A DNA stretch of 64,000 nt from an uncultured Actinomycetota bacterium (GTDB lineage: Bacteria; Actinomycetota; Actinomycetes; Mycobacteriales; Nakamurellaceae). Location of the stretch: positions 145,444 through 209,443 of the forward strand of contig CAWAVL010000014.1 in assembly GCA_963785455.1 (NCBI GenBank), written 5' to 3'. Each line of letters starts with the position of its first letter. Positions within the stretch are counted from its first letter, which is position 1. Positions 1 through 64,000 of the stretch are shown piece by piece. The notes below the pieces were generated by a model. That model had not been told where the DNA came from and made no database searches. It was given only the letters and a program-made list of their open reading frames with translations. The position numbers were made by a program, and so were the translations under genes.

Positions 1-48
1 CGCGCCGCAACAGGTGCCAGCGCCGTTGCCGCCGAGCGCCAGCGGCGT

Positions 49-279
49 TCAGCCGGCGAGTTCGTTGCGGGCAGCGATGGCCTTCAGGTCATCGCGGATG
101 GTCGCAGTGGGCGCTAATCGGATCAGCCGATCGAGCTCGCGGACCGCCCTGGTGCGTCGGTAGTAACGGATCAGGGCCGCCGCAACGTTGAACTTCCGGT
201 GATCGGCACCGTGGTCTTCCCGGTCCACGCTCCGATCGGCATGCTGCACCGAAACGTCCCCTCCGAATGACGGCCTCAT
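49..279 (-). CDS. small hypothetical protein (~76 aa)
   Basis: C-terminal part of ORF 49..825 (RYYRRTRAVRELDRLIRLAPTATIRDDLKAIAARN) looks like the small helical actinobacterial proteins; ATG at 279, start uncertain. Confidence 0.45.
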   Translation of the reverse strand: MRPSFGGDVSVQHADRSVDREDHGADHRKFNVAAALIRYYRRTRAVRELDRLIRLAPTATIRDDLKAIAARNELAG

Positions 280-697
280 CTTCACCGCCCCCCTGGTGCC
301 GCCTCGATGCGGGCCATCTCGAGCGTCCCGCGCAGCGATGAACGGAGGGTGACGCAGCGGCGGCGCCCTGGTGAAAAGTCGATGAGACATTGCGGTCAAG
401 GAACCCGGCCCAGTGGTGGTCGGAGCGAGGCCGGCAGGTTCGTCGGTCACTGCGGCACTGCGGCAGCGCCGCAGCCGGGATCGAAGGATCGTCGCGTCGG
501 GTGGATTCGTTTCGCCGGTCGACCGCTTTGTCGAAATCCGCGACGAGGTGGCTCCCGAAATTCCGCGGTCAGAGGTCCGGCGTGGCGGCAGCCAAGGCCC
601 TGGTCGAACAAGCCATCGCCAACTGCGACGTCGACCACCATTTCGCGCACACCCTGCTGCCGGCGGCCGGCAGGTCGGGCTGTGATGAGTGGCCGTT

Positions 698-1513
698 CTA
701 CGACGCCGGAAAGTCAGCGCCGAAGCGCGCATGGAGGACAATGCCTCCCGCAGTCGCCTCCGCCTCCATCGCGAAATCAAACGCATCGACCCGGGTGGCC
801 AGTTCGACGTCGCGCGGGTCCGCATTTCCGGGCCCGAGACCGAAGGTCACAGCGGCCTGGTTACTCGCGACAATTGCTGCGATGGTCCGCTCGGTATTCA
901 GCGGCTGCCCCCGGCGCGACCTTTCGATCAATCGCGCAGTTTGCATGTCATCCTCGCCGGAATGCTGGGCGTTGTGCCAACCGGTGATCACGTAACTGGG
1001 TTCACCCAGACCACTTGCGTTCACCGCTGCCGCTGTTGCAGTGGCGCATACCAGGCTCGCACACCAGCGGCGACCGGCCGCGGTGGCATTCACCACCCCG
1101 CGGGTACCGGCCGACGTGCGCTGCACGATGTCGCGCCCGTGCAGGTCAGCGCAGGCGACTTCCGCGGGGGAATTGGAGAAGTCGAAGCCGGGCACCCGGC
1201 GCCCCCAGTCCGAGCCCATCGCCAACATCCCGGGCCGGGAAGCCTTGACCGCCAGCGCCTCGTCAACCGAACTCACCAGCCAGATCCGGTGCGCGCCCGC
1301 GGCGAAGGCGTACGCGGCCGTGGTAAAGGCCCGCAACACATCCACGACGACGACGGCGCCGGTCGCCCGGCCGGCTCGCCAGCCCGGCATCACACGGGGC
1401 CTGCGAGGGTACTCCGCGACCGAAACCGGCCGAGTCGGTCGATTCCAGGAGTTTTCGCCCACGACCCAACCGTACGACGTCCCGGCTCCGGCTGCGCACA
1501 CCCGGGCAGTCAA
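698..1513 (-). CDS. 2-phosphosulfolactate phosphatase (ComB) family protein
   Basis: GAVVVVDVLRAFTTAA, FDFSNSP and TSAGTRGV motifs typical of the ComB family; true start may be nearer 1390. Confidence 0.85.
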   Translation of the reverse strand: MTARVCAAGAGTSYGWVVGENSWNRPTRPVSVAEYPRRPRVMPGWRAGRATGAVVVVDVLRAFTTAAYAFAAGAHRIWLVSSVDEALAVKASRPGMLAMGSDWGRRVPGFDFSNSPAEVACADLHGRDIVQRTSAGTRGVVNATAAGRRWCASLVCATATAAAVNASGLGEPSYVITGWHNAQHSGEDDMQTARLIERSRRGQPLNTERTIAAIVASNQAAVTFGLGPGNADPRDVELATRVDAFDFAMEAEATAGGIVLHARFGADFPAS

Positions 1514-1850
1514 GCCCGGACCGGCTTGTCACATCGTGAGCCTTCGGCCCTCGCCGTGCGCCGCGCCGGTCATTGTGCAGACGCGGCGGTGCCGGCTGCT
1601 GCACCGTCCCATCTGCATGACCAACCCCGACCTGGCACACACGGAGCTCCACCGCCCGGATCGTCCTGTTCCAGGTGGCGATCGTCGGAATTGACCGGCG
1701 CAGCCGCCCAGCAGACCGGCAGGTGGAGGGCGCCCGCGGCGGCGCCACCGGCCCATCGGCCGCGCTTCAGGTGCGGCGCGTACAGGTGCGGGCGCGGTCG
1801 ACGCGACCTCCTCGAGCACCGGTGAAGGAAGTCACGTTTCCCCGGTGGGC

Positions 1851-1991
1851 TCATCGCGTGGCGTCGATGCAGCCGTCGTCCAGCACCGTGAGCCCGCTGC
1901 CGGTCGTGGGGCAAGTCACATGCTCGGTACCCTGGCCAGAAATTCCCGCAGCCACGGGTCCTGTGATCGACACGAACACGCGAAAGTCCAT
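1851..1991 (-). CDS. 46-aa small ORF or 5' remnant of a decayed gene, divergent from the LuxR regulator
   Basis: ATG 1991 preceded by an A-rich leader with AGGA (AAAGAACAATCAGGAAAAGAGAACGC); MDFRVFVSITGPVAAG...DGCIDATR then TGA. Confidence 0.4.
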   Translation of the reverse strand: MDFRVFVSITGPVAAGISGQGTEHVTCPTTGSGLTVLDDGCIDATR

Positions 1992-2292
1992 GCGTTCTCT
2001 TTTCCTGATTGTTCTTTCGTGAAGCGAATTCGGGCGGAACCCTGCACCGGCCGGTTGCGTGAGCAACAGGTCCTTCGACGACAAGACATCGTGTCCGGCT
2101 TCCGACGCCGCCCGCTTCAGGGTGTGGCCCCAGTCATGCGATTGCACGGTGTCGACACCGTGCACCAGTGGCCACGATCCGTCGTTCGGCCACGTCAATG
2201 AATTCGGTGGGTCCACACGACGCGAGAACCGGCCCCGGCCGCAGCCCGGCATCGGTTGAGAGGGGCGTGCCGAGGAGTCCTAGGCTCGGCAG

Positions 2293-5073
2293 GTGATGGT
2301 CGGGCGTACGGATGCCTGCCGGCGCGTGCAGACGCTGGTCGAGGGGGTCCGCGCCGGGGTCGGCGGCGCTCTGGTTGTCACCGGGCCTGCGGGCATCGGC
2401 AAGACCACCCTGCTGGAATTCGCGGCGGAACAGGCGCAGGACCTCTTGCTCCTGCGCACGACCGGCTCCCCCGCCGAGCACGGGATGCCCTACGCGGGCC
2501 TTTCCCAGTTGCTGGGCCCGATACTGTGCCACCTACCCGCGTTGCCACCGGTGCAGCAGGCGGCCGTCAGGTCCGCGCTCGGCCTCGACCCGCCGGTCGG
2601 CACGGACGTATTCGGTGTCTATGTCGGCACGTTGGCCCTGCTCGCCGCGGCGGCGGTCGAACGGCCGGTGGTCGTCCTGATCGATGACGGTCAATGGTGT
2701 GACAGCGCCTCCATCGAAGCCGTGTTGTTCGCCCGGCGCAGGCTGGCTCACGACCCGGTGGGTTTCGTCCTGGCCACTCGCGTCGATCCGCACGGCACAC
2801 CGCCGTGGCCGGGGCTCCCGGCGCTGGAGATCACCGGATTGACGCCGGACGCGGCACGTTCCCTCCTGGATCACCACGGGATGGCCCTGACCGACGACGT
2901 CCTCGACTGGTTGGTCCGCTCGACGGGCGGCAACCCGCTGGCCCTGCTCGACGTGCCGACCTACCTGCCCCCGGCGGAACTGGCATTGCAGGCCCTGCGC
3001 GGGCAAGAGGCGCCCGTGGGTCCCGCGCTGACCGCCGCCTACGGGCATGTGATGGCCACGATGTCACCCGACCAACGCCAGGCGCTGGTCATCGCCGCGA
3101 TGCTCGACCACGCCGACATCGCAATCCTGATCACCGCTTTGGCATCTGCGGACCTGCGACCAGCACTGCTCGAGGACGCCGAGGACGCGGGCATGGTCCG
3201 GCTGTCGACGGCCGCCGTGCAGATGCGTCATCCCCTGACGAGGTCTGCCGTCATCGCATCCTGTCCGCCGAGCGCACGCCGTGCCGCCCATCGGGCGTGT
3301 GCAGAAGGTCTGCGGCGGTCATCGCGTCCGGCAGACGCGGAGGCGCGGGTGTGGCATCTCGCGGACGCTGCGCTCGGCCCCGACGAAGCGATCGCTGTCC
3401 AACTCGAGGATCTGGCGACCATCGCCACCGGCCGAACGGGCTACGCGGCAGCATGTCTCACCAGTCAGCGGGCCGCAGAACTGAGCGACCCGGGTGAGGG
3501 CAGGACACGCCGGCTCATCGCCGCCGCAGCCGCGGGACTGGCCGCCGGTCTGCCCGAGCAGAGCCAGGCACTGCTCGCTGCTCTCGGGCACGAACTCGGC
3601 GCCACCCGCCGGCAACAACTGCAGATCGCGCATCTGCGGGGCCGACTCCGGGCGGCCGCCGGTGACCCACCGGGTGCGGCCCGCGATCTGCACGAGCAGG
3701 CCCGGGTCAGCCGGCGCACCGACCCGGACCTGGCCGTGCAACTCGCGGTGGACAGCGCCTTCGCCGCTGTCCTGGCCGGTGAGATGGAATTGGCAGCCGG
3801 TGCGGGCGATCTGATCGCGTCGATCGACGGCGATGCGTCGACGGACGCACTGGCCGACCTCATCGTCGGCACCGCGATGGCAATGGGCGGGGCCGGCAAC
3901 GACGCCCTGCCCGTCCTCGACCGATGCCGTTCGGTCTTCGACATTCCCGACCCACCAACGCAACTGCTGCAGCAGGTCATCTATCTGGGTACGGCCTACA
4001 GCCTGATCAATCGCTTCGACCTGGCGATCCCCCTGCTGGACAGGGGCATCGGCATCGGACGCAGACGCGGTGCCCTCGGGGTACTGCCGTTTGCGCTGGC
4101 GATGTCGGCGACCACCGCGTACCGCACCGGTGACTGGGATGCCGGCTACGCGCAGGCATGCGAGGCGGCGGCGCTGGCCCAGGACACCGGGCAGACGCAC
4201 ATCCGACCCAACGCGACCGTGATGATCGCCCAGATCGACGCTGCACGCGGACTCGAACGGGCCCGTGCGGACGCCGGCGCGGTCATCCGGGAATCGTCGG
4301 CCATGGGAGCCACCTTCATCCGGGCCCAGGGCCTGAGCATGCTCGGACTGCTCGAACTCGGCCGCGGTGACCCCGCGTCCGCGATCGCACCGCTGCAGGA
4401 ATGTGGTCGGTTGTCCCGGCAGTTCGGCCTGTTCGAACTCGGCCATTTGCAGTGGGCGGCAGAACTCATCGAGGCGCAGCTGCGCTGCGGCATCTCCGAT
4501 GACATCCCCGAAACACTCGAGATCATGCGCGGGGCAGCGCATCCCGGTTCCACCTCGCTGAACCGGGCGCTCCTGTTGCGATGCGAGGCAATGGTGGCCA
4601 CCGACCCTTCGTGGGAGAACAGTTTCGCGGAAGCGCTCGTGCTGCACCGCGGGGCGAACGTCCGACCGTTCGAGTTGGCGCGCACCCAACTGTGTTTCGG
4701 CGAGCGATTGCGTCGACAACGCCGTCGGAGGGATGCCAGGGAGTACCTGTCCCAGGCATGGGAGACCTTTACGGCGCTGGGCGCAGGTACATGGGCGAAT
4801 CGGGCCGGCCAGGAAATCGCCGCCCTGGGCGGCCACACCCCGCGCCCGGTGTCCCACGTGACGGATCTGCTGACGCCGCAGGAACTCCAGGTGGCGGTGA
4901 TCGTGGCCGGTGGGGCGACCAACCGGGAGGCGGCGGGCGCGCTGTTCCTCAGTCAGAAGACCGTGGAATTCCACCTCAGCAACATCTATCGGCGGCTGGG
5001 CCTCCGCACTCGGGCGGAACTCATTCACACCATCAAGGACAGGGCGGGGCCGCCCACACCGCCTGCAAGCTGA
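2293..5073 (+). CDS. large ATP-binding LuxR-family (LAL) transcriptional regulator
   Basis: N-terminal Walker A GPAGIGKTTLL, Walker B LIDDGQW, helical middle region, C-terminal LuxR HTH LTPQELQVA...TNREAAGALFLSQKTVEFHLSNIYRRLG. Confidence 0.93.
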   Translation: MMVGRTDACRRVQTLVEGVRAGVGGALVVTGPAGIGKTTLLEFAAEQAQDLLLLRTTGSPAEHGMPYAGLSQLLGPILCHLPALPPVQQAAVRSALGLDPPVGTDVFGVYVGTLALLAAAAVERPVVVLIDDGQWCDSASIEAVLFARRRLAHDPVGFVLATRVDPHGTPPWPGLPALEITGLTPDAARSLLDHHGMALTDDVLDWLVRSTGGNPLALLDVPTYLPPAELALQALRGQEAPVGPALTAAYGHVMATMSPDQRQALVIAAMLDHADIAILITALASADLRPALLEDAEDAGMVRLSTAAVQMRHPLTRSAVIASCPPSARRAAHRACAEGLRRSSRPADAEARVWHLADAALGPDEAIAVQLEDLATIATGRTGYAAACLTSQRAAELSDPGEGRTRRLIAAAAAGLAAGLPEQSQALLAALGHELGATRRQQLQIAHLRGRLRAAAGDPPGAARDLHEQARVSRRTDPDLAVQLAVDSAFAAVLAGEMELAAGAGDLIASIDGDASTDALADLIVGTAMAMGGAGNDALPVLDRCRSVFDIPDPPTQLLQQVIYLGTAYSLINRFDLAIPLLDRGIGIGRRRGALGVLPFALAMSATTAYRTGDWDAGYAQACEAAALAQDTGQTHIRPNATVMIAQIDAARGLERARADAGAVIRESSAMGATFIRAQGLSMLGLLELGRGDPASAIAPLQECGRLSRQFGLFELGHLQWAAELIEAQLRCGISDDIPETLEIMRGAAHPGSTSLNRALLLRCEAMVATDPSWENSFAEALVLHRGANVRPFELARTQLCFGERLRRQRRRRDAREYLSQAWETFTALGAGTWANRAGQEIAALGGHTPRPVSHVTDLLTPQELQVAVIVAGGATNREAAGALFLSQKTVEFHLSNIYRRLGLRTRAELIHTIKDRAGPPTPPAS

Positions 5074-5231
5074 CCTCGACAGGTGGAGCGGCGACCCGCG
5101 GCAACCCCTCGTACGCCACGCGCCGCGGCTCCGTCGGTCCGACCCGACCGTGCCGACCCGGCAAGCCTGTCGTAGTAGACACGGTCCTCGCGTCGGCCGC
5201 ACCGGGGTACCACCCTGGTGGAACGGACGGG

Positions 5232-5909
5232 TCAGGTGGCCGCCAGTGCCCGGCCGGCCCCGGTGGGGCCGGCGTGCGCCAACGCGTCGACGAGCACACT
5301 GCAGGCAATCCCGAGGCGGGTCCCCAGATATCGGCCCGGCACCTGTCGCCGGTTGTTGCCTGTCTCGAACGATTCCCCACCGTAGAAGAGTGGAACCCCC
5401 AGCGCGTCGACCGCGTTCAGCGACCCGACGGCGGACCGGTGCCCCCGGCCGTCGGCTGACATCACCACGACGGCAACCGCGGCGGTCGCCTGCACGGCGA
5501 TCGTCAATGCGAACGTCGAGATCCGGGCTCCCAACAGCCGGGCCGGCATGCCTTCCTCCTGGAGGAGGAGCGCCAGACTCTCGACACCCACCAGATCCGT
5601 GTCCCGTGGCCCGCAACTCAACAGAACAGGATTGGCCCGTACCGGCGGAGGCCCGAAGGTTCGTCGGTTGCTCAACCAGGCGCGGATCGCCTCCGTGGCC
5701 AGAACCTCTTGACCCGCGTCCAGCCGACCCGCGACGCCCAGTCGCCGCAGTTCGCGCCGCGCGGGTCCGACGACCTCATCGACGCACCGGGCCAACCCGA
5801 GTTCGGCCGCGGCGCAGTCCAACTCCGCCGCCACGGGTCCCGGATCCCGATCGTGTGCCGCCCGCAGGACACGGCGAACGCGTTCCTGCTGTACGGACCT
5901 GGCCACCAC
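5232..5909 (-). CDS. stand-alone B12-binding-domain protein (CarH-like C-terminal half, no HTH, degenerate cobalamin ligands)
   Basis: Clear paralog of residues after the HTH in 6673..7602 (QEVLATEAIRAWL vs QEHMATEAVRAWL; VPGRYLG shared); GAAAGGG RBS before GTG 5909. Confidence 0.8.
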   Translation of the reverse strand: MVARSVQQERVRRVLRAAHDRDPGPVAAELDCAAAELGLARCVDEVVGPARRELRRLGVAGRLDAGQEVLATEAIRAWLSNRRTFGPPPVRANPVLLSCGPRDTDLVGVESLALLLQEEGMPARLLGARISTFALTIAVQATAAVAVVVMSADGRGHRSAVGSLNAVDALGVPLFYGGESFETGNNRRQVPGRYLGTRLGIACSVLVDALAHAGPTGAGRALAAT

Positions 5910-6066
5910 TTCGCCCTTTCGACGGAACGACCACTGACACCGCACTCTGCCCGGCGGACGTGTCGATCAGTATCTCTTATGGGGAGCCCGGCGCCGTTCG
6001 GCATTCGAATTGCATAGTTGTGACGATCTGGCGAGGGTCGCGGCCCGGCAGTGGCCGACGAGCGGC

Positions 6067-6360
6067 TCAGGCCCTCCGCGTCGCCGTCCTCCTCAGCACC
6101 CTGGGATCGGGAACGGCGGTGGCGAGAACGGCATCGCACGGGTGCAGGTGCGTGATGCCGAACTGATCCACCAGAACGATCTGCCCGTCCCGGCGATGCA
6201 CACCGGTCACGACGTGCGGCCTTTCGTCAGGTCGCGGGAACCACCAATCGCCCGGGCTCAGGTGGCCGATGTGGTGCCGGGTCCGGGTGAACCCCACACC
6301 CGGTGGCCGTCCGTCCAGATGGTCGAGCACGTCTGCCGCATTGCGCAGGTTCAGGCACAT
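6067..6360 (-). CDS. hypothetical protein (97 aa)
   Basis: AAGGAG RBS 6 nt before ATG 6360; MCLNLRNAADVLDHLDGRPPG...LSPGDWWF; co-oriented between the two B12-domain genes. Confidence 0.65.
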   Translation of the reverse strand: MCLNLRNAADVLDHLDGRPPGVGFTRTRHHIGHLSPGDWWFPRPDERPHVVTGVHRRDGQIVLVDQFGITHLHPCDAVLATAVPDPRVLRRTATRRA

Positions 6361-6672
6361 CTCGGGCTCCTTCGGCCGGTGAGCTGAGTAGTCCGTGCGG
6401 TGCACGTGCTCTCAGGAGTGGCCGCGCGGCGCGTTCCGGACATCACGCGACGATCGAACCGATGCACCGTTCCTGTGGTGACCCGTGTCCGCGCGGCGGG
6501 GGATGGCGCGGACACGGGTGGCTCTGGTGGGCCCGCCGAGATCACGGCGAGGGCTGCGGGGGGACAGCCCGGCGAACCTCGACTCACACGGACCAGAATG
6601 GCCCCTGGCGATGGCTCCCGTGGCCATCCGGACGGTTTGCATAGTTTCGATGTCGAACCGCTACCCGGTCAC

Positions 6673-7602
6673 TCAAGTCGCGGCGGCAGGAGCGCCACCG
6701 GGATCCTCGTCGTCGAGCACCTGGGTGAGTGTCGCGCAGGCGACCTCGATTCCGACGCCGAGGTAACGACCTGGAACCCCCCGACGGCTCCGCGGGGTGG
6801 TGAATGCGTTGCCGGCGTAGAACACCGGAACACCCAGTTCGTCGACCGCGCGGATCGATTCGATGGCCCGGTGCCGGCCGGTTGCCAGATGCGAGACCAG
6901 GACAACAGCTGCCACCGGGGTCGCCCGAGCGGCTGCAGCGATCGTCATGGTCGACGTCCTGGCGCCCAGCACGCGACACCCCCAACCTCCGTACCGCAGC
7001 AGCAGCGCCGTCGATTCCAGGCCGATGGTGTGCAGGTCGCCCGGCCCGCAAGCCAACAGGATCGGCCGGGGCCGGGTGGGTGCCGGAGCGAACGCACTGC
7101 GGCGATCGAGCCAGGCGCGGACCGCCTCGGTCGCCATGTGTTCTTGCACGACATCACAATGGCCGATCGCCCACCACACGCCGATCTGGCGCATCGCGGG
7201 CAGCAGCACCTCGTCGATGGTGGACGCCAGGCCGAGCTGTCCCACCGACTCATCGAGCCCAGCACGGACGGACCCGGGATCGAGCCGCTCCGCAGCTGCC
7301 AGGATCCGGTGGATCGACTCCTGCGCGGGACCTTGACTGCCGAGCATGCTGCGGACCGACTGTGCGGCCGCTGCCGCCTTCTGACCGCGGGCGATTTCGT
7401 CCCGCATCAGCCGAAGCGCAGTGATCTCCTCGGGCAGGTAGCGGCGATGTTGACCGGGTCCGCGGCTGAGCGACGGGATTCCGTAGCGCAACTCCCAGGA
7501 TCGGAGCGTCGGCATCGGCACCCCGAGGAGTTGTGCGACGGCATTGATCGGTACTCCCCGCCGATCCCCGACCGCAATGTCCCGGTTGGTCGATGTCGCC
7601 AC
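6673..7602 (-). CDS. MerR-family regulator with B12-binding domain (CarH/LitR-like)
   Basis: MerR HTH (INAVAQLLGVPMPTLRSWELRYG...GQHRRY), W-x9-EH motif (WAIGHCDVVQEH) and D-x-H-x-x-G (GDLHTIG); GAGG RBS before GTG 7602. Confidence 0.88.
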   Translation of the reverse strand: MATSTNRDIAVGDRRGVPINAVAQLLGVPMPTLRSWELRYGIPSLSRGPGQHRRYLPEEITALRLMRDEIARGQKAAAAAQSVRSMLGSQGPAQESIHRILAAAERLDPGSVRAGLDESVGQLGLASTIDEVLLPAMRQIGVWWAIGHCDVVQEHMATEAVRAWLDRRSAFAPAPTRPRPILLACGPGDLHTIGLESTALLLRYGGWGCRVLGARTSTMTIAAAARATPVAAVVLVSHLATGRHRAIESIRAVDELGVPVFYAGNAFTTPRSRRGVPGRYLGVGIEVACATLTQVLDDEDPGGAPAAAT

Positions 7603-8060
7603 GCGAGCCTCACCCTCGCCCCGGATCGTTGGCCGCGGCTGCGGCGCCCGAGCCGGTTCACTACGACCAGAGAATATGCCCATCCGGCGTGTTCACGTCG
7701 ACAAGCACCTCATTGTGGCGCAGGAACCTCGGCGTGAACGGCGGGTCGAAACGAACGAACCGCATGCCGCCCCCGCGTGCGGCCCGGCGGCGGTGACAGC
7801 CTTCAGTGCCGGACATCGGTCCACTACGCCTTCGAGGCTGCAATCAAGTGTTCGCCTCGAGGGTCGGCCTCTTCTCGATCGACACTGTTTACGGGCCGAG
7901 CGAAAACCCGCTGTTCCTCAACTTCCCCGGCGATGTTCGCAGTCAGCGGGCCCGTCGGGCCGCTGGGCCGGTCTGCCATGCGTCAAACGGTTGCGCAGAT
8001 CGTCGCGGCGCCTCGGTGAGTCAACCTCGATTCCAGGCGCCGAGTGGTGGTCTCTCCGGC

Positions 8061-8807
8061 TCAGGCAGCATGTCGTCCGGTGGGCCGCAACCAGGGCCCG
8101 GTACGGGTGGAGCCACCTTCCTCCACGGAGGTCTTGTTGTCGGTGTGCATTCGGGCGGGCGACGACGCTGCGACCGTGCCGGTGGGCAGAGTCTGGGCGC
8201 TCCCCGGCTGAGGGTGACGGCGGTATTGCCGATCGACGAGGTAGAGCAGGACGAGACCGATGACCACCATGGTGTGGCTGCTCAGCCGATCGAGCCCAAC
8301 GTTCGCCGAGAGGACGTCGATGGTTGACACCGCGACCAGCACTGCGACGAACACCGCCAGTGCGGGCAGCAGACCGCGGGCGAACGAGGGCCGCACAGCG
8401 GCGGCGAGCAGCCCGATCGCGACACCCATGTTCCAGGCGGTGCTCTCGTTGAAGAAGTGCTCGGCTGTTCCGGCGGCCGGGTGTGCGGTGTGGTCGACAC
8501 CGAGCAGCTGCGCCAGGGCCAGGATGAGTTGCGCGAAGGCAACGACGCCCAAGGCCCACCTGAGGGCGTGACGCCGCCCACGCGGCGCCTGCGCCGGGAC
8601 CGCGGCCAGGATTCGGTCGGTCAGGTCGGGCGTCGCGACGGCGGGGCGGACCCGGAGACCACGCGTGATCACACCGGCGCAGCTCTGCCACCGCTGACAG
8701 CCCCGGCAGTGGGCAAGGTGCGCATCCACGAGAGCCGGCGGCACCGGTTCTTCTTCGCCGTCCATCCTGGCCGAAAGAGCGTCTCGGCAGTCTGTGCACT
8801 TCACCAC
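8061..8807 (-). CDS. membrane zf-HC2 anti-sigma factor (mycobacterial Rv0093c-like)
   Basis: C-x2-C...LSARMDGE...H-x3-C-x2-C zinc finger (HLAHCRGC), four TM segments, EHFFNESTAWN motif. Confidence 0.85.
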   Translation of the reverse strand: MVKCTDCRDALSARMDGEEEPVPPALVDAHLAHCRGCQRWQSCAGVITRGLRVRPAVATPDLTDRILAAVPAQAPRGRRHALRWALGVVAFAQLILALAQLLGVDHTAHPAAGTAEHFFNESTAWNMGVAIGLLAAAVRPSFARGLLPALAVFVAVLVAVSTIDVLSANVGLDRLSSHTMVVIGLVLLYLVDRQYRRHPQPGSAQTLPTGTVAASSPARMHTDNKTSVEEGGSTRTGPWLRPTGRHAA

Positions 8808-8812
8808 GAGAT

Positions 8813-8839
8813 TGTCGTGCCCGGTCCGGACGAAGTTCC
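8813..8839 (-). promoter_or_regulatory. putative SigC-type ECF promoter of the anti-sigma gene (GGAAC-N17-CGACA)
   Basis: Minus strand GGAAC ttcgtccggaccgggca CGACA, ending 5 nt before GTG 8807 (leaderless geometry); mirrors the site at 9514..9540. Confidence 0.6.
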
Positions 8840-8917
8840 GCCCGCCCACCGTCGACTCTGTGGGCACCCCGCAATGTGGGGTCACTTGGGCGCTGCCGTC
8901 GAACTAGGGTCTTCTAC

Positions 8918-9502
8918 ATGCCGTCGAATTTGGGGTGGGAAGCCGCTGGACGTCTCGCCGAGGCCGCCGCAGCCGGCGATCAGCAGGCCGTTGCCGGCCT
9001 GATCCGGGCGACGCAGCGAGACGTCTGGCGGTTCGTGGCCTCCCAGGCCGGCACGACCGACGCGGACGATCTGACCCAGGAAACGTACCTGCGGGCCATC
9101 ACGGCGTTGCCCCGCTTCGAGGGCAGGTCCAGCATCCGAACCTGGCTGCTGGTGATCGCCCGACGGGTCGTTGTCGACCATCACCGGCATCGAGCGGCCC
9201 GACCCCGAATCGCTGATATCGCGGAGTGGGACGGCCCCGCCGAACGCGCACTCCACAGCCGGGCCCGGGACTCGCCGGGGTTCGAGGAAATCTCCGAGAT
9301 CGGTCTGCTGCTCGACTCACTGGCCCCTGATCGTCGCGAAGCCCTGGTCCTCACCCAACTGTTGGGTTTGTCATACGCCGAGGCCGCGCAGATCTGCGAG
9401 TGCCCGGTCGGCACGATCCGCTCCAGGGTTGCCCGTGCCCGTGACGACCTGGTCGGCTTGGCCGGTGAAACCGAGCAGCCCGGACGATCCGTCACCGGTT
9501 GA
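8918..9502 (+). CDS. ECF RNA polymerase sigma factor, SigC-like
   Basis: Region 2 DADDLTQETYLRA...FEGRSSIRTWLLVIARR and region 4 LSYAEAAQICECPVGTIRSRVARAR; closely resembles actinobacterial SigC. Confidence 0.9.
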   Translation: MPSNLGWEAAGRLAEAAAAGDQQAVAGLIRATQRDVWRFVASQAGTTDADDLTQETYLRAITALPRFEGRSSIRTWLLVIARRVVVDHHRHRAARPRIADIAEWDGPAERALHSRARDSPGFEEISEIGLLLDSLAPDRREALVLTQLLGLSYAEAAQICECPVGTIRSRVARARDDLVGLAGETEQPGRSVTG

Positions 9503-9513
9503 TCGGGCGGGCC

Positions 9514-9540
9514 GGAACTTTTCACTCCTGACGGCCGACT
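9514..9540 (+). promoter_or_regulatory. putative SigC-type ECF promoter of the PCuAC-DyP-CopC operon (GGAAC-N17-CGACT)
   Basis: GGAAC at 9514-9518, 17-nt spacer, CGACT at 9536-9540; matches the recalled mycobacterial SigC consensus. Confidence 0.65.
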
Positions 9541-9622
9541 CACTGTGGGTGCCGGGCAACGTGCCTCCGGCTGCTGCGCCCGACCTCACCGGTCGGGCCG
9601 AACAAGTCAACGGGAGTTTTCG

Positions 9623-19972: not shown

Positions 19973-20918
19973 CCGGCGCGCCGGGCACCTCCCCGACGAC
20001 CAGCAGGCCGCCGCTGGTCTGGGCATCGGCCAGCAACAGCAGCTCCAGTTCGTCGACCGCCGATTGCAGGTGCGGGCGCACCCAGTCCAGGTTCCGCCGG
20101 GTACCGCCGCTGATGTAGCCGGCCGATGCCGACGCCCGCGCACCGTCCAGGTACGGCACGGCCGCCGCATCGACCACGGCGCTGATTCCGGAGGCCCGCA
20201 TCATCTTGTACAGGTGCCCGAGCAGACCGAAGCCGGTGACGTCGGTGGCCGCCGTGACGCCCGCGGAAACCGCTGCCGCACTCGCGGTGTCGTTCAGCTG
20301 CACCATGGTGGCCACGGCCTGCGGGAACACCTCACCGGTGGATTTGTGCCGGTTGTTCAACACGCCGACGCCGAGCGGCTTGGTCAGGCTGATCGGCAGG
20401 CCGGGCACGGCATCGTCGTTGCGCAGCAACCGGTCGGGATGACCGAAGCCGGTGACGGCCATGCCGTACTTCGGTTCCGGGTCGTCGATGCTGTGCCCGC
20501 CGCCGACGACGCAGCCTGCCTGCCGGGCCACATCCAGGCCGCCGCGCAGTACCTCGCGCAGCAGTTCGGTGGGCAGCAGCTCTCGCGGCCACCCGACCAA
20601 GTTGACCGCAACCGCCGGCCGGCCACCCATCGCGTACACGTCGGAGAGCGCGTTGGCGGCGGCGATCCGTCCCCAGTCGTAGGCGTCGTCGACGACCGGG
20701 GTGAAGAAGTCGGCCGTGCTGATGATGGCCAGGCCGTTCGCAATGCGGACCACCGCGGCGTCGTCGCCGTTCTCCAGGCCGACCAGCACATCGGGCGACG
20801 TGGGTCCGGCCAACCCGCTGACGATGGCCTCCAACTCGCCCGGCGGGATCTTGCAGGCACAGCCACCGCCGTGCGCGAACTGCGTCAGGCGATACGGCAC
20901 ATCGGTGAGCGCGGTCAT
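19923..20918 (-). CDS. selD: selenide, water dikinase (Cys-type)
   Basis: RLTQFAHGGGCACK, DDAA, TADFFTPVVDD, ANALSDVYAMGG, GGHS, TDVTGFGLLGH, DAQTSGGLL. Confidence 0.96.
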   Translation of the reverse strand: MTALTDVPYRLTQFAHGGGCACKIPPGELEAIVSGLAGPTSPDVLVGLENGDDAAVVRIANGLAIISTADFFTPVVDDAYDWGRIAAANALSDVYAMGGRPAVAVNLVGWPRELLPTELLREVLRGGLDVARQAGCVVGGGHSIDDPEPKYGMAVTGFGHPDRLLRNDDAVPGLPISLTKPLGVGVLNNRHKSTGEVFPQAVATMVQLNDTASAAAVSAGVTAATDVTGFGLLGHLYKMMRASGISAVVDAAAVPYLDGARASASAGYISGGTRRNLDWVRPHLQSAVDELELLLLADAQTSGGLLVVGEVPGAPVIGETVARRSAVVQVR

Positions 20919-20985
20919 GGCGAGAGGGTAGCCACGAGAATCGGACCGCAAACAATCCCCCCGGGACCAACGTACAGCGCACCGG

Positions 20986-21004
20986 GGGGCTTGCGGCAAG
21001 ACCC
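20986..21004. promoter_or_regulatory. rifamycin-associated element (RAE), 19-bp inverted repeat
   Basis: GGGGCTTGC-G-GCAAGACCC (one mismatch between arms) 23 nt upstream of rph; matches the 19-bp RAE palindrome as recalled from actinobacterial rifamycin-resistance genes. Confidence 0.85.
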
Positions 21005-21027
21005 CTGCGGCGCAGCACAATGCCCGC

Positions 21028-23616
21028 GTGCTGGTGGATCTGGGACAGGTGGGCCGAGCGCAGGTTCCGCTGGTCGGCGGAAAGGCCGCCCATCTCGGCG
21101 AGCTGCGAAGGATGGGCGCCCGGGTTCCGCCCGGGTTCTGCGTGACGACGGCGGCGTTCCGGGAAACCGTGGCGGCCGAGCCCGCCGTCGTCGACGGCCT
21201 GACGGAATTGGCACGGCTGCGCGCGGACGACCACGAGGACGTCCGGTCGGTGAGCGGCGCCCTGCGTGCCACCGTGGCCGACATTCCGGTGCCCGAGGAG
21301 CTCGTGACGGCGATCGCAGGCGCGCTGGGCAGGATCGGTGCGGACGCCCCGTACGCCGTCCGTTCCAGCGCCACCGTCGAGGACTCCGCGACCGCCTCGT
21401 TCGCGGGTCAGCAGGACTCGTTCCTCGACGTGGTCGGGCTGTCCGCCGTGCTGCGGCACATCAGCCTCTGCTGGGCATCGCTGTTCACCGAGCGAGCCGT
21501 GGTCTACCGGATGCGCAACGGCATCGACCACGACACCATCCGGATGGCCGTGGTGGTGCAGCGGATGGTCGAGCCCGACGCGGCGGGCGTGCTGTTCACC
21601 GCCGATCCGGTCTCGTCGAATCGCAGGGTCGCCACCGTGGAGGCCGTTCCGGGCCTGGGCGGGGCGTTGGTGTCGGGCGTGACCAACCCGGATGTCGTCA
21701 AGATCCGCGACGGCAGCATCGCTTCCCGGACGGTGATCGGCGAACGGCCCGTGCTCTCCGATGATCAGGCACTCCGGCTGGCGCGGCTGGGCCGGGCGAT
21801 CGAGGCACACTTCGGAACCCCACAGGACATCGAATGGTGCCTGCGCGGCAACGACTTCCACATCGTGCAGAGCCGGCCGATCAGCACGCTGTTCCCGATC
21901 CCATCCGTCGAGGACGATTCCCCGCACGTCTACATCTCGGTCGGGCACCAGCAGATGATGACCGACGCCATTGCGCCGTTGGGTCTGTCGATCTGGCAGC
22001 TCACCGCGATCGCCCGGATGCAGCACGCCGGGGGCCGGCCGTTCGTCGACGTCGCGGGGCCGCTGGCATCGCCCGCCGGGCGCGCCCGGTTACTGGACAT
22101 CGCCTTTCGTTCCGACCCGCTGGTCAGGGACGCACTCGAGACCGTGCTGGACAGTGGCTTCCTTCCGACCCGGCAGGATCCGGTGGAGAATGCCGCACTG
22201 ACCGGTCCCCCGGTGCAGATCGACAACGATCACGGGATCGTCACCGCCCTGATCGAGCAGAGCCGCGCGTCGATCCAGCAGCTGCGGCAGTCGATCACCA
22301 CCCGCTCCGGTGCTGCCCTTTTCGACTATCTGCCGCAGGCGTTCGAGGAACACCAGCGGATGCTGAGTGATCCGCAGAGCATGCGGGCGATCCTGGCGGG
22401 GATGGACGCCAACTGGTGGCTCACCGACCATCTGCGGGCCTGGCTCGGTGACCCGGACGCCGCGGATGTGCTGATCCGTTCGGTACCGGGCAATGTCACC
22501 TCGGAAATGGGACTCGCGCTGCTCGACGTCGCCGACGTGATCCGCCGTCACCCGGCGGTCGTCGGGTTTCTGCAGACAGCCGACGACCACTTCCTCGACG
22601 GGCTCCACCGCATCGACGGGGGCCGCGAGGCAGCGCACGCCATCCACGGCTTCCTCGATCGCTACGGCATGCGCTGTGTCGGCGAGATCGACATCACCAG
22701 ATCCCGGTGGAGCGAGCAGCCGGGCAGCCTGCTGCCCCTCCTGCTGAGCAACGTCGCACATTTCCGGCCCGGCGAGGCGAAGCGTCGATTCGAACGCGGC
22801 CTTGCGCAGGCCAGGGCGAAGGAAACCGAAGTGCTGCAACGCCTTCGCGCACTGCCCGGCGGCCAGGAGAAGGCCGCCGAAACAGCATGGATGATCGACC
22901 GGGTCCGCATCTTCGTCGGGTACCGCGAGTACCCGAAATACGCGCTGATCACCCGCTATTTCTTGTACAAACAGGCGCTGATGCGCGAGGCGGCTGACCT
23001 GGCGGCGGCCGGATTGATCACCTCCCCGGAGGACGTCTTCTTCCTCACCCTTGACGAGTTCGCTGCCGCGGTGCGCAGCGGTCGAGTGGATACGGAGCTG
23101 ATCGACCGGCGCAGGCAGGAGTTCGCCGTCTTCCGGACGCTGCGCCCGCCGAGGGTGCTGACCTCGGACGGCGAGGTGTTCATGGGGGGCTACCGACGCT
23201 CCGACCCACCCGCGGGAGCGCTCGTCGGCCTGCCGGTGTCCGCCGGCGTCGTCGAGGGGCGAGCCCGCGTCATCACGGACATCGCGCGGGCGAACGTCGA
23301 GCCGGGGGACATCCTCGTCACCACCTCCACCGATCCGAGTTGGTCACCGCTGTTCGTGGCCGTCGCGGCACTGGTGACCGAGGTCGGCGGGCAGATGACC
23401 CATGGTGCGGTCATCGCCCGGGAGTACGGTTTGCCGGCCGTTGTCGGCGTCGACAGTGCCACCGCGCTGATCCGGGACGGCAGGCGGATCCGCGTCGACG
23501 GCACCGCGGGCTACGTGCAGGTCCTTCCCGATGCCGAGCCGGCCGTCGTCTCGGCTACCGTGTCCGGCGGAGGCGTACAGGCGCCTGGTGGCCCTCCCGG
23601 TCTTCAAAACCGGTGA
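21028..23616 (+). CDS. rph: rifamycin-inactivating phosphotransferase
   Basis: ATP-grasp N-terminus (GGKAAHLGEL, AVRSSATVED..ASFAGQQDS), central RIF-binding region with HQQMMTD and GYREYPKY, C-terminal swivel His domain (GGQMTHGAVIAREYGLPAVVGV); upstream RAE. Confidence 0.92.
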   Translation: MLVDLGQVGRAQVPLVGGKAAHLGELRRMGARVPPGFCVTTAAFRETVAAEPAVVDGLTELARLRADDHEDVRSVSGALRATVADIPVPEELVTAIAGALGRIGADAPYAVRSSATVEDSATASFAGQQDSFLDVVGLSAVLRHISLCWASLFTERAVVYRMRNGIDHDTIRMAVVVQRMVEPDAAGVLFTADPVSSNRRVATVEAVPGLGGALVSGVTNPDVVKIRDGSIASRTVIGERPVLSDDQALRLARLGRAIEAHFGTPQDIEWCLRGNDFHIVQSRPISTLFPIPSVEDDSPHVYISVGHQQMMTDAIAPLGLSIWQLTAIARMQHAGGRPFVDVAGPLASPAGRARLLDIAFRSDPLVRDALETVLDSGFLPTRQDPVENAALTGPPVQIDNDHGIVTALIEQSRASIQQLRQSITTRSGAALFDYLPQAFEEHQRMLSDPQSMRAILAGMDANWWLTDHLRAWLGDPDAADVLIRSVPGNVTSEMGLALLDVADVIRRHPAVVGFLQTADDHFLDGLHRIDGGREAAHAIHGFLDRYGMRCVGEIDITRSRWSEQPGSLLPLLLSNVAHFRPGEAKRRFERGLAQARAKETEVLQRLRALPGGQEKAAETAWMIDRVRIFVGYREYPKYALITRYFLYKQALMREAADLAAAGLITSPEDVFFLTLDEFAAAVRSGRVDTELIDRRRQEFAVFRTLRPPRVLTSDGEVFMGGYRRSDPPAGALVGLPVSAGVVEGRARVITDIARANVEPGDILVTTSTDPSWSPLFVAVAALVTEVGGQMTHGAVIAREYGLPAVVGVDSATALIRDGRRIRVDGTAGYVQVLPDAEPAVVSATVSGGGVQAPGGPPGLQNR
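23556..23561 (+). promoter_or_regulatory. putative -10 element of selC inside the rph coding sequence
   Basis: TACCGT (TAnnnT) 7 nt before the first base of tRNA-Sec. Confidence 0.45.
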
Positions 23617-23664
23617 AGTCGAGCATCTCGGCTTGGCGGGTTCGATTCCCGTCCGCCTCCGCCA
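23569..23664 (+). tRNA. selC: tRNA-Sec (anticodon UCA)
   Basis: GGAGGCG/CGCCTCC acceptor, CCGGT-CTTCAAA-ACCGG anticodon arm with TCA at 23604-23606, long variable arm, GGTTCGATTCC T-loop, G discriminator plus encoded CCA; 96 nt. Confidence 0.96.
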
Positions 23665-23693
23665 CCTGTCGCACCGGGTGGTAAAACGGCCGG

Positions 23694-24986
23694 GTGACGG
23701 TTGACCCGCGGCGGCTGGTGCCCCGCACGGACACCGTGCTCGCCGACCCCCGACTGGTGGCCGCGGCGCAGCGGCTGGGGTCCGGCACCGTCCGCACCGC
23801 AGTCCGGGACGCCCAGCAGCTCGCCAGGGAAGGCAGCATTGCCCCCGAGGACGTTGCCGATGCCGCAGTGCGCTCACTGCCGGAATCGGGCACCGGCCTC
23901 ACGGCGGTGCTGAATGCGACAGGCGTTGTGCTGCACACCAACCTGGGTCGGGCGCCGCTGTCCCCGGCGGCCACGGACGCCATGACGACGGCCGCCGGCT
24001 ACGTCGACGTGGAATTCGACCTGGGCTCCGGTCGCCGCGCGGCCCGCGGGTCGCGGGCACTGCAGGCACTGCGGGCGGCGGTGCCCGATGCGGAGGCCGT
24101 CCTGCTGGTCACCAACGGCGCGGCCGCACTGGTGCTGGCCACCACCGCCCTCGCCGCCGGCCGCGAGGTGCTGATCAGCCGCGGCGAGATGGTGGAGATC
24201 GGCGCCGGCTTCCGGTTGGCGGATCTCATCACCGCCACCGGCGTCCGCATCCGCGAGGTCGGTTCGACCAACCGGACGACGCTGCGCGACTACGAGCAGG
24301 CCATCGGCGCGGACACCGCGGCCCTGGTCAAGATCCATCCCAGCAACTTCCGGCTCACCGGTTTCACCTCATCGGTGCCGGTGACCGACCTGGCGCGGCT
24401 ACCGGTACCCGTGATCGCCGATGTGGGAAGCGGCCTGCTGCAGCCCGATCCGTTGCTGCCGGAGGAGCCGGACGTCCGGTCGGCGCTGCGGGCGGGCGCA
24501 GCCGTCGTCACCTGCAGCGGCGACAAGCTTCTCGGCGGCCCGCAGGCCGGGCTGGTGCTGGGCACCGCGGGTGCCGTCGAGACCATGCGCACCCATCCGC
24601 TGGCGCGCGCGTTCCGGCTGGACAAGATCGGCCTTGCCGCGTTCGAGGCCACCCTGCGCGGACCGGCAGCGCCCGCGCACCGCTACCTGCACGCCGACCC
24701 GGACCTGCTCCGCCGGCGGTGCGAGAACATCGCCCGCGAAACGGGTCTCACCGTGGTGCCGAGCGACGGCGCGGTCGGCGGCGGTGCCGCTCCCGGACTG
24801 CCCCTGCCGGGTTGGGCGATCGCCGTGCCGGTGGCACTTGCCCGGCCGCTGCGGCTGGGTCGCCCAGCGGTGGTCGGCCGGGTGGAGCGCGACCGGTTGC
24901 TGCTCGACCTGCGGTGCGTGCCCGAGGAGGCGGACCCGTTGCTGCGCAAGGCCCTTGCCGCGGCACTGGATGCGCGGGGCGGCTGA
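23694..24986 (+). CDS. selA: L-seryl-tRNA(Sec) selenium transferase
   Basis: VLNATGVVLHTNLGRAPL, ISRGEMVEIG..FR, REVGSTNRT, SGDKLLGGPQAG (PLP Lys). Confidence 0.96.
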   Translation: MTVDPRRLVPRTDTVLADPRLVAAAQRLGSGTVRTAVRDAQQLAREGSIAPEDVADAAVRSLPESGTGLTAVLNATGVVLHTNLGRAPLSPAATDAMTTAAGYVDVEFDLGSGRRAARGSRALQALRAAVPDAEAVLLVTNGAAALVLATTALAAGREVLISRGEMVEIGAGFRLADLITATGVRIREVGSTNRTTLRDYEQAIGADTAALVKIHPSNFRLTGFTSSVPVTDLARLPVPVIADVGSGLLQPDPLLPEEPDVRSALRAGAAVVTCSGDKLLGGPQAGLVLGTAGAVETMRTHPLARAFRLDKIGLAAFEATLRGPAAPAHRYLHADPDLLRRRCENIARETGLTVVPSDGAVGGGAAPGLPLPGWAIAVPVALARPLRLGRPAVVGRVERDRLLLDLRCVPEEADPLLRKALAAALDARGG

Positions 24987-24992
24987 CCGCAA

Positions 24993-26783
24993 ATGGATGT
25001 GCTGGCCACCGCCGGGCACGTCGATCACGGAAAGTCCACCCTGGTCCGCGCGCTGACGAGCATGGAACCCGATCGTTGGGCGGAGGAACGCCGCCGCGGC
25101 ATGACGATCGACCTCGGTTTCGCCTGGACCACCCTGCCGTCCGGCCGGACGCTGGCCTTCGTCGACGTCCCGGGGCACCAGCGGTTCATCGGCAACATGC
25201 TCGCCGGGCTGGGACCGGCCCCGGCCGTGATGATGGTCGTCGCAGCCGACGAGGGATGGCGCGAGCAGAGCACCGAACACCTTGCCGCGGCGGATGCGCT
25301 CGGCATCTCGCACGGCCTGCTGGTGATCACCCGCGCCGACCTCGCCGACCCCGCCGCCGCGCTGGCGCAATCACGAGAACGCCTGCACGGCACGAGCTTG
25401 CACGGCGCCGACGCGGTCGCGGTCTCCGGCACGACGGGAATGGGCCTGGACGCTCTCCGCTCGGCACTGGACAGGCTGGTGGCAACCGTCCCGTCGCCGG
25501 GGACGACGAGCCGGTTGCGGTTGTGGGTGGACCGGTCGTTCTCCGTCCGCGGGTCCGGCACGGTGGTGACCGGCACCCTGGAAGCCGGAACGCTGAACAC
25601 CGGCGAGGATCTCGAGGTGGCCGGGCATCGGGTCGGCGTGCGCGGGCTGCACAGCCTCGGCCGGCCGGAGACCAGGGTCGACGCGGTGGCCCGGGTGGCG
25701 GTGAACCTGCGCGGTCTGCCCCGCGAGGCGGTCGGCCGCGGTGACGCCCTGCTCACCCCGGGCAGCTGGCGTCCGGTCAGCGTCCTGGATGTCCGGACCG
25801 CCCGCACGGACGACAACTTCGCTGACCTGCCAACGGAAGTCGTGCTCTACGTCGGCACGGCGGCGGTCCCCGTGCGGGTCCGGCCGTTGGGCACGGGATC
25901 GGCCCGCCTGACGCTGAGCAGGCCTCTTCCGCTGCAGACGGACGACCGCGCCATCCTGTCCGACCGCAACCGGCACCACCTGCCCCGCGGCGTGGTGGTG
26001 CTCGACGCCGACCCGATACCGCTGCGCCGACGGGGCGCCGCCGCGGCCCGGGCCGCGGAACTCGCCGGCCTGACCGGGACACCCACTGTCGCCGACCACG
26101 TCCGCTGGCGCGGCGCGGTGCGGACGGCCGACCTCGCCGCCTGGGGGGTGACCGGGGAACCTTCCGCGGGCACCGCACGGGTCCGGGAATGGCTGATCGA
26201 CCACGATCACTGGCAGCGGTGCGGGGCCGCGCTGACCACCGCAGTCCGAGCGCGCGTCGCGGCGCACCCGCACGACCCGTACCTGGCCGTCGAGGCCGCG
26301 GTGACCGCGGCCGGCGTTCCGGACGCCACCCTGATCGGCCCGCTCGCGCGGGCCCAACGGCTCACCGTCACCGGCCGCGGCATCGGCATGCCCGGCCGGG
26401 GCGCGTCCCTCGGACCTGCCGAGGCCGCCGTCCGCGAGCTGGAAATGGCATTGCAGGCAACGCCTTTTCTGGCCCCCGACCGCGCAGAACTGGACCGGCT
26501 GCGGCTCGGCAACCGCGAGTTGGCCACCGCCGCCGCGCTGGGCCGGGTGCTGCGGCTGCAATCGGACGTCGTCGTCCTGCCCGACGCCCCGGCCAGGGCG
26601 ATGCGCGTCCTGTCCGCGCTCGAGCAGCCATTCACCACCAGCCAGGCGCGGCAGGCGCTGAGCACTACCCGGCGGGTCGTCATCCCGCTGCTCGAGCACC
26701 TCGACGGACGCGGCTGGACCGAGCGGCTGGACACCGACCACCGGCGCGTCGTTCAGTCGACGTCGACGAAGAGCGCGCGATGA
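24993..26783 (+). CDS. selB: selenocysteine-specific elongation factor
   Basis: ATAGHVDHGKSTL, EERRRGMTIDLGF, DVPGHQRF, LWVDRSF..RG.GTVVTGTL; C-terminal winged helix (TTRRVVIPLLEHLD). Confidence 0.96.
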   Translation: MDVLATAGHVDHGKSTLVRALTSMEPDRWAEERRRGMTIDLGFAWTTLPSGRTLAFVDVPGHQRFIGNMLAGLGPAPAVMMVVAADEGWREQSTEHLAAADALGISHGLLVITRADLADPAAALAQSRERLHGTSLHGADAVAVSGTTGMGLDALRSALDRLVATVPSPGTTSRLRLWVDRSFSVRGSGTVVTGTLEAGTLNTGEDLEVAGHRVGVRGLHSLGRPETRVDAVARVAVNLRGLPREAVGRGDALLTPGSWRPVSVLDVRTARTDDNFADLPTEVVLYVGTAAVPVRVRPLGTGSARLTLSRPLPLQTDDRAILSDRNRHHLPRGVVVLDADPIPLRRRGAAAARAAELAGLTGTPTVADHVRWRGAVRTADLAAWGVTGEPSAGTARVREWLIDHDHWQRCGAALTTAVRARVAAHPHDPYLAVEAAVTAAGVPDATLIGPLARAQRLTVTGRGIGMPGRGASLGPAEAAVRELEMALQATPFLAPDRAELDRLRLGNRELATAAALGRVLRLQSDVVVLPDAPARAMRVLSALEQPFTTSQARQALSTTRRVVIPLLEHLDGRGWTERLDTDHRRVVQSTSTKSAR

Positions 26784-26799
26784 TCCGGCAGCGGCAGCG

Positions 26800-26915
26800 C
26801 TGGTGCCCCGCTGCCCCGCGCACCAGGATGTGGTCGAGCTGCCGGTCCGCCGCGTCCAGCGGGAACGTCGGCAGTGACGCCAGCGACCGGTACCCGGTGA
26901 TCGACGCACGGTGCT
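26800..26915 (-). pseudogene. remnant of an endonuclease/exonuclease/phosphatase (EEP) family gene
   Basis: ITGYRSLASLPTFPLDAADRQLDHILVRG resembles the conserved EEP C-terminal TFP...RQLDH motif, with no upstream domain. Confidence 0.5.
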
Positions 26916-27079
26916 CGACCTCGCCGACCGGTTCGATGTGCTGGGATTGCACATCCAGGTGCTTGCCGGCCACCCAGGTGATGGATTGGGCCGCCATCCG
27001 CGCCGACACGGCCGACAATGATTTCGCCGCAGCGTTTCTGGTACTGATGGAGCGCCTCGGGATCGTCGACGAGCCCTGA
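26911..27079 (+). pseudogene. 3' remnant of an actinobacterial nucleotidyltransferase-family gene
   Basis: VLDLADRFDVLGLHIQVLA then, after a frame change, DWAAIRADTADNDFAAAFLVLMERLGIV*, like the C-terminus of that family; no start or N-terminal domain. Confidence 0.45.
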
Positions 27080-27099
27080 TCGTTCACTCAGCGGACACG

Positions 27100-27132
27100 G
27101 GGAAGGCCCCGGGCATTGCCCGGGGCCTTCCC
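27100..27132. terminator. GC-rich hairpin, probably a bidirectional terminator between the sel operon and ppdK
   Basis: GGAAGGCCCCGGGCA-T-TGCCCGGGGCCTTCC perfect 15-bp inverted repeat between convergent genes. Confidence 0.85.
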
Positions 27133-27147
27133 TTGGCGGGGAGGTGG

Positions 27148-29838
<2,691 letters not shown>

Positions 29839-30212
29839 CTTCCTTTGGCTCCTTTGCCGGTGGGCAGGCGTGTGTAGGGGCACAACCCGAGCTCCACGCC
29901 GCGGACTCCACTGCAGAATGGCGCAGCGCCCCAGCAGCAGGCAGGGTCCTTGGTCCCCATGCGCCGGGCAAAAAAGCTGGCCGGGACCAACGTCCCGACA
30001 AACCGGACCAAACGATCCTTACAGCCGCGAATCGCCGCCGGTCCAATGATTGCGGTGACGGAATTCACATTGTGTCCCACGCCGGGACGCTGCCGGTCAC
30101 CGTCGATGGATGGTTGAGGCGCCGCCGCAGGTCCCCAGCCCCACACCGTGACCGACGCCCGGTCGCAGGGGGCTGGGGGACACGGAACGGCCACTCGGCC
30201 GCGGTTCCCGCT

Positions 30213-30584
30213 CTAGAATGCTTCCGCCCGGTGTTCCACCGTTGGCTCCTCGCCCGGTGGCCACAGCACGCCGATCACGTCGAAACGCATCCGCGGGAAG
30301 CCGCGGATGTGCGGCTGCGCCAGCCACAACAGGCCGAGCCGCCGGAGTCTACGTCGTTTCCCCTGGGTGACCGCCTCGAAAGGCGAGCCGTAGCCCTGAC
30401 CGCTGCGGGTCTTCACCTCGCAGAAGATGACCACCGGATGACGCTGCGACGGGTCGGTCGCGACGATGTCGAGCTCGCCCTCCGAGCACCGCCAGTTCCG
30501 GTCCAGCACCACCAGACCGGCACGCTCCAGGGCGGCGACGGCGACGTCCTCACCACGCCGCCCCAGCTCGTCCTTGGCCGCCAC
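30213..30584 (-). CDS. yraN: YraN (UPF0102) family endonuclease-like protein
   Basis: LGRRGED.A...L, RNWRCSEGELDIVA, FCEVKTR, RFDVIGV. Confidence 0.92.
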   Translation of the reverse strand: MAAKDELGRRGEDVAVAALERAGLVVLDRNWRCSEGELDIVATDPSQRHPVVIFCEVKTRSGQGYGSPFEAVTQGKRRRLRRLGLLWLAQPHIRGFPRMRFDVIGVLWPPGEEPTVEHRAEAF

Positions 30585-30651
30585 CGGTCCAGCGTGCCTC
30601 GCCCGGGCGCCCCGCGACCGCGGCCACGGCAGAATGTGGACAACTCGGCGA

Positions 30652-31161
30652 TCAGCCGGTCAGCAGCCACTTCTCGAACGAGGGGTTGCACAGGCAGGCC
30701 GGCGATCGCTTCTCCCGGATCAGCTCCACGGCGTCGCCCGGCGACATCCCGCCGAGCACGAGCGCCCGCCCGACGACCAGGCTGGAGCGGTTCAGCCCGG
30801 CCTGGCAGTGCACCAGGGTGGGCCCGTCCGCCCGGCAGCTGTTCACCCAGTTCGCGATCGCATCGACCTGCGCGAAGCCCTGCTCGATGCTGTCGTACAT
30901 CCGCACCTCGAGCCGGCTGCCCAGATCGTGCTCGACGGTGTACTTCTCCCACGGATACAGCGAGACCAGGTGCCTGATGAACCGGGGCAACACCAGGTCG
31001 TCCTGGCAGCCACCGAGCCACAGGTCGGACGCGACCTCGCTGATGAACGGCACGTCGAAGGGCAACAAACCGTGCGCCGAGACCCCGACAAGTCGTTGCC
31101 GTTGCGGGTCGACCGCGAGATCGACCCGGGTGGGATCGAACTCGCCCGGCTCCGTCGTCAC
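30652..31161 (-). CDS. dual-specificity protein phosphatase family protein
   Basis: LWLGG, VHCQAGLNRS (HCx5R), ELIREKRS. Confidence 0.85.
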   Translation of the reverse strand: MTTEPGEFDPTRVDLAVDPQRQRLVGVSAHGLLPFDVPFISEVASDLWLGGCQDDLVLPRFIRHLVSLYPWEKYTVEHDLGSRLEVRMYDSIEQGFAQVDAIANWVNSCRADGPTLVHCQAGLNRSSLVVGRALVLGGMSPGDAVELIREKRSPACLCNPSFEKWLLTG

Positions 31162-32387
31162 GCCGCGACCTCGGCGGCCAGGAACTCGCTCAGCCCGTCC
31201 AGCAGTCGGTCGACGTCGGAGCGGTCGGTGTACGGGTTCACACCGATCCGCAGTCCCCCACCGTCGCCCAGCCCCAGCTGCCGGGAGGCCTCCAGGGCGT
31301 AGAACGATCCAGCCGGGGCGTACACGCCGAGCATTGCCAGGAACTCGTAGGCCCGGACCGCTTCCCGGCCCTCGAACGTGATCAGCAGCGTGGGCGTCCG
31401 GTGGGCCGCCCGGGAATGCAGCACCACACCCGGCAGGTTGCGCACGCCGTCCTCGATGACGGCACGCAGACCGTCCTCGTGCTGATGCACCGCCGCCATG
31501 GCGGCCAGCACCCGTTGCCGCCGATCATCAGCCGGGTCGGCACCGGCGAGGCCGGCGAGGAAGTCCACCGCCGCTGTCGTGCCGGCCAGCAACTCGTACG
31601 GCAGGGTGCCAAGCTCGAACCGTTCCGGGACGAGATCGGTTGACGGCAGCAGCTTCGGCGGGTGCAACCGCTCGAGCTGATCCGGCCCGGCGGCCAGCAC
31701 ACCGCAGTGCGGGCCGAGGAACTTGTACGGCGAGCAGGCGTAGAAATCGGCGCCCAGGGCATCCATGTCCACCGCGGCATGCGCGGTGAAGTGCACGCCG
31801 TCGACGTAGCACAGCGCGCCCACACGGTGGGCCAGCGCCGCGATCTCGGCGACGTCGGGCCGGGTTCCGATCAGGTTCGACGCCGCGGTGACGGCGACCA
31901 GCCGGGTGCGGGCGGAGATCGCCGCCGCGACGTTGCCCACCGGCAGTTCACCGGTTCCCGGGTCGAACTCGGCCCACCGCACCGTGGCACCGGCAGACTG
32001 TGCCGCGAACACCCACGGCCGGATGTTGGCGTCGTGATCGAGCCGGGACACCACGATCTCGTCGCCGGGCAGCCAGTCGGCGGCCAGCGTGCGGGCCATG
32101 TCCATGGTCAGCTGCGTCATGCTGCGGCCGAAGATGACGCCCGCCGGTTCGGCGCCGAGCAGGTCCGCCATCGCCAGCCGGGCCTGCAGGACCACGGTGT
32201 CGGCCAGTCTCTCGCCCGGCGTGACGATCCCCCGGTTGGACAGTCCTGCGGTGAGTGTCCCGCTGATCGCCTCGGCGACCACACCGGGCACCTGGGAGCC
32301 CCCGGGACCGTCGAAGTGCGCGGCACCCCCGGCCAGCGCCGGGAAGTGCGCACGCACCGCTGCGACGTCGTACGGTGCGCCGGTCAT
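31158..32387 (-). CDS. cysteine desulfurase-like class V aminotransferase (Rv3778c-like)
   Basis: DVAAVRAHFPAL...HFDGPGGSQVP, LDHDANIRPW, VDGVH, SPYKF (PLP Lys), FELGTLPYE. Confidence 0.9.
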   Translation of the reverse strand: MTGAPYDVAAVRAHFPALAGGAAHFDGPGGSQVPGVVAEAISGTLTAGLSNRGIVTPGERLADTVVLQARLAMADLLGAEPAGVIFGRSMTQLTMDMARTLAADWLPGDEIVVSRLDHDANIRPWVFAAQSAGATVRWAEFDPGTGELPVGNVAAAISARTRLVAVTAASNLIGTRPDVAEIAALAHRVGALCYVDGVHFTAHAAVDMDALGADFYACSPYKFLGPHCGVLAAGPDQLERLHPPKLLPSTDLVPERFELGTLPYELLAGTTAAVDFLAGLAGADPADDRRQRVLAAMAAVHQHEDGLRAVIEDGVRNLPGVVLHSRAAHRTPTLLITFEGREAVRAYEFLAMLGVYAPAGSFYALEASRQLGLGDGGGLRIGVNPYTDRSDVDRLLDGLSEFLAAEVAA

Positions 32388-32704
32388 CCGAACGGATTGT
32401 CTTCCGGCAACCGGAGCTCCGGCTTGTCGAGCTCCTCGACATTGACGTCCTTGAACGTCACCACCCGCACGTTCTTGACGAAGCGGGCCGGGCGGTACAT
32501 GTCCCACACCCAGGCGTCGGACATCCGCAGCTCGAAGTACATGTCCCCCTCCGGATGACGAACCTGCAGATCCACCGCGTTGCACAGGTAGAACCTGCGC
32601 TCGGTCTCCACCACGTACGAGAACTGCCCGACGATGTCCCGGTACTCCCGGTAGAGCTGCAGCTCCATCTCGGTCTCGTACTGCTCGAGGTCCTCTGCGC
32701 TCAT
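32384..32704 (-). CDS. DUF2469 family protein
   Basis: MSAEDLEQYETEMELQLYREYRD...ETERRFYLCN...DAWVWDMYRPARFVK, conserved actinobacterial protein after rnhB. Confidence 0.93.
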   Translation of the reverse strand: MSAEDLEQYETEMELQLYREYRDIVGQFSYVVETERRFYLCNAVDLQVRHPEGDMYFELRMSDAWVWDMYRPARFVKNVRVVTFKDVNVEELDKPELRLPEDNPFG

Positions 32705-32768
32705 CGTGACCGCCCCTGCCTGCACGTGTGTCCGTCATCCGACTCGAAGCCGCTCTCCCGGCAGTTCA

Positions 32769-33575
32769 TCATCCCCCCGGCAACGGCGACTCGGCGGCCG
32801 GCTCGGCGGCCGGCTCGCAGAACAGACCCGGTTCCTCGCAGGGCAGCCGCCAGCTACAGCGGTGCACCGGCGACGGGCCGTGCACCCGAAGAGCGGCCAG
32901 GTGTTCCGGGGTGCCGTAGCCCTTGTTGATCGCGAACCCGTAGGCGGGGTGCCGGGGCGCCAGCTCGGTGAGCAGCCGGTCGCGTTCGGTCTTGGCCAGC
33001 ACGCTGGCGCCGGCCACCGCGGCACAGGTCAGGTCCGCCTTGATCCGCAGGTGCACCACCGGCTCGACCGCCCTGCGCGGCCGCTCGGCGAGCTCGAACA
33101 GCGGCGGGTCGTCACCGGGCTCGGGAACCACGCGCGGCGCGCTGAGGTAGTTGTGATTGCCGTCCAGCAGCACGGCATCCACCGGGCCGGACAGTGCCGA
33201 CAACGCCCGCCGGCCGGCAGTGCGCAGTGCTTCGATGATGCCGATGGTGTCGATCTCCGCCGGGCTGGCATGACCGACGGCGTACTCGCTCACCCACCGG
33301 CGGACCGGCCGAACCAGCTTCTCCCTGGCCGTCGGCGTCAGCAGCTTGGAGTCGGCCAGGCCCGGCGGCACCCGGCCGATGGCGGGCGTGATCACCACGA
33401 CCCCGACCGTCACCGGCCCGGCCAGCGCTCCCCTGCCGACCTCGTCCATCGCGGCCAGCCGGGTGATACCGCCGCGGAACAATTCCTTCTCGAAGCGCAG
33501 CGAGGGCCTCCGCTGCACCGGCTTCTTCGGCGGAGCCGTCACCCTGGCGGCGCGCAGGTCGACCCGGACGGTCAT
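32769..33575 (-). CDS. rnhB: ribonuclease HII
   Basis: MDEVGRGALAGPV, DSKLL, LLDG, ASVLAKTERD, NKGYGTPEH. Confidence 0.95.
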   Translation of the reverse strand: MTVRVDLRAARVTAPPKKPVQRRPSLRFEKELFRGGITRLAAMDEVGRGALAGPVTVGVVVITPAIGRVPPGLADSKLLTPTAREKLVRPVRRWVSEYAVGHASPAEIDTIGIIEALRTAGRRALSALSGPVDAVLLDGNHNYLSAPRVVPEPGDDPPLFELAERPRRAVEPVVHLRIKADLTCAAVAGASVLAKTERDRLLTELAPRHPAYGFAINKGYGTPEHLAALRVHGPSPVHRCSWRLPCEEPGLFCEPAAEPAAESPLPGG

Positions 33576-34396
33576 CAGTTCGCCGGGTTCCCCGGGTCGA
33601 TGTCGGGGTTGCCGATGGTGCCCCACCGGGACGGCGGCATCACGATCGCGATCGCCTTGCCGATCACGTTGTCCACCGGGATCGGGCCCTGGCACATCGC
33701 CGCACTGGCGGGCGGGAAACCCTGGCAGCCGTAGGAGGAGTCGGCCGAGTTGGACCGGTGATCGCCCATCACCCACAGCTGGCCGGTCGGGACCGTCACC
33801 GGGCCGAAGCAGCGCCGGGACAGGTTCGGTGACGTGGTGCAGTCCAGTTGCCCGGGGACGAACTCGATCGGCTCGTAGATGTACGGCTCGTCCAGCGACC
33901 GCCCATCCACCATCACGTTCCCGGTGGCGTCGCAGCACTGCACGGTCTGCCCGCCGACGGCGATGACCCGCTTGACATAGTCCTTCTCGTTCGGCGGGGC
34001 GATCCCGACCACCGAGCCCAGGGCCTGCACCGCCTTCCCGAACCAGGTGGCGGGTTCGGCGATACTCGTCTCCGGGGCCCAGCTGGCGGGTCCGGCGAAC
34101 ACGACGACGTCACCCTGCTGCGGATCGCGGAAGTCGTACACGACCTTGTTGGCCAGGATGCGGTCACCACCGCTGGTGGCGCCGTGCAGGGTCTGTTCCA
34201 TGGAGCCGGACGGCACGTAGTACACCTTCGCCACGAAGGTCTGGATCAGGAAAGTCAGCGCGAACGCAATGACGATCAGGATCGGCAGCTCGATCCAGAA
34301 CGGGCGCTTCTTCGCCGGCTGCCGTTTCGGGGGCGCCTGCTCGGCGCTGCCGTCGGCCGGCTCGGACGCGACCGCCTCGGATTCGTTATCGCTCAT
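33575..34396 (-). CDS. lepB: signal peptidase I
   Basis: TM segment, VPSGSMEQTL (Ser), DYVKRVI (Lys), VMGDHRSNSADS. Confidence 0.95.
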   Translation of the reverse strand: MSDNESEAVASEPADGSAEQAPPKRQPAKKRPFWIELPILIVIAFALTFLIQTFVAKVYYVPSGSMEQTLHGATSGGDRILANKVVYDFRDPQQGDVVVFAGPASWAPETSIAEPATWFGKAVQALGSVVGIAPPNEKDYVKRVIAVGGQTVQCCDATGNVMVDGRSLDEPYIYEPIEFVPGQLDCTTSPNLSRRCFGPVTVPTGQLWVMGDHRSNSADSSYGCQGFPPASAAMCQGPIPVDNVIGKAIAIVMPPSRWGTIGNPDIDPGNPAN

Positions 34397-34441
34397 CGAG
34401 GTCAGGCTACGGTCCGCCGGGTGAGCGGACCGTGACCGCGA

Positions 34442-34792
34442 TCAGCGGCCCTGCCGCTTTTCCTTGATCTTGGCGGCCTTGCCGCGCAGATCCCGCAGGT
34501 AGTACAGCTTGGCGCGCCGGACGTCGCCGCGGGTCACCAGCTCGATCCGGTCCAGGTTCGGGGAGTGCACCGGGAAGGTGCGCTCGACGCCGACGCCGAA
34601 GCTGATCTTGCGGACGGTGAACGTCTCGCGGATGCCGCCGCCCTGGCGACGGATGACGTGGCCGGCGAACACCTGGATCCGGGAGCGGGTGCCCTCGATG
34701 ACCTTGACGTGCACCTTGACCGTGTCACCGGGCCGGAAGTCCGGGATGTCGGACCGCAGCGAGGCGGCGTCCAGCGTGTCAAGGGTGTTCAT
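34442..34792 (-). CDS. rplS: 50S ribosomal protein L19
   Basis: [46 protein letters not shown]. Confidence 0.98.
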
Positions 34793-34906
34793 GGCGATGT
34801 CCTCTTCAAGATCAGCAAGCGATGTCGGCACAGTCGCGCGTCAGGTCGCGCAGGGATGGCTGCCGCGAGATGGCAACCTGTCCATTGTGCCAGACCGGGG
34901 AGGCGA

Positions 34907-35608
34907 TCAGGAAACCGGCGGCAGCAGGTCCGGGCGGTTGGCACTGGTGCGGCGCAGCGATTCGGCCCTGCGGAAGGCGGCGACCGCCCCGTGATCGCCG
35001 CTGGTCAGCACGGGTGGCACGGCAAGTCCCCGGTACACCGCGGGGCGGGTGTAGCTCGGCGCCTCCAGCAGATCGGTCAGCTCGCCGGAGAAGGAGTCGT
35101 CACCGGCCGAGCCGGGATTGCCGAGCACGCCCGGGACCAGCCGGGTGACGGCCTCGATGATCACCATTGCAGCGACCTCGCCGCCGGCCAGCACATAGTC
35201 GCCGATCGACAACTCCAGCACCGGCATCCGCCGGGCCGCGTCGACGATCACCCGCTGATCGATGCCCTCGTACCGGCCGCAGGCGAAGACCAGGTGCTCG
35301 GCGGCCGACAGGTCCTGCGCGAAGGCCTGGGTGAAACGGCGACCGGCCGGGGTCGGCACGACCAGCGTCGGGCCGGTCCCGTGACCCGCTACGTCGTCCA
35401 GCGCCCGACCCCAGACGTCGGGCCGCATCACCATCCCGGGACCGCCGCCGTACGGCGAGTCGTCGACGGTGCGATGGCGGTCGGTCGCCCAGCCGCGCAG
35501 GTCGTGCACGTCCAACCGGACGACGCCGTCGGCGATCGCCTTGCCCAGCAGGGACTCCCGCAGCGGTTCGAGGTACCCGGGAAAAATCGTGACGACGCTG
35601 ATCAACAT
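34907..35608 (-). CDS. trmD: tRNA (guanine-N1)-methyltransferase
   Basis: VTIFP, VDDSPYGGGPGMVM, CGRYEGIDQRV, SIGDYVLAGGE. Confidence 0.97.
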   Translation of the reverse strand: MLISVVTIFPGYLEPLRESLLGKAIADGVVRLDVHDLRGWATDRHRTVDDSPYGGGPGMVMRPDVWGRALDDVAGHGTGPTLVVPTPAGRRFTQAFAQDLSAAEHLVFACGRYEGIDQRVIVDAARRMPVLELSIGDYVLAGGEVAAMVIIEAVTRLVPGVLGNPGSAGDDSFSGELTDLLEAPSYTRPAVYRGLAVPPVLTSGDHGAVAAFRRAESLRRTSANRPDLLPPVS

Positions 35609-35707
35609 CAGTGCTCGATTCAATCGTCGGCTGTTCACCCAACGCAAAGCTGCGCACTCGCCCCGGCCCGCGACCGGGGCTCGCTGGAGCAGCCGTGAAC
35701 AGCCTTT

Positions 35708-36214
35708 CTAGGCGAACATGCCGTCCGGCGGCTCCACCACCAGGGAGCCGGCGTCCAGATCGACGACCGGGACGATCGCCGAGACGAACGGGACCAGTTC
35801 CTGCGACCCGTCAGGGCGGTCCACCGCGAGCACCGGTGATGCCGGCGGATGAAGCACCTCGACCACGGTGCCCAGCACGGTGCCGGCCCGGTCCAGTACG
35901 GACAGGCCGACCAGCTGGTGGTCGTAGAACTCGTCCGGGTCGTCCGGCACCGGGAGCAGCGAGCTGTCCGCGGTCAGCAACGTTCCGCGCAGCGACTCCG
36001 CCGCGTCGCGGTCGGCGATGCCGGCGAACCCGACCACGAGGACGGGTCCCGACCGGCGCATCCCGGTGACGGTGAGCGGGCCACGCCCGGCGGGGTCCGT
36101 TTCCAGAACCGCGCCGGGCGCGAAACGGTGCTCGGGATCGTCGGTGCTCACCGCGACGGTGACCTCGCCGCGCAGGCCGTGCGGCCGGCCGATGCGACCG
36201 ACGATGACGTCCAC
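35708..36214 (-). CDS. rimM: ribosome maturation factor RimM
   Basis: VGRIGRPHGLRGEV, DEFYDHQLVGL, LVPFVSAIVP.VD. Confidence 0.95.
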   Translation of the reverse strand: MDVIVGRIGRPHGLRGEVTVAVSTDDPEHRFAPGAVLETDPAGRGPLTVTGMRRSGPVLVVGFAGIADRDAAESLRGTLLTADSSLLPVPDDPDEFYDHQLVGLSVLDRAGTVLGTVVEVLHPPASPVLAVDRPDGSQELVPFVSAIVPVVDLDAGSLVVEPPDGMFA

Positions 36215-36224
36215 GACAGGAAGG

Positions 36225-36464
36225 TCAGCGGTCGGTGTCGACGACGTCGACCCTGATCCCGCGGCCGCCGACCGCGGACATCACGGTCCGCAGCGCGGTG
36301 GCGGTGCGGCCGGCGCGACCGATCACCTTGCCCAGATCGTCCGGGTGGACGCGGATCTGCAGGGTACGGCCGCGGCGACCGGTCATCAGCTCGACGCTGA
36401 CGTCGTCGGAGTTGTCGACGATGCCCCGGACCAGGTGTTCCAGGGCGTCCTCGAGCATGCTCAC
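36225..36464 (-). CDS. khpA: KH-domain RNA-binding protein
   Basis: [28 protein letters not shown] between rpsP and rimM. Confidence 0.93.
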
Positions 36465-36961
36465 GACGCGTCGGTGCTCTCGGCCGCTGCCGGGGTGCTG
36501 TCGGCGGCCGGTGCTTCGGCGGCAGCAGCATCGGCGGCCGGTGCTTCGGCGGCAGCAGCATCGGCGGCCGGCGCGGTGCGCTTGCGCTTCGGGGTGGTCG
36601 CGGACGAGCCCTCGTCGGTGCCGATGGACGCCATGGCGGCGTCGTACAGCGCGCGCTTGTCGGCCTTCGGCTCGGCCCGGCGCAGGGTGCCCTCGGTGCC
36701 CGGCAGTCCCTTGAACTTCTGCCAGTCACCGGTCACCTTGAGCAGCGCCTGGACCGACTCCGTCGGCTGCGCGCCGACACCGAGCCAGTACTGCACGCGA
36801 TCCGAGTCGACCTGGATGACACTCGGCTCTGCCTTGGGGTGGTACAGCCCGATGTTCTCGATCGCCCGACCGCTGCGGCGGGTGCGGGCGTCGGCGACGA
36901 CGATCCGGTAGAACGGCTCGCGGATCTTGCCGAAACGGGCGAGCTTGATCTTGACAGCCAC
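36461..36961 (-). CDS. rpsP: 30S ribosomal protein S16 with Ala-rich C-terminal extension
   Basis: [34 protein letters not shown]. Confidence 0.97.
36501..36570. repeat. 30-nt tandem repeat (2.3 copies) in the S16 tail
   Basis: TCGGCGGCCGGTGCTTCGGCGGCAGCAGCA x2 plus 10 nt; encodes [10 protein letters not shown] units. Confidence 0.9.
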
Positions 36962-37108
36962 GGTGGTGGAGTACTCCTTGCAGGTGAAGAATGGACGGGC
37001 GTCACGGGTCCGCGTGGGGCAGCGATCCGGACGCACCAATGGCGGCCGCGCCCGGAGAGAGGGGCCGGACGGCAGCCGTAACCGAGCCATTCTGTCACAC
37101 CGGCACAG

Positions 37109-38194
37109 TCAGATCCGCCAAGGGCGAACGACCTTCCCGGCCCGCACCACGAACGACGGGGCGTGCAGCGCGTCGAGATCCTCGGCCGGATCGACCGGGT
37201 ACACGGTCAGGTCGGCGGACCCGCCGATGTCGTAGATCGGCAGCCGTAGCCAGTGCCGCGCACCGTGGGACGTCGCGTACAGGGCCTGCCGGGCGCCCAG
37301 GAGCTCACCCATCGCCTGGACCTCGTCGGCGACCCGGCCGTGTTGGACGAAACCACCGGCGTCGGTGCCCGCGTGCACCTCGATGCCCGCGTCGACGGCG
37401 GCCCGAATGGTGTCGGCGTTGCGGGCGTGCAGGTCGTGCATGTGCTTGGCGTAGGTCGGGTACTTCGCGGCGGCGTCGGCGAACGACGGGAAGTTCGCGA
37501 TGTTGATCAGCGTCGGCACCAGATGGACGCCGTTGCGCGCGGCCAGCGCGATGGTGTCGTCGGTGAGCCCGGTGCCGTGCTCGATGCAGTCCACCCCGGC
37601 GGCCAGCAGTCCCGGCAGGGCATCCTCGCCGAACACGTGCGTTGTCACCCTGGCCCCGCCGGCATGGGCGACGGCGACCGCCTCGGCGAGCACGTCGTCC
37701 GGCCACAGCGGCGCGAGATCGCCGACGGAGCGGTCGATCCAGTCGCCGACGATCTTGATCCACTGGCCGCTGCCGTAGACCAGCTGGCGACCGACCTCGG
37801 CCGGCAGGTCGGCCGGATCCTCCAGGTCGACGCCCAGCGCACGGATGTAGCGGCGGGCCTTGGCGATGTGCCGGCCGGCCCGGATCAGCACCGGGAGGTC
37901 GTCGCGGTCGACGAGCGAGTGGGTGTCCAACGGAGAACCACAGTCCCGCAGGGCAAGTGCACCGGCGTCCAGGTTCGTCCTGGCCTGCTCCTCGGCCTCG
38001 TCGAGGGTTGCGGTGCCGTCGGGTGAGTACCCGACGTGGCAGTGTGCGTCGACAAACCCCGGCAGCACGTACCCGTTGATCTCGATGGCGTCTTCGATCG
38101 GGCCGTCGACGAACCGGCCCGCCACCGCCCAGAAGTCGACCGGTTCTCCCGTCGCGGGGTCGATCCCGCTGACGTGCAGGCCGGTCAACGTCAC
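37109..38194 (-). CDS. amidohydrolase family protein
   Basis: LPGFVDAHCH (HxH), IEHGTG, AGTDAGG; conserved gene between ffh and rpsP in actinobacteria. Confidence 0.9.
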   Translation of the reverse strand: MTLTGLHVSGIDPATGEPVDFWAVAGRFVDGPIEDAIEINGYVLPGFVDAHCHVGYSPDGTATLDEAEEQARTNLDAGALALRDCGSPLDTHSLVDRDDLPVLIRAGRHIAKARRYIRALGVDLEDPADLPAEVGRQLVYGSGQWIKIVGDWIDRSVGDLAPLWPDDVLAEAVAVAHAGGARVTTHVFGEDALPGLLAAGVDCIEHGTGLTDDTIALAARNGVHLVPTLINIANFPSFADAAAKYPTYAKHMHDLHARNADTIRAAVDAGIEVHAGTDAGGFVQHGRVADEVQAMGELLGARQALYATSHGARHWLRLPIYDIGGSADLTVYPVDPAEDLDALHAPSFVVRAGKVVRPWRI

Positions 38195-39756
38195 TTCTTC
38201 GGGAACTTGAGCTGCGACGGGTCGAACCCGGGCGGTAGCTGGTCGAGACCGAAGCCACCTGGAGCCGCCCCCGGCGCGCCGCCCATGCCCGGCATGCCGC
38301 CCATCCCCGGCGGCAGCGCACCCACCCCGGGGAAGCCGCCCGGCATGCCCTTGACCTTGGGCTGGGTAGGGCCGCGACCGGTGGAGCGCTTGCCGGCCTT
38401 GCCCTTGCGCCCCTTGGCGGCCTTGCGGTTGGACGGACGGCCACCGGGCAGGCCGAACCGGCCGGCCATCGACGACATCATCTTGCGGGCCTCGAAGAAC
38501 CGGTCGACCAACGCGTTCACCTGGGCGACGGTGGATCCCGAGCCCTTGGCGATCCGCTGCCGACGTGAGGCGTTGATGATCTTGGGCTCGGCGCGCTCCG
38601 CGGGCGTCATCGACTGGATGATCGCCGCCGTCCGGTCGATGTCCCGATCGTCGACGTTCGCCAACGCCTCCTTCATCTGACCGGCACCCGGCAGCATGCC
38701 CAGCAACCCGCCGATGGGGCCCATCTTGCGGATCATCATCATCTGCTGCAGGAAGTCCTCCAGCGTGAAGTCGTTACCGGCCATCTTGGTGGCCATGGCC
38801 TCGGCCTGCTCGGCCTCGAAGTGCTGTTCGGCCTGTTCGATCAGGGTGAGGATGTCGCCCATGCCGAGGATCCGGGAGGCCATCCGGTCAGGGTGGAAGG
38901 TGTCGAAGTCGGCGAGCTTCTCGCCGGTGGACGCGAACATGATCGGCCGGCCGGTCACCTGGCGAACGGACAGGGCGGCACCACCGCGGGCGTCACCGTC
39001 CAGCTTGGTGAGCACCACCCCGGAGAAGCCGACCCCGTCGCGGAACGCCTCGGCCGTCGCGACCGCGTCCTGACCGATCATCGCGTCGACGACGAACAGG
39101 ATCTCGTCGGGATGGACGGCGTCGCGGATGTCGATGGCCTGCTGCATCATCTCGGCGTCCACGCCCAGCCGGCCGGCGGTGTCGACGATCACGATGTCGT
39201 GCAGCCGTACCCGCGCCTGGTCGATGCCACTCTTGGCCACCGCCACCGGGTCGCCGACGCCGCTGCCGGGTTCCGGCGCCCACACCGGCACACCGGCCTG
39301 CTCGCCGACGATCTGCAACTGCTGCACCGCGTTCGGCCGCTGCAGGTCGGAGGCCACCAGCATCGGCGTGTGGCCCTGGCCCTTGAGCCACAGCGACAGC
39401 TTGCCGGCCAGCGTGGTCTTGCCGGCGCCCTGCAGGCCGGCCAGCATGATGACGGTCGGCGGGTTCTTGGCGAACGTCAGCCGGCGGGTCTCGCCGCCCA
39501 GGATCCCGATCAATTCCTCGTTGACGATCTTGATGACCTGCTGCGCGGGGTTCAGCGCGGCCGACACCTCGACGCCGTTCGCCCGCTCCTTGATCCGGGC
39601 GATGAAGGCGCGCACCACCGGCAGGGCGACGTCCGCCTCGAGCAGGGCGATGCGGATCTCCCGGCACGTGGCGTCGATATCGGCCGGGGTCAGCCGACCC
39701 TTGCCGCGCAGATTGGAGAAGACCGTGGACAGCCGGTCGGAGAGGGTTTCGAACAC
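38191..39756 (-). CDS. ffh: signal recognition particle protein
   Basis: VFETLSDRL, GLQGAGKTT, DTAGRL, TKLDGDARGGAALS, RMASRILGMGD. Confidence 0.98.
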   Translation of the reverse strand: MFETLSDRLSTVFSNLRGKGRLTPADIDATCREIRIALLEADVALPVVRAFIARIKERANGVEVSAALNPAQQVIKIVNEELIGILGGETRRLTFAKNPPTVIMLAGLQGAGKTTLAGKLSLWLKGQGHTPMLVASDLQRPNAVQQLQIVGEQAGVPVWAPEPGSGVGDPVAVAKSGIDQARVRLHDIVIVDTAGRLGVDAEMMQQAIDIRDAVHPDEILFVVDAMIGQDAVATAEAFRDGVGFSGVVLTKLDGDARGGAALSVRQVTGRPIMFASTGEKLADFDTFHPDRMASRILGMGDILTLIEQAEQHFEAEQAEAMATKMAGNDFTLEDFLQQMMMIRKMGPIGGLLGMLPGAGQMKEALANVDDRDIDRTAAIIQSMTPAERAEPKIINASRRQRIAKGSGSTVAQVNALVDRFFEARKMMSSMAGRFGLPGGRPSNRKAAKGRKGKAGKRSTGRGPTQPKVKGMPGGFPGVGALPPGMGGMPGMGGAPGAAPGGFGLDQLPPGFDPSQLKFPKK

Positions 39757-39766
39757 GCTGACGAGG

Positions 39767-42112
39767 CTAGCGGACCAGCGCGTCGGAGACCGCTGCGGCG
39801 ACCTCCCTGGCCGTGGCGGGGGACGGCTGTGAGCCGTCCGCGTTCTGGACATACAGGACGTCGACCACCTCGGCGCCCATCGTGTGCACCCGCGCCGACA
39901 CCACACTCGCCCCCACGGCGGTCAGCGCGGACGCAACCGCGTACAGCAGCCCCGGCGCATCGTGCGCCCGGACCTCCAGCACCGCAGAGCTTTCCGAGGC
40001 ACCGTCGGCAACCAGCACCTCCGGCGGCGCGGCCGGACCGCGCTTGGTCGGCGCTGCCCGGCGGGCCAGCCGGGCAGCGACGTCGAGCGACCCGTCCAGG
40101 GCGCGGACCAGGTCCGCCCGCAAAGTGGCCGCCTCGGGCGCCGTGCCGAACTGCGAGGCCACTGTCCAGGTCTGCAGGCCGGTGCCGTCGATGGTGCGGA
40201 CTGCGGCGGTGCGCACCGTCAGCCGGTGCAGGGTCAGCACCCCTGCCGCGGCCGCGAGCAGGCCCGGCCGGTCCGGGGCGGCGACACTGATCCGCAGCGC
40301 ACCGGGCACCTGCTCGATGACAACACCGAGCTTCCCGGTCGCTGTCAGTTCCCTTTCCACCTGGGTGATCGGCGGCGGCTGCGCGGGCGGCTGCCCGGCC
40401 AGCGCGCGGCGGACGACGGCCACCAGATGGTTGATCTGCCCAGCCCGCCACGTCGTCCAGGCGTTCGGTCCGGCCGCCCGGGCATCGGCCTCGGTCAGCG
40501 CGGCCAGCAACTCCAGCGTCGGCAGGTCGCCGACCGCCTCCACGACCGTGGCGACGGTGGCCGGGTCGTCCGGGTCGCGACGTGCCACGGTGTCACCGAG
40601 CAGCAGGTGGTGGCGGATCAGCAGGGAGATCACTGCGATGTCGTCGGGGCGGACGCCCATCCGGCGCAGCCACCGCACCGAGATCTCGGCGCCGGCGACC
40701 GAATGGTCGGGGTACTCGTCACCGTGCCCTTTGCCCACGTCGTGCAGGATCGCGGCCAGCAGCAACAGGTCGGGGCGGGCCACCCGGCGGACGAGGCCTG
40801 CTGCGATGACGGCGGTTTCCATGAGGTGCCGGTCCACGGTGAACCGGTGGATCGGGTCGCGCTGCGGCTTGGACCGCAACCGCTCCCACCCGGGCAGCAT
40901 GGCGGCGATCAGCCCGGCCTGGTCCAGGTCCTCCCAGGCGGCGATCATCGGCGTACCGGAGCCGAGCAGCGCGAGGAAGGCCTCGAGCGCGATCGGCGGC
41001 CACGGGTCGGGCAGCGGCGGGCACGACCTGGCCAGCCTGAGCACCGTCGCCGGTGAAACCGGCAGCCCCGCCTGTGCAGCGGCCGCCGCGGCCCTGACGA
41101 CCAGGGTCGGGTCGGCCGCCGGGTTGACCGCGCGGGCCAGCACCGCCTCGCCGTCCTGCTCGACGATCCCGTCGGCGAGCGGTGTGCGTTCGGGCCGGCG
41201 GACCAGCCGGCCGCCGACGTCGGTGATGGTGCCCTGCGGCCGGCTCAGCGCCCTGGCGACCCGGTGCCAGGTCAGGTCACTGGCGTGGTCGACGGTCCGG
41301 GCGATGCCGGCCACGTGCCTGAGCAGCACGTCCCGGTCGTCCAGGCCCAGGACCTCCGCGACGGCGTCCTGGTCCTGCAGCTGCAGCCGGTCGGTGGCCC
41401 GGCCGGCGAGGGTCTGCACGATGTCGCGGACGTCGAGCAGTGCCGATCGTGCCTCCTCCAGGCCCTGGTGGGGGCAGTCGGCGACCCAGGATGCGGCCAC
41501 CGCGCGCATCACCACCAGATCGCGCATGCCGCCGCGGGACTCCTTGAGATCGGGGGTGGTGGCGAAGGCCAGCTCGCCGGACCGTTCGGCGCGTTCCTGG
41601 CAGGACACCCGTAATGCCTCGAGCCGGTTCCTGGCGTCTGATCGCCAGTCCGCCAGCACCCTGCGGTGCAGCGTCACCGCCAGTTCCGGATCCCCGGCGA
41701 TGTGCCGCAGGTCCAGCATGCCGAGCATGGCGGGAAGGTCGGTGCGGGCGATCTGGCGCGCGCCGCCGACCGACCGCACGGAGTGGTCGAGCCGGATCTT
41801 GGAGTCCCAGATGGGGTACCACAGCCGCTCCGCCAGCATCCCCGCGTACGACGCGGGCGTCTCGGTGGAGTGCAGCAGCACCAGGTCGAGATCGGAGAAC
41901 GGGGAGAGCTCGCCCCTGCCGTAGCCGCCGACGGCGACCAGCGCGACCCCGCCGACGTTGACGCCGGCCTCCTGGGCCAGCTCGGTGAGCCAGCCGTCGG
42001 TCAACCGGGCAAGGGCCCGCCGCCGGGCCGGACCGGGTACCCCGGTCCGGCCCAGCAACTGGGCCCTGAGCTCAGCGAAACCGCCCGCCGTCCCCACAGG
42101 CGAATTCGCCAT
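39767..42112 (-). CDS. glnD: PII uridylyltransferase
   Basis: AVGGYGRGELSPFSDLDL NTase, DLKESRGGMRD, HRFTVDRH...LHDVGKG HD domain, two ACT domains. Confidence 0.95.
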   Translation of the reverse strand: MANSPVGTAGGFAELRAQLLGRTGVPGPARRRALARLTDGWLTELAQEAGVNVGGVALVAVGGYGRGELSPFSDLDLVLLHSTETPASYAGMLAERLWYPIWDSKIRLDHSVRSVGGARQIARTDLPAMLGMLDLRHIAGDPELAVTLHRRVLADWRSDARNRLEALRVSCQERAERSGELAFATTPDLKESRGGMRDLVVMRAVAASWVADCPHQGLEEARSALLDVRDIVQTLAGRATDRLQLQDQDAVAEVLGLDDRDVLLRHVAGIARTVDHASDLTWHRVARALSRPQGTITDVGGRLVRRPERTPLADGIVEQDGEAVLARAVNPAADPTLVVRAAAAAAQAGLPVSPATVLRLARSCPPLPDPWPPIALEAFLALLGSGTPMIAAWEDLDQAGLIAAMLPGWERLRSKPQRDPIHRFTVDRHLMETAVIAAGLVRRVARPDLLLLAAILHDVGKGHGDEYPDHSVAGAEISVRWLRRMGVRPDDIAVISLLIRHHLLLGDTVARRDPDDPATVATVVEAVGDLPTLELLAALTEADARAAGPNAWTTWRAGQINHLVAVVRRALAGQPPAQPPPITQVERELTATGKLGVVIEQVPGALRISVAAPDRPGLLAAAAGVLTLHRLTVRTAAVRTIDGTGLQTWTVASQFGTAPEAATLRADLVRALDGSLDVAARLARRAAPTKRGPAAPPEVLVADGASESSAVLEVRAHDAPGLLYAVASALTAVGASVVSARVHTMGAEVVDVLYVQNADGSQPSPATAREVAAAVSDALVR

Positions 42113-42116
42113 CTTT

Positions 42117-43825
<1,709 letters not shown>

Positions 43826-43940
43826 CAAGCCTCCAGGCTCTAGGAGAGGTGATCAGGCCGGCCGCGCGCAGGGCGGCACGCGGCTGACCAGGTGACCTCA
43901 GAAGATTCGCCTGGGAGTATTTCCATCGGCACTCGGCGAC

Positions 43941-44009
43941 GTTTCGCGGCTGTGAACTCGGACCCGAATGTGTTGCCGCAGCGTTTCGTTTCTGTCGACA
44001 ACGTGTGAC
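43941..44009 (-). promoter_or_regulatory. putative GlnR boxes upstream of amtB-glnK-glnD
   Basis: Minus strand TTCAC-n6-GAAAC (43956-43941) and an 11-bp-periodic GTCAC-n6-TCGAC-n6-GAAAC-n6-GCAAC (44009-43972); fits the GlnR a/b-site consensus gTnAc-n6-GaAAc. Confidence 0.65.
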
Positions 44010-44034
44010 GTGCCGCTACCCAACGTGAGGTCGG

Positions 44035-45648
44035 CTAGTCGCCGAGCAGCGCGTCGACGAAGGCGGCAGCCTCGAACGGCGCCAGGTCGTCGGCGCCTTC
44101 ACCGAGCCCGACCAGCTTGACCGGCACGTTCAACGTGCGTTGCACCGCAACGACGATGCCGCCCTTGGCGGTGCCGTCCAGCTTGGTCAGCACGATGCCG
44201 GTGATGTCCACCACGTCGGCGAAGACGGTGGCCTGGACCAGTCCGTTCTGCCCGGTCGTGGCGTCCAGCACGAGCAGGATCTCGTCGACCTCCGCCTGCT
44301 TCTCGATGACCCGCTTGATCTTGCCGAGCTCGTCCATCAGGCCGCTCTTGGTGTGCAACCGGCCGGCGGTGTCGATCAGTACGGCGTCCGCGCCGTCGGT
44401 GACGCCGCGCTTGACGGCGTCAAAGGCGACCGATGCCGGGTCGGTACCGGCATCGGCCCTGACAACCACGGCGCCGGCGCGCTCACCCCAGGTGGACAGC
44501 TGCTCGGCGGCCGCCGCACGGAACGTGTCTGCCGCGCCGAGCACCACATGGCGGCCGTCGGCGACCAGCACCCTGGCCAGCTTGCCGGTGGTGGTGGTCT
44601 TCCCGGTGCCGTTCACGCCGACGATCAACAACACCGAGGGGCGGCCGTCGTGCGGCAGCGCCCGGACCGAACGGTCCATGCTCGGATCGACGGCGTCGAT
44701 CAGTACCCGACGCAGCAGGGCGCGGGCGCTGGCCGCGTCGGTGATGCCGTGCGTGGCGACCTCGGTGCGCAGCCGCTGAGTGATCTCGGCCGCGGCACCG
44801 GCGCCGAGGTCCGCCATCAGCAGGGTGTCCTCGACGTCGATCCAGGAATCCTCGTCGAGCGTGCCCGCGCCGAGCAGGCCCAGCAGCGACCGGCCGAACG
44901 CGTTCTGGCTGCGGGACAGCCTTCCGCGCAGCCGGTTGAGCCGGCCGGCCGCCGGTTCGATCTCCTCACGTTGCTGCGGCTCGGGTTCCGGCTCCGGCTC
45001 GACCCCCGGCTCGGGCTCGACCACAGGCTCGGGCTCGACCACCGGCTCGGGCTCGGGCTCCACCACCGGGGTCGGCTCGACCACCTGCGGGGCCGGCGGC
45101 GCCTCCGGCAACGCGATGTCCACGATCGCCCGGGTGGGCGAGTCCCGCGGAATCGCCGCGTCGTCACCGACACCCGGCTGGCCATCGGTCTCGGTCCGCT
45201 CGCGGACAGGTTCCGGCTGCGGTTCCGGTTCCGGTTCCGGTTCCGGTTCCGGTTCCGGTTCCGGCTGTGGCTGCGGCTCCTCGACCGGCACCACCGGGAA
45301 GGGCCGGGTGGGCGGTGGGGTGAGCGGCTTGGTGACCACGGTGGGCGGCTGTGCGGGTGGCTGCGCCGGCGCGGTGGGAGGTGGCGCGGTGGGAGGTGGC
45401 GCGGTGGGAGGTGGCGCGGTGGCGGTGCCCGATCCGCCGTCACCGGACCCGCTGCCCCCCGAGGAGAACGAGATCGACCCGCCGGCCTTGTACCCACCCT
45501 TGGGTGGTGGCGGTCCCTCGGTGACGGACGGCTTGGGGGCAGTGTCCCGCAGCGAGACACGGCGCCTGCGGCCGAGCACGGCGCCCACCGCCAGGGCGAT
45601 GGCCACCACGACGACAATGGCTATAACGATCCAGATCCACGTTGGCAC
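44035..45648 (-). CDS. ftsY: SRP receptor FtsY with N-terminal TM and Pro/Glu-rich linker
   Basis: TM start (WIWIVIAIVVVV), GVNGTGKTTT, DTFRAAA, DTAGRLH, TKLDGTAKGG. Confidence 0.96.
   Translation of the reverse strand: MPTWIWIVIAIVVVVAIALAVGAVLGRRRRVSLRDTAPKPSVTEGPPPPKGGYKAGGSISFSSGGSGSGDGGSGTATAPPPTAPPPTAPPPTAPAQPPAQPPTVVTKPLTPPPTRPFPVVPVEEPQPQPEPEPEPEPEPEPEPQPEPVRERTETDGQPGVGDDAAIPRDSPTRAIVDIALPEAPPAPQVVEPTPVVEPEPEPVVEPEPVVEPEPGVEPEPEPEPQQREEIEPAAGRLNRLRGRLSRSQNAFGRSLLGLLGAGTLDEDSWIDVEDTLLMADLGAGAAAEITQRLRTEVATHGITDAASARALLRRVLIDAVDPSMDRSVRALPHDGRPSVLLIVGVNGTGKTTTTGKLARVLVADGRHVVLGAADTFRAAAAEQLSTWGERAGAVVVRADAGTDPASVAFDAVKRGVTDGADAVLIDTAGRLHTKSGLMDELGKIKRVIEKQAEVDEILLVLDATTGQNGLVQATVFADVVDITGIVLTKLDGTAKGGIVVAVQRTLNVPVKLVGLGEGADDLAPFEAAAFVDALLGD
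45221..45262. repeat. (GGTTCC)7 microsatellite in the ftsY linker
   Basis: Seven perfect hexamers encoding (EP)n. Confidence 0.9.
45368..45422. repeat. 15-nt tandem repeat (~3.7 copies) in the ftsY linker
   Basis: GGCGCGGTGGGAGGT units encoding TAPPP. Confidence 0.9.
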
Positions 45649-45665
45649 CCGGCAATCCTGACAGA

Positions 45666-48600
45666 TCAGCCGCTGTCGAAAACCCGGTCCACCACCTTGC
45701 GGGCGCGTCGCGTCGCCCTGCGGTAGTCGTCCACGAACTCGCCGGGGTCCTCGCCCGGCGGGTAACCGAGCGCCCGTGCGACGGCGGCGAGCTCCCTGCC
45801 CTGGCGTGGGATCTGGTCCTCCGGCTTGCCGCGGACCAGCATCAGCGCGTTCCGGGTCCTGGACGCCTCCAGCCACCCGTTCTTCAGGTTGGTCGCGTCA
45901 CCGGTGCTGATCAGACCGGCCGCCGCGGCGGCGTCGATGGCCTGGAGGGTGGCCGGCGTCCTGAGCTCGGCGACCTCGTGCGCGTGCTGGAGTTGCAGCA
46001 GCTGCACCGTCCATTCGATGTCGGCGAGGCCGCCGCGACCCAGTTTGGTGTGCGTGGTGGGGTCGGCACCCCTGGGCAGCCGTTCGGCATCCACCCGCGC
46101 CTTGATCCGCCGGATCTCCACCACGTCACGATGCGAAAGGCCGCCCACCGGATAACGGAACTCGTCGGCGGCCTCGATGAACTCCCGGCCCAGCTCGGGG
46201 TCGCCGGCGACGGGACGCGCGCGCAGCAACGCTTGCCGCTCCCACGGCGCGGCCACCTTCGCCCAGTAGCCCCGGTAGGAATCCAGGGACCGGACGAGCG
46301 GGCCGTTCTTGCCCTCGGGACGCAGATTGGCGTCGATCTCCAACGGCGGATCCGGTGTCGGGCGGGCGAGCAGCCGGATCACCAGGTCGGCCGCCGCCGC
46401 GGCGTCGCTGCGGGCTGCCTGGTCGTCCTCGCCGGGCAGCGTGTCCATGACGAACATCACGTCGGCGTCCGAGGAGTACCCCAGCTCCGCCCCACCGAGC
46501 CGGCCCATGCCGATGACGGCGAGCCGGGCCCGGAACCCGCCGCGTTCGGTCGTGACCTGCTCGACCGCCGCGTCAAAGGCGACGCCGATGCTGCTCTCCG
46601 CGACGCTGGTCAGGCCGCGGGCGATGTTCGTCACCGAGATGAGCCCGAGCAGGTCGCCGCACGCCAGCCGTAGCATTTCGTGCCGCCGGGCCGACCGGGC
46701 GGCATCGACGGCGTCCCGGACGGTCGCCGCGCGCCCGCACCGCGCGACGAGGGCGCCGGCGACGGTTTCGGGTTCCGGTGCGAGCAGCGCCTGGTCGTCG
46801 GCGAGCAGTTGCAGCACGTCCGGCGCCCGGGTCAGCAGACTGGCGATGAGCCGGGACCCGCCCAGCAGGGTCGCCAACCGTTCGGCGACCGAACCTTCGT
46901 CGCGCAGTAACCGCAGGTACCACGGCGTGTCGGCGAGCGCCTCGGAGACCTGCCGGTAGGACAGCAGCCCACCGTCCGGGTCCGGGCTGGACGAGAAGTA
47001 GTCGAGCAGCACGGGGAGCAAGGTGCGCTGGATGGCGGCGCGCCGGCTGACGCCCAGGGTGAGCGCCGCCAGGTGCCGCATCGCCGCGTCCGGCGCGGTG
47101 AAGCCCAGCGCCGCCAGCCGGGCGGTGGCCGCCTGGGGGGAGAGCCGGGTCTCGTCCTCGCCGACCGCCGCGATGGCGTGCAGCAGCGGCCGGTAGAAGA
47201 GTTTCTCGTGCAGCCGTCGGACCGTGCCGGCGTGCCGGGCGCGTTCGGCGATGAAGACCTCTGCCGCGCTCGCCGCACCCGAGGCGGTGTACCCGTCGGA
47301 CCGGGCCAGCCATTCCATGTCGCCGCGGTCCTCGGGCAGCAGGTGGGTGCGGCGGAGTCGCTGCAGTTGCAGCCGGTGCTCGGCCCGCCGCAGGAATGTG
47401 TAGGCGGCGGCCATTTCGGCACCGTCGGTGCGCCCGACGTAGCCGCCGCGGATCAGCGACCGCAGTCCCATCAGGGTGCCGGGCAGACGCAGTCCGGGGT
47501 CGGTTCGGCCGTGCACCAGTTGCAGCAGCTGGACGGCGAATTCGACGTCCCGCAGGCCGCCGGCGCCGAGCTTGAGCTCGCGGTCGCGGTGCCCGGCGGG
47601 GATGTTCTCCTCGACCCGGCGGCGCATGGCCTGCACGTCGTCGACGAAGGATTCCCGGCGGGCCGCGGACCACACGCCGGGGCCGGTGATGTCCAGGAAC
47701 TGCTGGCCCAGGTCGGGGTCACCGGCGGCCGGCCGCGCCTTGAGCAGCGCCTGGAACTCCCAGGTGTGCGCCCAGCGCCCGTAGTACGACGCCAGCGACG
47801 CCGGCGTCCGGACCAGCGCACCGGCCTTGCCCTCCGGTCGCAGCGCGGCGTCCACCTCCCACGCCGCGGACCCGCAGATCCGCATCATCCCGGCGGCGAG
47901 GGTGGAGGCGGTGGCGAGCATGCCGGTGTCGTCACCGGGTTGTTCGGGGTCGGGATGGTCGGCGGCGAAGATGACGTCCACGTCCGACAGGTAGTTGAGC
48001 TCCTTCGCGCCGCACTTGCCCATCGCGATGACGGCGAGCCGGGCGGGCGCGGCGTTGACCGGTAGCTCCGCCGCGGCGACCGCGAGACCGGTCTGCAGGG
48101 TGACGTCGGCCAGCTCGGTCAGCGCCTGACACACCGCCGGCAGAGCCGTCGTGGGAAGGGAGGTCTCGACGGCGGGTGCCAGGTCGTGAGCGGCGACGAT
48201 CAGCAGCTGAGAGCGGTAGGCGCGGCGCAGGGCGGCGATCGCCTTGCCGCCGGTCAGCGTCGCTCGCGTGCCGCCGGTTCCGGTGCACCGTGGACCTTCG
48301 GGATCCAGGCCCACTGCCGCGCCGAGGATGTCCCGGATGCTGCGCGGGTCCAGCAGCGACTCGGCCGGCGCCTCGGGGAGCAGCGACCGCCATTGCGCCG
48401 GCCACGCGGCGAGGTGTTCGGACAGCACGGTCGACGCACCCAGCAAGGCGACCAGCCGGCCGCGGAACCGCGGCTCGTGGTGCAGGGCGGTCAGCAGGTC
48501 GTCACGGTCGTCGGCGGCTTCGATCAGCCGGGCCAGGCCGTGCGCAGCCAGTTCCGGTCGGCCGGCCCGGGACAACGCGACCAGGACATCCTCCTCGCCG

Positions 48601-48710
48601 GCGATCACCCCGGACGGCCCGAACAGGCCGATGACGCCGAGATCGGCCCGGACCCGGTCGGTGTCCGGCAGCCCGAACCGGGCCGGCGTCCTGGTCGCGG
48701 GCCTGGTCAT
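45666..48710 (-). CDS. glnE: bifunctional glutamine synthetase adenylyltransferase/adenylyl-removing enzyme
   Basis: Two NTase halves: AMGKCGAKELNYLSDVDV and GMGRLGGAELGYSSDADV; LRPEG; KLGAGGLRDVEF and KLGRGGLADIEW. Confidence 0.96.
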   Translation of the reverse strand: MTRPATRTPARFGLPDTDRVRADLGVIGLFGPSGVIAGEEDVLVALSRAGRPELAAHGLARLIEAADDRDDLLTALHHEPRFRGRLVALLGASTVLSEHLAAWPAQWRSLLPEAPAESLLDPRSIRDILGAAVGLDPEGPRCTGTGGTRATLTGGKAIAALRRAYRSQLLIVAAHDLAPAVETSLPTTALPAVCQALTELADVTLQTGLAVAAAELPVNAAPARLAVIAMGKCGAKELNYLSDVDVIFAADHPDPEQPGDDTGMLATASTLAAGMMRICGSAAWEVDAALRPEGKAGALVRTPASLASYYGRWAHTWEFQALLKARPAAGDPDLGQQFLDITGPGVWSAARRESFVDDVQAMRRRVEENIPAGHRDRELKLGAGGLRDVEFAVQLLQLVHGRTDPGLRLPGTLMGLRSLIRGGYVGRTDGAEMAAAYTFLRRAEHRLQLQRLRRTHLLPEDRGDMEWLARSDGYTASGAASAAEVFIAERARHAGTVRRLHEKLFYRPLLHAIAAVGEDETRLSPQAATARLAALGFTAPDAAMRHLAALTLGVSRRAAIQRTLLPVLLDYFSSSPDPDGGLLSYRQVSEALADTPWYLRLLRDEGSVAERLATLLGGSRLIASLLTRAPDVLQLLADDQALLAPEPETVAGALVARCGRAATVRDAVDAARSARRHEMLRLACGDLLGLISVTNIARGLTSVAESSIGVAFDAAVEQVTTERGGFRARLAVIGMGRLGGAELGYSSDADVMFVMDTLPGEDDQAARSDAAAAADLVIRLLARPTPDPPLEIDANLRPEGKNGPLVRSLDSYRGYWAKVAAPWERQALLRARPVAGDPELGREFIEAADEFRYPVGGLSHRDVVEIRRIKARVDAERLPRGADPTTHTKLGRGGLADIEWTVQLLQLQHAHEVAELRTPATLQAIDAAAAAGLISTGDATNLKNGWLEASRTRNALMLVRGKPEDQIPRQGRELAAVARALGYPPGEDPGEFVDDYRRATRRARKVVDRVFDSG

Positions 48711-48741
48711 CGGACAGGCGTGGTCATCGGGGTCGGTGTGG

Positions 48742-49482
48742 TCATCGGTCCGGCGTCACGACCGGCAGCAGGGTGCGCGCAGGCCGGTGTCCTTTTCCGG
48801 CCAGCGCCACGAACCGGTGGGCGAACTCGCGCCAGACCTCCTCCATGGCCTCCTCCGCGGCGTCCAGCGCCGCACCCAGCCGGCCGGTGAACGGCACGTT
48901 CTCGCTGCGCGCCCACTCCCGGACGACCTCGGCGGGCGCCTCGATGTGGAACTGCAGGCCCCACGCCGCCTCCCCCTGGCGCCACGCCTGGTTCGGGTAG
49001 CCCATCGAGGAGAGCAGCAACACCGACCCCGGCGGCAGGCTCGGCACGACGTCGTAGTGGTAGTGCACGACGTCCGGCGTCATGGGCAGGTCGGCGAACA
49101 GCGGGTCGGACATGGCGGCGTCGCGCTTGGCGGCCAGGTACGCCCCGATCTCCGGTCCGGCGGACCCCTTCTCGACCCGTGCGCCGCCGGCGGCGGCGAG
49201 AAGCTGGCCGCCGAGGCAGATCCCGAGTGTCGGGGTGGTGGTCCGAATCGCTTGTACCAGCAAGGCTCTGGTCGCGGGCAACCACGGTGCGTGGTCGTCG
49301 TCGTTCGCGCCCATCTCACCGCCCAGGCTGATGACGGCGTCGAAGCCGTCGAGCGCGGCGGGCACGTCGTCGCCCAGATGCGGGCGGCACACGGTGAGTT
49401 CGGCGCCGGCAGCCGTCAGCCATTCCCCCAGTCGCAGCAACGGGTCGGACGGGTCGTGTTCGATCACCAGGATCTGGGTCAT
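48742..49482 (-). CDS. class I glutamine amidotransferase-like protein
   Basis: ILVIEH, GICLGGQLL (nucleophile Cys), LQFHIE. Confidence 0.88.
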   Translation of the reverse strand: MTQILVIEHDPSDPLLRLGEWLTAAGAELTVCRPHLGDDVPAALDGFDAVISLGGEMGANDDDHAPWLPATRALLVQAIRTTTPTLGICLGGQLLAAAGGARVEKGSAGPEIGAYLAAKRDAAMSDPLFADLPMTPDVVHYHYDVVPSLPPGSVLLLSSMGYPNQAWRQGEAAWGLQFHIEAPAEVVREWARSENVPFTGRLGAALDAAEEAMEEVWREFAHRFVALAGKGHRPARTLLPVVTPDR

Positions 49483-50276
49483 GGCGCGTCCTCCAACTCG
49501 ACGATCACCGGGGCGTGATCGGAGGGCAGCTTGCCCTTGCGCTCCTCCCGGTCGATGACCGCACCGGTGACCCGCGCCGCCAGCGCGGGGCTGGCCAGCG
49601 CGAAGTCGATGCGCATGCCGCGGCGCTTCTGGAACGCCAGCCGGGTGTAGTCCCAATAGGTGTAGACGCCCGGTCCGGGGTGGTAGGGGCGAACGACGTC
49701 GGAGAACCCGGCGTCGACGACGGAGAAGAAAGCCTGCCGCTCCGGCGGCGTGACATGGGTGGACCCGCGGTAGTAGTCGACGCTCCAGATGTCGTCGTCG
49801 GTGGGGGCAATGTTGAAATCCCCGCACAGCGCGATCTGCGCATCCGGCTGCGCCGCAAGCGATTTGGCACCGTAATCGTGTAGCGCGCCGAGCCAGGCGA
49901 GCTTGTAGTCGTAGTGCGGGTCGCCGACCGCCCGGCCGTTGGGAACGTAGAGGCTCCAGACCCGGACGTCACCGCAGAGCACGCCGATCGCCCGCGCCTC
50001 GGTCACGGCGGGATCACCGAACGGCGGCACCCCCGGCACGCCGATCTGGATGTCGTCGAGCCCCACCCGGGACAGCACCGCGACGCCGTTCCACTGGTTG
50101 GTGCCGTGGTGCGCCACCTGGTAGCCGAGTTCCTCGACCCGGGCGAACGGGAACTTGTCGTCGGGGACCTTGGTCTCCTGGATGGCGACGATGTCGACGT
50201 CGCTGCGGGCGAGCCATCCGGCGAGCCGGTCGATCCTGGCCCGCACCGAATTGATGTTCCAGGTGGCGAGGCGCAT
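49479..50276 (-). CDS. xthA: exodeoxyribonuclease III (AP endonuclease)
   Basis: MRLATWNINSVR, QETK, YVPNG, GDFNIAP, RIDF, SDHAP. Confidence 0.94.
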   Translation of the reverse strand: MRLATWNINSVRARIDRLAGWLARSDVDIVAIQETKVPDDKFPFARVEELGYQVAHHGTNQWNGVAVLSRVGLDDIQIGVPGVPPFGDPAVTEARAIGVLCGDVRVWSLYVPNGRAVGDPHYDYKLAWLGALHDYGAKSLAAQPDAQIALCGDFNIAPTDDDIWSVDYYRGSTHVTPPERQAFFSVVDAGFSDVVRPYHPGPGVYTYWDYTRLAFQKRRGMRIDFALASPALAARVTGAVIDREERKGKLPSDHAPVIVELEDAP

Positions 50277-50280
50277 CAGA

Positions 50281-50787
50281 TCACCCCAGCACCGGTGCAG
50301 CGGGCGGGGCCGGGACGAAGAACGCCACGGTCCACTCCGGGCGGGACTCGCCGTCGATCCTGGCCCGCCAGAGCAGGGCCTGCCCGGGTGGCAGCGGCAG
50401 CCCCGTGTTGAAGTACAGCACCACATGTGACCGAGTGGGCAGGGCCCGCCGCGGGACGCCGCTGCCCCGGAAGTTGGGTTCCTCGATCTGCAGTGTCTGG
50501 CCGAACCGCATGACCCGGGTCCCGGGCACGGCGGCGGTCTGTTCGAGTTCGACCGGAGTGCCGTTCTCCCGCTCCAGCACCACCTCGAAGGCGTACTGCT
50601 CGTTGAACAGTTCCGGCGGGAACGTGAGGCTGACCACGAGCGCGAAGGCGGCGGACACTCCGGTGGTGTGATCGCGGCCGATCAGCTGCAGTCCCCCGCC
50701 CACCATCTGCAGTTTGCCGAGCTGGTCCGCGACGGCGAAGTCGGCCAGTATCAACGACACCGACGCCCGTTCGAACACCTCGCTCAT
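50281..50787 (-). CDS. hypothetical beta-rich protein (168 aa)
   Basis: Protein-like composition (ILADFA...GKLQMVGGG), tightly packed between dnaE2 and xthA. Confidence 0.7.
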   Translation of the reverse strand: MSEVFERASVSLILADFAVADQLGKLQMVGGGLQLIGRDHTTGVSAAFALVVSLTFPPELFNEQYAFEVVLERENGTPVELEQTAAVPGTRVMRFGQTLQIEEPNFRGSGVPRRALPTRSHVVLYFNTGLPLPPGQALLWRARIDGESRPEWTVAFFVPAPPAAPVLG

Positions 50788-50811
50788 GGGCACGATCGTG
50801 CCAGACCTGGG

Positions 50812-53800
50812 TCATCGGAAGTCCCGGGAGGGCGTGGTGGCCACCAGGTCGACCGCGGCGATCCGATCGGCGACGATCGAGATCGACCCACCGGCGCGCT
50901 CCACCACTCCCCGGACGACCAGCGACGGCGAGCCGCGCGCCACCCGCCGGTACCGCGACCACAGCCCGATGGAGCAGATGACGTTGATCATCCCGGACTC
51001 GTCCTCGAGGTTGATGAAGATGACCCCGGATGCGGTCGCCGGCCGCTGCCGGTGGGTGACCACCCCGGCGACCAGCACCCTGGTTCCGTGTTCCACCATG
51101 TGCAGGTCGACCGCCGTCCGCACCCCCCAAGCGGTGAGCGTCTCGCGGGAGAACTCGGTGGGATAGGTCTCCGGCGAGATCCCGGTGGCCCAGATGTCGG
51201 CGATGGTCAGCTCGATGTCGCTCATCCCGGGCAGCACCGGTGCGTCCAGACCGACGGTGCTGCCCGGCAGCGTGCCCGCGATGGGGCCGGCCGCGGCGCC
51301 CGCCGCCCAGAGCGCGCGTCGCCGGTCCTTGCCGGCCCGTGCCCGCATCCCGGTCAGCACGTCGAGGGCGCCTGCGGTGGCCAGCGCCTCCGCCTGTGGT
51401 GTGGTCAGCGTGACGGCCCTGGTGAGCTCATCCAAGGTCGGGTACCCGGCCGCGGGTCGACGGTCGACGATCTGCTCGGCCACCTCGGTGCCGATGGTCC
51501 GGATACCGGCCAGGCCGAGCCGCACCGCCGGTGCGCCGCCGGGCCCCGGCTCGAGATCGGCGTTCACGCCGGAAGAATTGACGTCCGGGCGGCGCACCGT
51601 CACCCCGTGCCGGCGGGCGTCTGCGACCAGGGACTGCGGGGAGTAGAAGCCCATCGGCTGGGCGCGCAGCAGCGCGGCGCAGAACGCGGCCGGGTGGTGC
51701 AGTTTGAGCCAGGACGAGTAGAACACCAGCGCCGCGAAGGACAACGCGTGCGACTCGGCGAACCCGAAGTTGGCGAACGCCAGCAGCCGCTCGTAGATCC
51801 GGTCGGCGGTGTCACCGGTGAGGCCGTGCAAGGTACGCATCCCGTCGTACAGCCGGCCCTTGAGCTTCTCCATCTTCTCGCCGGAACGTTTGGCGCCCAT
51901 GGCCCTTCGCAGCTGGTCGGCGCCGCCGGCGTCGAACCCGGCGACGTCGACGGCAAGCTGCATGAGCTGCTCCTGGAACAGCGGGATACCGAGCGTCTTC
52001 TCCAGGGACCGCTTCATCACCGGGTGGTCGTAGGTCACCGGTTCCTCGCCGTTGCGGCGGCGGATGTAGGGGTGCACGGAACCGCCCTGGATGGGGCCGG
52101 GGCGGATCAGCGCCACCTCCACCACGAGGTCGTAGAACGTGCGCGGCTTGAGCCGGGGCAGTGTCGCCATCTGTGCCCGGGATTCCACCTGGAACACCCC
52201 CACCGAGTCGGCGCGGCGCAGCATCTCGTACACCGCGGGCTCCTCCAGGTCCAATTGCGCGAAGTCGACGTCGATTCCCTCGTGCTCGCGCACCAGGTCG
52301 ACGGCATAGTGCAGGGCGGAGAGCATGCCCAGACCCAGCAGGTCGAATTTCACCAGGCCCATTGCGGCGCAGTCGTCCTTGTCCCATTGCAGCACCGAGC
52401 GGTTCTCCATTCGACCCCATTCCACCGGGCACACCTGGGCCACCGGCCGGTCGCAGATCACCATTCCACCGGAATGGATACCCAGATGCCGGGGAAAGTC
52501 CTGAATCTGCGCGGCGAGGGCCAGGACGTCCGCGGGAATGGGGTGCTCGATGCTGCCACCCCCGGAGGTGGCCTCCTTGATCTGCGCGGCCAGCGGTGAC
52601 CAGCCGTCGAGTTGTTTGGAGTAGGCGTCCTGCTGGCCGGGTGAGTGACCGAGCGCCTTGGCCATGTCCCGGACCGCCATTCGCGGACGAAACGTGTTGA
52701 CGTTTGCTACTTGTGCGGCATATTCGCGGCCGTACCGCTGGTAGACGTACTGGATGACCTCCTCGCGGCGGTCGGACTCGATGTCGATGTCGATGTCCGG
52801 CGGACCGTCCCTTTCCGGTGCCAGAAACCGCTCGAACAACAATTGGTAACGCACCGCATCGACGGCGGTGATGCCCAACGCGTAGCAAACGGCGGAATTC
52901 GCCGCGGATCCGCGACCCTGACAGAAGATGTTTGCCCTACGGCAGAAATCGACGATGTCGTGGACGATGAGGAAATAACCGGGGAAATTGAGATCGGCGA
53001 TGATCTTCAATTCCTTGTGGATCTGCTCGTAGGCATCCGGCCGCTGCTCCGGGGTGCCGTACCGGGTGGCCGCGCCGGCCAGGGCGAGCTGCCGCAGATG
53101 GGAGTTCTCGTCGTGCCCCGGCGGCACGTCGTACGGCGGCAGTTGCGGCGCCACCAGGTGCAGGTCGAAGGAGCATTCCGCACCGATCGCGGCGGCGGTG
53201 GGCACGGCCGTCGGGTACCGGGCGAACAGTGCCGCCATCTCGGCGCCCGACCGCAGGTGCGCCCCCGCGCCGGGCGGCAGGAACGGGTCGGCCTCGTCCA
53301 GGCTGCGCCGTCCGCGCACAGCCGCCATCGCCGCCGCCACCCTGCTCGACGGTGGCGCCGCATAATGCGCGCCGGTGGTCGCGACGACCGGCAGGCCGAG
53401 TTCCGCAGCGAGGTCTGCGAGGGCGTCGTTGTCCTCGTCGTCGGTGGGCAGCAGTTGGGTGGTCAATTCCACCAGGACGTTGGCACGCCCGAACCGGTCC
53501 ATCAGGTCGCGGATCTCGGCTCGCGCCGCCGACGGACCGTACCGTGCGAGCGCCCGCCGGACGCGACCCTTGCGGCACCCGGTGAGGATCAGCCAGTGAT
53601 CTCCCGCCGCTTCGGCCAGGTCATCGAGATCGTAGACGGGGCGACCTTTCTCGCCGCCGTTCAGTTGGGCACGGCTGATCTGGGCGGACAGTCTGTTGTA
53701 CCCCTCCTGGCCACGGGCCAGGATCAGCAGGTGGTCACCGACGGGGTCGGCCACACCCATCTGGGGTTCGGGCAGGCCGAACGACAACTCCGCGCCGTAC

Positions 53801-54204
53801 AGCGTGCGCAGTCCGGTGTCGGCAGCCGCCTCGGCGAACCGGACGATGCCGTAAAGCCCGTCGTGGTCGGTGATGGCCAGGGCGTCCAGGCCCAACCGGA
53901 GGGCTTCGGCCACCAGCAGCTCGGGGGTGGAGGCGCCGTCGAGGAAGCTGAAGGCGGAGTGGCAGTGCAACTCCGCATAGGGCACCCGGGTGGCCAGATC
54001 GATCGGGCCGGTTGTCTCCACCACCGGTCGTTGCCGTCGCTGCGAGCTGGGGTATTCGATCGGTGCAGCGTCCGGGTCAGGTTCGGGACGGTCGTGACCC
54101 AGAGGCCGGAGCGGGCCGACGGGTCCCCGGCCGGGCCGCGGGGGTTTGCCGGACAGCGCCCGTTCCAGGTCTTTCCACGGGACGGCGGGGTTGGACCAGC
54201 CCAT
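50812..54204 (-). CDS. dnaE2: error-prone DNA polymerase III alpha
   Basis: PHP domain ELHCHSAFSFLDGAS, QGRGSAANS, PPDIDIDIE, RHLGIHSGG, KFDLLGLGML, OB fold with FINLEDESG. Confidence 0.97.
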   Translation of the reverse strand: MGWSNPAVPWKDLERALSGKPPRPGRGPVGPLRPLGHDRPEPDPDAAPIEYPSSQRRQRPVVETTGPIDLATRVPYAELHCHSAFSFLDGASTPELLVAEALRLGLDALAITDHDGLYGIVRFAEAAADTGLRTLYGAELSFGLPEPQMGVADPVGDHLLILARGQEGYNRLSAQISRAQLNGGEKGRPVYDLDDLAEAAGDHWLILTGCRKGRVRRALARYGPSAARAEIRDLMDRFGRANVLVELTTQLLPTDDEDNDALADLAAELGLPVVATTGAHYAAPPSSRVAAAMAAVRGRRSLDEADPFLPPGAGAHLRSGAEMAALFARYPTAVPTAAAIGAECSFDLHLVAPQLPPYDVPPGHDENSHLRQLALAGAATRYGTPEQRPDAYEQIHKELKIIADLNFPGYFLIVHDIVDFCRRANIFCQGRGSAANSAVCYALGITAVDAVRYQLLFERFLAPERDGPPDIDIDIESDRREEVIQYVYQRYGREYAAQVANVNTFRPRMAVRDMAKALGHSPGQQDAYSKQLDGWSPLAAQIKEATSGGGSIEHPIPADVLALAAQIQDFPRHLGIHSGGMVICDRPVAQVCPVEWGRMENRSVLQWDKDDCAAMGLVKFDLLGLGMLSALHYAVDLVREHEGIDVDFAQLDLEEPAVYEMLRRADSVGVFQVESRAQMATLPRLKPRTFYDLVVEVALIRPGPIQGGSVHPYIRRRNGEEPVTYDHPVMKRSLEKTLGIPLFQEQLMQLAVDVAGFDAGGADQLRRAMGAKRSGEKMEKLKGRLYDGMRTLHGLTGDTADRIYERLLAFANFGFAESHALSFAALVFYSSWLKLHHPAAFCAALLRAQPMGFYSPQSLVADARRHGVTVRRPDVNSSGVNADLEPGPGGAPAVRLGLAGIRTIGTEVAEQIVDRRPAAGYPTLDELTRAVTLTTPQAEALATAGALDVLTGMRARAGKDRRRALWAAGAAAGPIAGTLPGSTVGLDAPVLPGMSDIELTIADIWATGISPETYPTEFSRETLTAWGVRTAVDLHMVEHGTRVLVAGVVTHRQRPATASGVIFINLEDESGMINVICSIGLWSRYRRVARGSPSLVVRGVVERAGGSISIVADRIAAVDLVATTPSRDFR

Positions 54205-55796
54205 CAGTCGTACACCCCTTCGATGCTCCAGCCGTCGGGTGTCGACCGTGCGAGCACGGCCCTCCCGTCATCGATGACGAGCTGAACTCGCGCTCCTGCG
54301 GGTGCCCGGTCGCTCGACCACCAGCGCTCGTCGAGCAACCACGGGCCGGCCCACGCCTCGACCCGATGCCGGGTGTCGTGCACCAGCCAGGTCGGTGGTC
54401 CGGTCAGCAGGCCCCGGCCGGTGAGGTGCACCGGCCGCCCGTCGTCGTCGAGGACGGTGATCCTCTCCGGATCACCCAGCCTTGCCGGGGAGGGGGCCGG
54501 CAACGACCCGGGCCACGGATCGGAAGGCTCTCTGGCACTGACCTTTTCGTCTCCCCAGGGCACCAGCGTGACGCGGTCCGCGGGACTGCGGCCACCGGAT
54601 GGCACCGGCGCCAGCACCGACTCCGGACCGAGCAGACCCTGCACGCGGGCAAAGGCCCAACCGGCCCGCTGGTCGTCCTGCCCGTCGGAACCCCACAGCC
54701 CGTACTGGATGCGCCCGGCACCGAGCGCCTCGATCGGTTCCAGCGTCAGCCGGGTGATGGCGCCCGGTCCCCCGGCCGCGCTCATCCCCGGGACAGCGCC
54801 GGTACGACCGGCGGTGAGCCAACCGTCGAGTTGCCAGCGCAACCGGTCCGCGGTGGCCGCCGCGGTCAACGGCGCCGCGCACCGCCAGATCCTGGTGAGG
54901 GTGGCGTCCCGTTCGGTGACGGCGGTGATGGCCAGCCTGGTGCAGGCCAGACCGGCATCGGCGAGTCTGACGTGGAACCGCTCGGCCAGCGCCCGCGCCG
55001 CGAACGCGGCCGTGTCGACGCGTTCCAGCGGCGGATCACAGACCTGTTCCACGGTCAGCTCCTGCGGCAGTTGCCGCCGGGATACGCCACGTTCACCCAG
55101 TCCCCGGGCGAGCCGGTGGGCCTGCACACCATCGGCGCCGAACCGGGTCGCCACCTTTCCTTCGGGCAGTGCGGCGAAAGCCCCGGCGGTGGTGATGCCG
55201 AGGCGGATGAGCAGGTCGGTCAGCGCCGCGCGCTCCGGTGGGCTGATGGCCGGGTCCCGCGCCAGTTCGGTGATCGGCAACGGCGCGCAGAACGCGGCGG
55301 ATCCACCGGGCGGAACGATGGTGGCGCGGTGCGCGGCCAACACCGCAACGGGGAGCACGTCGGCGATCCCGACCGAGCATTCGATGTCCAGTGCCTCGAC
55401 GACGTCGACAATCCGCTCGGCGGCAGCGATCTCGCTGCCGAAATACCGCCGCGGACCGCGGGCGGGACACGCGACGACCCCGGACCGGAGGATCTCCACG
55501 GCGGGTGCGACGGATTCGACGGCAGCGGCCACCGGCTCGAAGAGGCGGCCGTCGCGATCGTGATCGACCTGGGCGATGAGCAGGTCTGGGCATCGCGATT
55601 GGGCATCCCGCCGCCGCTGGCCGACCGTGATCCCCTCCGCCCGCGCCGCCGCGGTGCAGGCCTGCACACGGTTCGCGTGGAAAACGGCAACCGGATCGCT
55701 CGCCGGCCGGCCGGCATGTCGGGCCGCCGCCACAGCCGGCCAGTCGGGGCACCAGACGACCAGCGTTCGGGCGCGTTCGTCGCGATCGGTGGTCAT
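54204..55796 (-). CDS. imuB: ImuB Y-family-like mutasome subunit
   Basis: LVVWCPDWP, QSRCP, FEPVAAAVE, C-terminal WAGPW..DERWW; TGATG coupling to dnaE2. Confidence 0.93.
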   Translation of the reverse strand: MTTDRDERARTLVVWCPDWPAVAAARHAGRPASDPVAVFHANRVQACTAAARAEGITVGQRRRDAQSRCPDLLIAQVDHDRDGRLFEPVAAAVESVAPAVEILRSGVVACPARGPRRYFGSEIAAAERIVDVVEALDIECSVGIADVLPVAVLAAHRATIVPPGGSAAFCAPLPITELARDPAISPPERAALTDLLIRLGITTAGAFAALPEGKVATRFGADGVQAHRLARGLGERGVSRRQLPQELTVEQVCDPPLERVDTAAFAARALAERFHVRLADAGLACTRLAITAVTERDATLTRIWRCAAPLTAAATADRLRWQLDGWLTAGRTGAVPGMSAAGGPGAITRLTLEPIEALGAGRIQYGLWGSDGQDDQRAGWAFARVQGLLGPESVLAPVPSGGRSPADRVTLVPWGDEKVSAREPSDPWPGSLPAPSPARLGDPERITVLDDDGRPVHLTGRGLLTGPPTWLVHDTRHRVEAWAGPWLLDERWWSSDRAPAGARVQLVIDDGRAVLARSTPDGWSIEGVYD

Positions 55797-57346
55797 GATT
55801 CGCCTGCTGCCTGGCACAGGGCGCTGACGGAGTCGGTGAGGTGGAAGGGTTCGCCTCGCCAGCCGGGTCGGATGAGGTCGGGGTGGTACGGGTCGGGGTC
55901 CAGGGGTGCGGGGTCCGGTGGTAGGGCGGGGTTGGCCGGGATGGGCACCCGGGTCGGGGTGCGGAACACCCATCCCCCTCCTCCGCCGCCGCCTCCGCCG
56001 CCGTCGCTGTGGGGGTGCTGGTCGGTGGGTTCGATGGTGAACCCGTCCTCGTGGACGGTCATGTGGTGGGCGCGGCACAGCAGGATCAGGTTGTCCAGGT
56101 CAGTGAGCCCGCCGTGCAACCAGTGCACGATGTGATGCGCCTGCAGGTGCAACCGCCGGTGACAGCCGGGGAACCGGCACCCGCCATCCCGGATCCGCAA
56201 CGCCCGCCGCAACGCCGGCGAGATCTTCCGGGTCTTACGCCCCAACCGCAGTTGCTCCCCCGGCACCGCGGAATTGATCAACGCCACCAACGCCGCGTCG
56301 CAGGCGATTCGCCGCGCGGTCGCGGTGTCCACCCCCGGGCCGTGCTCGATCCGGCACACCCCACCGGTCACACCGGGATCATCACCGGCCGCCGGGTCCA
56401 CGGCGGGGTTGGCAGTGGGTCCGGTCAGTGCGGCGGGGTCGGCGTGCAGCACCAGCAGGTGCCGGTCGTCACCGGAGGAATCCACCGGGCCCGCGGCCAA
56501 CGCGGTGTGCGCCAACGCCATCACCGCGTCCGCCTCCCACCCCGCACCCACCCGGCCGGCCGCACCGGTGTCGGGACCCGGACCTGGGCCGGTGGCGGGG
56601 TCGGTGGCGGGGTCGGGTGGGGTGTCCCGGGCGGCGGCCATCGTCAACGCCGCCACCAGCACCGCCCCCTCATCGGCGGGGAGCCGCGCGGTGAGCACCA
56701 GCATCCCGTCCTCGTCGAAGAACCACCGCGCCCGCCGCCGCGCCTGCTGATCCCGACCCGTCCCATCGACCTTGCGGTAGCCCCGCACCACCCGCTCCAA
56801 CTGCGCCGCGGTATGCACCAGCGCCTGCTCCAACAACGTCGCCTCCGGCACCCGGTCGGCGACCCGGGTCACCGCCCGCACCTTCGAATACGACAACCGG
56901 CCCGCGCACAACGCCTGCGCCAACAACGGCAACCCGGTCAACGCCGACGCCACCCGCACGTACTCCCGCGCCGCCCCCGGCGCCACCGAACACGCCCACG
57001 ACAACCAGTGCGCACACGACCGCACCCCCCACTGCGCCCACCCCTTCCGCCGGTCGAACTCGGCCACCAGCCCCAACCACACCCCCGTCGACGACGCCAA
57101 CGCCCCCGCCAACGCACAGATCCGCGACTCCAACACCCCCACCGGCACCACCACAACACCATCAGCACCCGACGCAGCACCGGGCGCAGCACCGGGCGCG
57201 GGCACCACCGGGATGGCCGCACCCGGCACCGGTGCCGACCCCCGCCGCCGCGGCGCGCTCTGCCACATCAACGACAGGTCATCACCATCGAAGTCGAACT
57301 CGCCGTCATCGCCGGCATGGAAGTCCACCACCATCACCCCACCCAC
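55793..57346 (-). CDS. DUF222 / HNH endonuclease (13E12-repeat-like) protein inserted between imuA and imuB
   Basis: EFDRRKGWAQWGVRSCAHWLSWAC and LSYSKVRAVTRVA (DUF222), ARRIACDA, LRIRDGGCRFPGC...AHHIVHWLHGG.TDLDNL.LLCRAHH..VH (Zn-HNH); start may be ATG 57334. Confidence 0.93.
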   Translation of the reverse strand: MGGVMVVDFHAGDDGEFDFDGDDLSLMWQSAPRRRGSAPVPGAAIPVVPAPGAAPGAASGADGVVVVPVGVLESRICALAGALASSTGVWLGLVAEFDRRKGWAQWGVRSCAHWLSWACSVAPGAAREYVRVASALTGLPLLAQALCAGRLSYSKVRAVTRVADRVPEATLLEQALVHTAAQLERVVRGYRKVDGTGRDQQARRRARWFFDEDGMLVLTARLPADEGAVLVAALTMAAARDTPPDPATDPATGPGPGPDTGAAGRVGAGWEADAVMALAHTALAAGPVDSSGDDRHLLVLHADPAALTGPTANPAVDPAAGDDPGVTGGVCRIEHGPGVDTATARRIACDAALVALINSAVPGEQLRLGRKTRKISPALRRALRIRDGGCRFPGCHRRLHLQAHHIVHWLHGGLTDLDNLILLCRAHHMTVHEDGFTIEPTDQHPHSDGGGGGGGGGGWVFRTPTRVPIPANPALPPDPAPLDPDPYHPDLIRPGWRGEPFHLTDSVSALCQAAGES

Positions 57347-57353
57347 CCATCAC

Positions 57354-57374
57354 TCGAACATGTGTTCGAGACTA
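57354..57374 (-). promoter_or_regulatory. LexA SOS box overlapping a -10 element, upstream of the HNH gene
   Basis: TCGAACATGTGTTCGA (57354-57369) matches actinobacterial TCGAAC-N4-GTTCGA; TAGTCT -10 on the minus strand at 57374-57369. Confidence 0.88.
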
Positions 57375-57469
57375 GCCCGGGGCACCGACAACGGCCATCA
57401 CACCGACGGCGGACTCGTTCGGACCCAGGCAGGCGACAGCCTCTTGACCGCCCGGGTCACGCAACCCGA

Positions 57470-57487
57470 GCGTTTCCGCGGAAACGC
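57470..57487. repeat. perfect 18-bp palindrome GCGTTTCCGCGGAAACGC, with a degenerate copy at 57600-57616
   Basis: Self-complementary by inspection; second copy CGTTCTCGCGGAAACGC. Confidence 0.85.
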
Positions 57488-57648
57488 CCCTCTTTCAAAA
57501 CGGCCGAGCAGGCGCACGACGACAGCTCCGGAAGCCATCACATCGGCGGCAACCTTCGCGGACACCTTCCCACCGCCGGGCCACGCGAGCGAACCGAAAC
57601 GTTCTCGCGGAAACGCGTCGCCACCAGTGAGGAAACCTCCCGGGACAG

Positions 57649-57682
57649 CGACATCACGGAACGGCGACATCACGGAACGGCG
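57649..57682. repeat. 16-nt tandem duplication CGACATCACGGAACGG x2
   Basis: 57649-57664 and 57665-57680 identical, followed by CG. Confidence 0.85.
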
Positions 57683-57873
57683 CCGTGGTGGATGATCTCG
57701 CGATGATGTGCAGCACCAGCGCAGCCATCCGCCAGGCGATGGTGGTGACCGGTACCGGCGTGGGTTCGGGATAGGTGAAGTCGATGATGAAATCGCCCGA
57801 GAAGCACTCCTATCGCTGAGTCCGTCCCACCGGGGGCACAGGTGGTTCTCCCAGTGCCAGCTCAGCTGCTGTG

Positions 57874-58593
57874 TCATCCGACATCCGCCACCGGCTCGTA
57901 GGTCTCCGGTGGCACGCGAGGTACGACCGGCGCCGGGGCGGCGGCGATCTCGACGGTGGTCCGCCCGGCCCGTAGGAGCAACACCGCCTGGTGCGTCCGA
58001 CCGGCCGCCGCGCCACGTCCGCCGACCTCCACCACCAGTTCACGGTCGCGGAGCCGGCCATGCCCCTGACCAAGGCCGGCCCAGCTGATCCAACGCGCGG
58101 TCAGCACCAGATCGGCGCCCGGCCACGGGCCCATCACGAGCAGAACAGCACCGCGTTGACGGAGCCGGCCGGTGAGCACCCGCTGCAGGGACGGGCTGGG
58201 CCGGGCGGTGGCGGGTAGTGCCACGGCGATCATGTCGACGCCGTCCACCAGGATCGACAACACCTGCAGTACATCGGGTCCCGGCTCGGGGATGACGACC
58301 ATCCGGTCCAGGTCGACGCCGAATTCCGCCGCAGCGGCCAACCCGACCCCGGGCATCCCGACCAGCGCCGCCCAGGCGTCGGGCGGTCCGGACAGCAGCG
58401 TGAACAGCAGGCTCGTCGCGCCGTGGCCGCGCACGCTGACCACCGATCCAGGTGCAAGACCACCGCGTGGCAGCACGGCGGCGAGCGGCGCGACCACCGG
58501 GATCACCCTGCCGGTCTCCGTGGCCGGTTCCGGGCTGACCGAGCCGATGCGGGAGCGCAACTCCTGCAGCACCTTGGCCCGGTCATCGAACAT
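57874..58593 (-). CDS. imuA: ImuA' (RecA/SulA-like) mutasome subunit
   Basis: LPRGGLAPGSVV, GATSLL, WAALVG, GVDLDRMVVIP.PG, RLRQRGAVLL; upstream of imuB-dnaE2 with SOS box. Confidence 0.88.
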   Translation of the reverse strand: MFDDRAKVLQELRSRIGSVSPEPATETGRVIPVVAPLAAVLPRGGLAPGSVVSVRGHGATSLLFTLLSGPPDAWAALVGMPGVGLAAAAEFGVDLDRMVVIPEPGPDVLQVLSILVDGVDMIAVALPATARPSPSLQRVLTGRLRQRGAVLLVMGPWPGADLVLTARWISWAGLGQGHGRLRDRELVVEVGGRGAAAGRTHQAVLLLRAGRTTVEIAAAPAPVVPRVPPETYEPVADVG

Positions 58594-58606
58594 GCGTTCG
58601 AGACTA
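58586..58606 (-). promoter_or_regulatory. LexA SOS box and -10 element over the imuA start (leaderless geometry)
   Basis: TCGAACATGCGTTCGA at 58586-58601; TAGTCT-N7-ATG(58593) on the minus strand. Confidence 0.88.
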
Positions 58607-58644
58607 GGTCCACGGGTCACGGCCTGGCAACCACAGCCGGAGAA

Positions 58645-59277
58645 CTAGAGAGTCGCGACCCATCGACGGAGCACCTCGGCGCCGGCATCACCGGATTTCT
58701 CCGGGTGGAACTGGGTCGCCGACAGCGGACCGTTCTCCACCGCGGCCACGAACCGGTCACCACCGTGCTCGGCCCAGGTCACCACCGGCGGCACGAACCG
58801 GCCGCCGGCCTCGAGTTCCCAGCGGCGCACGGCATAGGAATGCACGAAGTAGTAGCGGGTTTCGGGATCGGCGCCTTCGAACAGCACCGAGCCGGCCCCC
58901 GGTTCAACCGTGTTCCAGCCCATGTGCGGCACGATCGGCGCCTGCAGCCGTTCCACGGTGCCGGGCCACTCCCCCACACCGGCGGTCTCGACGCCGTGTT
59001 CCACGCCCCGGTCGAACAGGATCTGCATGCCCACACAGATGCCCAGCACCGGCCGGCCACCCGCGACCCGCCGGTCGATGATCCGCTGTCCGCGCACCGC
59101 CGACAGCCCCGCCATGCAGGCCTCGTACGCCCCGACACCCGGCACGACCAGGCCATCGGCGTTCAGCGCGGCATCGAAATCGTCGGTGACGACCACGTCG
59201 GCACCGGTCCGGCGCAGGGCCCGTTCCGCGGACGCCAGATTCCCCGACCCGTAATCCAGTACGACCACACCGCTCAT
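58645..59277 (-). CDS. hisH: imidazole glycerol phosphate synthase glutaminase subunit
   Basis: [41 protein letters not shown]. Confidence 0.97.
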
Positions 59278-59284
59278 CGATCCG

Positions 59285-59446
59285 TCACGACTCCCCGATC
59301 AACCACAGGATTCCGCCGACGATGCACCCGGCGGCGAAGACCCCCAACACCACGGCGGCAGGCACCGACTTCTTCCCCACCGACAGCACACCGCCCACCA
59401 GGAAACCGCCGACGGCCAGCAACAGGATCGGCAGGATCTGGCTCAC
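59285..59446 (-). CDS. 53-aa two-TM membrane protein in the his operon (absent from the ORF track)
   Basis: GTG overlaps the hisB stop (GTGA); [52 protein letters not shown]; stops 7 nt before hisH. Confidence 0.8.
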
Positions 59447-60042
59447 AGCACGCCCTTGGTCGACGGGATGCCCTGCACCCGTGGGTCCGGCTCCACCGCC
59501 TGCCGCAGCGCCCGGGCGATCGCCTTGTACTGCGCCTCGCAGATGTGGTGCGGGTCGCGCCCGTAGATCACCCGGACGTGCAGCGCGATCCGGGCGTGGA
59601 AGGCCAGGGAGTCGAACACGTGCCGGTTGAGCACCACCGGATAGTTGTTCCCGACGGTGAACCCGAGCACCGACTCCGGTTCACCGGTGTGCACCGAGAA
59701 CGGCCGCCCCGACACGTCGACCGCCGCATGCGCCAGCGTCTCGTCCATCGGGATGAAGGCATCACCGAACCGGCGGATCCCGGCCTTGTCGCCCAGCGCC
59801 TGACCGATCGCCTGGCCCAGCACGATTGCCGTGTCCTCCACGGTGTGGTGTGCGTCGATGTCGACGTCACCGACCGCGCGGACCGTCAGATCGAAATTGC
59901 CGTGTACCCCGAACGCGGTGAGCATGTGGTCGTAGAACCGCACCCCGGTGGAGATCTCGACCTTCCCGGTGCCGTCCAGGTTCAGATCGACCAGCACCGA
60001 CGATTCACTCGTCGCGCGTTCGATCCGGGCGTGGCGCTGCAT
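59443..60042 (-). CDS. hisB: imidazoleglycerol-phosphate dehydratase
   Basis: [39 protein letters not shown]. Confidence 0.97.
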
Positions 60043-60059
60043 CACAGACTGGCCCTGCA

Positions 60060-62482
<2,423 letters not shown>

Positions 62483-62486
62483 GGGT

Positions 62487-64000: not shown

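Follow-up and report, generated by a model that had tools for sequence, protein, structure and literature searches.

A CarH/LitR-like regulator found with an HTH-less, ligand-less paralog and a small barrel protein in Nakamurella-lineage actinobacteria

Why would a bacterium keep, next to a CarH-like regulator, a second copy of its sensor that has neither a DNA-binding domain nor the residues that hold the cofactor? This question is raised by three minus-strand genes in a 64,000-nucleotide stretch of DNA (hereafter the window), which comes from a soil metagenome; the sequencing runs that contain the sequence are DNA metagenomes only. An earlier note, made from the letters alone, had described these genes as a three-gene module with unknown output, in which a blind pseudo-receptor might tune a B12-dependent repressor. 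Here we show that an old tandem duplication gave rise to a copy without the DNA-binding domain and without any of the cofactor-contact residues, and that this paralog is co-inherited with its full-length partner under purifying selection. The recurrent set of regulator, small protein and paralog resembles a self-contained, previously undescribed regulatory circuit.

The regulator and its truncated copy

The regulator (309 aa; 6673..7602, minus strand) consists of a MerR-type winged helix-turn-helix (HTH), a four-helix bundle and a Rossmann module. It starts at a GTG codon preceded by GGTGAGG. A longer open reading frame extends to 7683, and the start was set by the conserved ribosome-binding site (RBS) together with the starts of orthologues, in which its position is kept (ATG in L006; related loci carry L numbers). 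Pfam identified MerR_1 (E=2e-7), MerR (E=1e-6), B12-binding_2 and B12-binding, the last with 29.9 bits, slightly below the cut-off of 32.1. CarH of T. thermophilus (5c8d/3whp) matched the regulator with an E of about 2e-21 over both the DNA-binding and the sensor domains, and the NCBIfam CarH equivalog model scored 101 bits, below its cut-off of 400. The recognition helix of CarH is marked by the motif RxWERRY (PMC9304148), and the helix found here, RSWELRY within LRSWELRYG, is of this type. The Wx9EH motif is present as WAIGHCDVVQEH (W144, E154 and H155), GxxW is found at the same place, and the Rossmann module contains GDLHTIG, a D/ExHxxG motif in which H191 is the lower-axial His. The MerR HTH, W-x9-EH and DxHxxG that had been read from the sequence were therefore borne out by Pfam, by the match to the CarH structures and by the motif table.

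We compared these residues among full-length relatives. The lower-axial His is unchanged in 37 of 37 aligned proteins. The His of EH is replaced by Arg or Gln in 15 of the 16 orthologues that have a paralog as partner, which makes the intact Wx9EH of the window the exception; EH is retained in 14 of 21 singleton relatives. The published light signature comprises GxxW, EH, GxxH and GxxxP (PMC11796333). The window's regulator has the first three, and the position of the fourth reads GARTS, so that the complete signature is absent; the Pro of GxxxP was found in only 7 of the 16 partnered orthologues. Since the clade mostly carries ER or EQ rather than EH, it is uncertain that the clade itself senses AdoB12 and light, and AdoB12 photoreception by partnered regulators is not assured.

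The paralog (225 aa; 5232..5909, minus strand) also starts at GTG, behind GAAAGGG. BLASTP aligned it with the regulator at 100 of 211 identities (47%) with zero gaps (E=2e-56), and the alignment covers residues 121-331 in the numbering of the 336-aa open reading frame, which is the sensor part only. Compared with the regulator, W is changed to G, EH to EV and the ligand H to D, with Arg in place of the Gly of GxxW. Together the BLASTP result and the alignment confirm what the earlier note had seen, a copy of the whole sensor with no HTH and with its ligands replaced. Some N-terminally extended ORF calls hinted at a relic of the DNA-binding domain ahead of the paralog. This was ruled out when an HMM of regulator N-termini, run in three frames, found no HTH relic before the first sensor helix. 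Pfam gave no match in the paralog. The AF2 model was confident (pLDDT 89.8, pTM 0.86), and its best Foldseek matches were the cobalamin-binding domains of TtCarH (E about 1e-9, TM 0.73-0.84). The paralog is thus predicted to keep the CarH cobalamin-binding-domain fold, a four-helix bundle plus a Rossmann module. An N-terminal HTH is found in all five LitR classes (PMC9758184); the paralog shares the fold of the CarH/LitR family and lacks both this domain and the set of Trp, Glu-His and lower-axial His.

All three open reading frames have a coding-type composition (GC1/2/3 of ~0.73-0.77/0.50-0.56/0.77-0.81) and recur in relatives. What did not hold is a fixed make-up: beside the regulator there may be the small gene alone, the paralog alone, or the two together, and their order varies. 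The small gene stands without a paralog beside regulators of the same clade in L054, L057, L066, L073 and L082, and the many regulators of this clade that have no paralog indicate that it is dispensable for regulator function. Other neighbors do not appear to belong to the set. We considered the ECF sigma and anti-sigma genes (8061-9502) as a LitS-like partner, and found that the pairing is not conserved and is absent in L001, the closest syntenic locus; in the window these genes are part of a copper island (PCuAC, Dyp peroxidase, CopC) inserted beside a truncated SOUL gene. The convergent LuxR/AAA_16 gene (2293-5073) is common to the closest relative only. Elsewhere in the window, the ORFs that were tested included no carotenoid, photolyase or cobalamin gene, and no B12 riboswitch was found, in agreement with the earlier remark that carotenoid and photolyase genes are absent.

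A CarH half-site-like motif, a small barrel protein and a leader hairpin

Besides the genes, two new features came to light, a conserved motif and an RNA hairpin. The motif AAACTATGCAA (6637..6647, minus strand) lies 26 nt past the stop codon of the regulator, ahead of the small gene. A second exact match to it (CAACTATGCAA; 6010..6020, minus strand) lies ~100 nt upstream of the paralog start. With 2 mismatches allowed, these are the only two occurrences in the 64-kb window, and both are inside the module. An equivalent of the first site is present in nearly all related loci with position and strand unchanged, and an equivalent of the second stands upstream of the paralog in L001, L003, L006, L010, L013, L014, L016, L017, L018, L025 and others. 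In 409 kb of related genome loci we counted 32 sense-strand versus 5 antisense matches. The sense sites precede the small gene, the paralog or, in distant relatives (L031, L033, L037, L040 and L047), a singleton regulator.

The half-site of CarH is N4-T-N2-RCR-N, and its operator consists of tandem 11-bp direct repeats, nnnnTnnACAn, over the promoter (PMC9304148). The motif (T-N2-GCA) ahead of the putative target genes fits this 11-bp half-site; one unit is strongly conserved and the units that follow are not. In an alignment of 34 sites a -10-like element begins 45 nt after the ACTATGCAA core (~44-46 in the family), a distance of about four 11-bp units. This hexamer is CATTCT (6595..6600, minus strand; family consensus GGGCAGTCT) after the first motif and GATACT (5969-5974, minus strand) downstream of the second. 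It may act as a promoter element; scans for consensus sigma-70 promoters and intrinsic terminators gave zero matches, including at the hexamer. We also sought output genes through the antisense copies in L026, L034 and L035, where the motif lies 17 nt from CAGTCT, a -35-like spacing, and the downstream ORFs there have no Pfam domains. Since the same motif fronts both the small gene and the paralog, these two genes are probably the local outputs of the regulator. The output of the module, previously called unknown, can now be revised to two candidates, each behind a motif that resembles a CarH half-site.

The small gene (6067..6360, minus strand; start ATG, RBS GAAGGAG) encodes an orphan protein of 97 aa. 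Its start is supported by orthologues, all of which begin MCL(T/S/N)LRNA, and the blocks GYTRTRHHIGHLxPGDWWFP and TAVPD are invariant. Homologues form 70 clusters at 54-76% identity, all of ~90-120 aa and none with a Pfam domain, and a profile search of 1.84 billion representatives returned only 71 matches. The dN/dS of the family is 0.19-0.41. The AF2 model (pLDDT 75.7) suggests a barrel of five beta strands, SH3/Tudor-like, for which Foldseek found weak matches to SH3/Tudor/eIF5A-type barrels (E about 0.1, TM 0.3-0.44). No PDB chain was similar in sequence, and a viral fold library gave only uncharacterised barrels. The protein is basic in the window (pI 10.1) and basic to neutral in the family (median 8.85).

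These features recall CarS of Myxococcus, a five-stranded SH3-like antirepressor of ~90-110 aa that belongs to a CarH-type light circuit, is made on induction and, as a highly acidic DNA mimic, sequesters the recognition helix of CarA and CarH (PMC2926617). The small protein shares with CarS a predicted five-stranded SH3-like barrel and the small size, and it is encoded behind an operator-like motif. However, CarS is highly acidic while the small protein is basic to neutral, and CarS was not among its fold matches. The basic pI, the weak SH3 likeness and the zero PDB sequence matches rule out a CarS-like acidic DNA mimic, and the small protein does not class with CarS-type antirepressors.

The leader of the small gene contains an RNA-type hairpin (ACCCGUGUCCGCGC-loop-GCGCGGACACGGGU; 6481..6519, minus strand), 125-137 nt after the first motif, with a 14-bp stem and a C-rich loop that differs in length between loci. 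In the 14 loci compared, the only change in the stem is U-A to U-G, seen in 4 of them, while the loop varies. Each of the 36 metagenome contigs that bear the hairpin also holds module genes or the operator-like motif. Folding of the whole leader is modestly better than that of shuffled sequences (z = -2.2). Rfam searches, with no family at E<=1 locally and none at gathering score window-wide, ruled out a known RNA family or a B12 riboswitch for the leader and hairpin. The hairpin may be the RNA target of the small protein itself, or it may be a stand-alone small RNA, since the promoter-plus-hairpin unit survives in loci without the small ORF.

What the paralog may do

The paralog is a member of a monophyletic family of HTH-less homologues, more than 50 clusters at 44-63% identity, found in genomes of the Nakamurella lineage and in metagenomes from soil. 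The family branches in the same way as the partner clade, with the window and L001 as sisters in both trees, and likewise L013 and L016. A full-length partner lies directly upstream in ~30 of the 31 loci with enough flank; the sole exception is L010, which has only a relic of the small gene. Co-occurrence was therefore found in the form of a paralog coupled to its full-length partner and co-diverging with it.

We then asked which residues had changed. Conservation of Q139, W144, E154, H191, T192 and A231 reaches at least 90% among 36 full-length proteins but stays below 50% among paralogs, and G141 is changed to Arg, so that the loss of constraint is almost confined to known cofactor-contact residues. 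In contrast, 44 scaffold positions are common to paralog and partner, including the surface motifs ATEA[IV]RxWL, CGPxD, LGAR and PGRYLG. Pairwise NG86 estimates of dN/dS, a method unable to separate relaxation from positive selection, were 0.27-0.46 for the paralog versus 0.13-0.25 for the full-length partner. A second HTH-less copy, of independent origin and with Trp and Glu still in place, lies beside a regulator in L007-L009, which argues that truncated partners have been selected repeatedly.

We favor, at a probability of roughly 40%, a conserved accessory circuit in the Nakamurella lineage of actinobacteria, centered on a class-I-like CarH/LitR regulator, in which the motif would be the operator of the regulator and the blind paralog would feed back on the repressor. 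From the sequences we infer that the paralog may be B12-blind, may hetero-oligomerise with the regulator and may antagonise repression, and that the system may respond to light. In its repressing state (dark and B12-bound, if this clade behaves like CarH) the regulator would prevent expression of both the small protein and the paralog. Upon derepression the cofactor-blind paralog would build up and engage the sensor of the regulator through the oligomerisation surfaces it has retained. Oligomers of mixed composition would be short of DNA-binding domains and would lack a switch for light or B12, and re-assembly of the repressor would thereby be tuned, delayed or antagonised, with hysteresis or feedback as the result. 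A second output, which could be deployed separately, would be the basic SH3-like protein, acting on protein or RNA. At the position of Gly192, which is in the tetramer interface of TtCarH, most paralogs have Arg, and mixed tetramers may therefore not form as homotetramers do. The dN/dS of the paralog is also above that of its partner, so that relaxation contributes, and not a new function alone. The complete scheme, a natural decoy-subunit circuit for a B12-type photoreceptor in which the repressor controls its own DNA- and cofactor-blind sensor copy, co-assembly creates a hysteretic or adaptive switch, and the SH3-like protein with its leader hairpin is the second output, is unlikely to be right in every part.

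It is possible, though somewhat doubtful, that the paralog, though part of the regulon, has taken on a new role that does not involve the oligomeric state of the regulator; the old cobalamin pocket, now lined with conserved arginines, would bind another ligand or partner protein, and the adjacency would reflect co-regulation only. The paralog has its own promoter region and many loci have a regulator without it, as such a function would allow. Residues constrained in paralogs specifically (R12, R41, R102 and F133) include conserved Arg residues which, with R55, lie at the former cofactor-contacting bundle and loop, and most paralogs have a conserved N-terminal peptide, MSEAAPSVGGGA, that is missing from the regulator. 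However, the 44 scaffold positions still identical to the partner include clade-specific surface motifs, and the paralog co-diverges with this partner and is found without it only in L010 among the loci with enough upstream flank.

The operator itself is a second point of doubt. The usual CarH operator has 3-4 repeats and only a single unit is conserved here, so the motif AAACTATGCAA could instead belong to a promoter read by an alternative sigma factor, or be bound by some unlinked factor, with the three genes mere co-inherited neighbors. The spacing to the -10-like element (44 nt) is unlike that of a -35 element, and the 17 nt to CAGTCT in L026, L034 and L035 is -35-like. We consider this rather unlikely, since the motif fits the CarH half-site, is found nowhere else in the 64-kb window and tracks the regulator subfamily across orders, including singleton regulators.

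Improbable, in our judgment, is a paralog that has kept a non-canonical mode of corrinoid binding (OHCbl, for instance, base-on or with a different ligand) and that works as a buffer or carrier of B12 or as a second sensor of it; such a paralog would not be a blind pseudo-receptor. One cobalamin domain in which Arg replaces the ligand His is reported to bind OHCbl, though neither AdoCbl nor MeCbl (PMC11796333). The fold of the paralog is predicted to be fully retained, and His or Trp is kept in 2 of 17 aligned paralogs and in the L007-type copies. Across the paralog family, however, the ligand position varies (D, E, N, Q or H), the Trp and Glu positions are likewise unconstrained, and most paralogs escape the Pfam B12 models.

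A decaying, non-functional duplicate is very improbable: its dN/dS is above that of the partner (up to 0.46, for the window versus L001) and a few copies seem frameshifted (L042, L044), but the ORF is intact in ~30 diverged loci (45-78% identity) with dN/dS well below 1 and 31 invariant columns, and the structure model is confident. The frameshifts of the L042/L044 type suggest assembly errors, since the full-length gene is frameshifted elsewhere in such assemblies (L014, L020). Neutral evolution and a strain-specific decaying duplicate, the two outcomes named beforehand as telling against the paralog, were not what we observed; dN/dS, breadth, fold and the site-specific nature of the loss all describe an intact gene.

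Relation to known systems and significance

In architecture (HTH, RxWExRY helix, W...E(H) and DxHxxG) the regulator resembles CarH and class I LitR, the AdoB12-dependent light-sensing repressors of Thermus thermophilus, Myxococcus xanthus, Bacillus megaterium and Streptomyces. Unlike these, it has no adjoining carotenoid or photolyase genes, its clade mostly has ER or EQ in place of EH and GxxxS in place of GxxxP, and its companions are a small barrel protein and a truncated copy that lacks the ligands. CarA of Myxococcus xanthus is a CarH-type paralogue, encoded beside CarH, that is B12-independent and has lost the Trp of Wx9EH; it acts as a repressor and retains the DNA-binding domain, the EH pair and the classic B12 motif (PMC9304148). 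The paralog described here shares the loss of the Trp with CarA, but it alone also lacks the DNA-binding domain, the EH His and the ligand His, and it does not class with CarA-type B12-independent repressors.

The AerR/PpaA proteins of purple bacteria are co-regulators that consist of a cobalamin-binding domain only and bind the transcription factor CrtJ/PpsR rather than DNA, and AerR binds cobalamin via histidines. The paralog has the same domain-only build. In contrast to AerR/PpaA, it lacks the ligand His and adjoins its own full-length relative and not the unrelated CrtJ/PpsR; no genes with CrtJ/PpsR-type domains were called beside the module in loci with listed neighbors. With the His ligands missing from its sequence, it falls outside the AerR/PpaA type. 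In Pseudomonas, the activity of class II LitR, which is B12-blind, is set by a neighboring short-LOV photoreceptor (PMC9758184). There, as here, a small partner is encoded next to a LitR/CarH-family regulator, but the roles would be reversed, with the B12 ligands in the regulator and the partner predicted to be blind.

CarH-type proteins, the model system for light sensing through B12, have found wide use in optogenetics and in light-responsive materials. Our results point to an actinobacterial CarH clade untied to carotenoid genes, whose putative operator can now be used for defining the regulon of the clade, and to two puzzling conserved parts, the SH3-like orphan protein with its narrow distribution and the invariant hairpin in its leader. 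The paralog family provides a natural experiment that separates the residues for cofactor chemistry, which were lost, from those for fold and assembly, which were kept. If the paralog does act as a decoy, a dominant-negative or decoy subunit under the control of the receptor itself would be a new principle for this family, and the blind partner could be used directly for tuning CarH-based switches. The second origin seen in the L007-type copies would then mean that regulators which depend on oligomerisation are tuned recurrently by truncated paralogs of their sensors.

The regulator and its sensor-only paralog

The minus strand carries three genes in the interval 5232-7602, each with the codon-position GC of coding DNA. 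The first, the regulator (6673-7602, 309 aa), begins with a GTG preceded by GGTGAGG, a start position kept in its relatives. Pfam assigned it a MerR HTH, a B12-binding_2 and a B12-binding domain, and Thermus CarH/LitR aligned with it over both domains (E ~2e-21). The motifs listed in an earlier note were located as W144-x9-E154-H155 and GDLH191TIG, and its recognition helix, RSWELRY, is similar to the RxWERRY motif of CarH. By its motifs this is a CarH-like regulator with predicted cofactor ligands. It passes the majority of the sequence tests for class I LitR/CarH, but lacks part of the published light signature (PMC11796333), and its score lies below the NCBIfam equivalog cut-off for CarH. 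In 15 of 16 orthologues that are partners, that is, full-length regulators beside a paralog, the EH His is replaced by Arg or Gln, and the GxxxP element reads GxxxS in the window regulator. This makes AdoB12 and light sensing by the clade questionable.

The paralog (5232-5909, 225 aa) aligned without gaps to the sensor region of the regulator only (211 residues, 47% identity, E=2e-56). The claim that it covers the sensor without an HTH therefore held, and its ligand substitutions were exactly those first listed. A Pfam search with the paralog gave no match. A search of 5.8 billion proteins recovered about 50 clusters that lack an HTH, at identities of 44-63%, and alignments showed the Trp, Glu-His and ligand His to be substituted throughout these proteins. 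The ligand position varies freely among D, E, N and Q, and just 2 of 17 aligned members have H there. When site classes were compared between 16 paralogs and 36 full-length relatives, 44 positions were identical in both families. Six positions conserved at 90% or more in full-length proteins (Q139, W144, E154, H191, T192 and A231) fell below 50% in the paralogs, and the Trp, Glu and ligand His are among these six. In the paralogs a conserved Arg takes the place of the GxxW Gly, and R12, R41, R102, F133 and T136 are conserved residues that they have gained.

Pairwise Nei-Gojobori dN/dS was 0.27-0.46 for the paralog, compared with 0.13-0.25 for its partner; the small gene between them gave 0.19-0.41. 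All are rough estimates, because dS was large (0.4-0.8; from 0.14 for the small gene) and GC3 is biased. They indicate that the paralog is under purifying selection, relaxed relative to its partner. Its AlphaFold model (pLDDT 89.8, pTM 0.86) has a four-helix bundle followed by a Rossmann module, and its best structural matches were the cobalamin-binding domains of TtCarH (E ~1e-9, TM 0.73-0.84). In a neighbor-joining tree the ligand-less paralogs form one clade with a long branch, and its branching mirrors that of the partners (the window copy with L001, its closest relative, and L013 with L016, are sisters in both), which points to an old duplication and joint inheritance. The paralog is thus a co-inherited, selected copy of the sensor fold that has neither DNA-binding nor cofactor-contact residues.

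A second HTH-less type stands beside a full-length regulator in three JGI metagenome loci (L007-L009). It keeps the Trp of GxWW and the Glu, and one cluster, P0050, also keeps the His. These copies nest among full-length proteins in the tree and are 54% identical to their own partner versus 43% to the main paralog clade; their truncation therefore appears to be of independent, younger origin. Most paralogs begin with the peptide MSEAAPSVGGGA; the window and L001 copies do not. Its coding DNA is near-identical between loci (alignment A1/A2; L003, L010, L013, L014, L016, L025), and the linker after it is hypervariable in length and sequence.

Gene order, the small protein and the flanking DNA

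On 42 genome and 36 metagenome loci we mapped the HTH and the sensor of the regulator, the small protein and the paralog. Where a locus extended far enough upstream, the paralog was in essentially all cases immediately preceded, on its own strand, by a full-length regulator. The small gene can be absent and can change place. We found the order regulator-small-paralog in the window and L001, L006, L012, L017, L019, L056, L063, L078 and L080; regulator-paralog-small in L018, L072, L075 and L081; regulator-paralog in L003, L013, L014, L016, L020, L021, L025, L055, L079, L084 and L087; and regulator-small only in L054, L057, L066, L073 and L082. Of the three-gene module first proposed, the coupling of the paralog to a regulator stood, and a constant set of three genes did not. 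In more distant Nocardioides, Aeromicrobium, Ornithinimicrobium and Propionibacteriales the regulator is alone. One contig (L069) carries two small-gene copies (3245-3848 and 6329-6592), one with the motif and hairpin described below; a distant LuxR-type gene lies nearby and no regulator within 3 kb upstream. Therefore the small-gene cassette can exist apart from the regulator.

The small gene (6067-6360, 97 aa) has a good RBS, and its start was set by orthologues opening MCLxLRNA. Its family, a narrow one of orphan proteins, comprises 70 clusters (54-76% identity) in which Pfam recognised no domain; among 1.84 billion representatives, a profile search retrieved only 71 matches at E<=1e-3. The blocks GYTRTRHHIGHLxPGDWWFP and TAVPD are invariant. 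The protein was modelled as a five-stranded barrel (pLDDT 75.7), and Foldseek gave only weak matches to SH3-like barrels (eIF5A N-domain, ribosomal L2, Tudor; E ~0.1). Myxococcus CarS is an SH3-like antirepressor, a DNA mimic that sequesters the CarA/CarH recognition helix, and is highly acidic (PMC2926617). In contrast, the small protein is basic to neutral (pI 10.1 in the window, family median 8.85) and has no sequence link to CarS, and we rejected a CarS-like role. Speculatively, such a basic barrel could bind RNA or another protein.

The window is soil-metagenome DNA of ~69% GC, and its nearest relatives are Nakamurella and 'Mycobacteriales bacterium' MAGs. Genes flanking the module vary between loci, except in L001, which shares with the window a convergent LuxR/AAA_16 gene and upstream DUF808, trypsin and molybdopterin genes. 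Missing from L001 is a ~4.3-kb copper island (8061-12355) between DUF808 and a SOUL remnant: a zf-HC2 anti-sigma (8061-8885, minus), an ECF sigma (8876-9502, plus), a PCuAC copper chaperone (9545-10348), a Dyp-type peroxidase (10341-11621) and a CopC-domain protein (11618-12355). The sigma/anti-sigma pair was rejected as a module member, since it belongs to this island. The remnant (7661-7843, minus) holds the last ~34 codons of a haem-binding SOUL-domain gene that is intact in L001 (195 aa; 74% identity to its C-terminus), and appears truncated where the island begins.

The ORFs tested elsewhere in the window encode core functions, including ribosomal proteins, ffh/ftsY, glnD/glnE/amt, dnaE, his genes, selenocysteine machinery with tRNA-Sec, and a formate-dehydrogenase-like enzyme. 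The selenocysteine cluster spans 14368-26783: a molybdopterin oxidoreductase with Fe4S4, ferredoxin and NrfD subunits (14368-19972), a SelD-like AIRS protein (19923-21374, minus), tRNA-Sec (23569-23664), SelA (23694-24986) and SelB (24993-26783). As first reported, no carotenoid or photolyase genes were among these ORFs, nor were cobalamin genes, and no B12 riboswitch was found in the window.

An operator-like motif and a leader hairpin

Both accessory genes are preceded by the 11-bp motif AAACTATGCAA on the minus strand, at 6637-6647, 26 nt past the regulator stop, and at 6010-6020, ~100 nt ahead of the paralog. These are the only two matches in 64 kb with up to two mismatches allowed. The motif lies on the same strand ahead of the small gene and/or paralog in nearly all related loci, with 32 sense versus 5 antisense matches in 409 kb of oriented genome loci. 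It agrees with the half-site published for CarH, a direct repeat of 11 bp, nnnnTnnACAn, for which the search form was N4-T-N2-RCR (PMC9304148); a single repeat unit is conserved. About 44 nt downstream, or four 11-bp units, a GGGCAGTCT-type element is conserved that we read as a probable -10 region (CATTCT at 6595-6600 and GATACT at 5969-5974, both minus). We infer that the motif is the regulator's putative operator, with the small gene and paralog as local targets. That it is something other than this operator seems fairly improbable. Upstream of the regulator gene itself, the motif occurs in L007 and in several other-order singletons, regulators without paralog or small gene (L031, L033, L037, L040, L047).

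Three other loci with singleton regulators (L026, L034, L035) carry ACTATGCAA on the opposite strand ~300-850 nt upstream, followed after 17 nt by CACAGTCT, a -35/-10-like spacing. These copies face small ORFs without Pfam domains, and the L034 copy is separated from the regulator by an ANTAR-domain gene.

The small gene leader contains a hairpin (6481-6519, minus) with a 14-bp stem, 125-137 nt after the motif of the first unit. The stem is invariant in 14 loci except for a U-A to U-G change in four, and the loop differs in sequence and length. A sense-strand RNA hairpin accounts for this wobble change and variable loop better than a protein-bound DNA palindrome does. Rfam gave no match for it. 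The hairpin occurs in the window, L001, L006, L012-L014, L016-L019, L021, L022, L025, L028 and L052-L087, and all 36 hairpin-bearing metagenome contigs also hold module genes or the motif. Since motif and hairpin persist without the small ORF in nine loci (L013, L014, L016, L021, L025, L055, L079, L084, L087), the unit may be a leader or small RNA in its own right. Neither non-coding element figured in the earlier note.

Known systems and a possible feedback on the switch

AerR and PpaA consist of a cobalamin-binding domain only and bind cobalamin; the paralog is likewise a lone domain, but lacking the His ligands it falls outside this family. It also falls outside CarH/LitR, in which the HTH is kept in all five classes (PMC9758184), and outside CarA, in which the DNA-binding domain, EH and B12 motif persist (PMC9304148). 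Full-text searches of literature outside subscription-only papers returned no CarH paralog without both DNA-binding domain and ligands, and no description of the small protein, motif or hairpin.

We tentatively favor, at a probability of roughly 0.4, a feedback model in which the regulator would repress both accessory genes and the paralog would poison its oligomers. That the paralog is instead an output with an unrelated new function is rather unlikely. Non-canonical corrinoid binding by the paralog is quite improbable; we give it weight because OHCbl binding has been reported for a domain that has Arg in place of the His (PMC11796333). A decaying copy, perhaps confined to one strain, is ruled against by the dN/dS values, the breadth of the family of about 50 clusters, the confident fold and the site-specific losses, and retains a few chances in a hundred.

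Under the feedback model, the regulator would repress the small gene and paralog through the motif, and its release would allow the paralog to be made. The paralog would then engage the regulator's sensor domain by scaffold surfaces identical in both families, such as ATEA[IV]RxWL, CGPxD, LGAR and PGRYLG. Oligomers mixed in this way would repress less well and respond to neither cofactor nor light, and would thereby exert feedback on the switch.

Follow-up and report, generated by a model that had tools for sequence, protein, structure and literature searches.

We identified a DUF222-HNH nuclease gene with its own predicted damage-responsive promoter between imuA' and imuB of the mutasome operon in Nakamurella, and we consider it probable that this module is an ancient 13E12-type element which was co-opted for regulation, is vertically inherited at the operon site and is still gene-converting. 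The window, i.e., the whole 64 kb stretch of DNA analyzed, originates from a soil metagenome assembly. An intact DUF222-HNH gene between imuA' and imuB, with its TGA overlapping the imuB ATG, had been proposed in the initial annotation and was confirmed by ORF calling and Pfam searches (ORF 55793-57346; DUF222 6.1e-21, HNH 2.5e-6). The distance from imuA' to imuB is 2.08 kb, and the genes are organized as follows:

57874 to 58593, minus strand: imuA', 239 aa from ATG 58593; NCBIfam NF058630 ImuA', E = 1.1e-46
57347 to 57873: non-coding spacer of 527 nt between imuA' and the HNH ORF
55793 to 57334, minus strand: DUF222-HNH gene, 513 aa from ATG 57334 (517 aa from GTG 57346)
55793 to 55796, minus strand: ATGA stop/start overlap of HNH and imuB (HNH TGA 55793-55795, imuB ATG 55794-55796)
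54204 to 55796, minus strand: imuB, Pfam IMS domain; orthologues found in relatives
50812 to 54204, minus strand: dnaE2, Pfam PHP, DNA_pol3_alpha, finger, HHH_6 and OB

The imuA' gene was listed as 57874-58620 (248 aa, GTG-58620), which is probably an over-extended ORF. The true start is probably ATG 58593 (58591-58593), within a LexA box, and the resulting 239 aa is also the imuA' length given by gene callers. The PF27531 MT3502_N domain is present in imuA' of relatives. For the HNH gene, ATG 57334 is the more likely start compared to GTG 57346, because position 57340 is affected by a 1-nt indel in the paralogous copy and ATG 57334 is the start that gene callers choose. The dnaE2 ATG overlaps the imuB TGA by 1 nt. 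In the HNH protein the motif CxxxxC...HH...N...CxxHH...H is intact, its catalytic and zinc residues are invariant (alignments A2 and A3), and the HNH part matches the HNH folds of McrA, IscB and Cas9 only. Its dN/dS is ~0.3 compared to 0.08 for imuB, and substitution patterns place the ORF under purifying selection to the present.

The initial annotation interpreted the gene as a recent, homing-like insertion, and this interpretation did not hold. The HNH gene lies between imuA' and imuB in all 14 HNH-bearing Nakamurella loci found [the window, L001, L003 (N. leprariae), L004 (N. antarctica), L005-L007 and seven metagenome loci], preceded on the imuA' side by DinB_2 and PafC genes or not. At none of the 74 imuB loci examined from other actinobacteria (Rhodococcus, Nocardia, Mycobacterium, Pseudonocardiales and others) was an HNH gene found; both imuA' and imuB were found in 73 of these, where the extrapolated distance between them has a median of -24 nt. 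In the HNH tree, the linked copies together with three nested unlinked copies form one clade (100% bootstrap). HNH amino-acid identity is as low as 47% across the genus, the HNH identity matrix parallels that of imuA', and HNH dS values (0.50-0.67) are similar to those of the flanking genes (0.57-0.9). Because the position is genus-wide and both phylogeny and dS are congruent with the neighbors, comparative evidence argues that the gene at the operon site is ancient and has been vertically inherited since the Nakamurella common ancestor, rather than being a recent homing-type insertion. The proposed coupling to imuB is supported by a stop/start overlap, which is conserved in all occupied loci. 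The ATGA form is kept in the window, L001, L003 and L005-L008, and N. antarctica has a 1-nt overlap.

An SOS box and -10 had also been ascribed to the HNH gene; both were found, together with a PafBC box. The regulatory elements of the two promoters are:

58601 to 58606, minus strand: imuA' -10 hexamer TAGTCT, read from the sequence; relatives are arranged alike
58586 to 58601, minus strand: imuA' LexA (SOS) box TCGAACGCATGTTCGA, 0 mismatches, with the probable imuA' ATG inside
57369 to 57390, minus strand: PafBC/RecA-NDp motif TGTCGGTG-N8-TAGTCT, with the -10 at 57369-57374
57354 to 57369, minus strand: LexA (SOS) box TCGAACACATGTTCGA of the HNH-imuB-dnaE2 unit, perfect match

Besides these two LexA boxes, the 64 kb contains no perfect TCGAACnnnnGTTCGA match; allowing up to two mismatches, 7 matches were obtained compared to 2.7 expected. 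TAGTCT precedes both perfect boxes, and the final T of the imuA' -10 doubles as the first base of its LexA box. The location of the probable imuA' ATG within this box implies a leaderless or near-leaderless mRNA, which imuA' therefore probably has; in M. tuberculosis, the transcription start of Rv3395c falls within its own SOS box (PMC3381160). With the RecA-NDp motif as defined in PMC8682763, 57369-57390 is the only match without mismatches in the window. Dual control by LexA and PafBC is known for imuA'/B (PMC8682763), and 13E12 genes of M. tuberculosis are LexA-bound or carry RecA_NDp (PMC3381160). The RecA-NDp box is kept in almost all Nakamurella HNH modules, linked and unlinked, and persists in L008, L009 and L010, which are derivatives without HNH. 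The LexA box of the HNH gene is kept in most relatives, again linked and unlinked, and is degenerate in the L005 group. The suggestion that the module re-supplies a promoter agrees with the presence of the same damage-responsive promoter on unlinked copies; these comparisons assign the promoter to the HNH module, as a part that travels with it.

The sequence between imuA' and the HNH gene had been described as a repeat-rich spacer of 527 nt. The length was correct, but instead of anonymous repeats the spacer holds a DinB_2 pseudogene and a segment with a hairpin, present twice:

~57672 to 57880, minus strand: DinB_2 pseudogene, detected in tblastn searches that used intact DinB_2 from L001 and L003
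57599 to 57616, minus strand: degenerate copy of the hairpin motif, GCGTTTCCGCGAGAACGT, within the two-copy segment of ~130 nt
57470 to 57487, minus strand: conserved hairpin GCGTTTC-CGCG-GAAACGC, a perfect 18-nt palindrome upstream of the HNH promoter

GC content of the spacer is ~0.65 and flat over all codon positions in every frame. In the pseudogene the start region is deleted, the reading frame is shifted, ~70 internal codons are missing and 16 nt are duplicated in tandem (57651-57682); DNA alignment with the window identified an intact DinB_2 gene in L001, L006, L007 and L104. Eleven copies of the hairpin were found upstream of HNH modules, linked and unlinked, which are 96% paired and show compensatory changes at 3 pairs. 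No canonical terminator was found between imuA' and the HNH gene, and the hairpin has no U-tract.

The module has a near-identical second copy, probably in the same genome, and the region shared with it is:

55786 to 57406, minus strand: HNH module and gene-conversion tract, comprising the promoter, the ORF and 7 nt of imuB

Positions 7930-9582 of L165 match window positions 57406-55783, with 4 substitutions and 2 indels within the tract, one of which is an in-frame 30-nt indel. In an independent Logan assembly a unitig of higher depth spans exactly 55786-57339, loose ends occur at 55786 and 57406, and both module contexts are found in one sample. Identity between operon and second-site copy is 99.8% for the window and L165, 99.4% for L001 and L171, and 99.7-99.9% for L007 and L169-L170, each pair being assumed to share one genome on the basis of three concordant pairs and shared samples rather than closed genomes; between species, the modules are 76-86% identical. 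Paralogue homology begins 16-110 nt upstream of TGTCGG and stops 0-7 nt past the stop codon. Compared across copies, the shared unit is discrete, ~1.6 kb long and made up of promoter and ORF. Two second-site copies end in bases taken from the beginning of imuB (CCACCGA and ACGC), which identifies the operon copy as the donor. The pattern points to gene conversion that has repeatedly run from the operon to the second site in three species and to a module that is active as a genetic element, in line with REP13E12 loci as gene-conversion hot spots (PMC13061034).

A synteny survey proposed for finding empty alleles yielded deletion derivatives only and no virgin junctions; the candidate empty alleles were rejected as virgin target sites, being internal deletions in which the module ends are retained. 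L008 has lost ~1.4 kb but not the promoter, start codon or ATGA overlap: the RecA-NDp box, the LexA box and the HNH 5' end are kept, and a 48-codon mini-ORF ends with ATGA on imuB. In L009 and L010 no imuA' is nearby and the module promoter lies directly upstream of imuB as its only recognizable damage promoter; L010 keeps an N-terminal HNH motif. Because the promoter survived in these lineages after loss of the nuclease body (in L008 along with the start and ATGA), imuB-dnaE2 appear to depend on the regulatory parts of the module, its promoter and coupling. The promoter could also have been kept by the chance position of the deletions. The HNH gene was lost at least two times independently (L008/L009 and L010) with imuB-dnaE2 intact, which argues that the nuclease is non-essential.

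These losses bear on whether HNH works together with the ImuA'-ImuB-DnaE2 mutasome, for example by nicking or processing damaged DNA for gaps filled by DnaE2, with co-expression providing stoichiometry. Such a role would fit an ORF kept intact throughout the genus (dN/dS ~0.3, no change in catalytic residues), its strict stop/start coupling to imuB in all occupied loci and its predicted regulation by the same two damage pathways as the mycobacterial mutasome (PMC8682763). We consider it unlikely, given the losses, the absence of HNH from the cassette in the 74 loci of other genera, selection that is more relaxed than on imuB, and the identical protein and promoter at an unlinked second site, so that its function is not operon-specific. 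Less probable still is a purely selfish passenger that only uses the SOS-induced operon for its own expression, with read-through from imuA' driving imuB-dnaE2 and with the module promoter retained incidentally in the HNH-less lineages. 13E12 elements have been viewed as insertion-like repeats (PMC3381160), and without a canonical terminator or U-tract read-through may indeed occur, making the module promoter partly redundant. The lack of an upstream imuA' in L009 and L010, the parts that survived deletion in L008 and the compensatory changes in the hairpin all speak against it.

A recent homing-endonuclease-type insertion, tolerated because promoter and coupling were restored, is very unlikely. 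The module is discrete and brings its own promoter, its near-identical second copies show that copying is still possible, and imuA' and imuB are contiguous in other actinobacteria; the genus-wide site with identities down to 47%, the dS equal to the flanks, the monophyly of linked copies and the deletion-derived empty alleles contradict recency. That the second copies are assembly artefacts (collapsed or mis-joined repeats), with no real concerted evolution, is extremely improbable: although all sequences come from metagenome assemblies and several Nakamurella populations share samples, the three independent pairs come from different assemblies with different tract ends, separate unitigs and loose ends support both junction contexts, and a few SNPs and the 30-nt indel distinguish the copies.

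In the preferred explanation, a co-opted 13E12-type element, a module made up of one or two conserved hairpins, a promoter in which the PafBC (RecA-NDp) box is joined to the -10 and accompanied by a LexA box, and the 513-aa ORF would have entered the imuA'|imuB junction in the Nakamurella common ancestor, followed by vertical inheritance. It would have divided the ancestral cassette into two units, each damage-inducible: imuA' with a LexA box only, probably leaderless and formerly followed by the DinB_2 gene that is a pseudogene in the window, and HNH-imuB-dnaE2 with the dual PafBC/LexA module promoter, chained by stop/start overlaps. Upon DNA damage, LexA cleavage and PafBC activation are predicted to fire the module promoter, and ribosomes ending HNH at UGA would restart on the overlapping imuB AUG, likewise from imuB to dnaE2. 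The host appears to have come to rely on promoter and coupling, which were kept where the nuclease body was deleted. In at least three species, a second copy on the chromosome was probably replaced recently by the sequence of the operon copy through gene conversion.

The 13E12/REP13E12 genes of M. tuberculosis (e.g., Rv0515, Rv0336, Rv1702c, Rv2100 and Rv1588c) likewise encode DUF222, many with a C-terminal HNH; like the module, they are multi-copy and damage-inducible via a LexA box and/or RecA-NDp, and their loci are hot spots at which copies recombine and undergo gene conversion (PMC3381160, PMC13061034, PMC13157036). In contrast, one Nakamurella copy is fixed genus-wide in the mutasome operon and probably translationally coupled to imuB, appears to supply the operon promoter and is the donor in second-site conversion. 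Compared to the mycobacterial mutasome (Rv3395c-Rv3394c, Rv3370c), orthologues of imuA', imuB and dnaE2 are present, the imuA' start lies within a LexA box and the cassette is probably under the same dual LexA and PafBC control (PMC8682763), but imuA' and imuB are 2.08 kb apart, the PafBC box is on the inserted module instead of upstream of imuA', and imuB and dnaE2 form one coupled unit with a nuclease gene. Free-standing HNH homing endonuclease genes (phage I-HmuI, mobE-like) are also discrete units of promoter and ORF between two operon genes, neither of which is destroyed, and also spread to a homologous locus by gene conversion. However, the module lacks precise empty target sites, is inherited vertically at the operon site, converts between two already occupied paralogous sites and contains DUF222, which has no counterpart in characterized homing endonucleases. 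The HO endonuclease of mating-type switching, a domesticated homing endonuclease, is an analogy only, through a nuclease family and recurrent directional locus-to-locus copying; its nuclease fold and domain of life differ. We lean towards HNH as a damage-induced nuclease or nickase that may promote recombination at its own copies, and not a dedicated mutasome subunit.

We identified an intact DUF222-HNH gene seated between imuA' and imuB in the mutasome operon of the window. The genes of the region are all on the minus strand and are arranged as follows:

58645-59277, minus strand: hisH
57874-58620, minus strand: imuA' ORF as listed (NCBIfam ImuA', E = 1.1e-46, from the ATG at 58593)
57347-57873, minus strand: non-coding spacer of 527 nt without coding signal
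55793-57346, minus strand: intact DUF222-HNH ORF (Pfam DUF222, E = 6.1e-21; Pfam HNH, E = 2.5e-6)
54204-55796, minus strand: imuB (Pfam IMS; ImuB is an inactive member of the Y family)
50812-54204, minus strand: dnaE2 (Pfam DnaE domains)

The initial annotation had described a DUF222-HNH gene between imuA and imuB, with a gap of about 2.08 kb and a 527-nt spacer, and this was right in every particular. The overlap of the HNH stop codon (TGA) with the imuB ATG, in the form ATGA, and the gene's own SOS box and -10 can likewise be read directly from the sequence. The coding regions of imuB and dnaE2 share a single base. The spacer has a GC content of about 0.65, which is flat over the three codon positions in all six frames. 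The probable ATG start of imuA' is located inside the LexA box at 58586-58601, and the gene callers predict a protein of 239 aa; the listed 248-aa ORF, starting with GTG, is probably about nine codons too long. A start inside the LexA box implies a leaderless mRNA, in agreement with Rv3395c of M. tuberculosis, for which the transcription start was mapped within the SOS box (PMC3381160). For the HNH gene, the ATG at 57334 (513 aa), which is also the choice of the gene callers, is the more likely start, because a 1-nt indel at 57340 in a near-identical paralogue would otherwise shift the frame. Strand asymmetry is strong in the HNH gene over its 5' third (56600-57400): on the plus strand, GC skew falls as low as -0.39 and AT skew rises as high as +0.53, which makes the coding strand rich in G and T, and the skew is far stronger than in neighbouring genes.

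Only two LexA boxes without mismatch are present in the 64 kb, one at imuA' (58586-58601) and one ahead of the HNH gene (57354-57369), and each adjoins a TAGTCT -10. The sole perfect match to the RecA-NDp/PafBC motif TGTCGGTGCCCCGGGCTAGTCT in the window is at 57369-57390. The predicted HNH promoter is dual, consisting of TGTCGGTG-N8-TAGTCT (57369-57390) fused to the LexA box; promoter and DUF222-HNH ORF are together referred to as the HNH module. The PafBC (RecA-NDp) motif has been described as a 22-nt element with a 5' TGTCGG and a TAnnnT -10, and mycobacterial imuA'/B are under dual control of LexA and PafBC (PMC8682763). The 22-nt motif of the window has both features and would place the HNH module in the PafBC regulon. 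In Nakamurella, the PafBC box for imuB-dnaE2 is located on the HNH module, and imuA' has a LexA box alone. Nearly all of the Nakamurella loci listed have a RecA-NDp box with -10 ahead of the HNH gene; most of them also have a LexA box there, which is degenerate in the group of the metagenome-assembled genome (MAG) L005. Both motifs, perfect in the window and conserved, would correspond to the damage promoter of the 13E12/DUF222-HNH family. The stop/start overlap with imuB is kept in the HNH loci, either as ATGA or, in N. antarctica, as a 1-nt overlap. A LexA box was also found just upstream of 12 of 57 unlinked family members from metagenomes, compared to none in control segments, indicating that damage control is a recurrent trait of the family. 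The identity of the imuA' and HNH promoters over 22 nt was considered as a possible promoter duplication. This did not convince: the LexA box accounts for 16 of the 22 nt and the -10 for the others, and unlinked members are arranged alike. A scan for consensus promoters and terminators, which is not informative for actinobacterial promoters, gave no match.

The genus was surveyed at no fewer than 14 occupied loci and at least three HNH-less loci (L008-L010), with few named Nakamurella species among them. The gene order imuA'-(PafC-like WYL/DinB_2)-HNH-imuB-dnaE2 is found in N. leprariae (L003), N. antarctica (L004) and the MAGs L001 and L005-L007, and seven further metagenome contigs have the same order with the HNH gene in the operon. 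No DUF222/HNH gene was found within ±8 kb at 74 imuB loci of Rhodococcus, Nocardia, Mycobacterium, Pseudonocardiales, Lentzea and others, and imuA' abuts imuB in the 73 of these loci in which both genes were detected (median extrapolated gap -24 nt). The window has the ImuA', ImuB and DnaE2 genes and the upstream LexA boxes of this cassette, but not its contiguity, imuA' and imuB being 2.08 kb apart. The imuB-linked HNH proteins form, together with three nested unlinked copies, one clade with 100% bootstrap, and other DUF222-HNH proteins fall outside it. Identity between HNH proteins is 73-83% within the group of the window, 60-65% to L005, 57% to N. leprariae and 47-50% to N. antarctica, and pairwise identities follow those of imuA' and the species order. 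With 0.50-0.67, the dS of the HNH gene is in line with the 0.57-0.9 of its flanking genes, and dN/dS is about 0.3 for HNH, 0.16 for imuA' and 0.08 for imuB.

These results bear on the question of a recent, homing-type insertion, the initial annotation having likened the gene to a homing endonuclease. Free-standing homing endonucleases have precise empty sites and a phylogeny incongruent with that of their flanks, unlike the gene described here at its operon site. No virgin junction was present among the Nakamurella loci listed: the operon loci L008 and L010 and the second, imuB-unlinked site in the closest relative of the window (L167/L168) have no intact gene yet keep module remnants, and L008 and L167/L168 were rejected as true empty sites on that ground. 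Occupation of the same position in relatives together with vertical phylogeny had been named beforehand as evidence against recent mobility, and this is what the genus-wide position among the loci listed, the monophyly of the linked copies and their divergence in step with the flanking genes amount to. For the loci surveyed, recent mobility at the operon site was therefore rejected in favour of an old insertion that was inherited with the operon.

The nuclease has subsequently been lost at least twice independently, in lineages that are nested among HNH-bearing ones as judged by imuB identity. In L008, an internal deletion of about 1.4 kb left both boxes (RecA-NDp and LexA) together with the HNH 5' end, and the TGA of the remaining 48-codon mini-ORF still overlaps the imuB ATG. 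In L009, a single Nakamurella MAG, imuB-dnaE2 adjoins a vapBC pair without imuA' upstream (4748-5538 and 6142-8092); RecA-NDp and LexA boxes are located directly ahead of the imuB ORF, which is extended at its N-terminus by about 50 codons. In L010, a RecA-NDp box and an N-terminal HNH motif (MDDWGPEEWAVAWQGAP) are found upstream of imuB. As imuB-dnaE2 is kept in spite of these losses, the nuclease body is dispensable for its retention; what is retained is the promoter and, in L008, also the coupling. The module thus appears to have taken over the regulation of imuB-dnaE2, with promoter use and translational coupling as predicted from the sequence.

The DUF222 match (PF02720) covers residues 87-387 with 75.5 bits against a cutoff of 24.4, and the C-terminal HNH domain (PF01844) scores 27.9 bits against a cutoff of 21.4. 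The zinc/catalytic motif CxxxxC...HH...N...CxxHH...H is intact. Residues C390, C395, H404, H405, N419, C424, H427, H428 and H432 are invariant in an alignment of eight sequences, and in an alignment of 66 sequences the same residues are invariant except H404 and H427 (at least 90%). The protein is predicted to be an active nuclease, and it has the DUF222 part, the C-terminal HNH domain with Cys/His residues and the conversion-prone, multi-copy occurrence of the 13E12/DUF222-HNH family. PDB sequence and fold searches, the latter with a model of moderate confidence (pLDDT 74), found structural similarity confined to the HNH segment (EcoKMcrA, IscB, Cas9 HNH and the Gme nicking HNH); for the helical DUF222 part they detected no structural relative and gave spurious GPCR-like matches only. 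An RNA-guided HNH nuclease of the IscB type was rejected, as the NCBIfam IscB model reaches 20 bits where the cutoff is 175 and covers the HNH segment alone, and 55000-59500 has no Rfam match above threshold. PADLOC gave no match to a defence system. The HNH protein has low-complexity stretches of variable length (55968-56003 and 57238): a run of ten glycine codons after the HNH domain, which varies in length among orthologues, and an in-frame 30-nt indel that separates two otherwise identical copies.

The best protein match (P0001) is encoded on L165 (contig_4477) from the same assembly as the window; on one side of it is an unrelated 320-aa gene, on the other a convergent sensor/response-regulator gene. 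Positions 7930-9582 of L165 correspond to 57406-55783 of the window, and the flanks are unrelated. Each tract edge carries one substitution and three more are internal; the two copies further differ by a 1-nt indel in the 5' leader and by an indel of 30 nt that keeps the frame. In Logan contigs of one soil-metagenome run containing the window, a single unitig spans exactly 55786-57339 at a depth of 23, compared to 8-14.5 in the flanks, and loose ends are found at 55786 and 57406, the former matching the L165 flank. All runs that contain the sequence are metagenomes; RNA runs share no more than 5-6% of its words. The second site is also occupied in the related genomes L002, L169/L170 and L171. 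In the closest relative, it holds a remnant (L167 6192-6738, L168 4644-5094) consisting of the hairpin, codons ~64-122 and roughly the final ten codons. About 1.2 kb is missing there, the promoter included; this decay indicates that the second site is old and that the paralogue can be lost. Within each species, operon and second-site copies compare as follows:

Nucleotide identity and homogenised tracts of operon and second-site copies
Window (operon) and L165 (second site): 99.8% identity; tract of 1621 nt, starting 16 nt upstream of TGTCGG and ending 7 nt past the stop
L001 (operon) and L171 (second site): 99.4% identity; tract of 1713 nt, starting ~110 nt upstream of TGTCGG and ending 0 nt past the stop
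L007 (operon) and L169/L170 (second site): 99.7-99.9% identity; tract (L007/L170) of 1633 nt, starting 46 nt upstream of TGTCGG and ending 4 nt past the stop

Between species, all copies diverge by 14-24%. Gene conversion between the operon and second-site copies is recurrent, recent and directional. Two second-site copies end in local imuB 5' bases (ATGA-CCACCGA and ATGA-ACGC), showing that the operon copy was the donor in those two cases. The same conversion behaviour has been reported for the REP13E12 loci of M. tuberculosis (PMC13061034, PMC13157036). An unlinked copy at a third site (L087/L088) is not homogenised. The window is contig_4514 of ENA assembly ERZ25039483 and, to judge by protein names, belongs to a Nakamurella. 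This source assembly, a soil metagenome, contains at least two Nakamurella populations (L170 is contig_11496 and L165 is contig_4477), so assignment of contigs to genomes needs care.

The spacer had been described as repeat-rich. Repeats are indeed present, as two copies of a hairpin-bearing segment, but the 5' part is instead a decayed DinB_2 gene. This pseudogene (57672-57880, minus strand) has lost its start, carries a frameshift and lacks about 70 internal codons; a tandem duplication of 16 nt lies in its region at 57651-57682. DinB_2 is intact between imuA' and HNH in L001, L003, L006, L007 and the comparison locus L104, and wholly missing from N. antarctica and L008. An ORF at 57398-57877 (159 aa, ATGA overlap with imuA') was rejected as a gene, having flat GC3 and no Pfam match, and is the frameshifted DinB_2 relic. 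In N. leprariae, a divergent PafC-like HTH-WYL gene (L003 4196-5182) is located between imuA' and DinB_2, so that a WYL-type damage regulator adjoins the promoter bearing the PafBC box. The hairpin GCGTTTC-CGCG-GAAACGC, with a central CCGCGG, is present as a perfect copy at 57470-57487 and a degenerate copy at 57599-57616, each in a duplicated segment. Usually one or two copies are found upstream of HNH modules, at operon and second sites alike (L001 1802/1964; L004 5478/5579; L002 5793/5860; L165 7709). Over 11 copies, 96% of the cells are paired, three pairs show compensatory changes, and the G·U pairs are compatible with the sense strand only. The hairpin lacks a U-tract, and it is not generally repeated within the window. 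It could act as a terminator or insulator, stabilise the RNA, or serve as a site for a protein or a nuclease. Rfam gave two sub-threshold chance matches only in 55000-59500 at E <= 1, leaving the spacer without a known RNA.

In M. tuberculosis, few loci are as strongly induced by damage or as prone to recombination as the 13E12/DUF222-HNH genes, which to our knowledge have no assigned function. The ImuA'-ImuB-DnaE2 mutasome drives induced mutagenesis and drug resistance. We propose that, at the base of the genus, a 13E12-type nuclease module under SOS/PafBC control was captured at the junction of imuA' and imuB. It would have split the cassette into an imuA'(-dinB_2) unit and an HNH-imuB-dnaE2 unit, and would supply the promoter and the translational entry for the latter. 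The HNH ORF is kept by selection, and the module continues to spread onto its paralogue through gene conversion, of which the nuclease may itself be the cause. The data show the position and age of the insertion, the ends of the module, the conservation of its motifs, the series of deletions and the conversions, from which promoter use, coupling, a terminator role of the hairpin, nuclease activity and the part of the nuclease in conversion are inferred. A further and rather improbable step is that the DUF222-HNH protein cuts or nicks at or near its own module after damage, possibly at the hairpin, leading to the directional conversion by which the copies stay identical, and that the breaks or gaps feed the co-translated ImuA'-ImuB-DnaE2 as a "cut-and-mutate" unit; if true, this would be the first function for the 13E12 family. 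For the captured module as such, damage-induced, conversion-prone 13E12 genes and a mutasome under LexA and PafBC were already known. What is new is that both systems are stably fused, that regulation appears to have been taken over, that the deletions form a natural series and that the operon copy serves as donor for a second site in several species; we found no description in the literature of an HNH gene inside an imuA'-imuB-dnaE2 operon.

Nakamurella therewith offers a natural experiment in which a 13E12-type gene and the mutasome are fused genus-wide, physically and, as predicted, translationally. Loci with the full gene, with a mini-ORF or with just the promoter amount to a built-in deletion series, and a paired second copy records recent conversions. 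The system, available in non-pathogenic species that can be cultured, bears on the effect of the nuclease on induced mutagenesis, on self-caused conversion and on selfish takeover of host operon regulation. Even if the nuclease were irrelevant to the mutasome, this would still be a case in which a mobile-type element has captured the regulation of a core DNA-damage operon.
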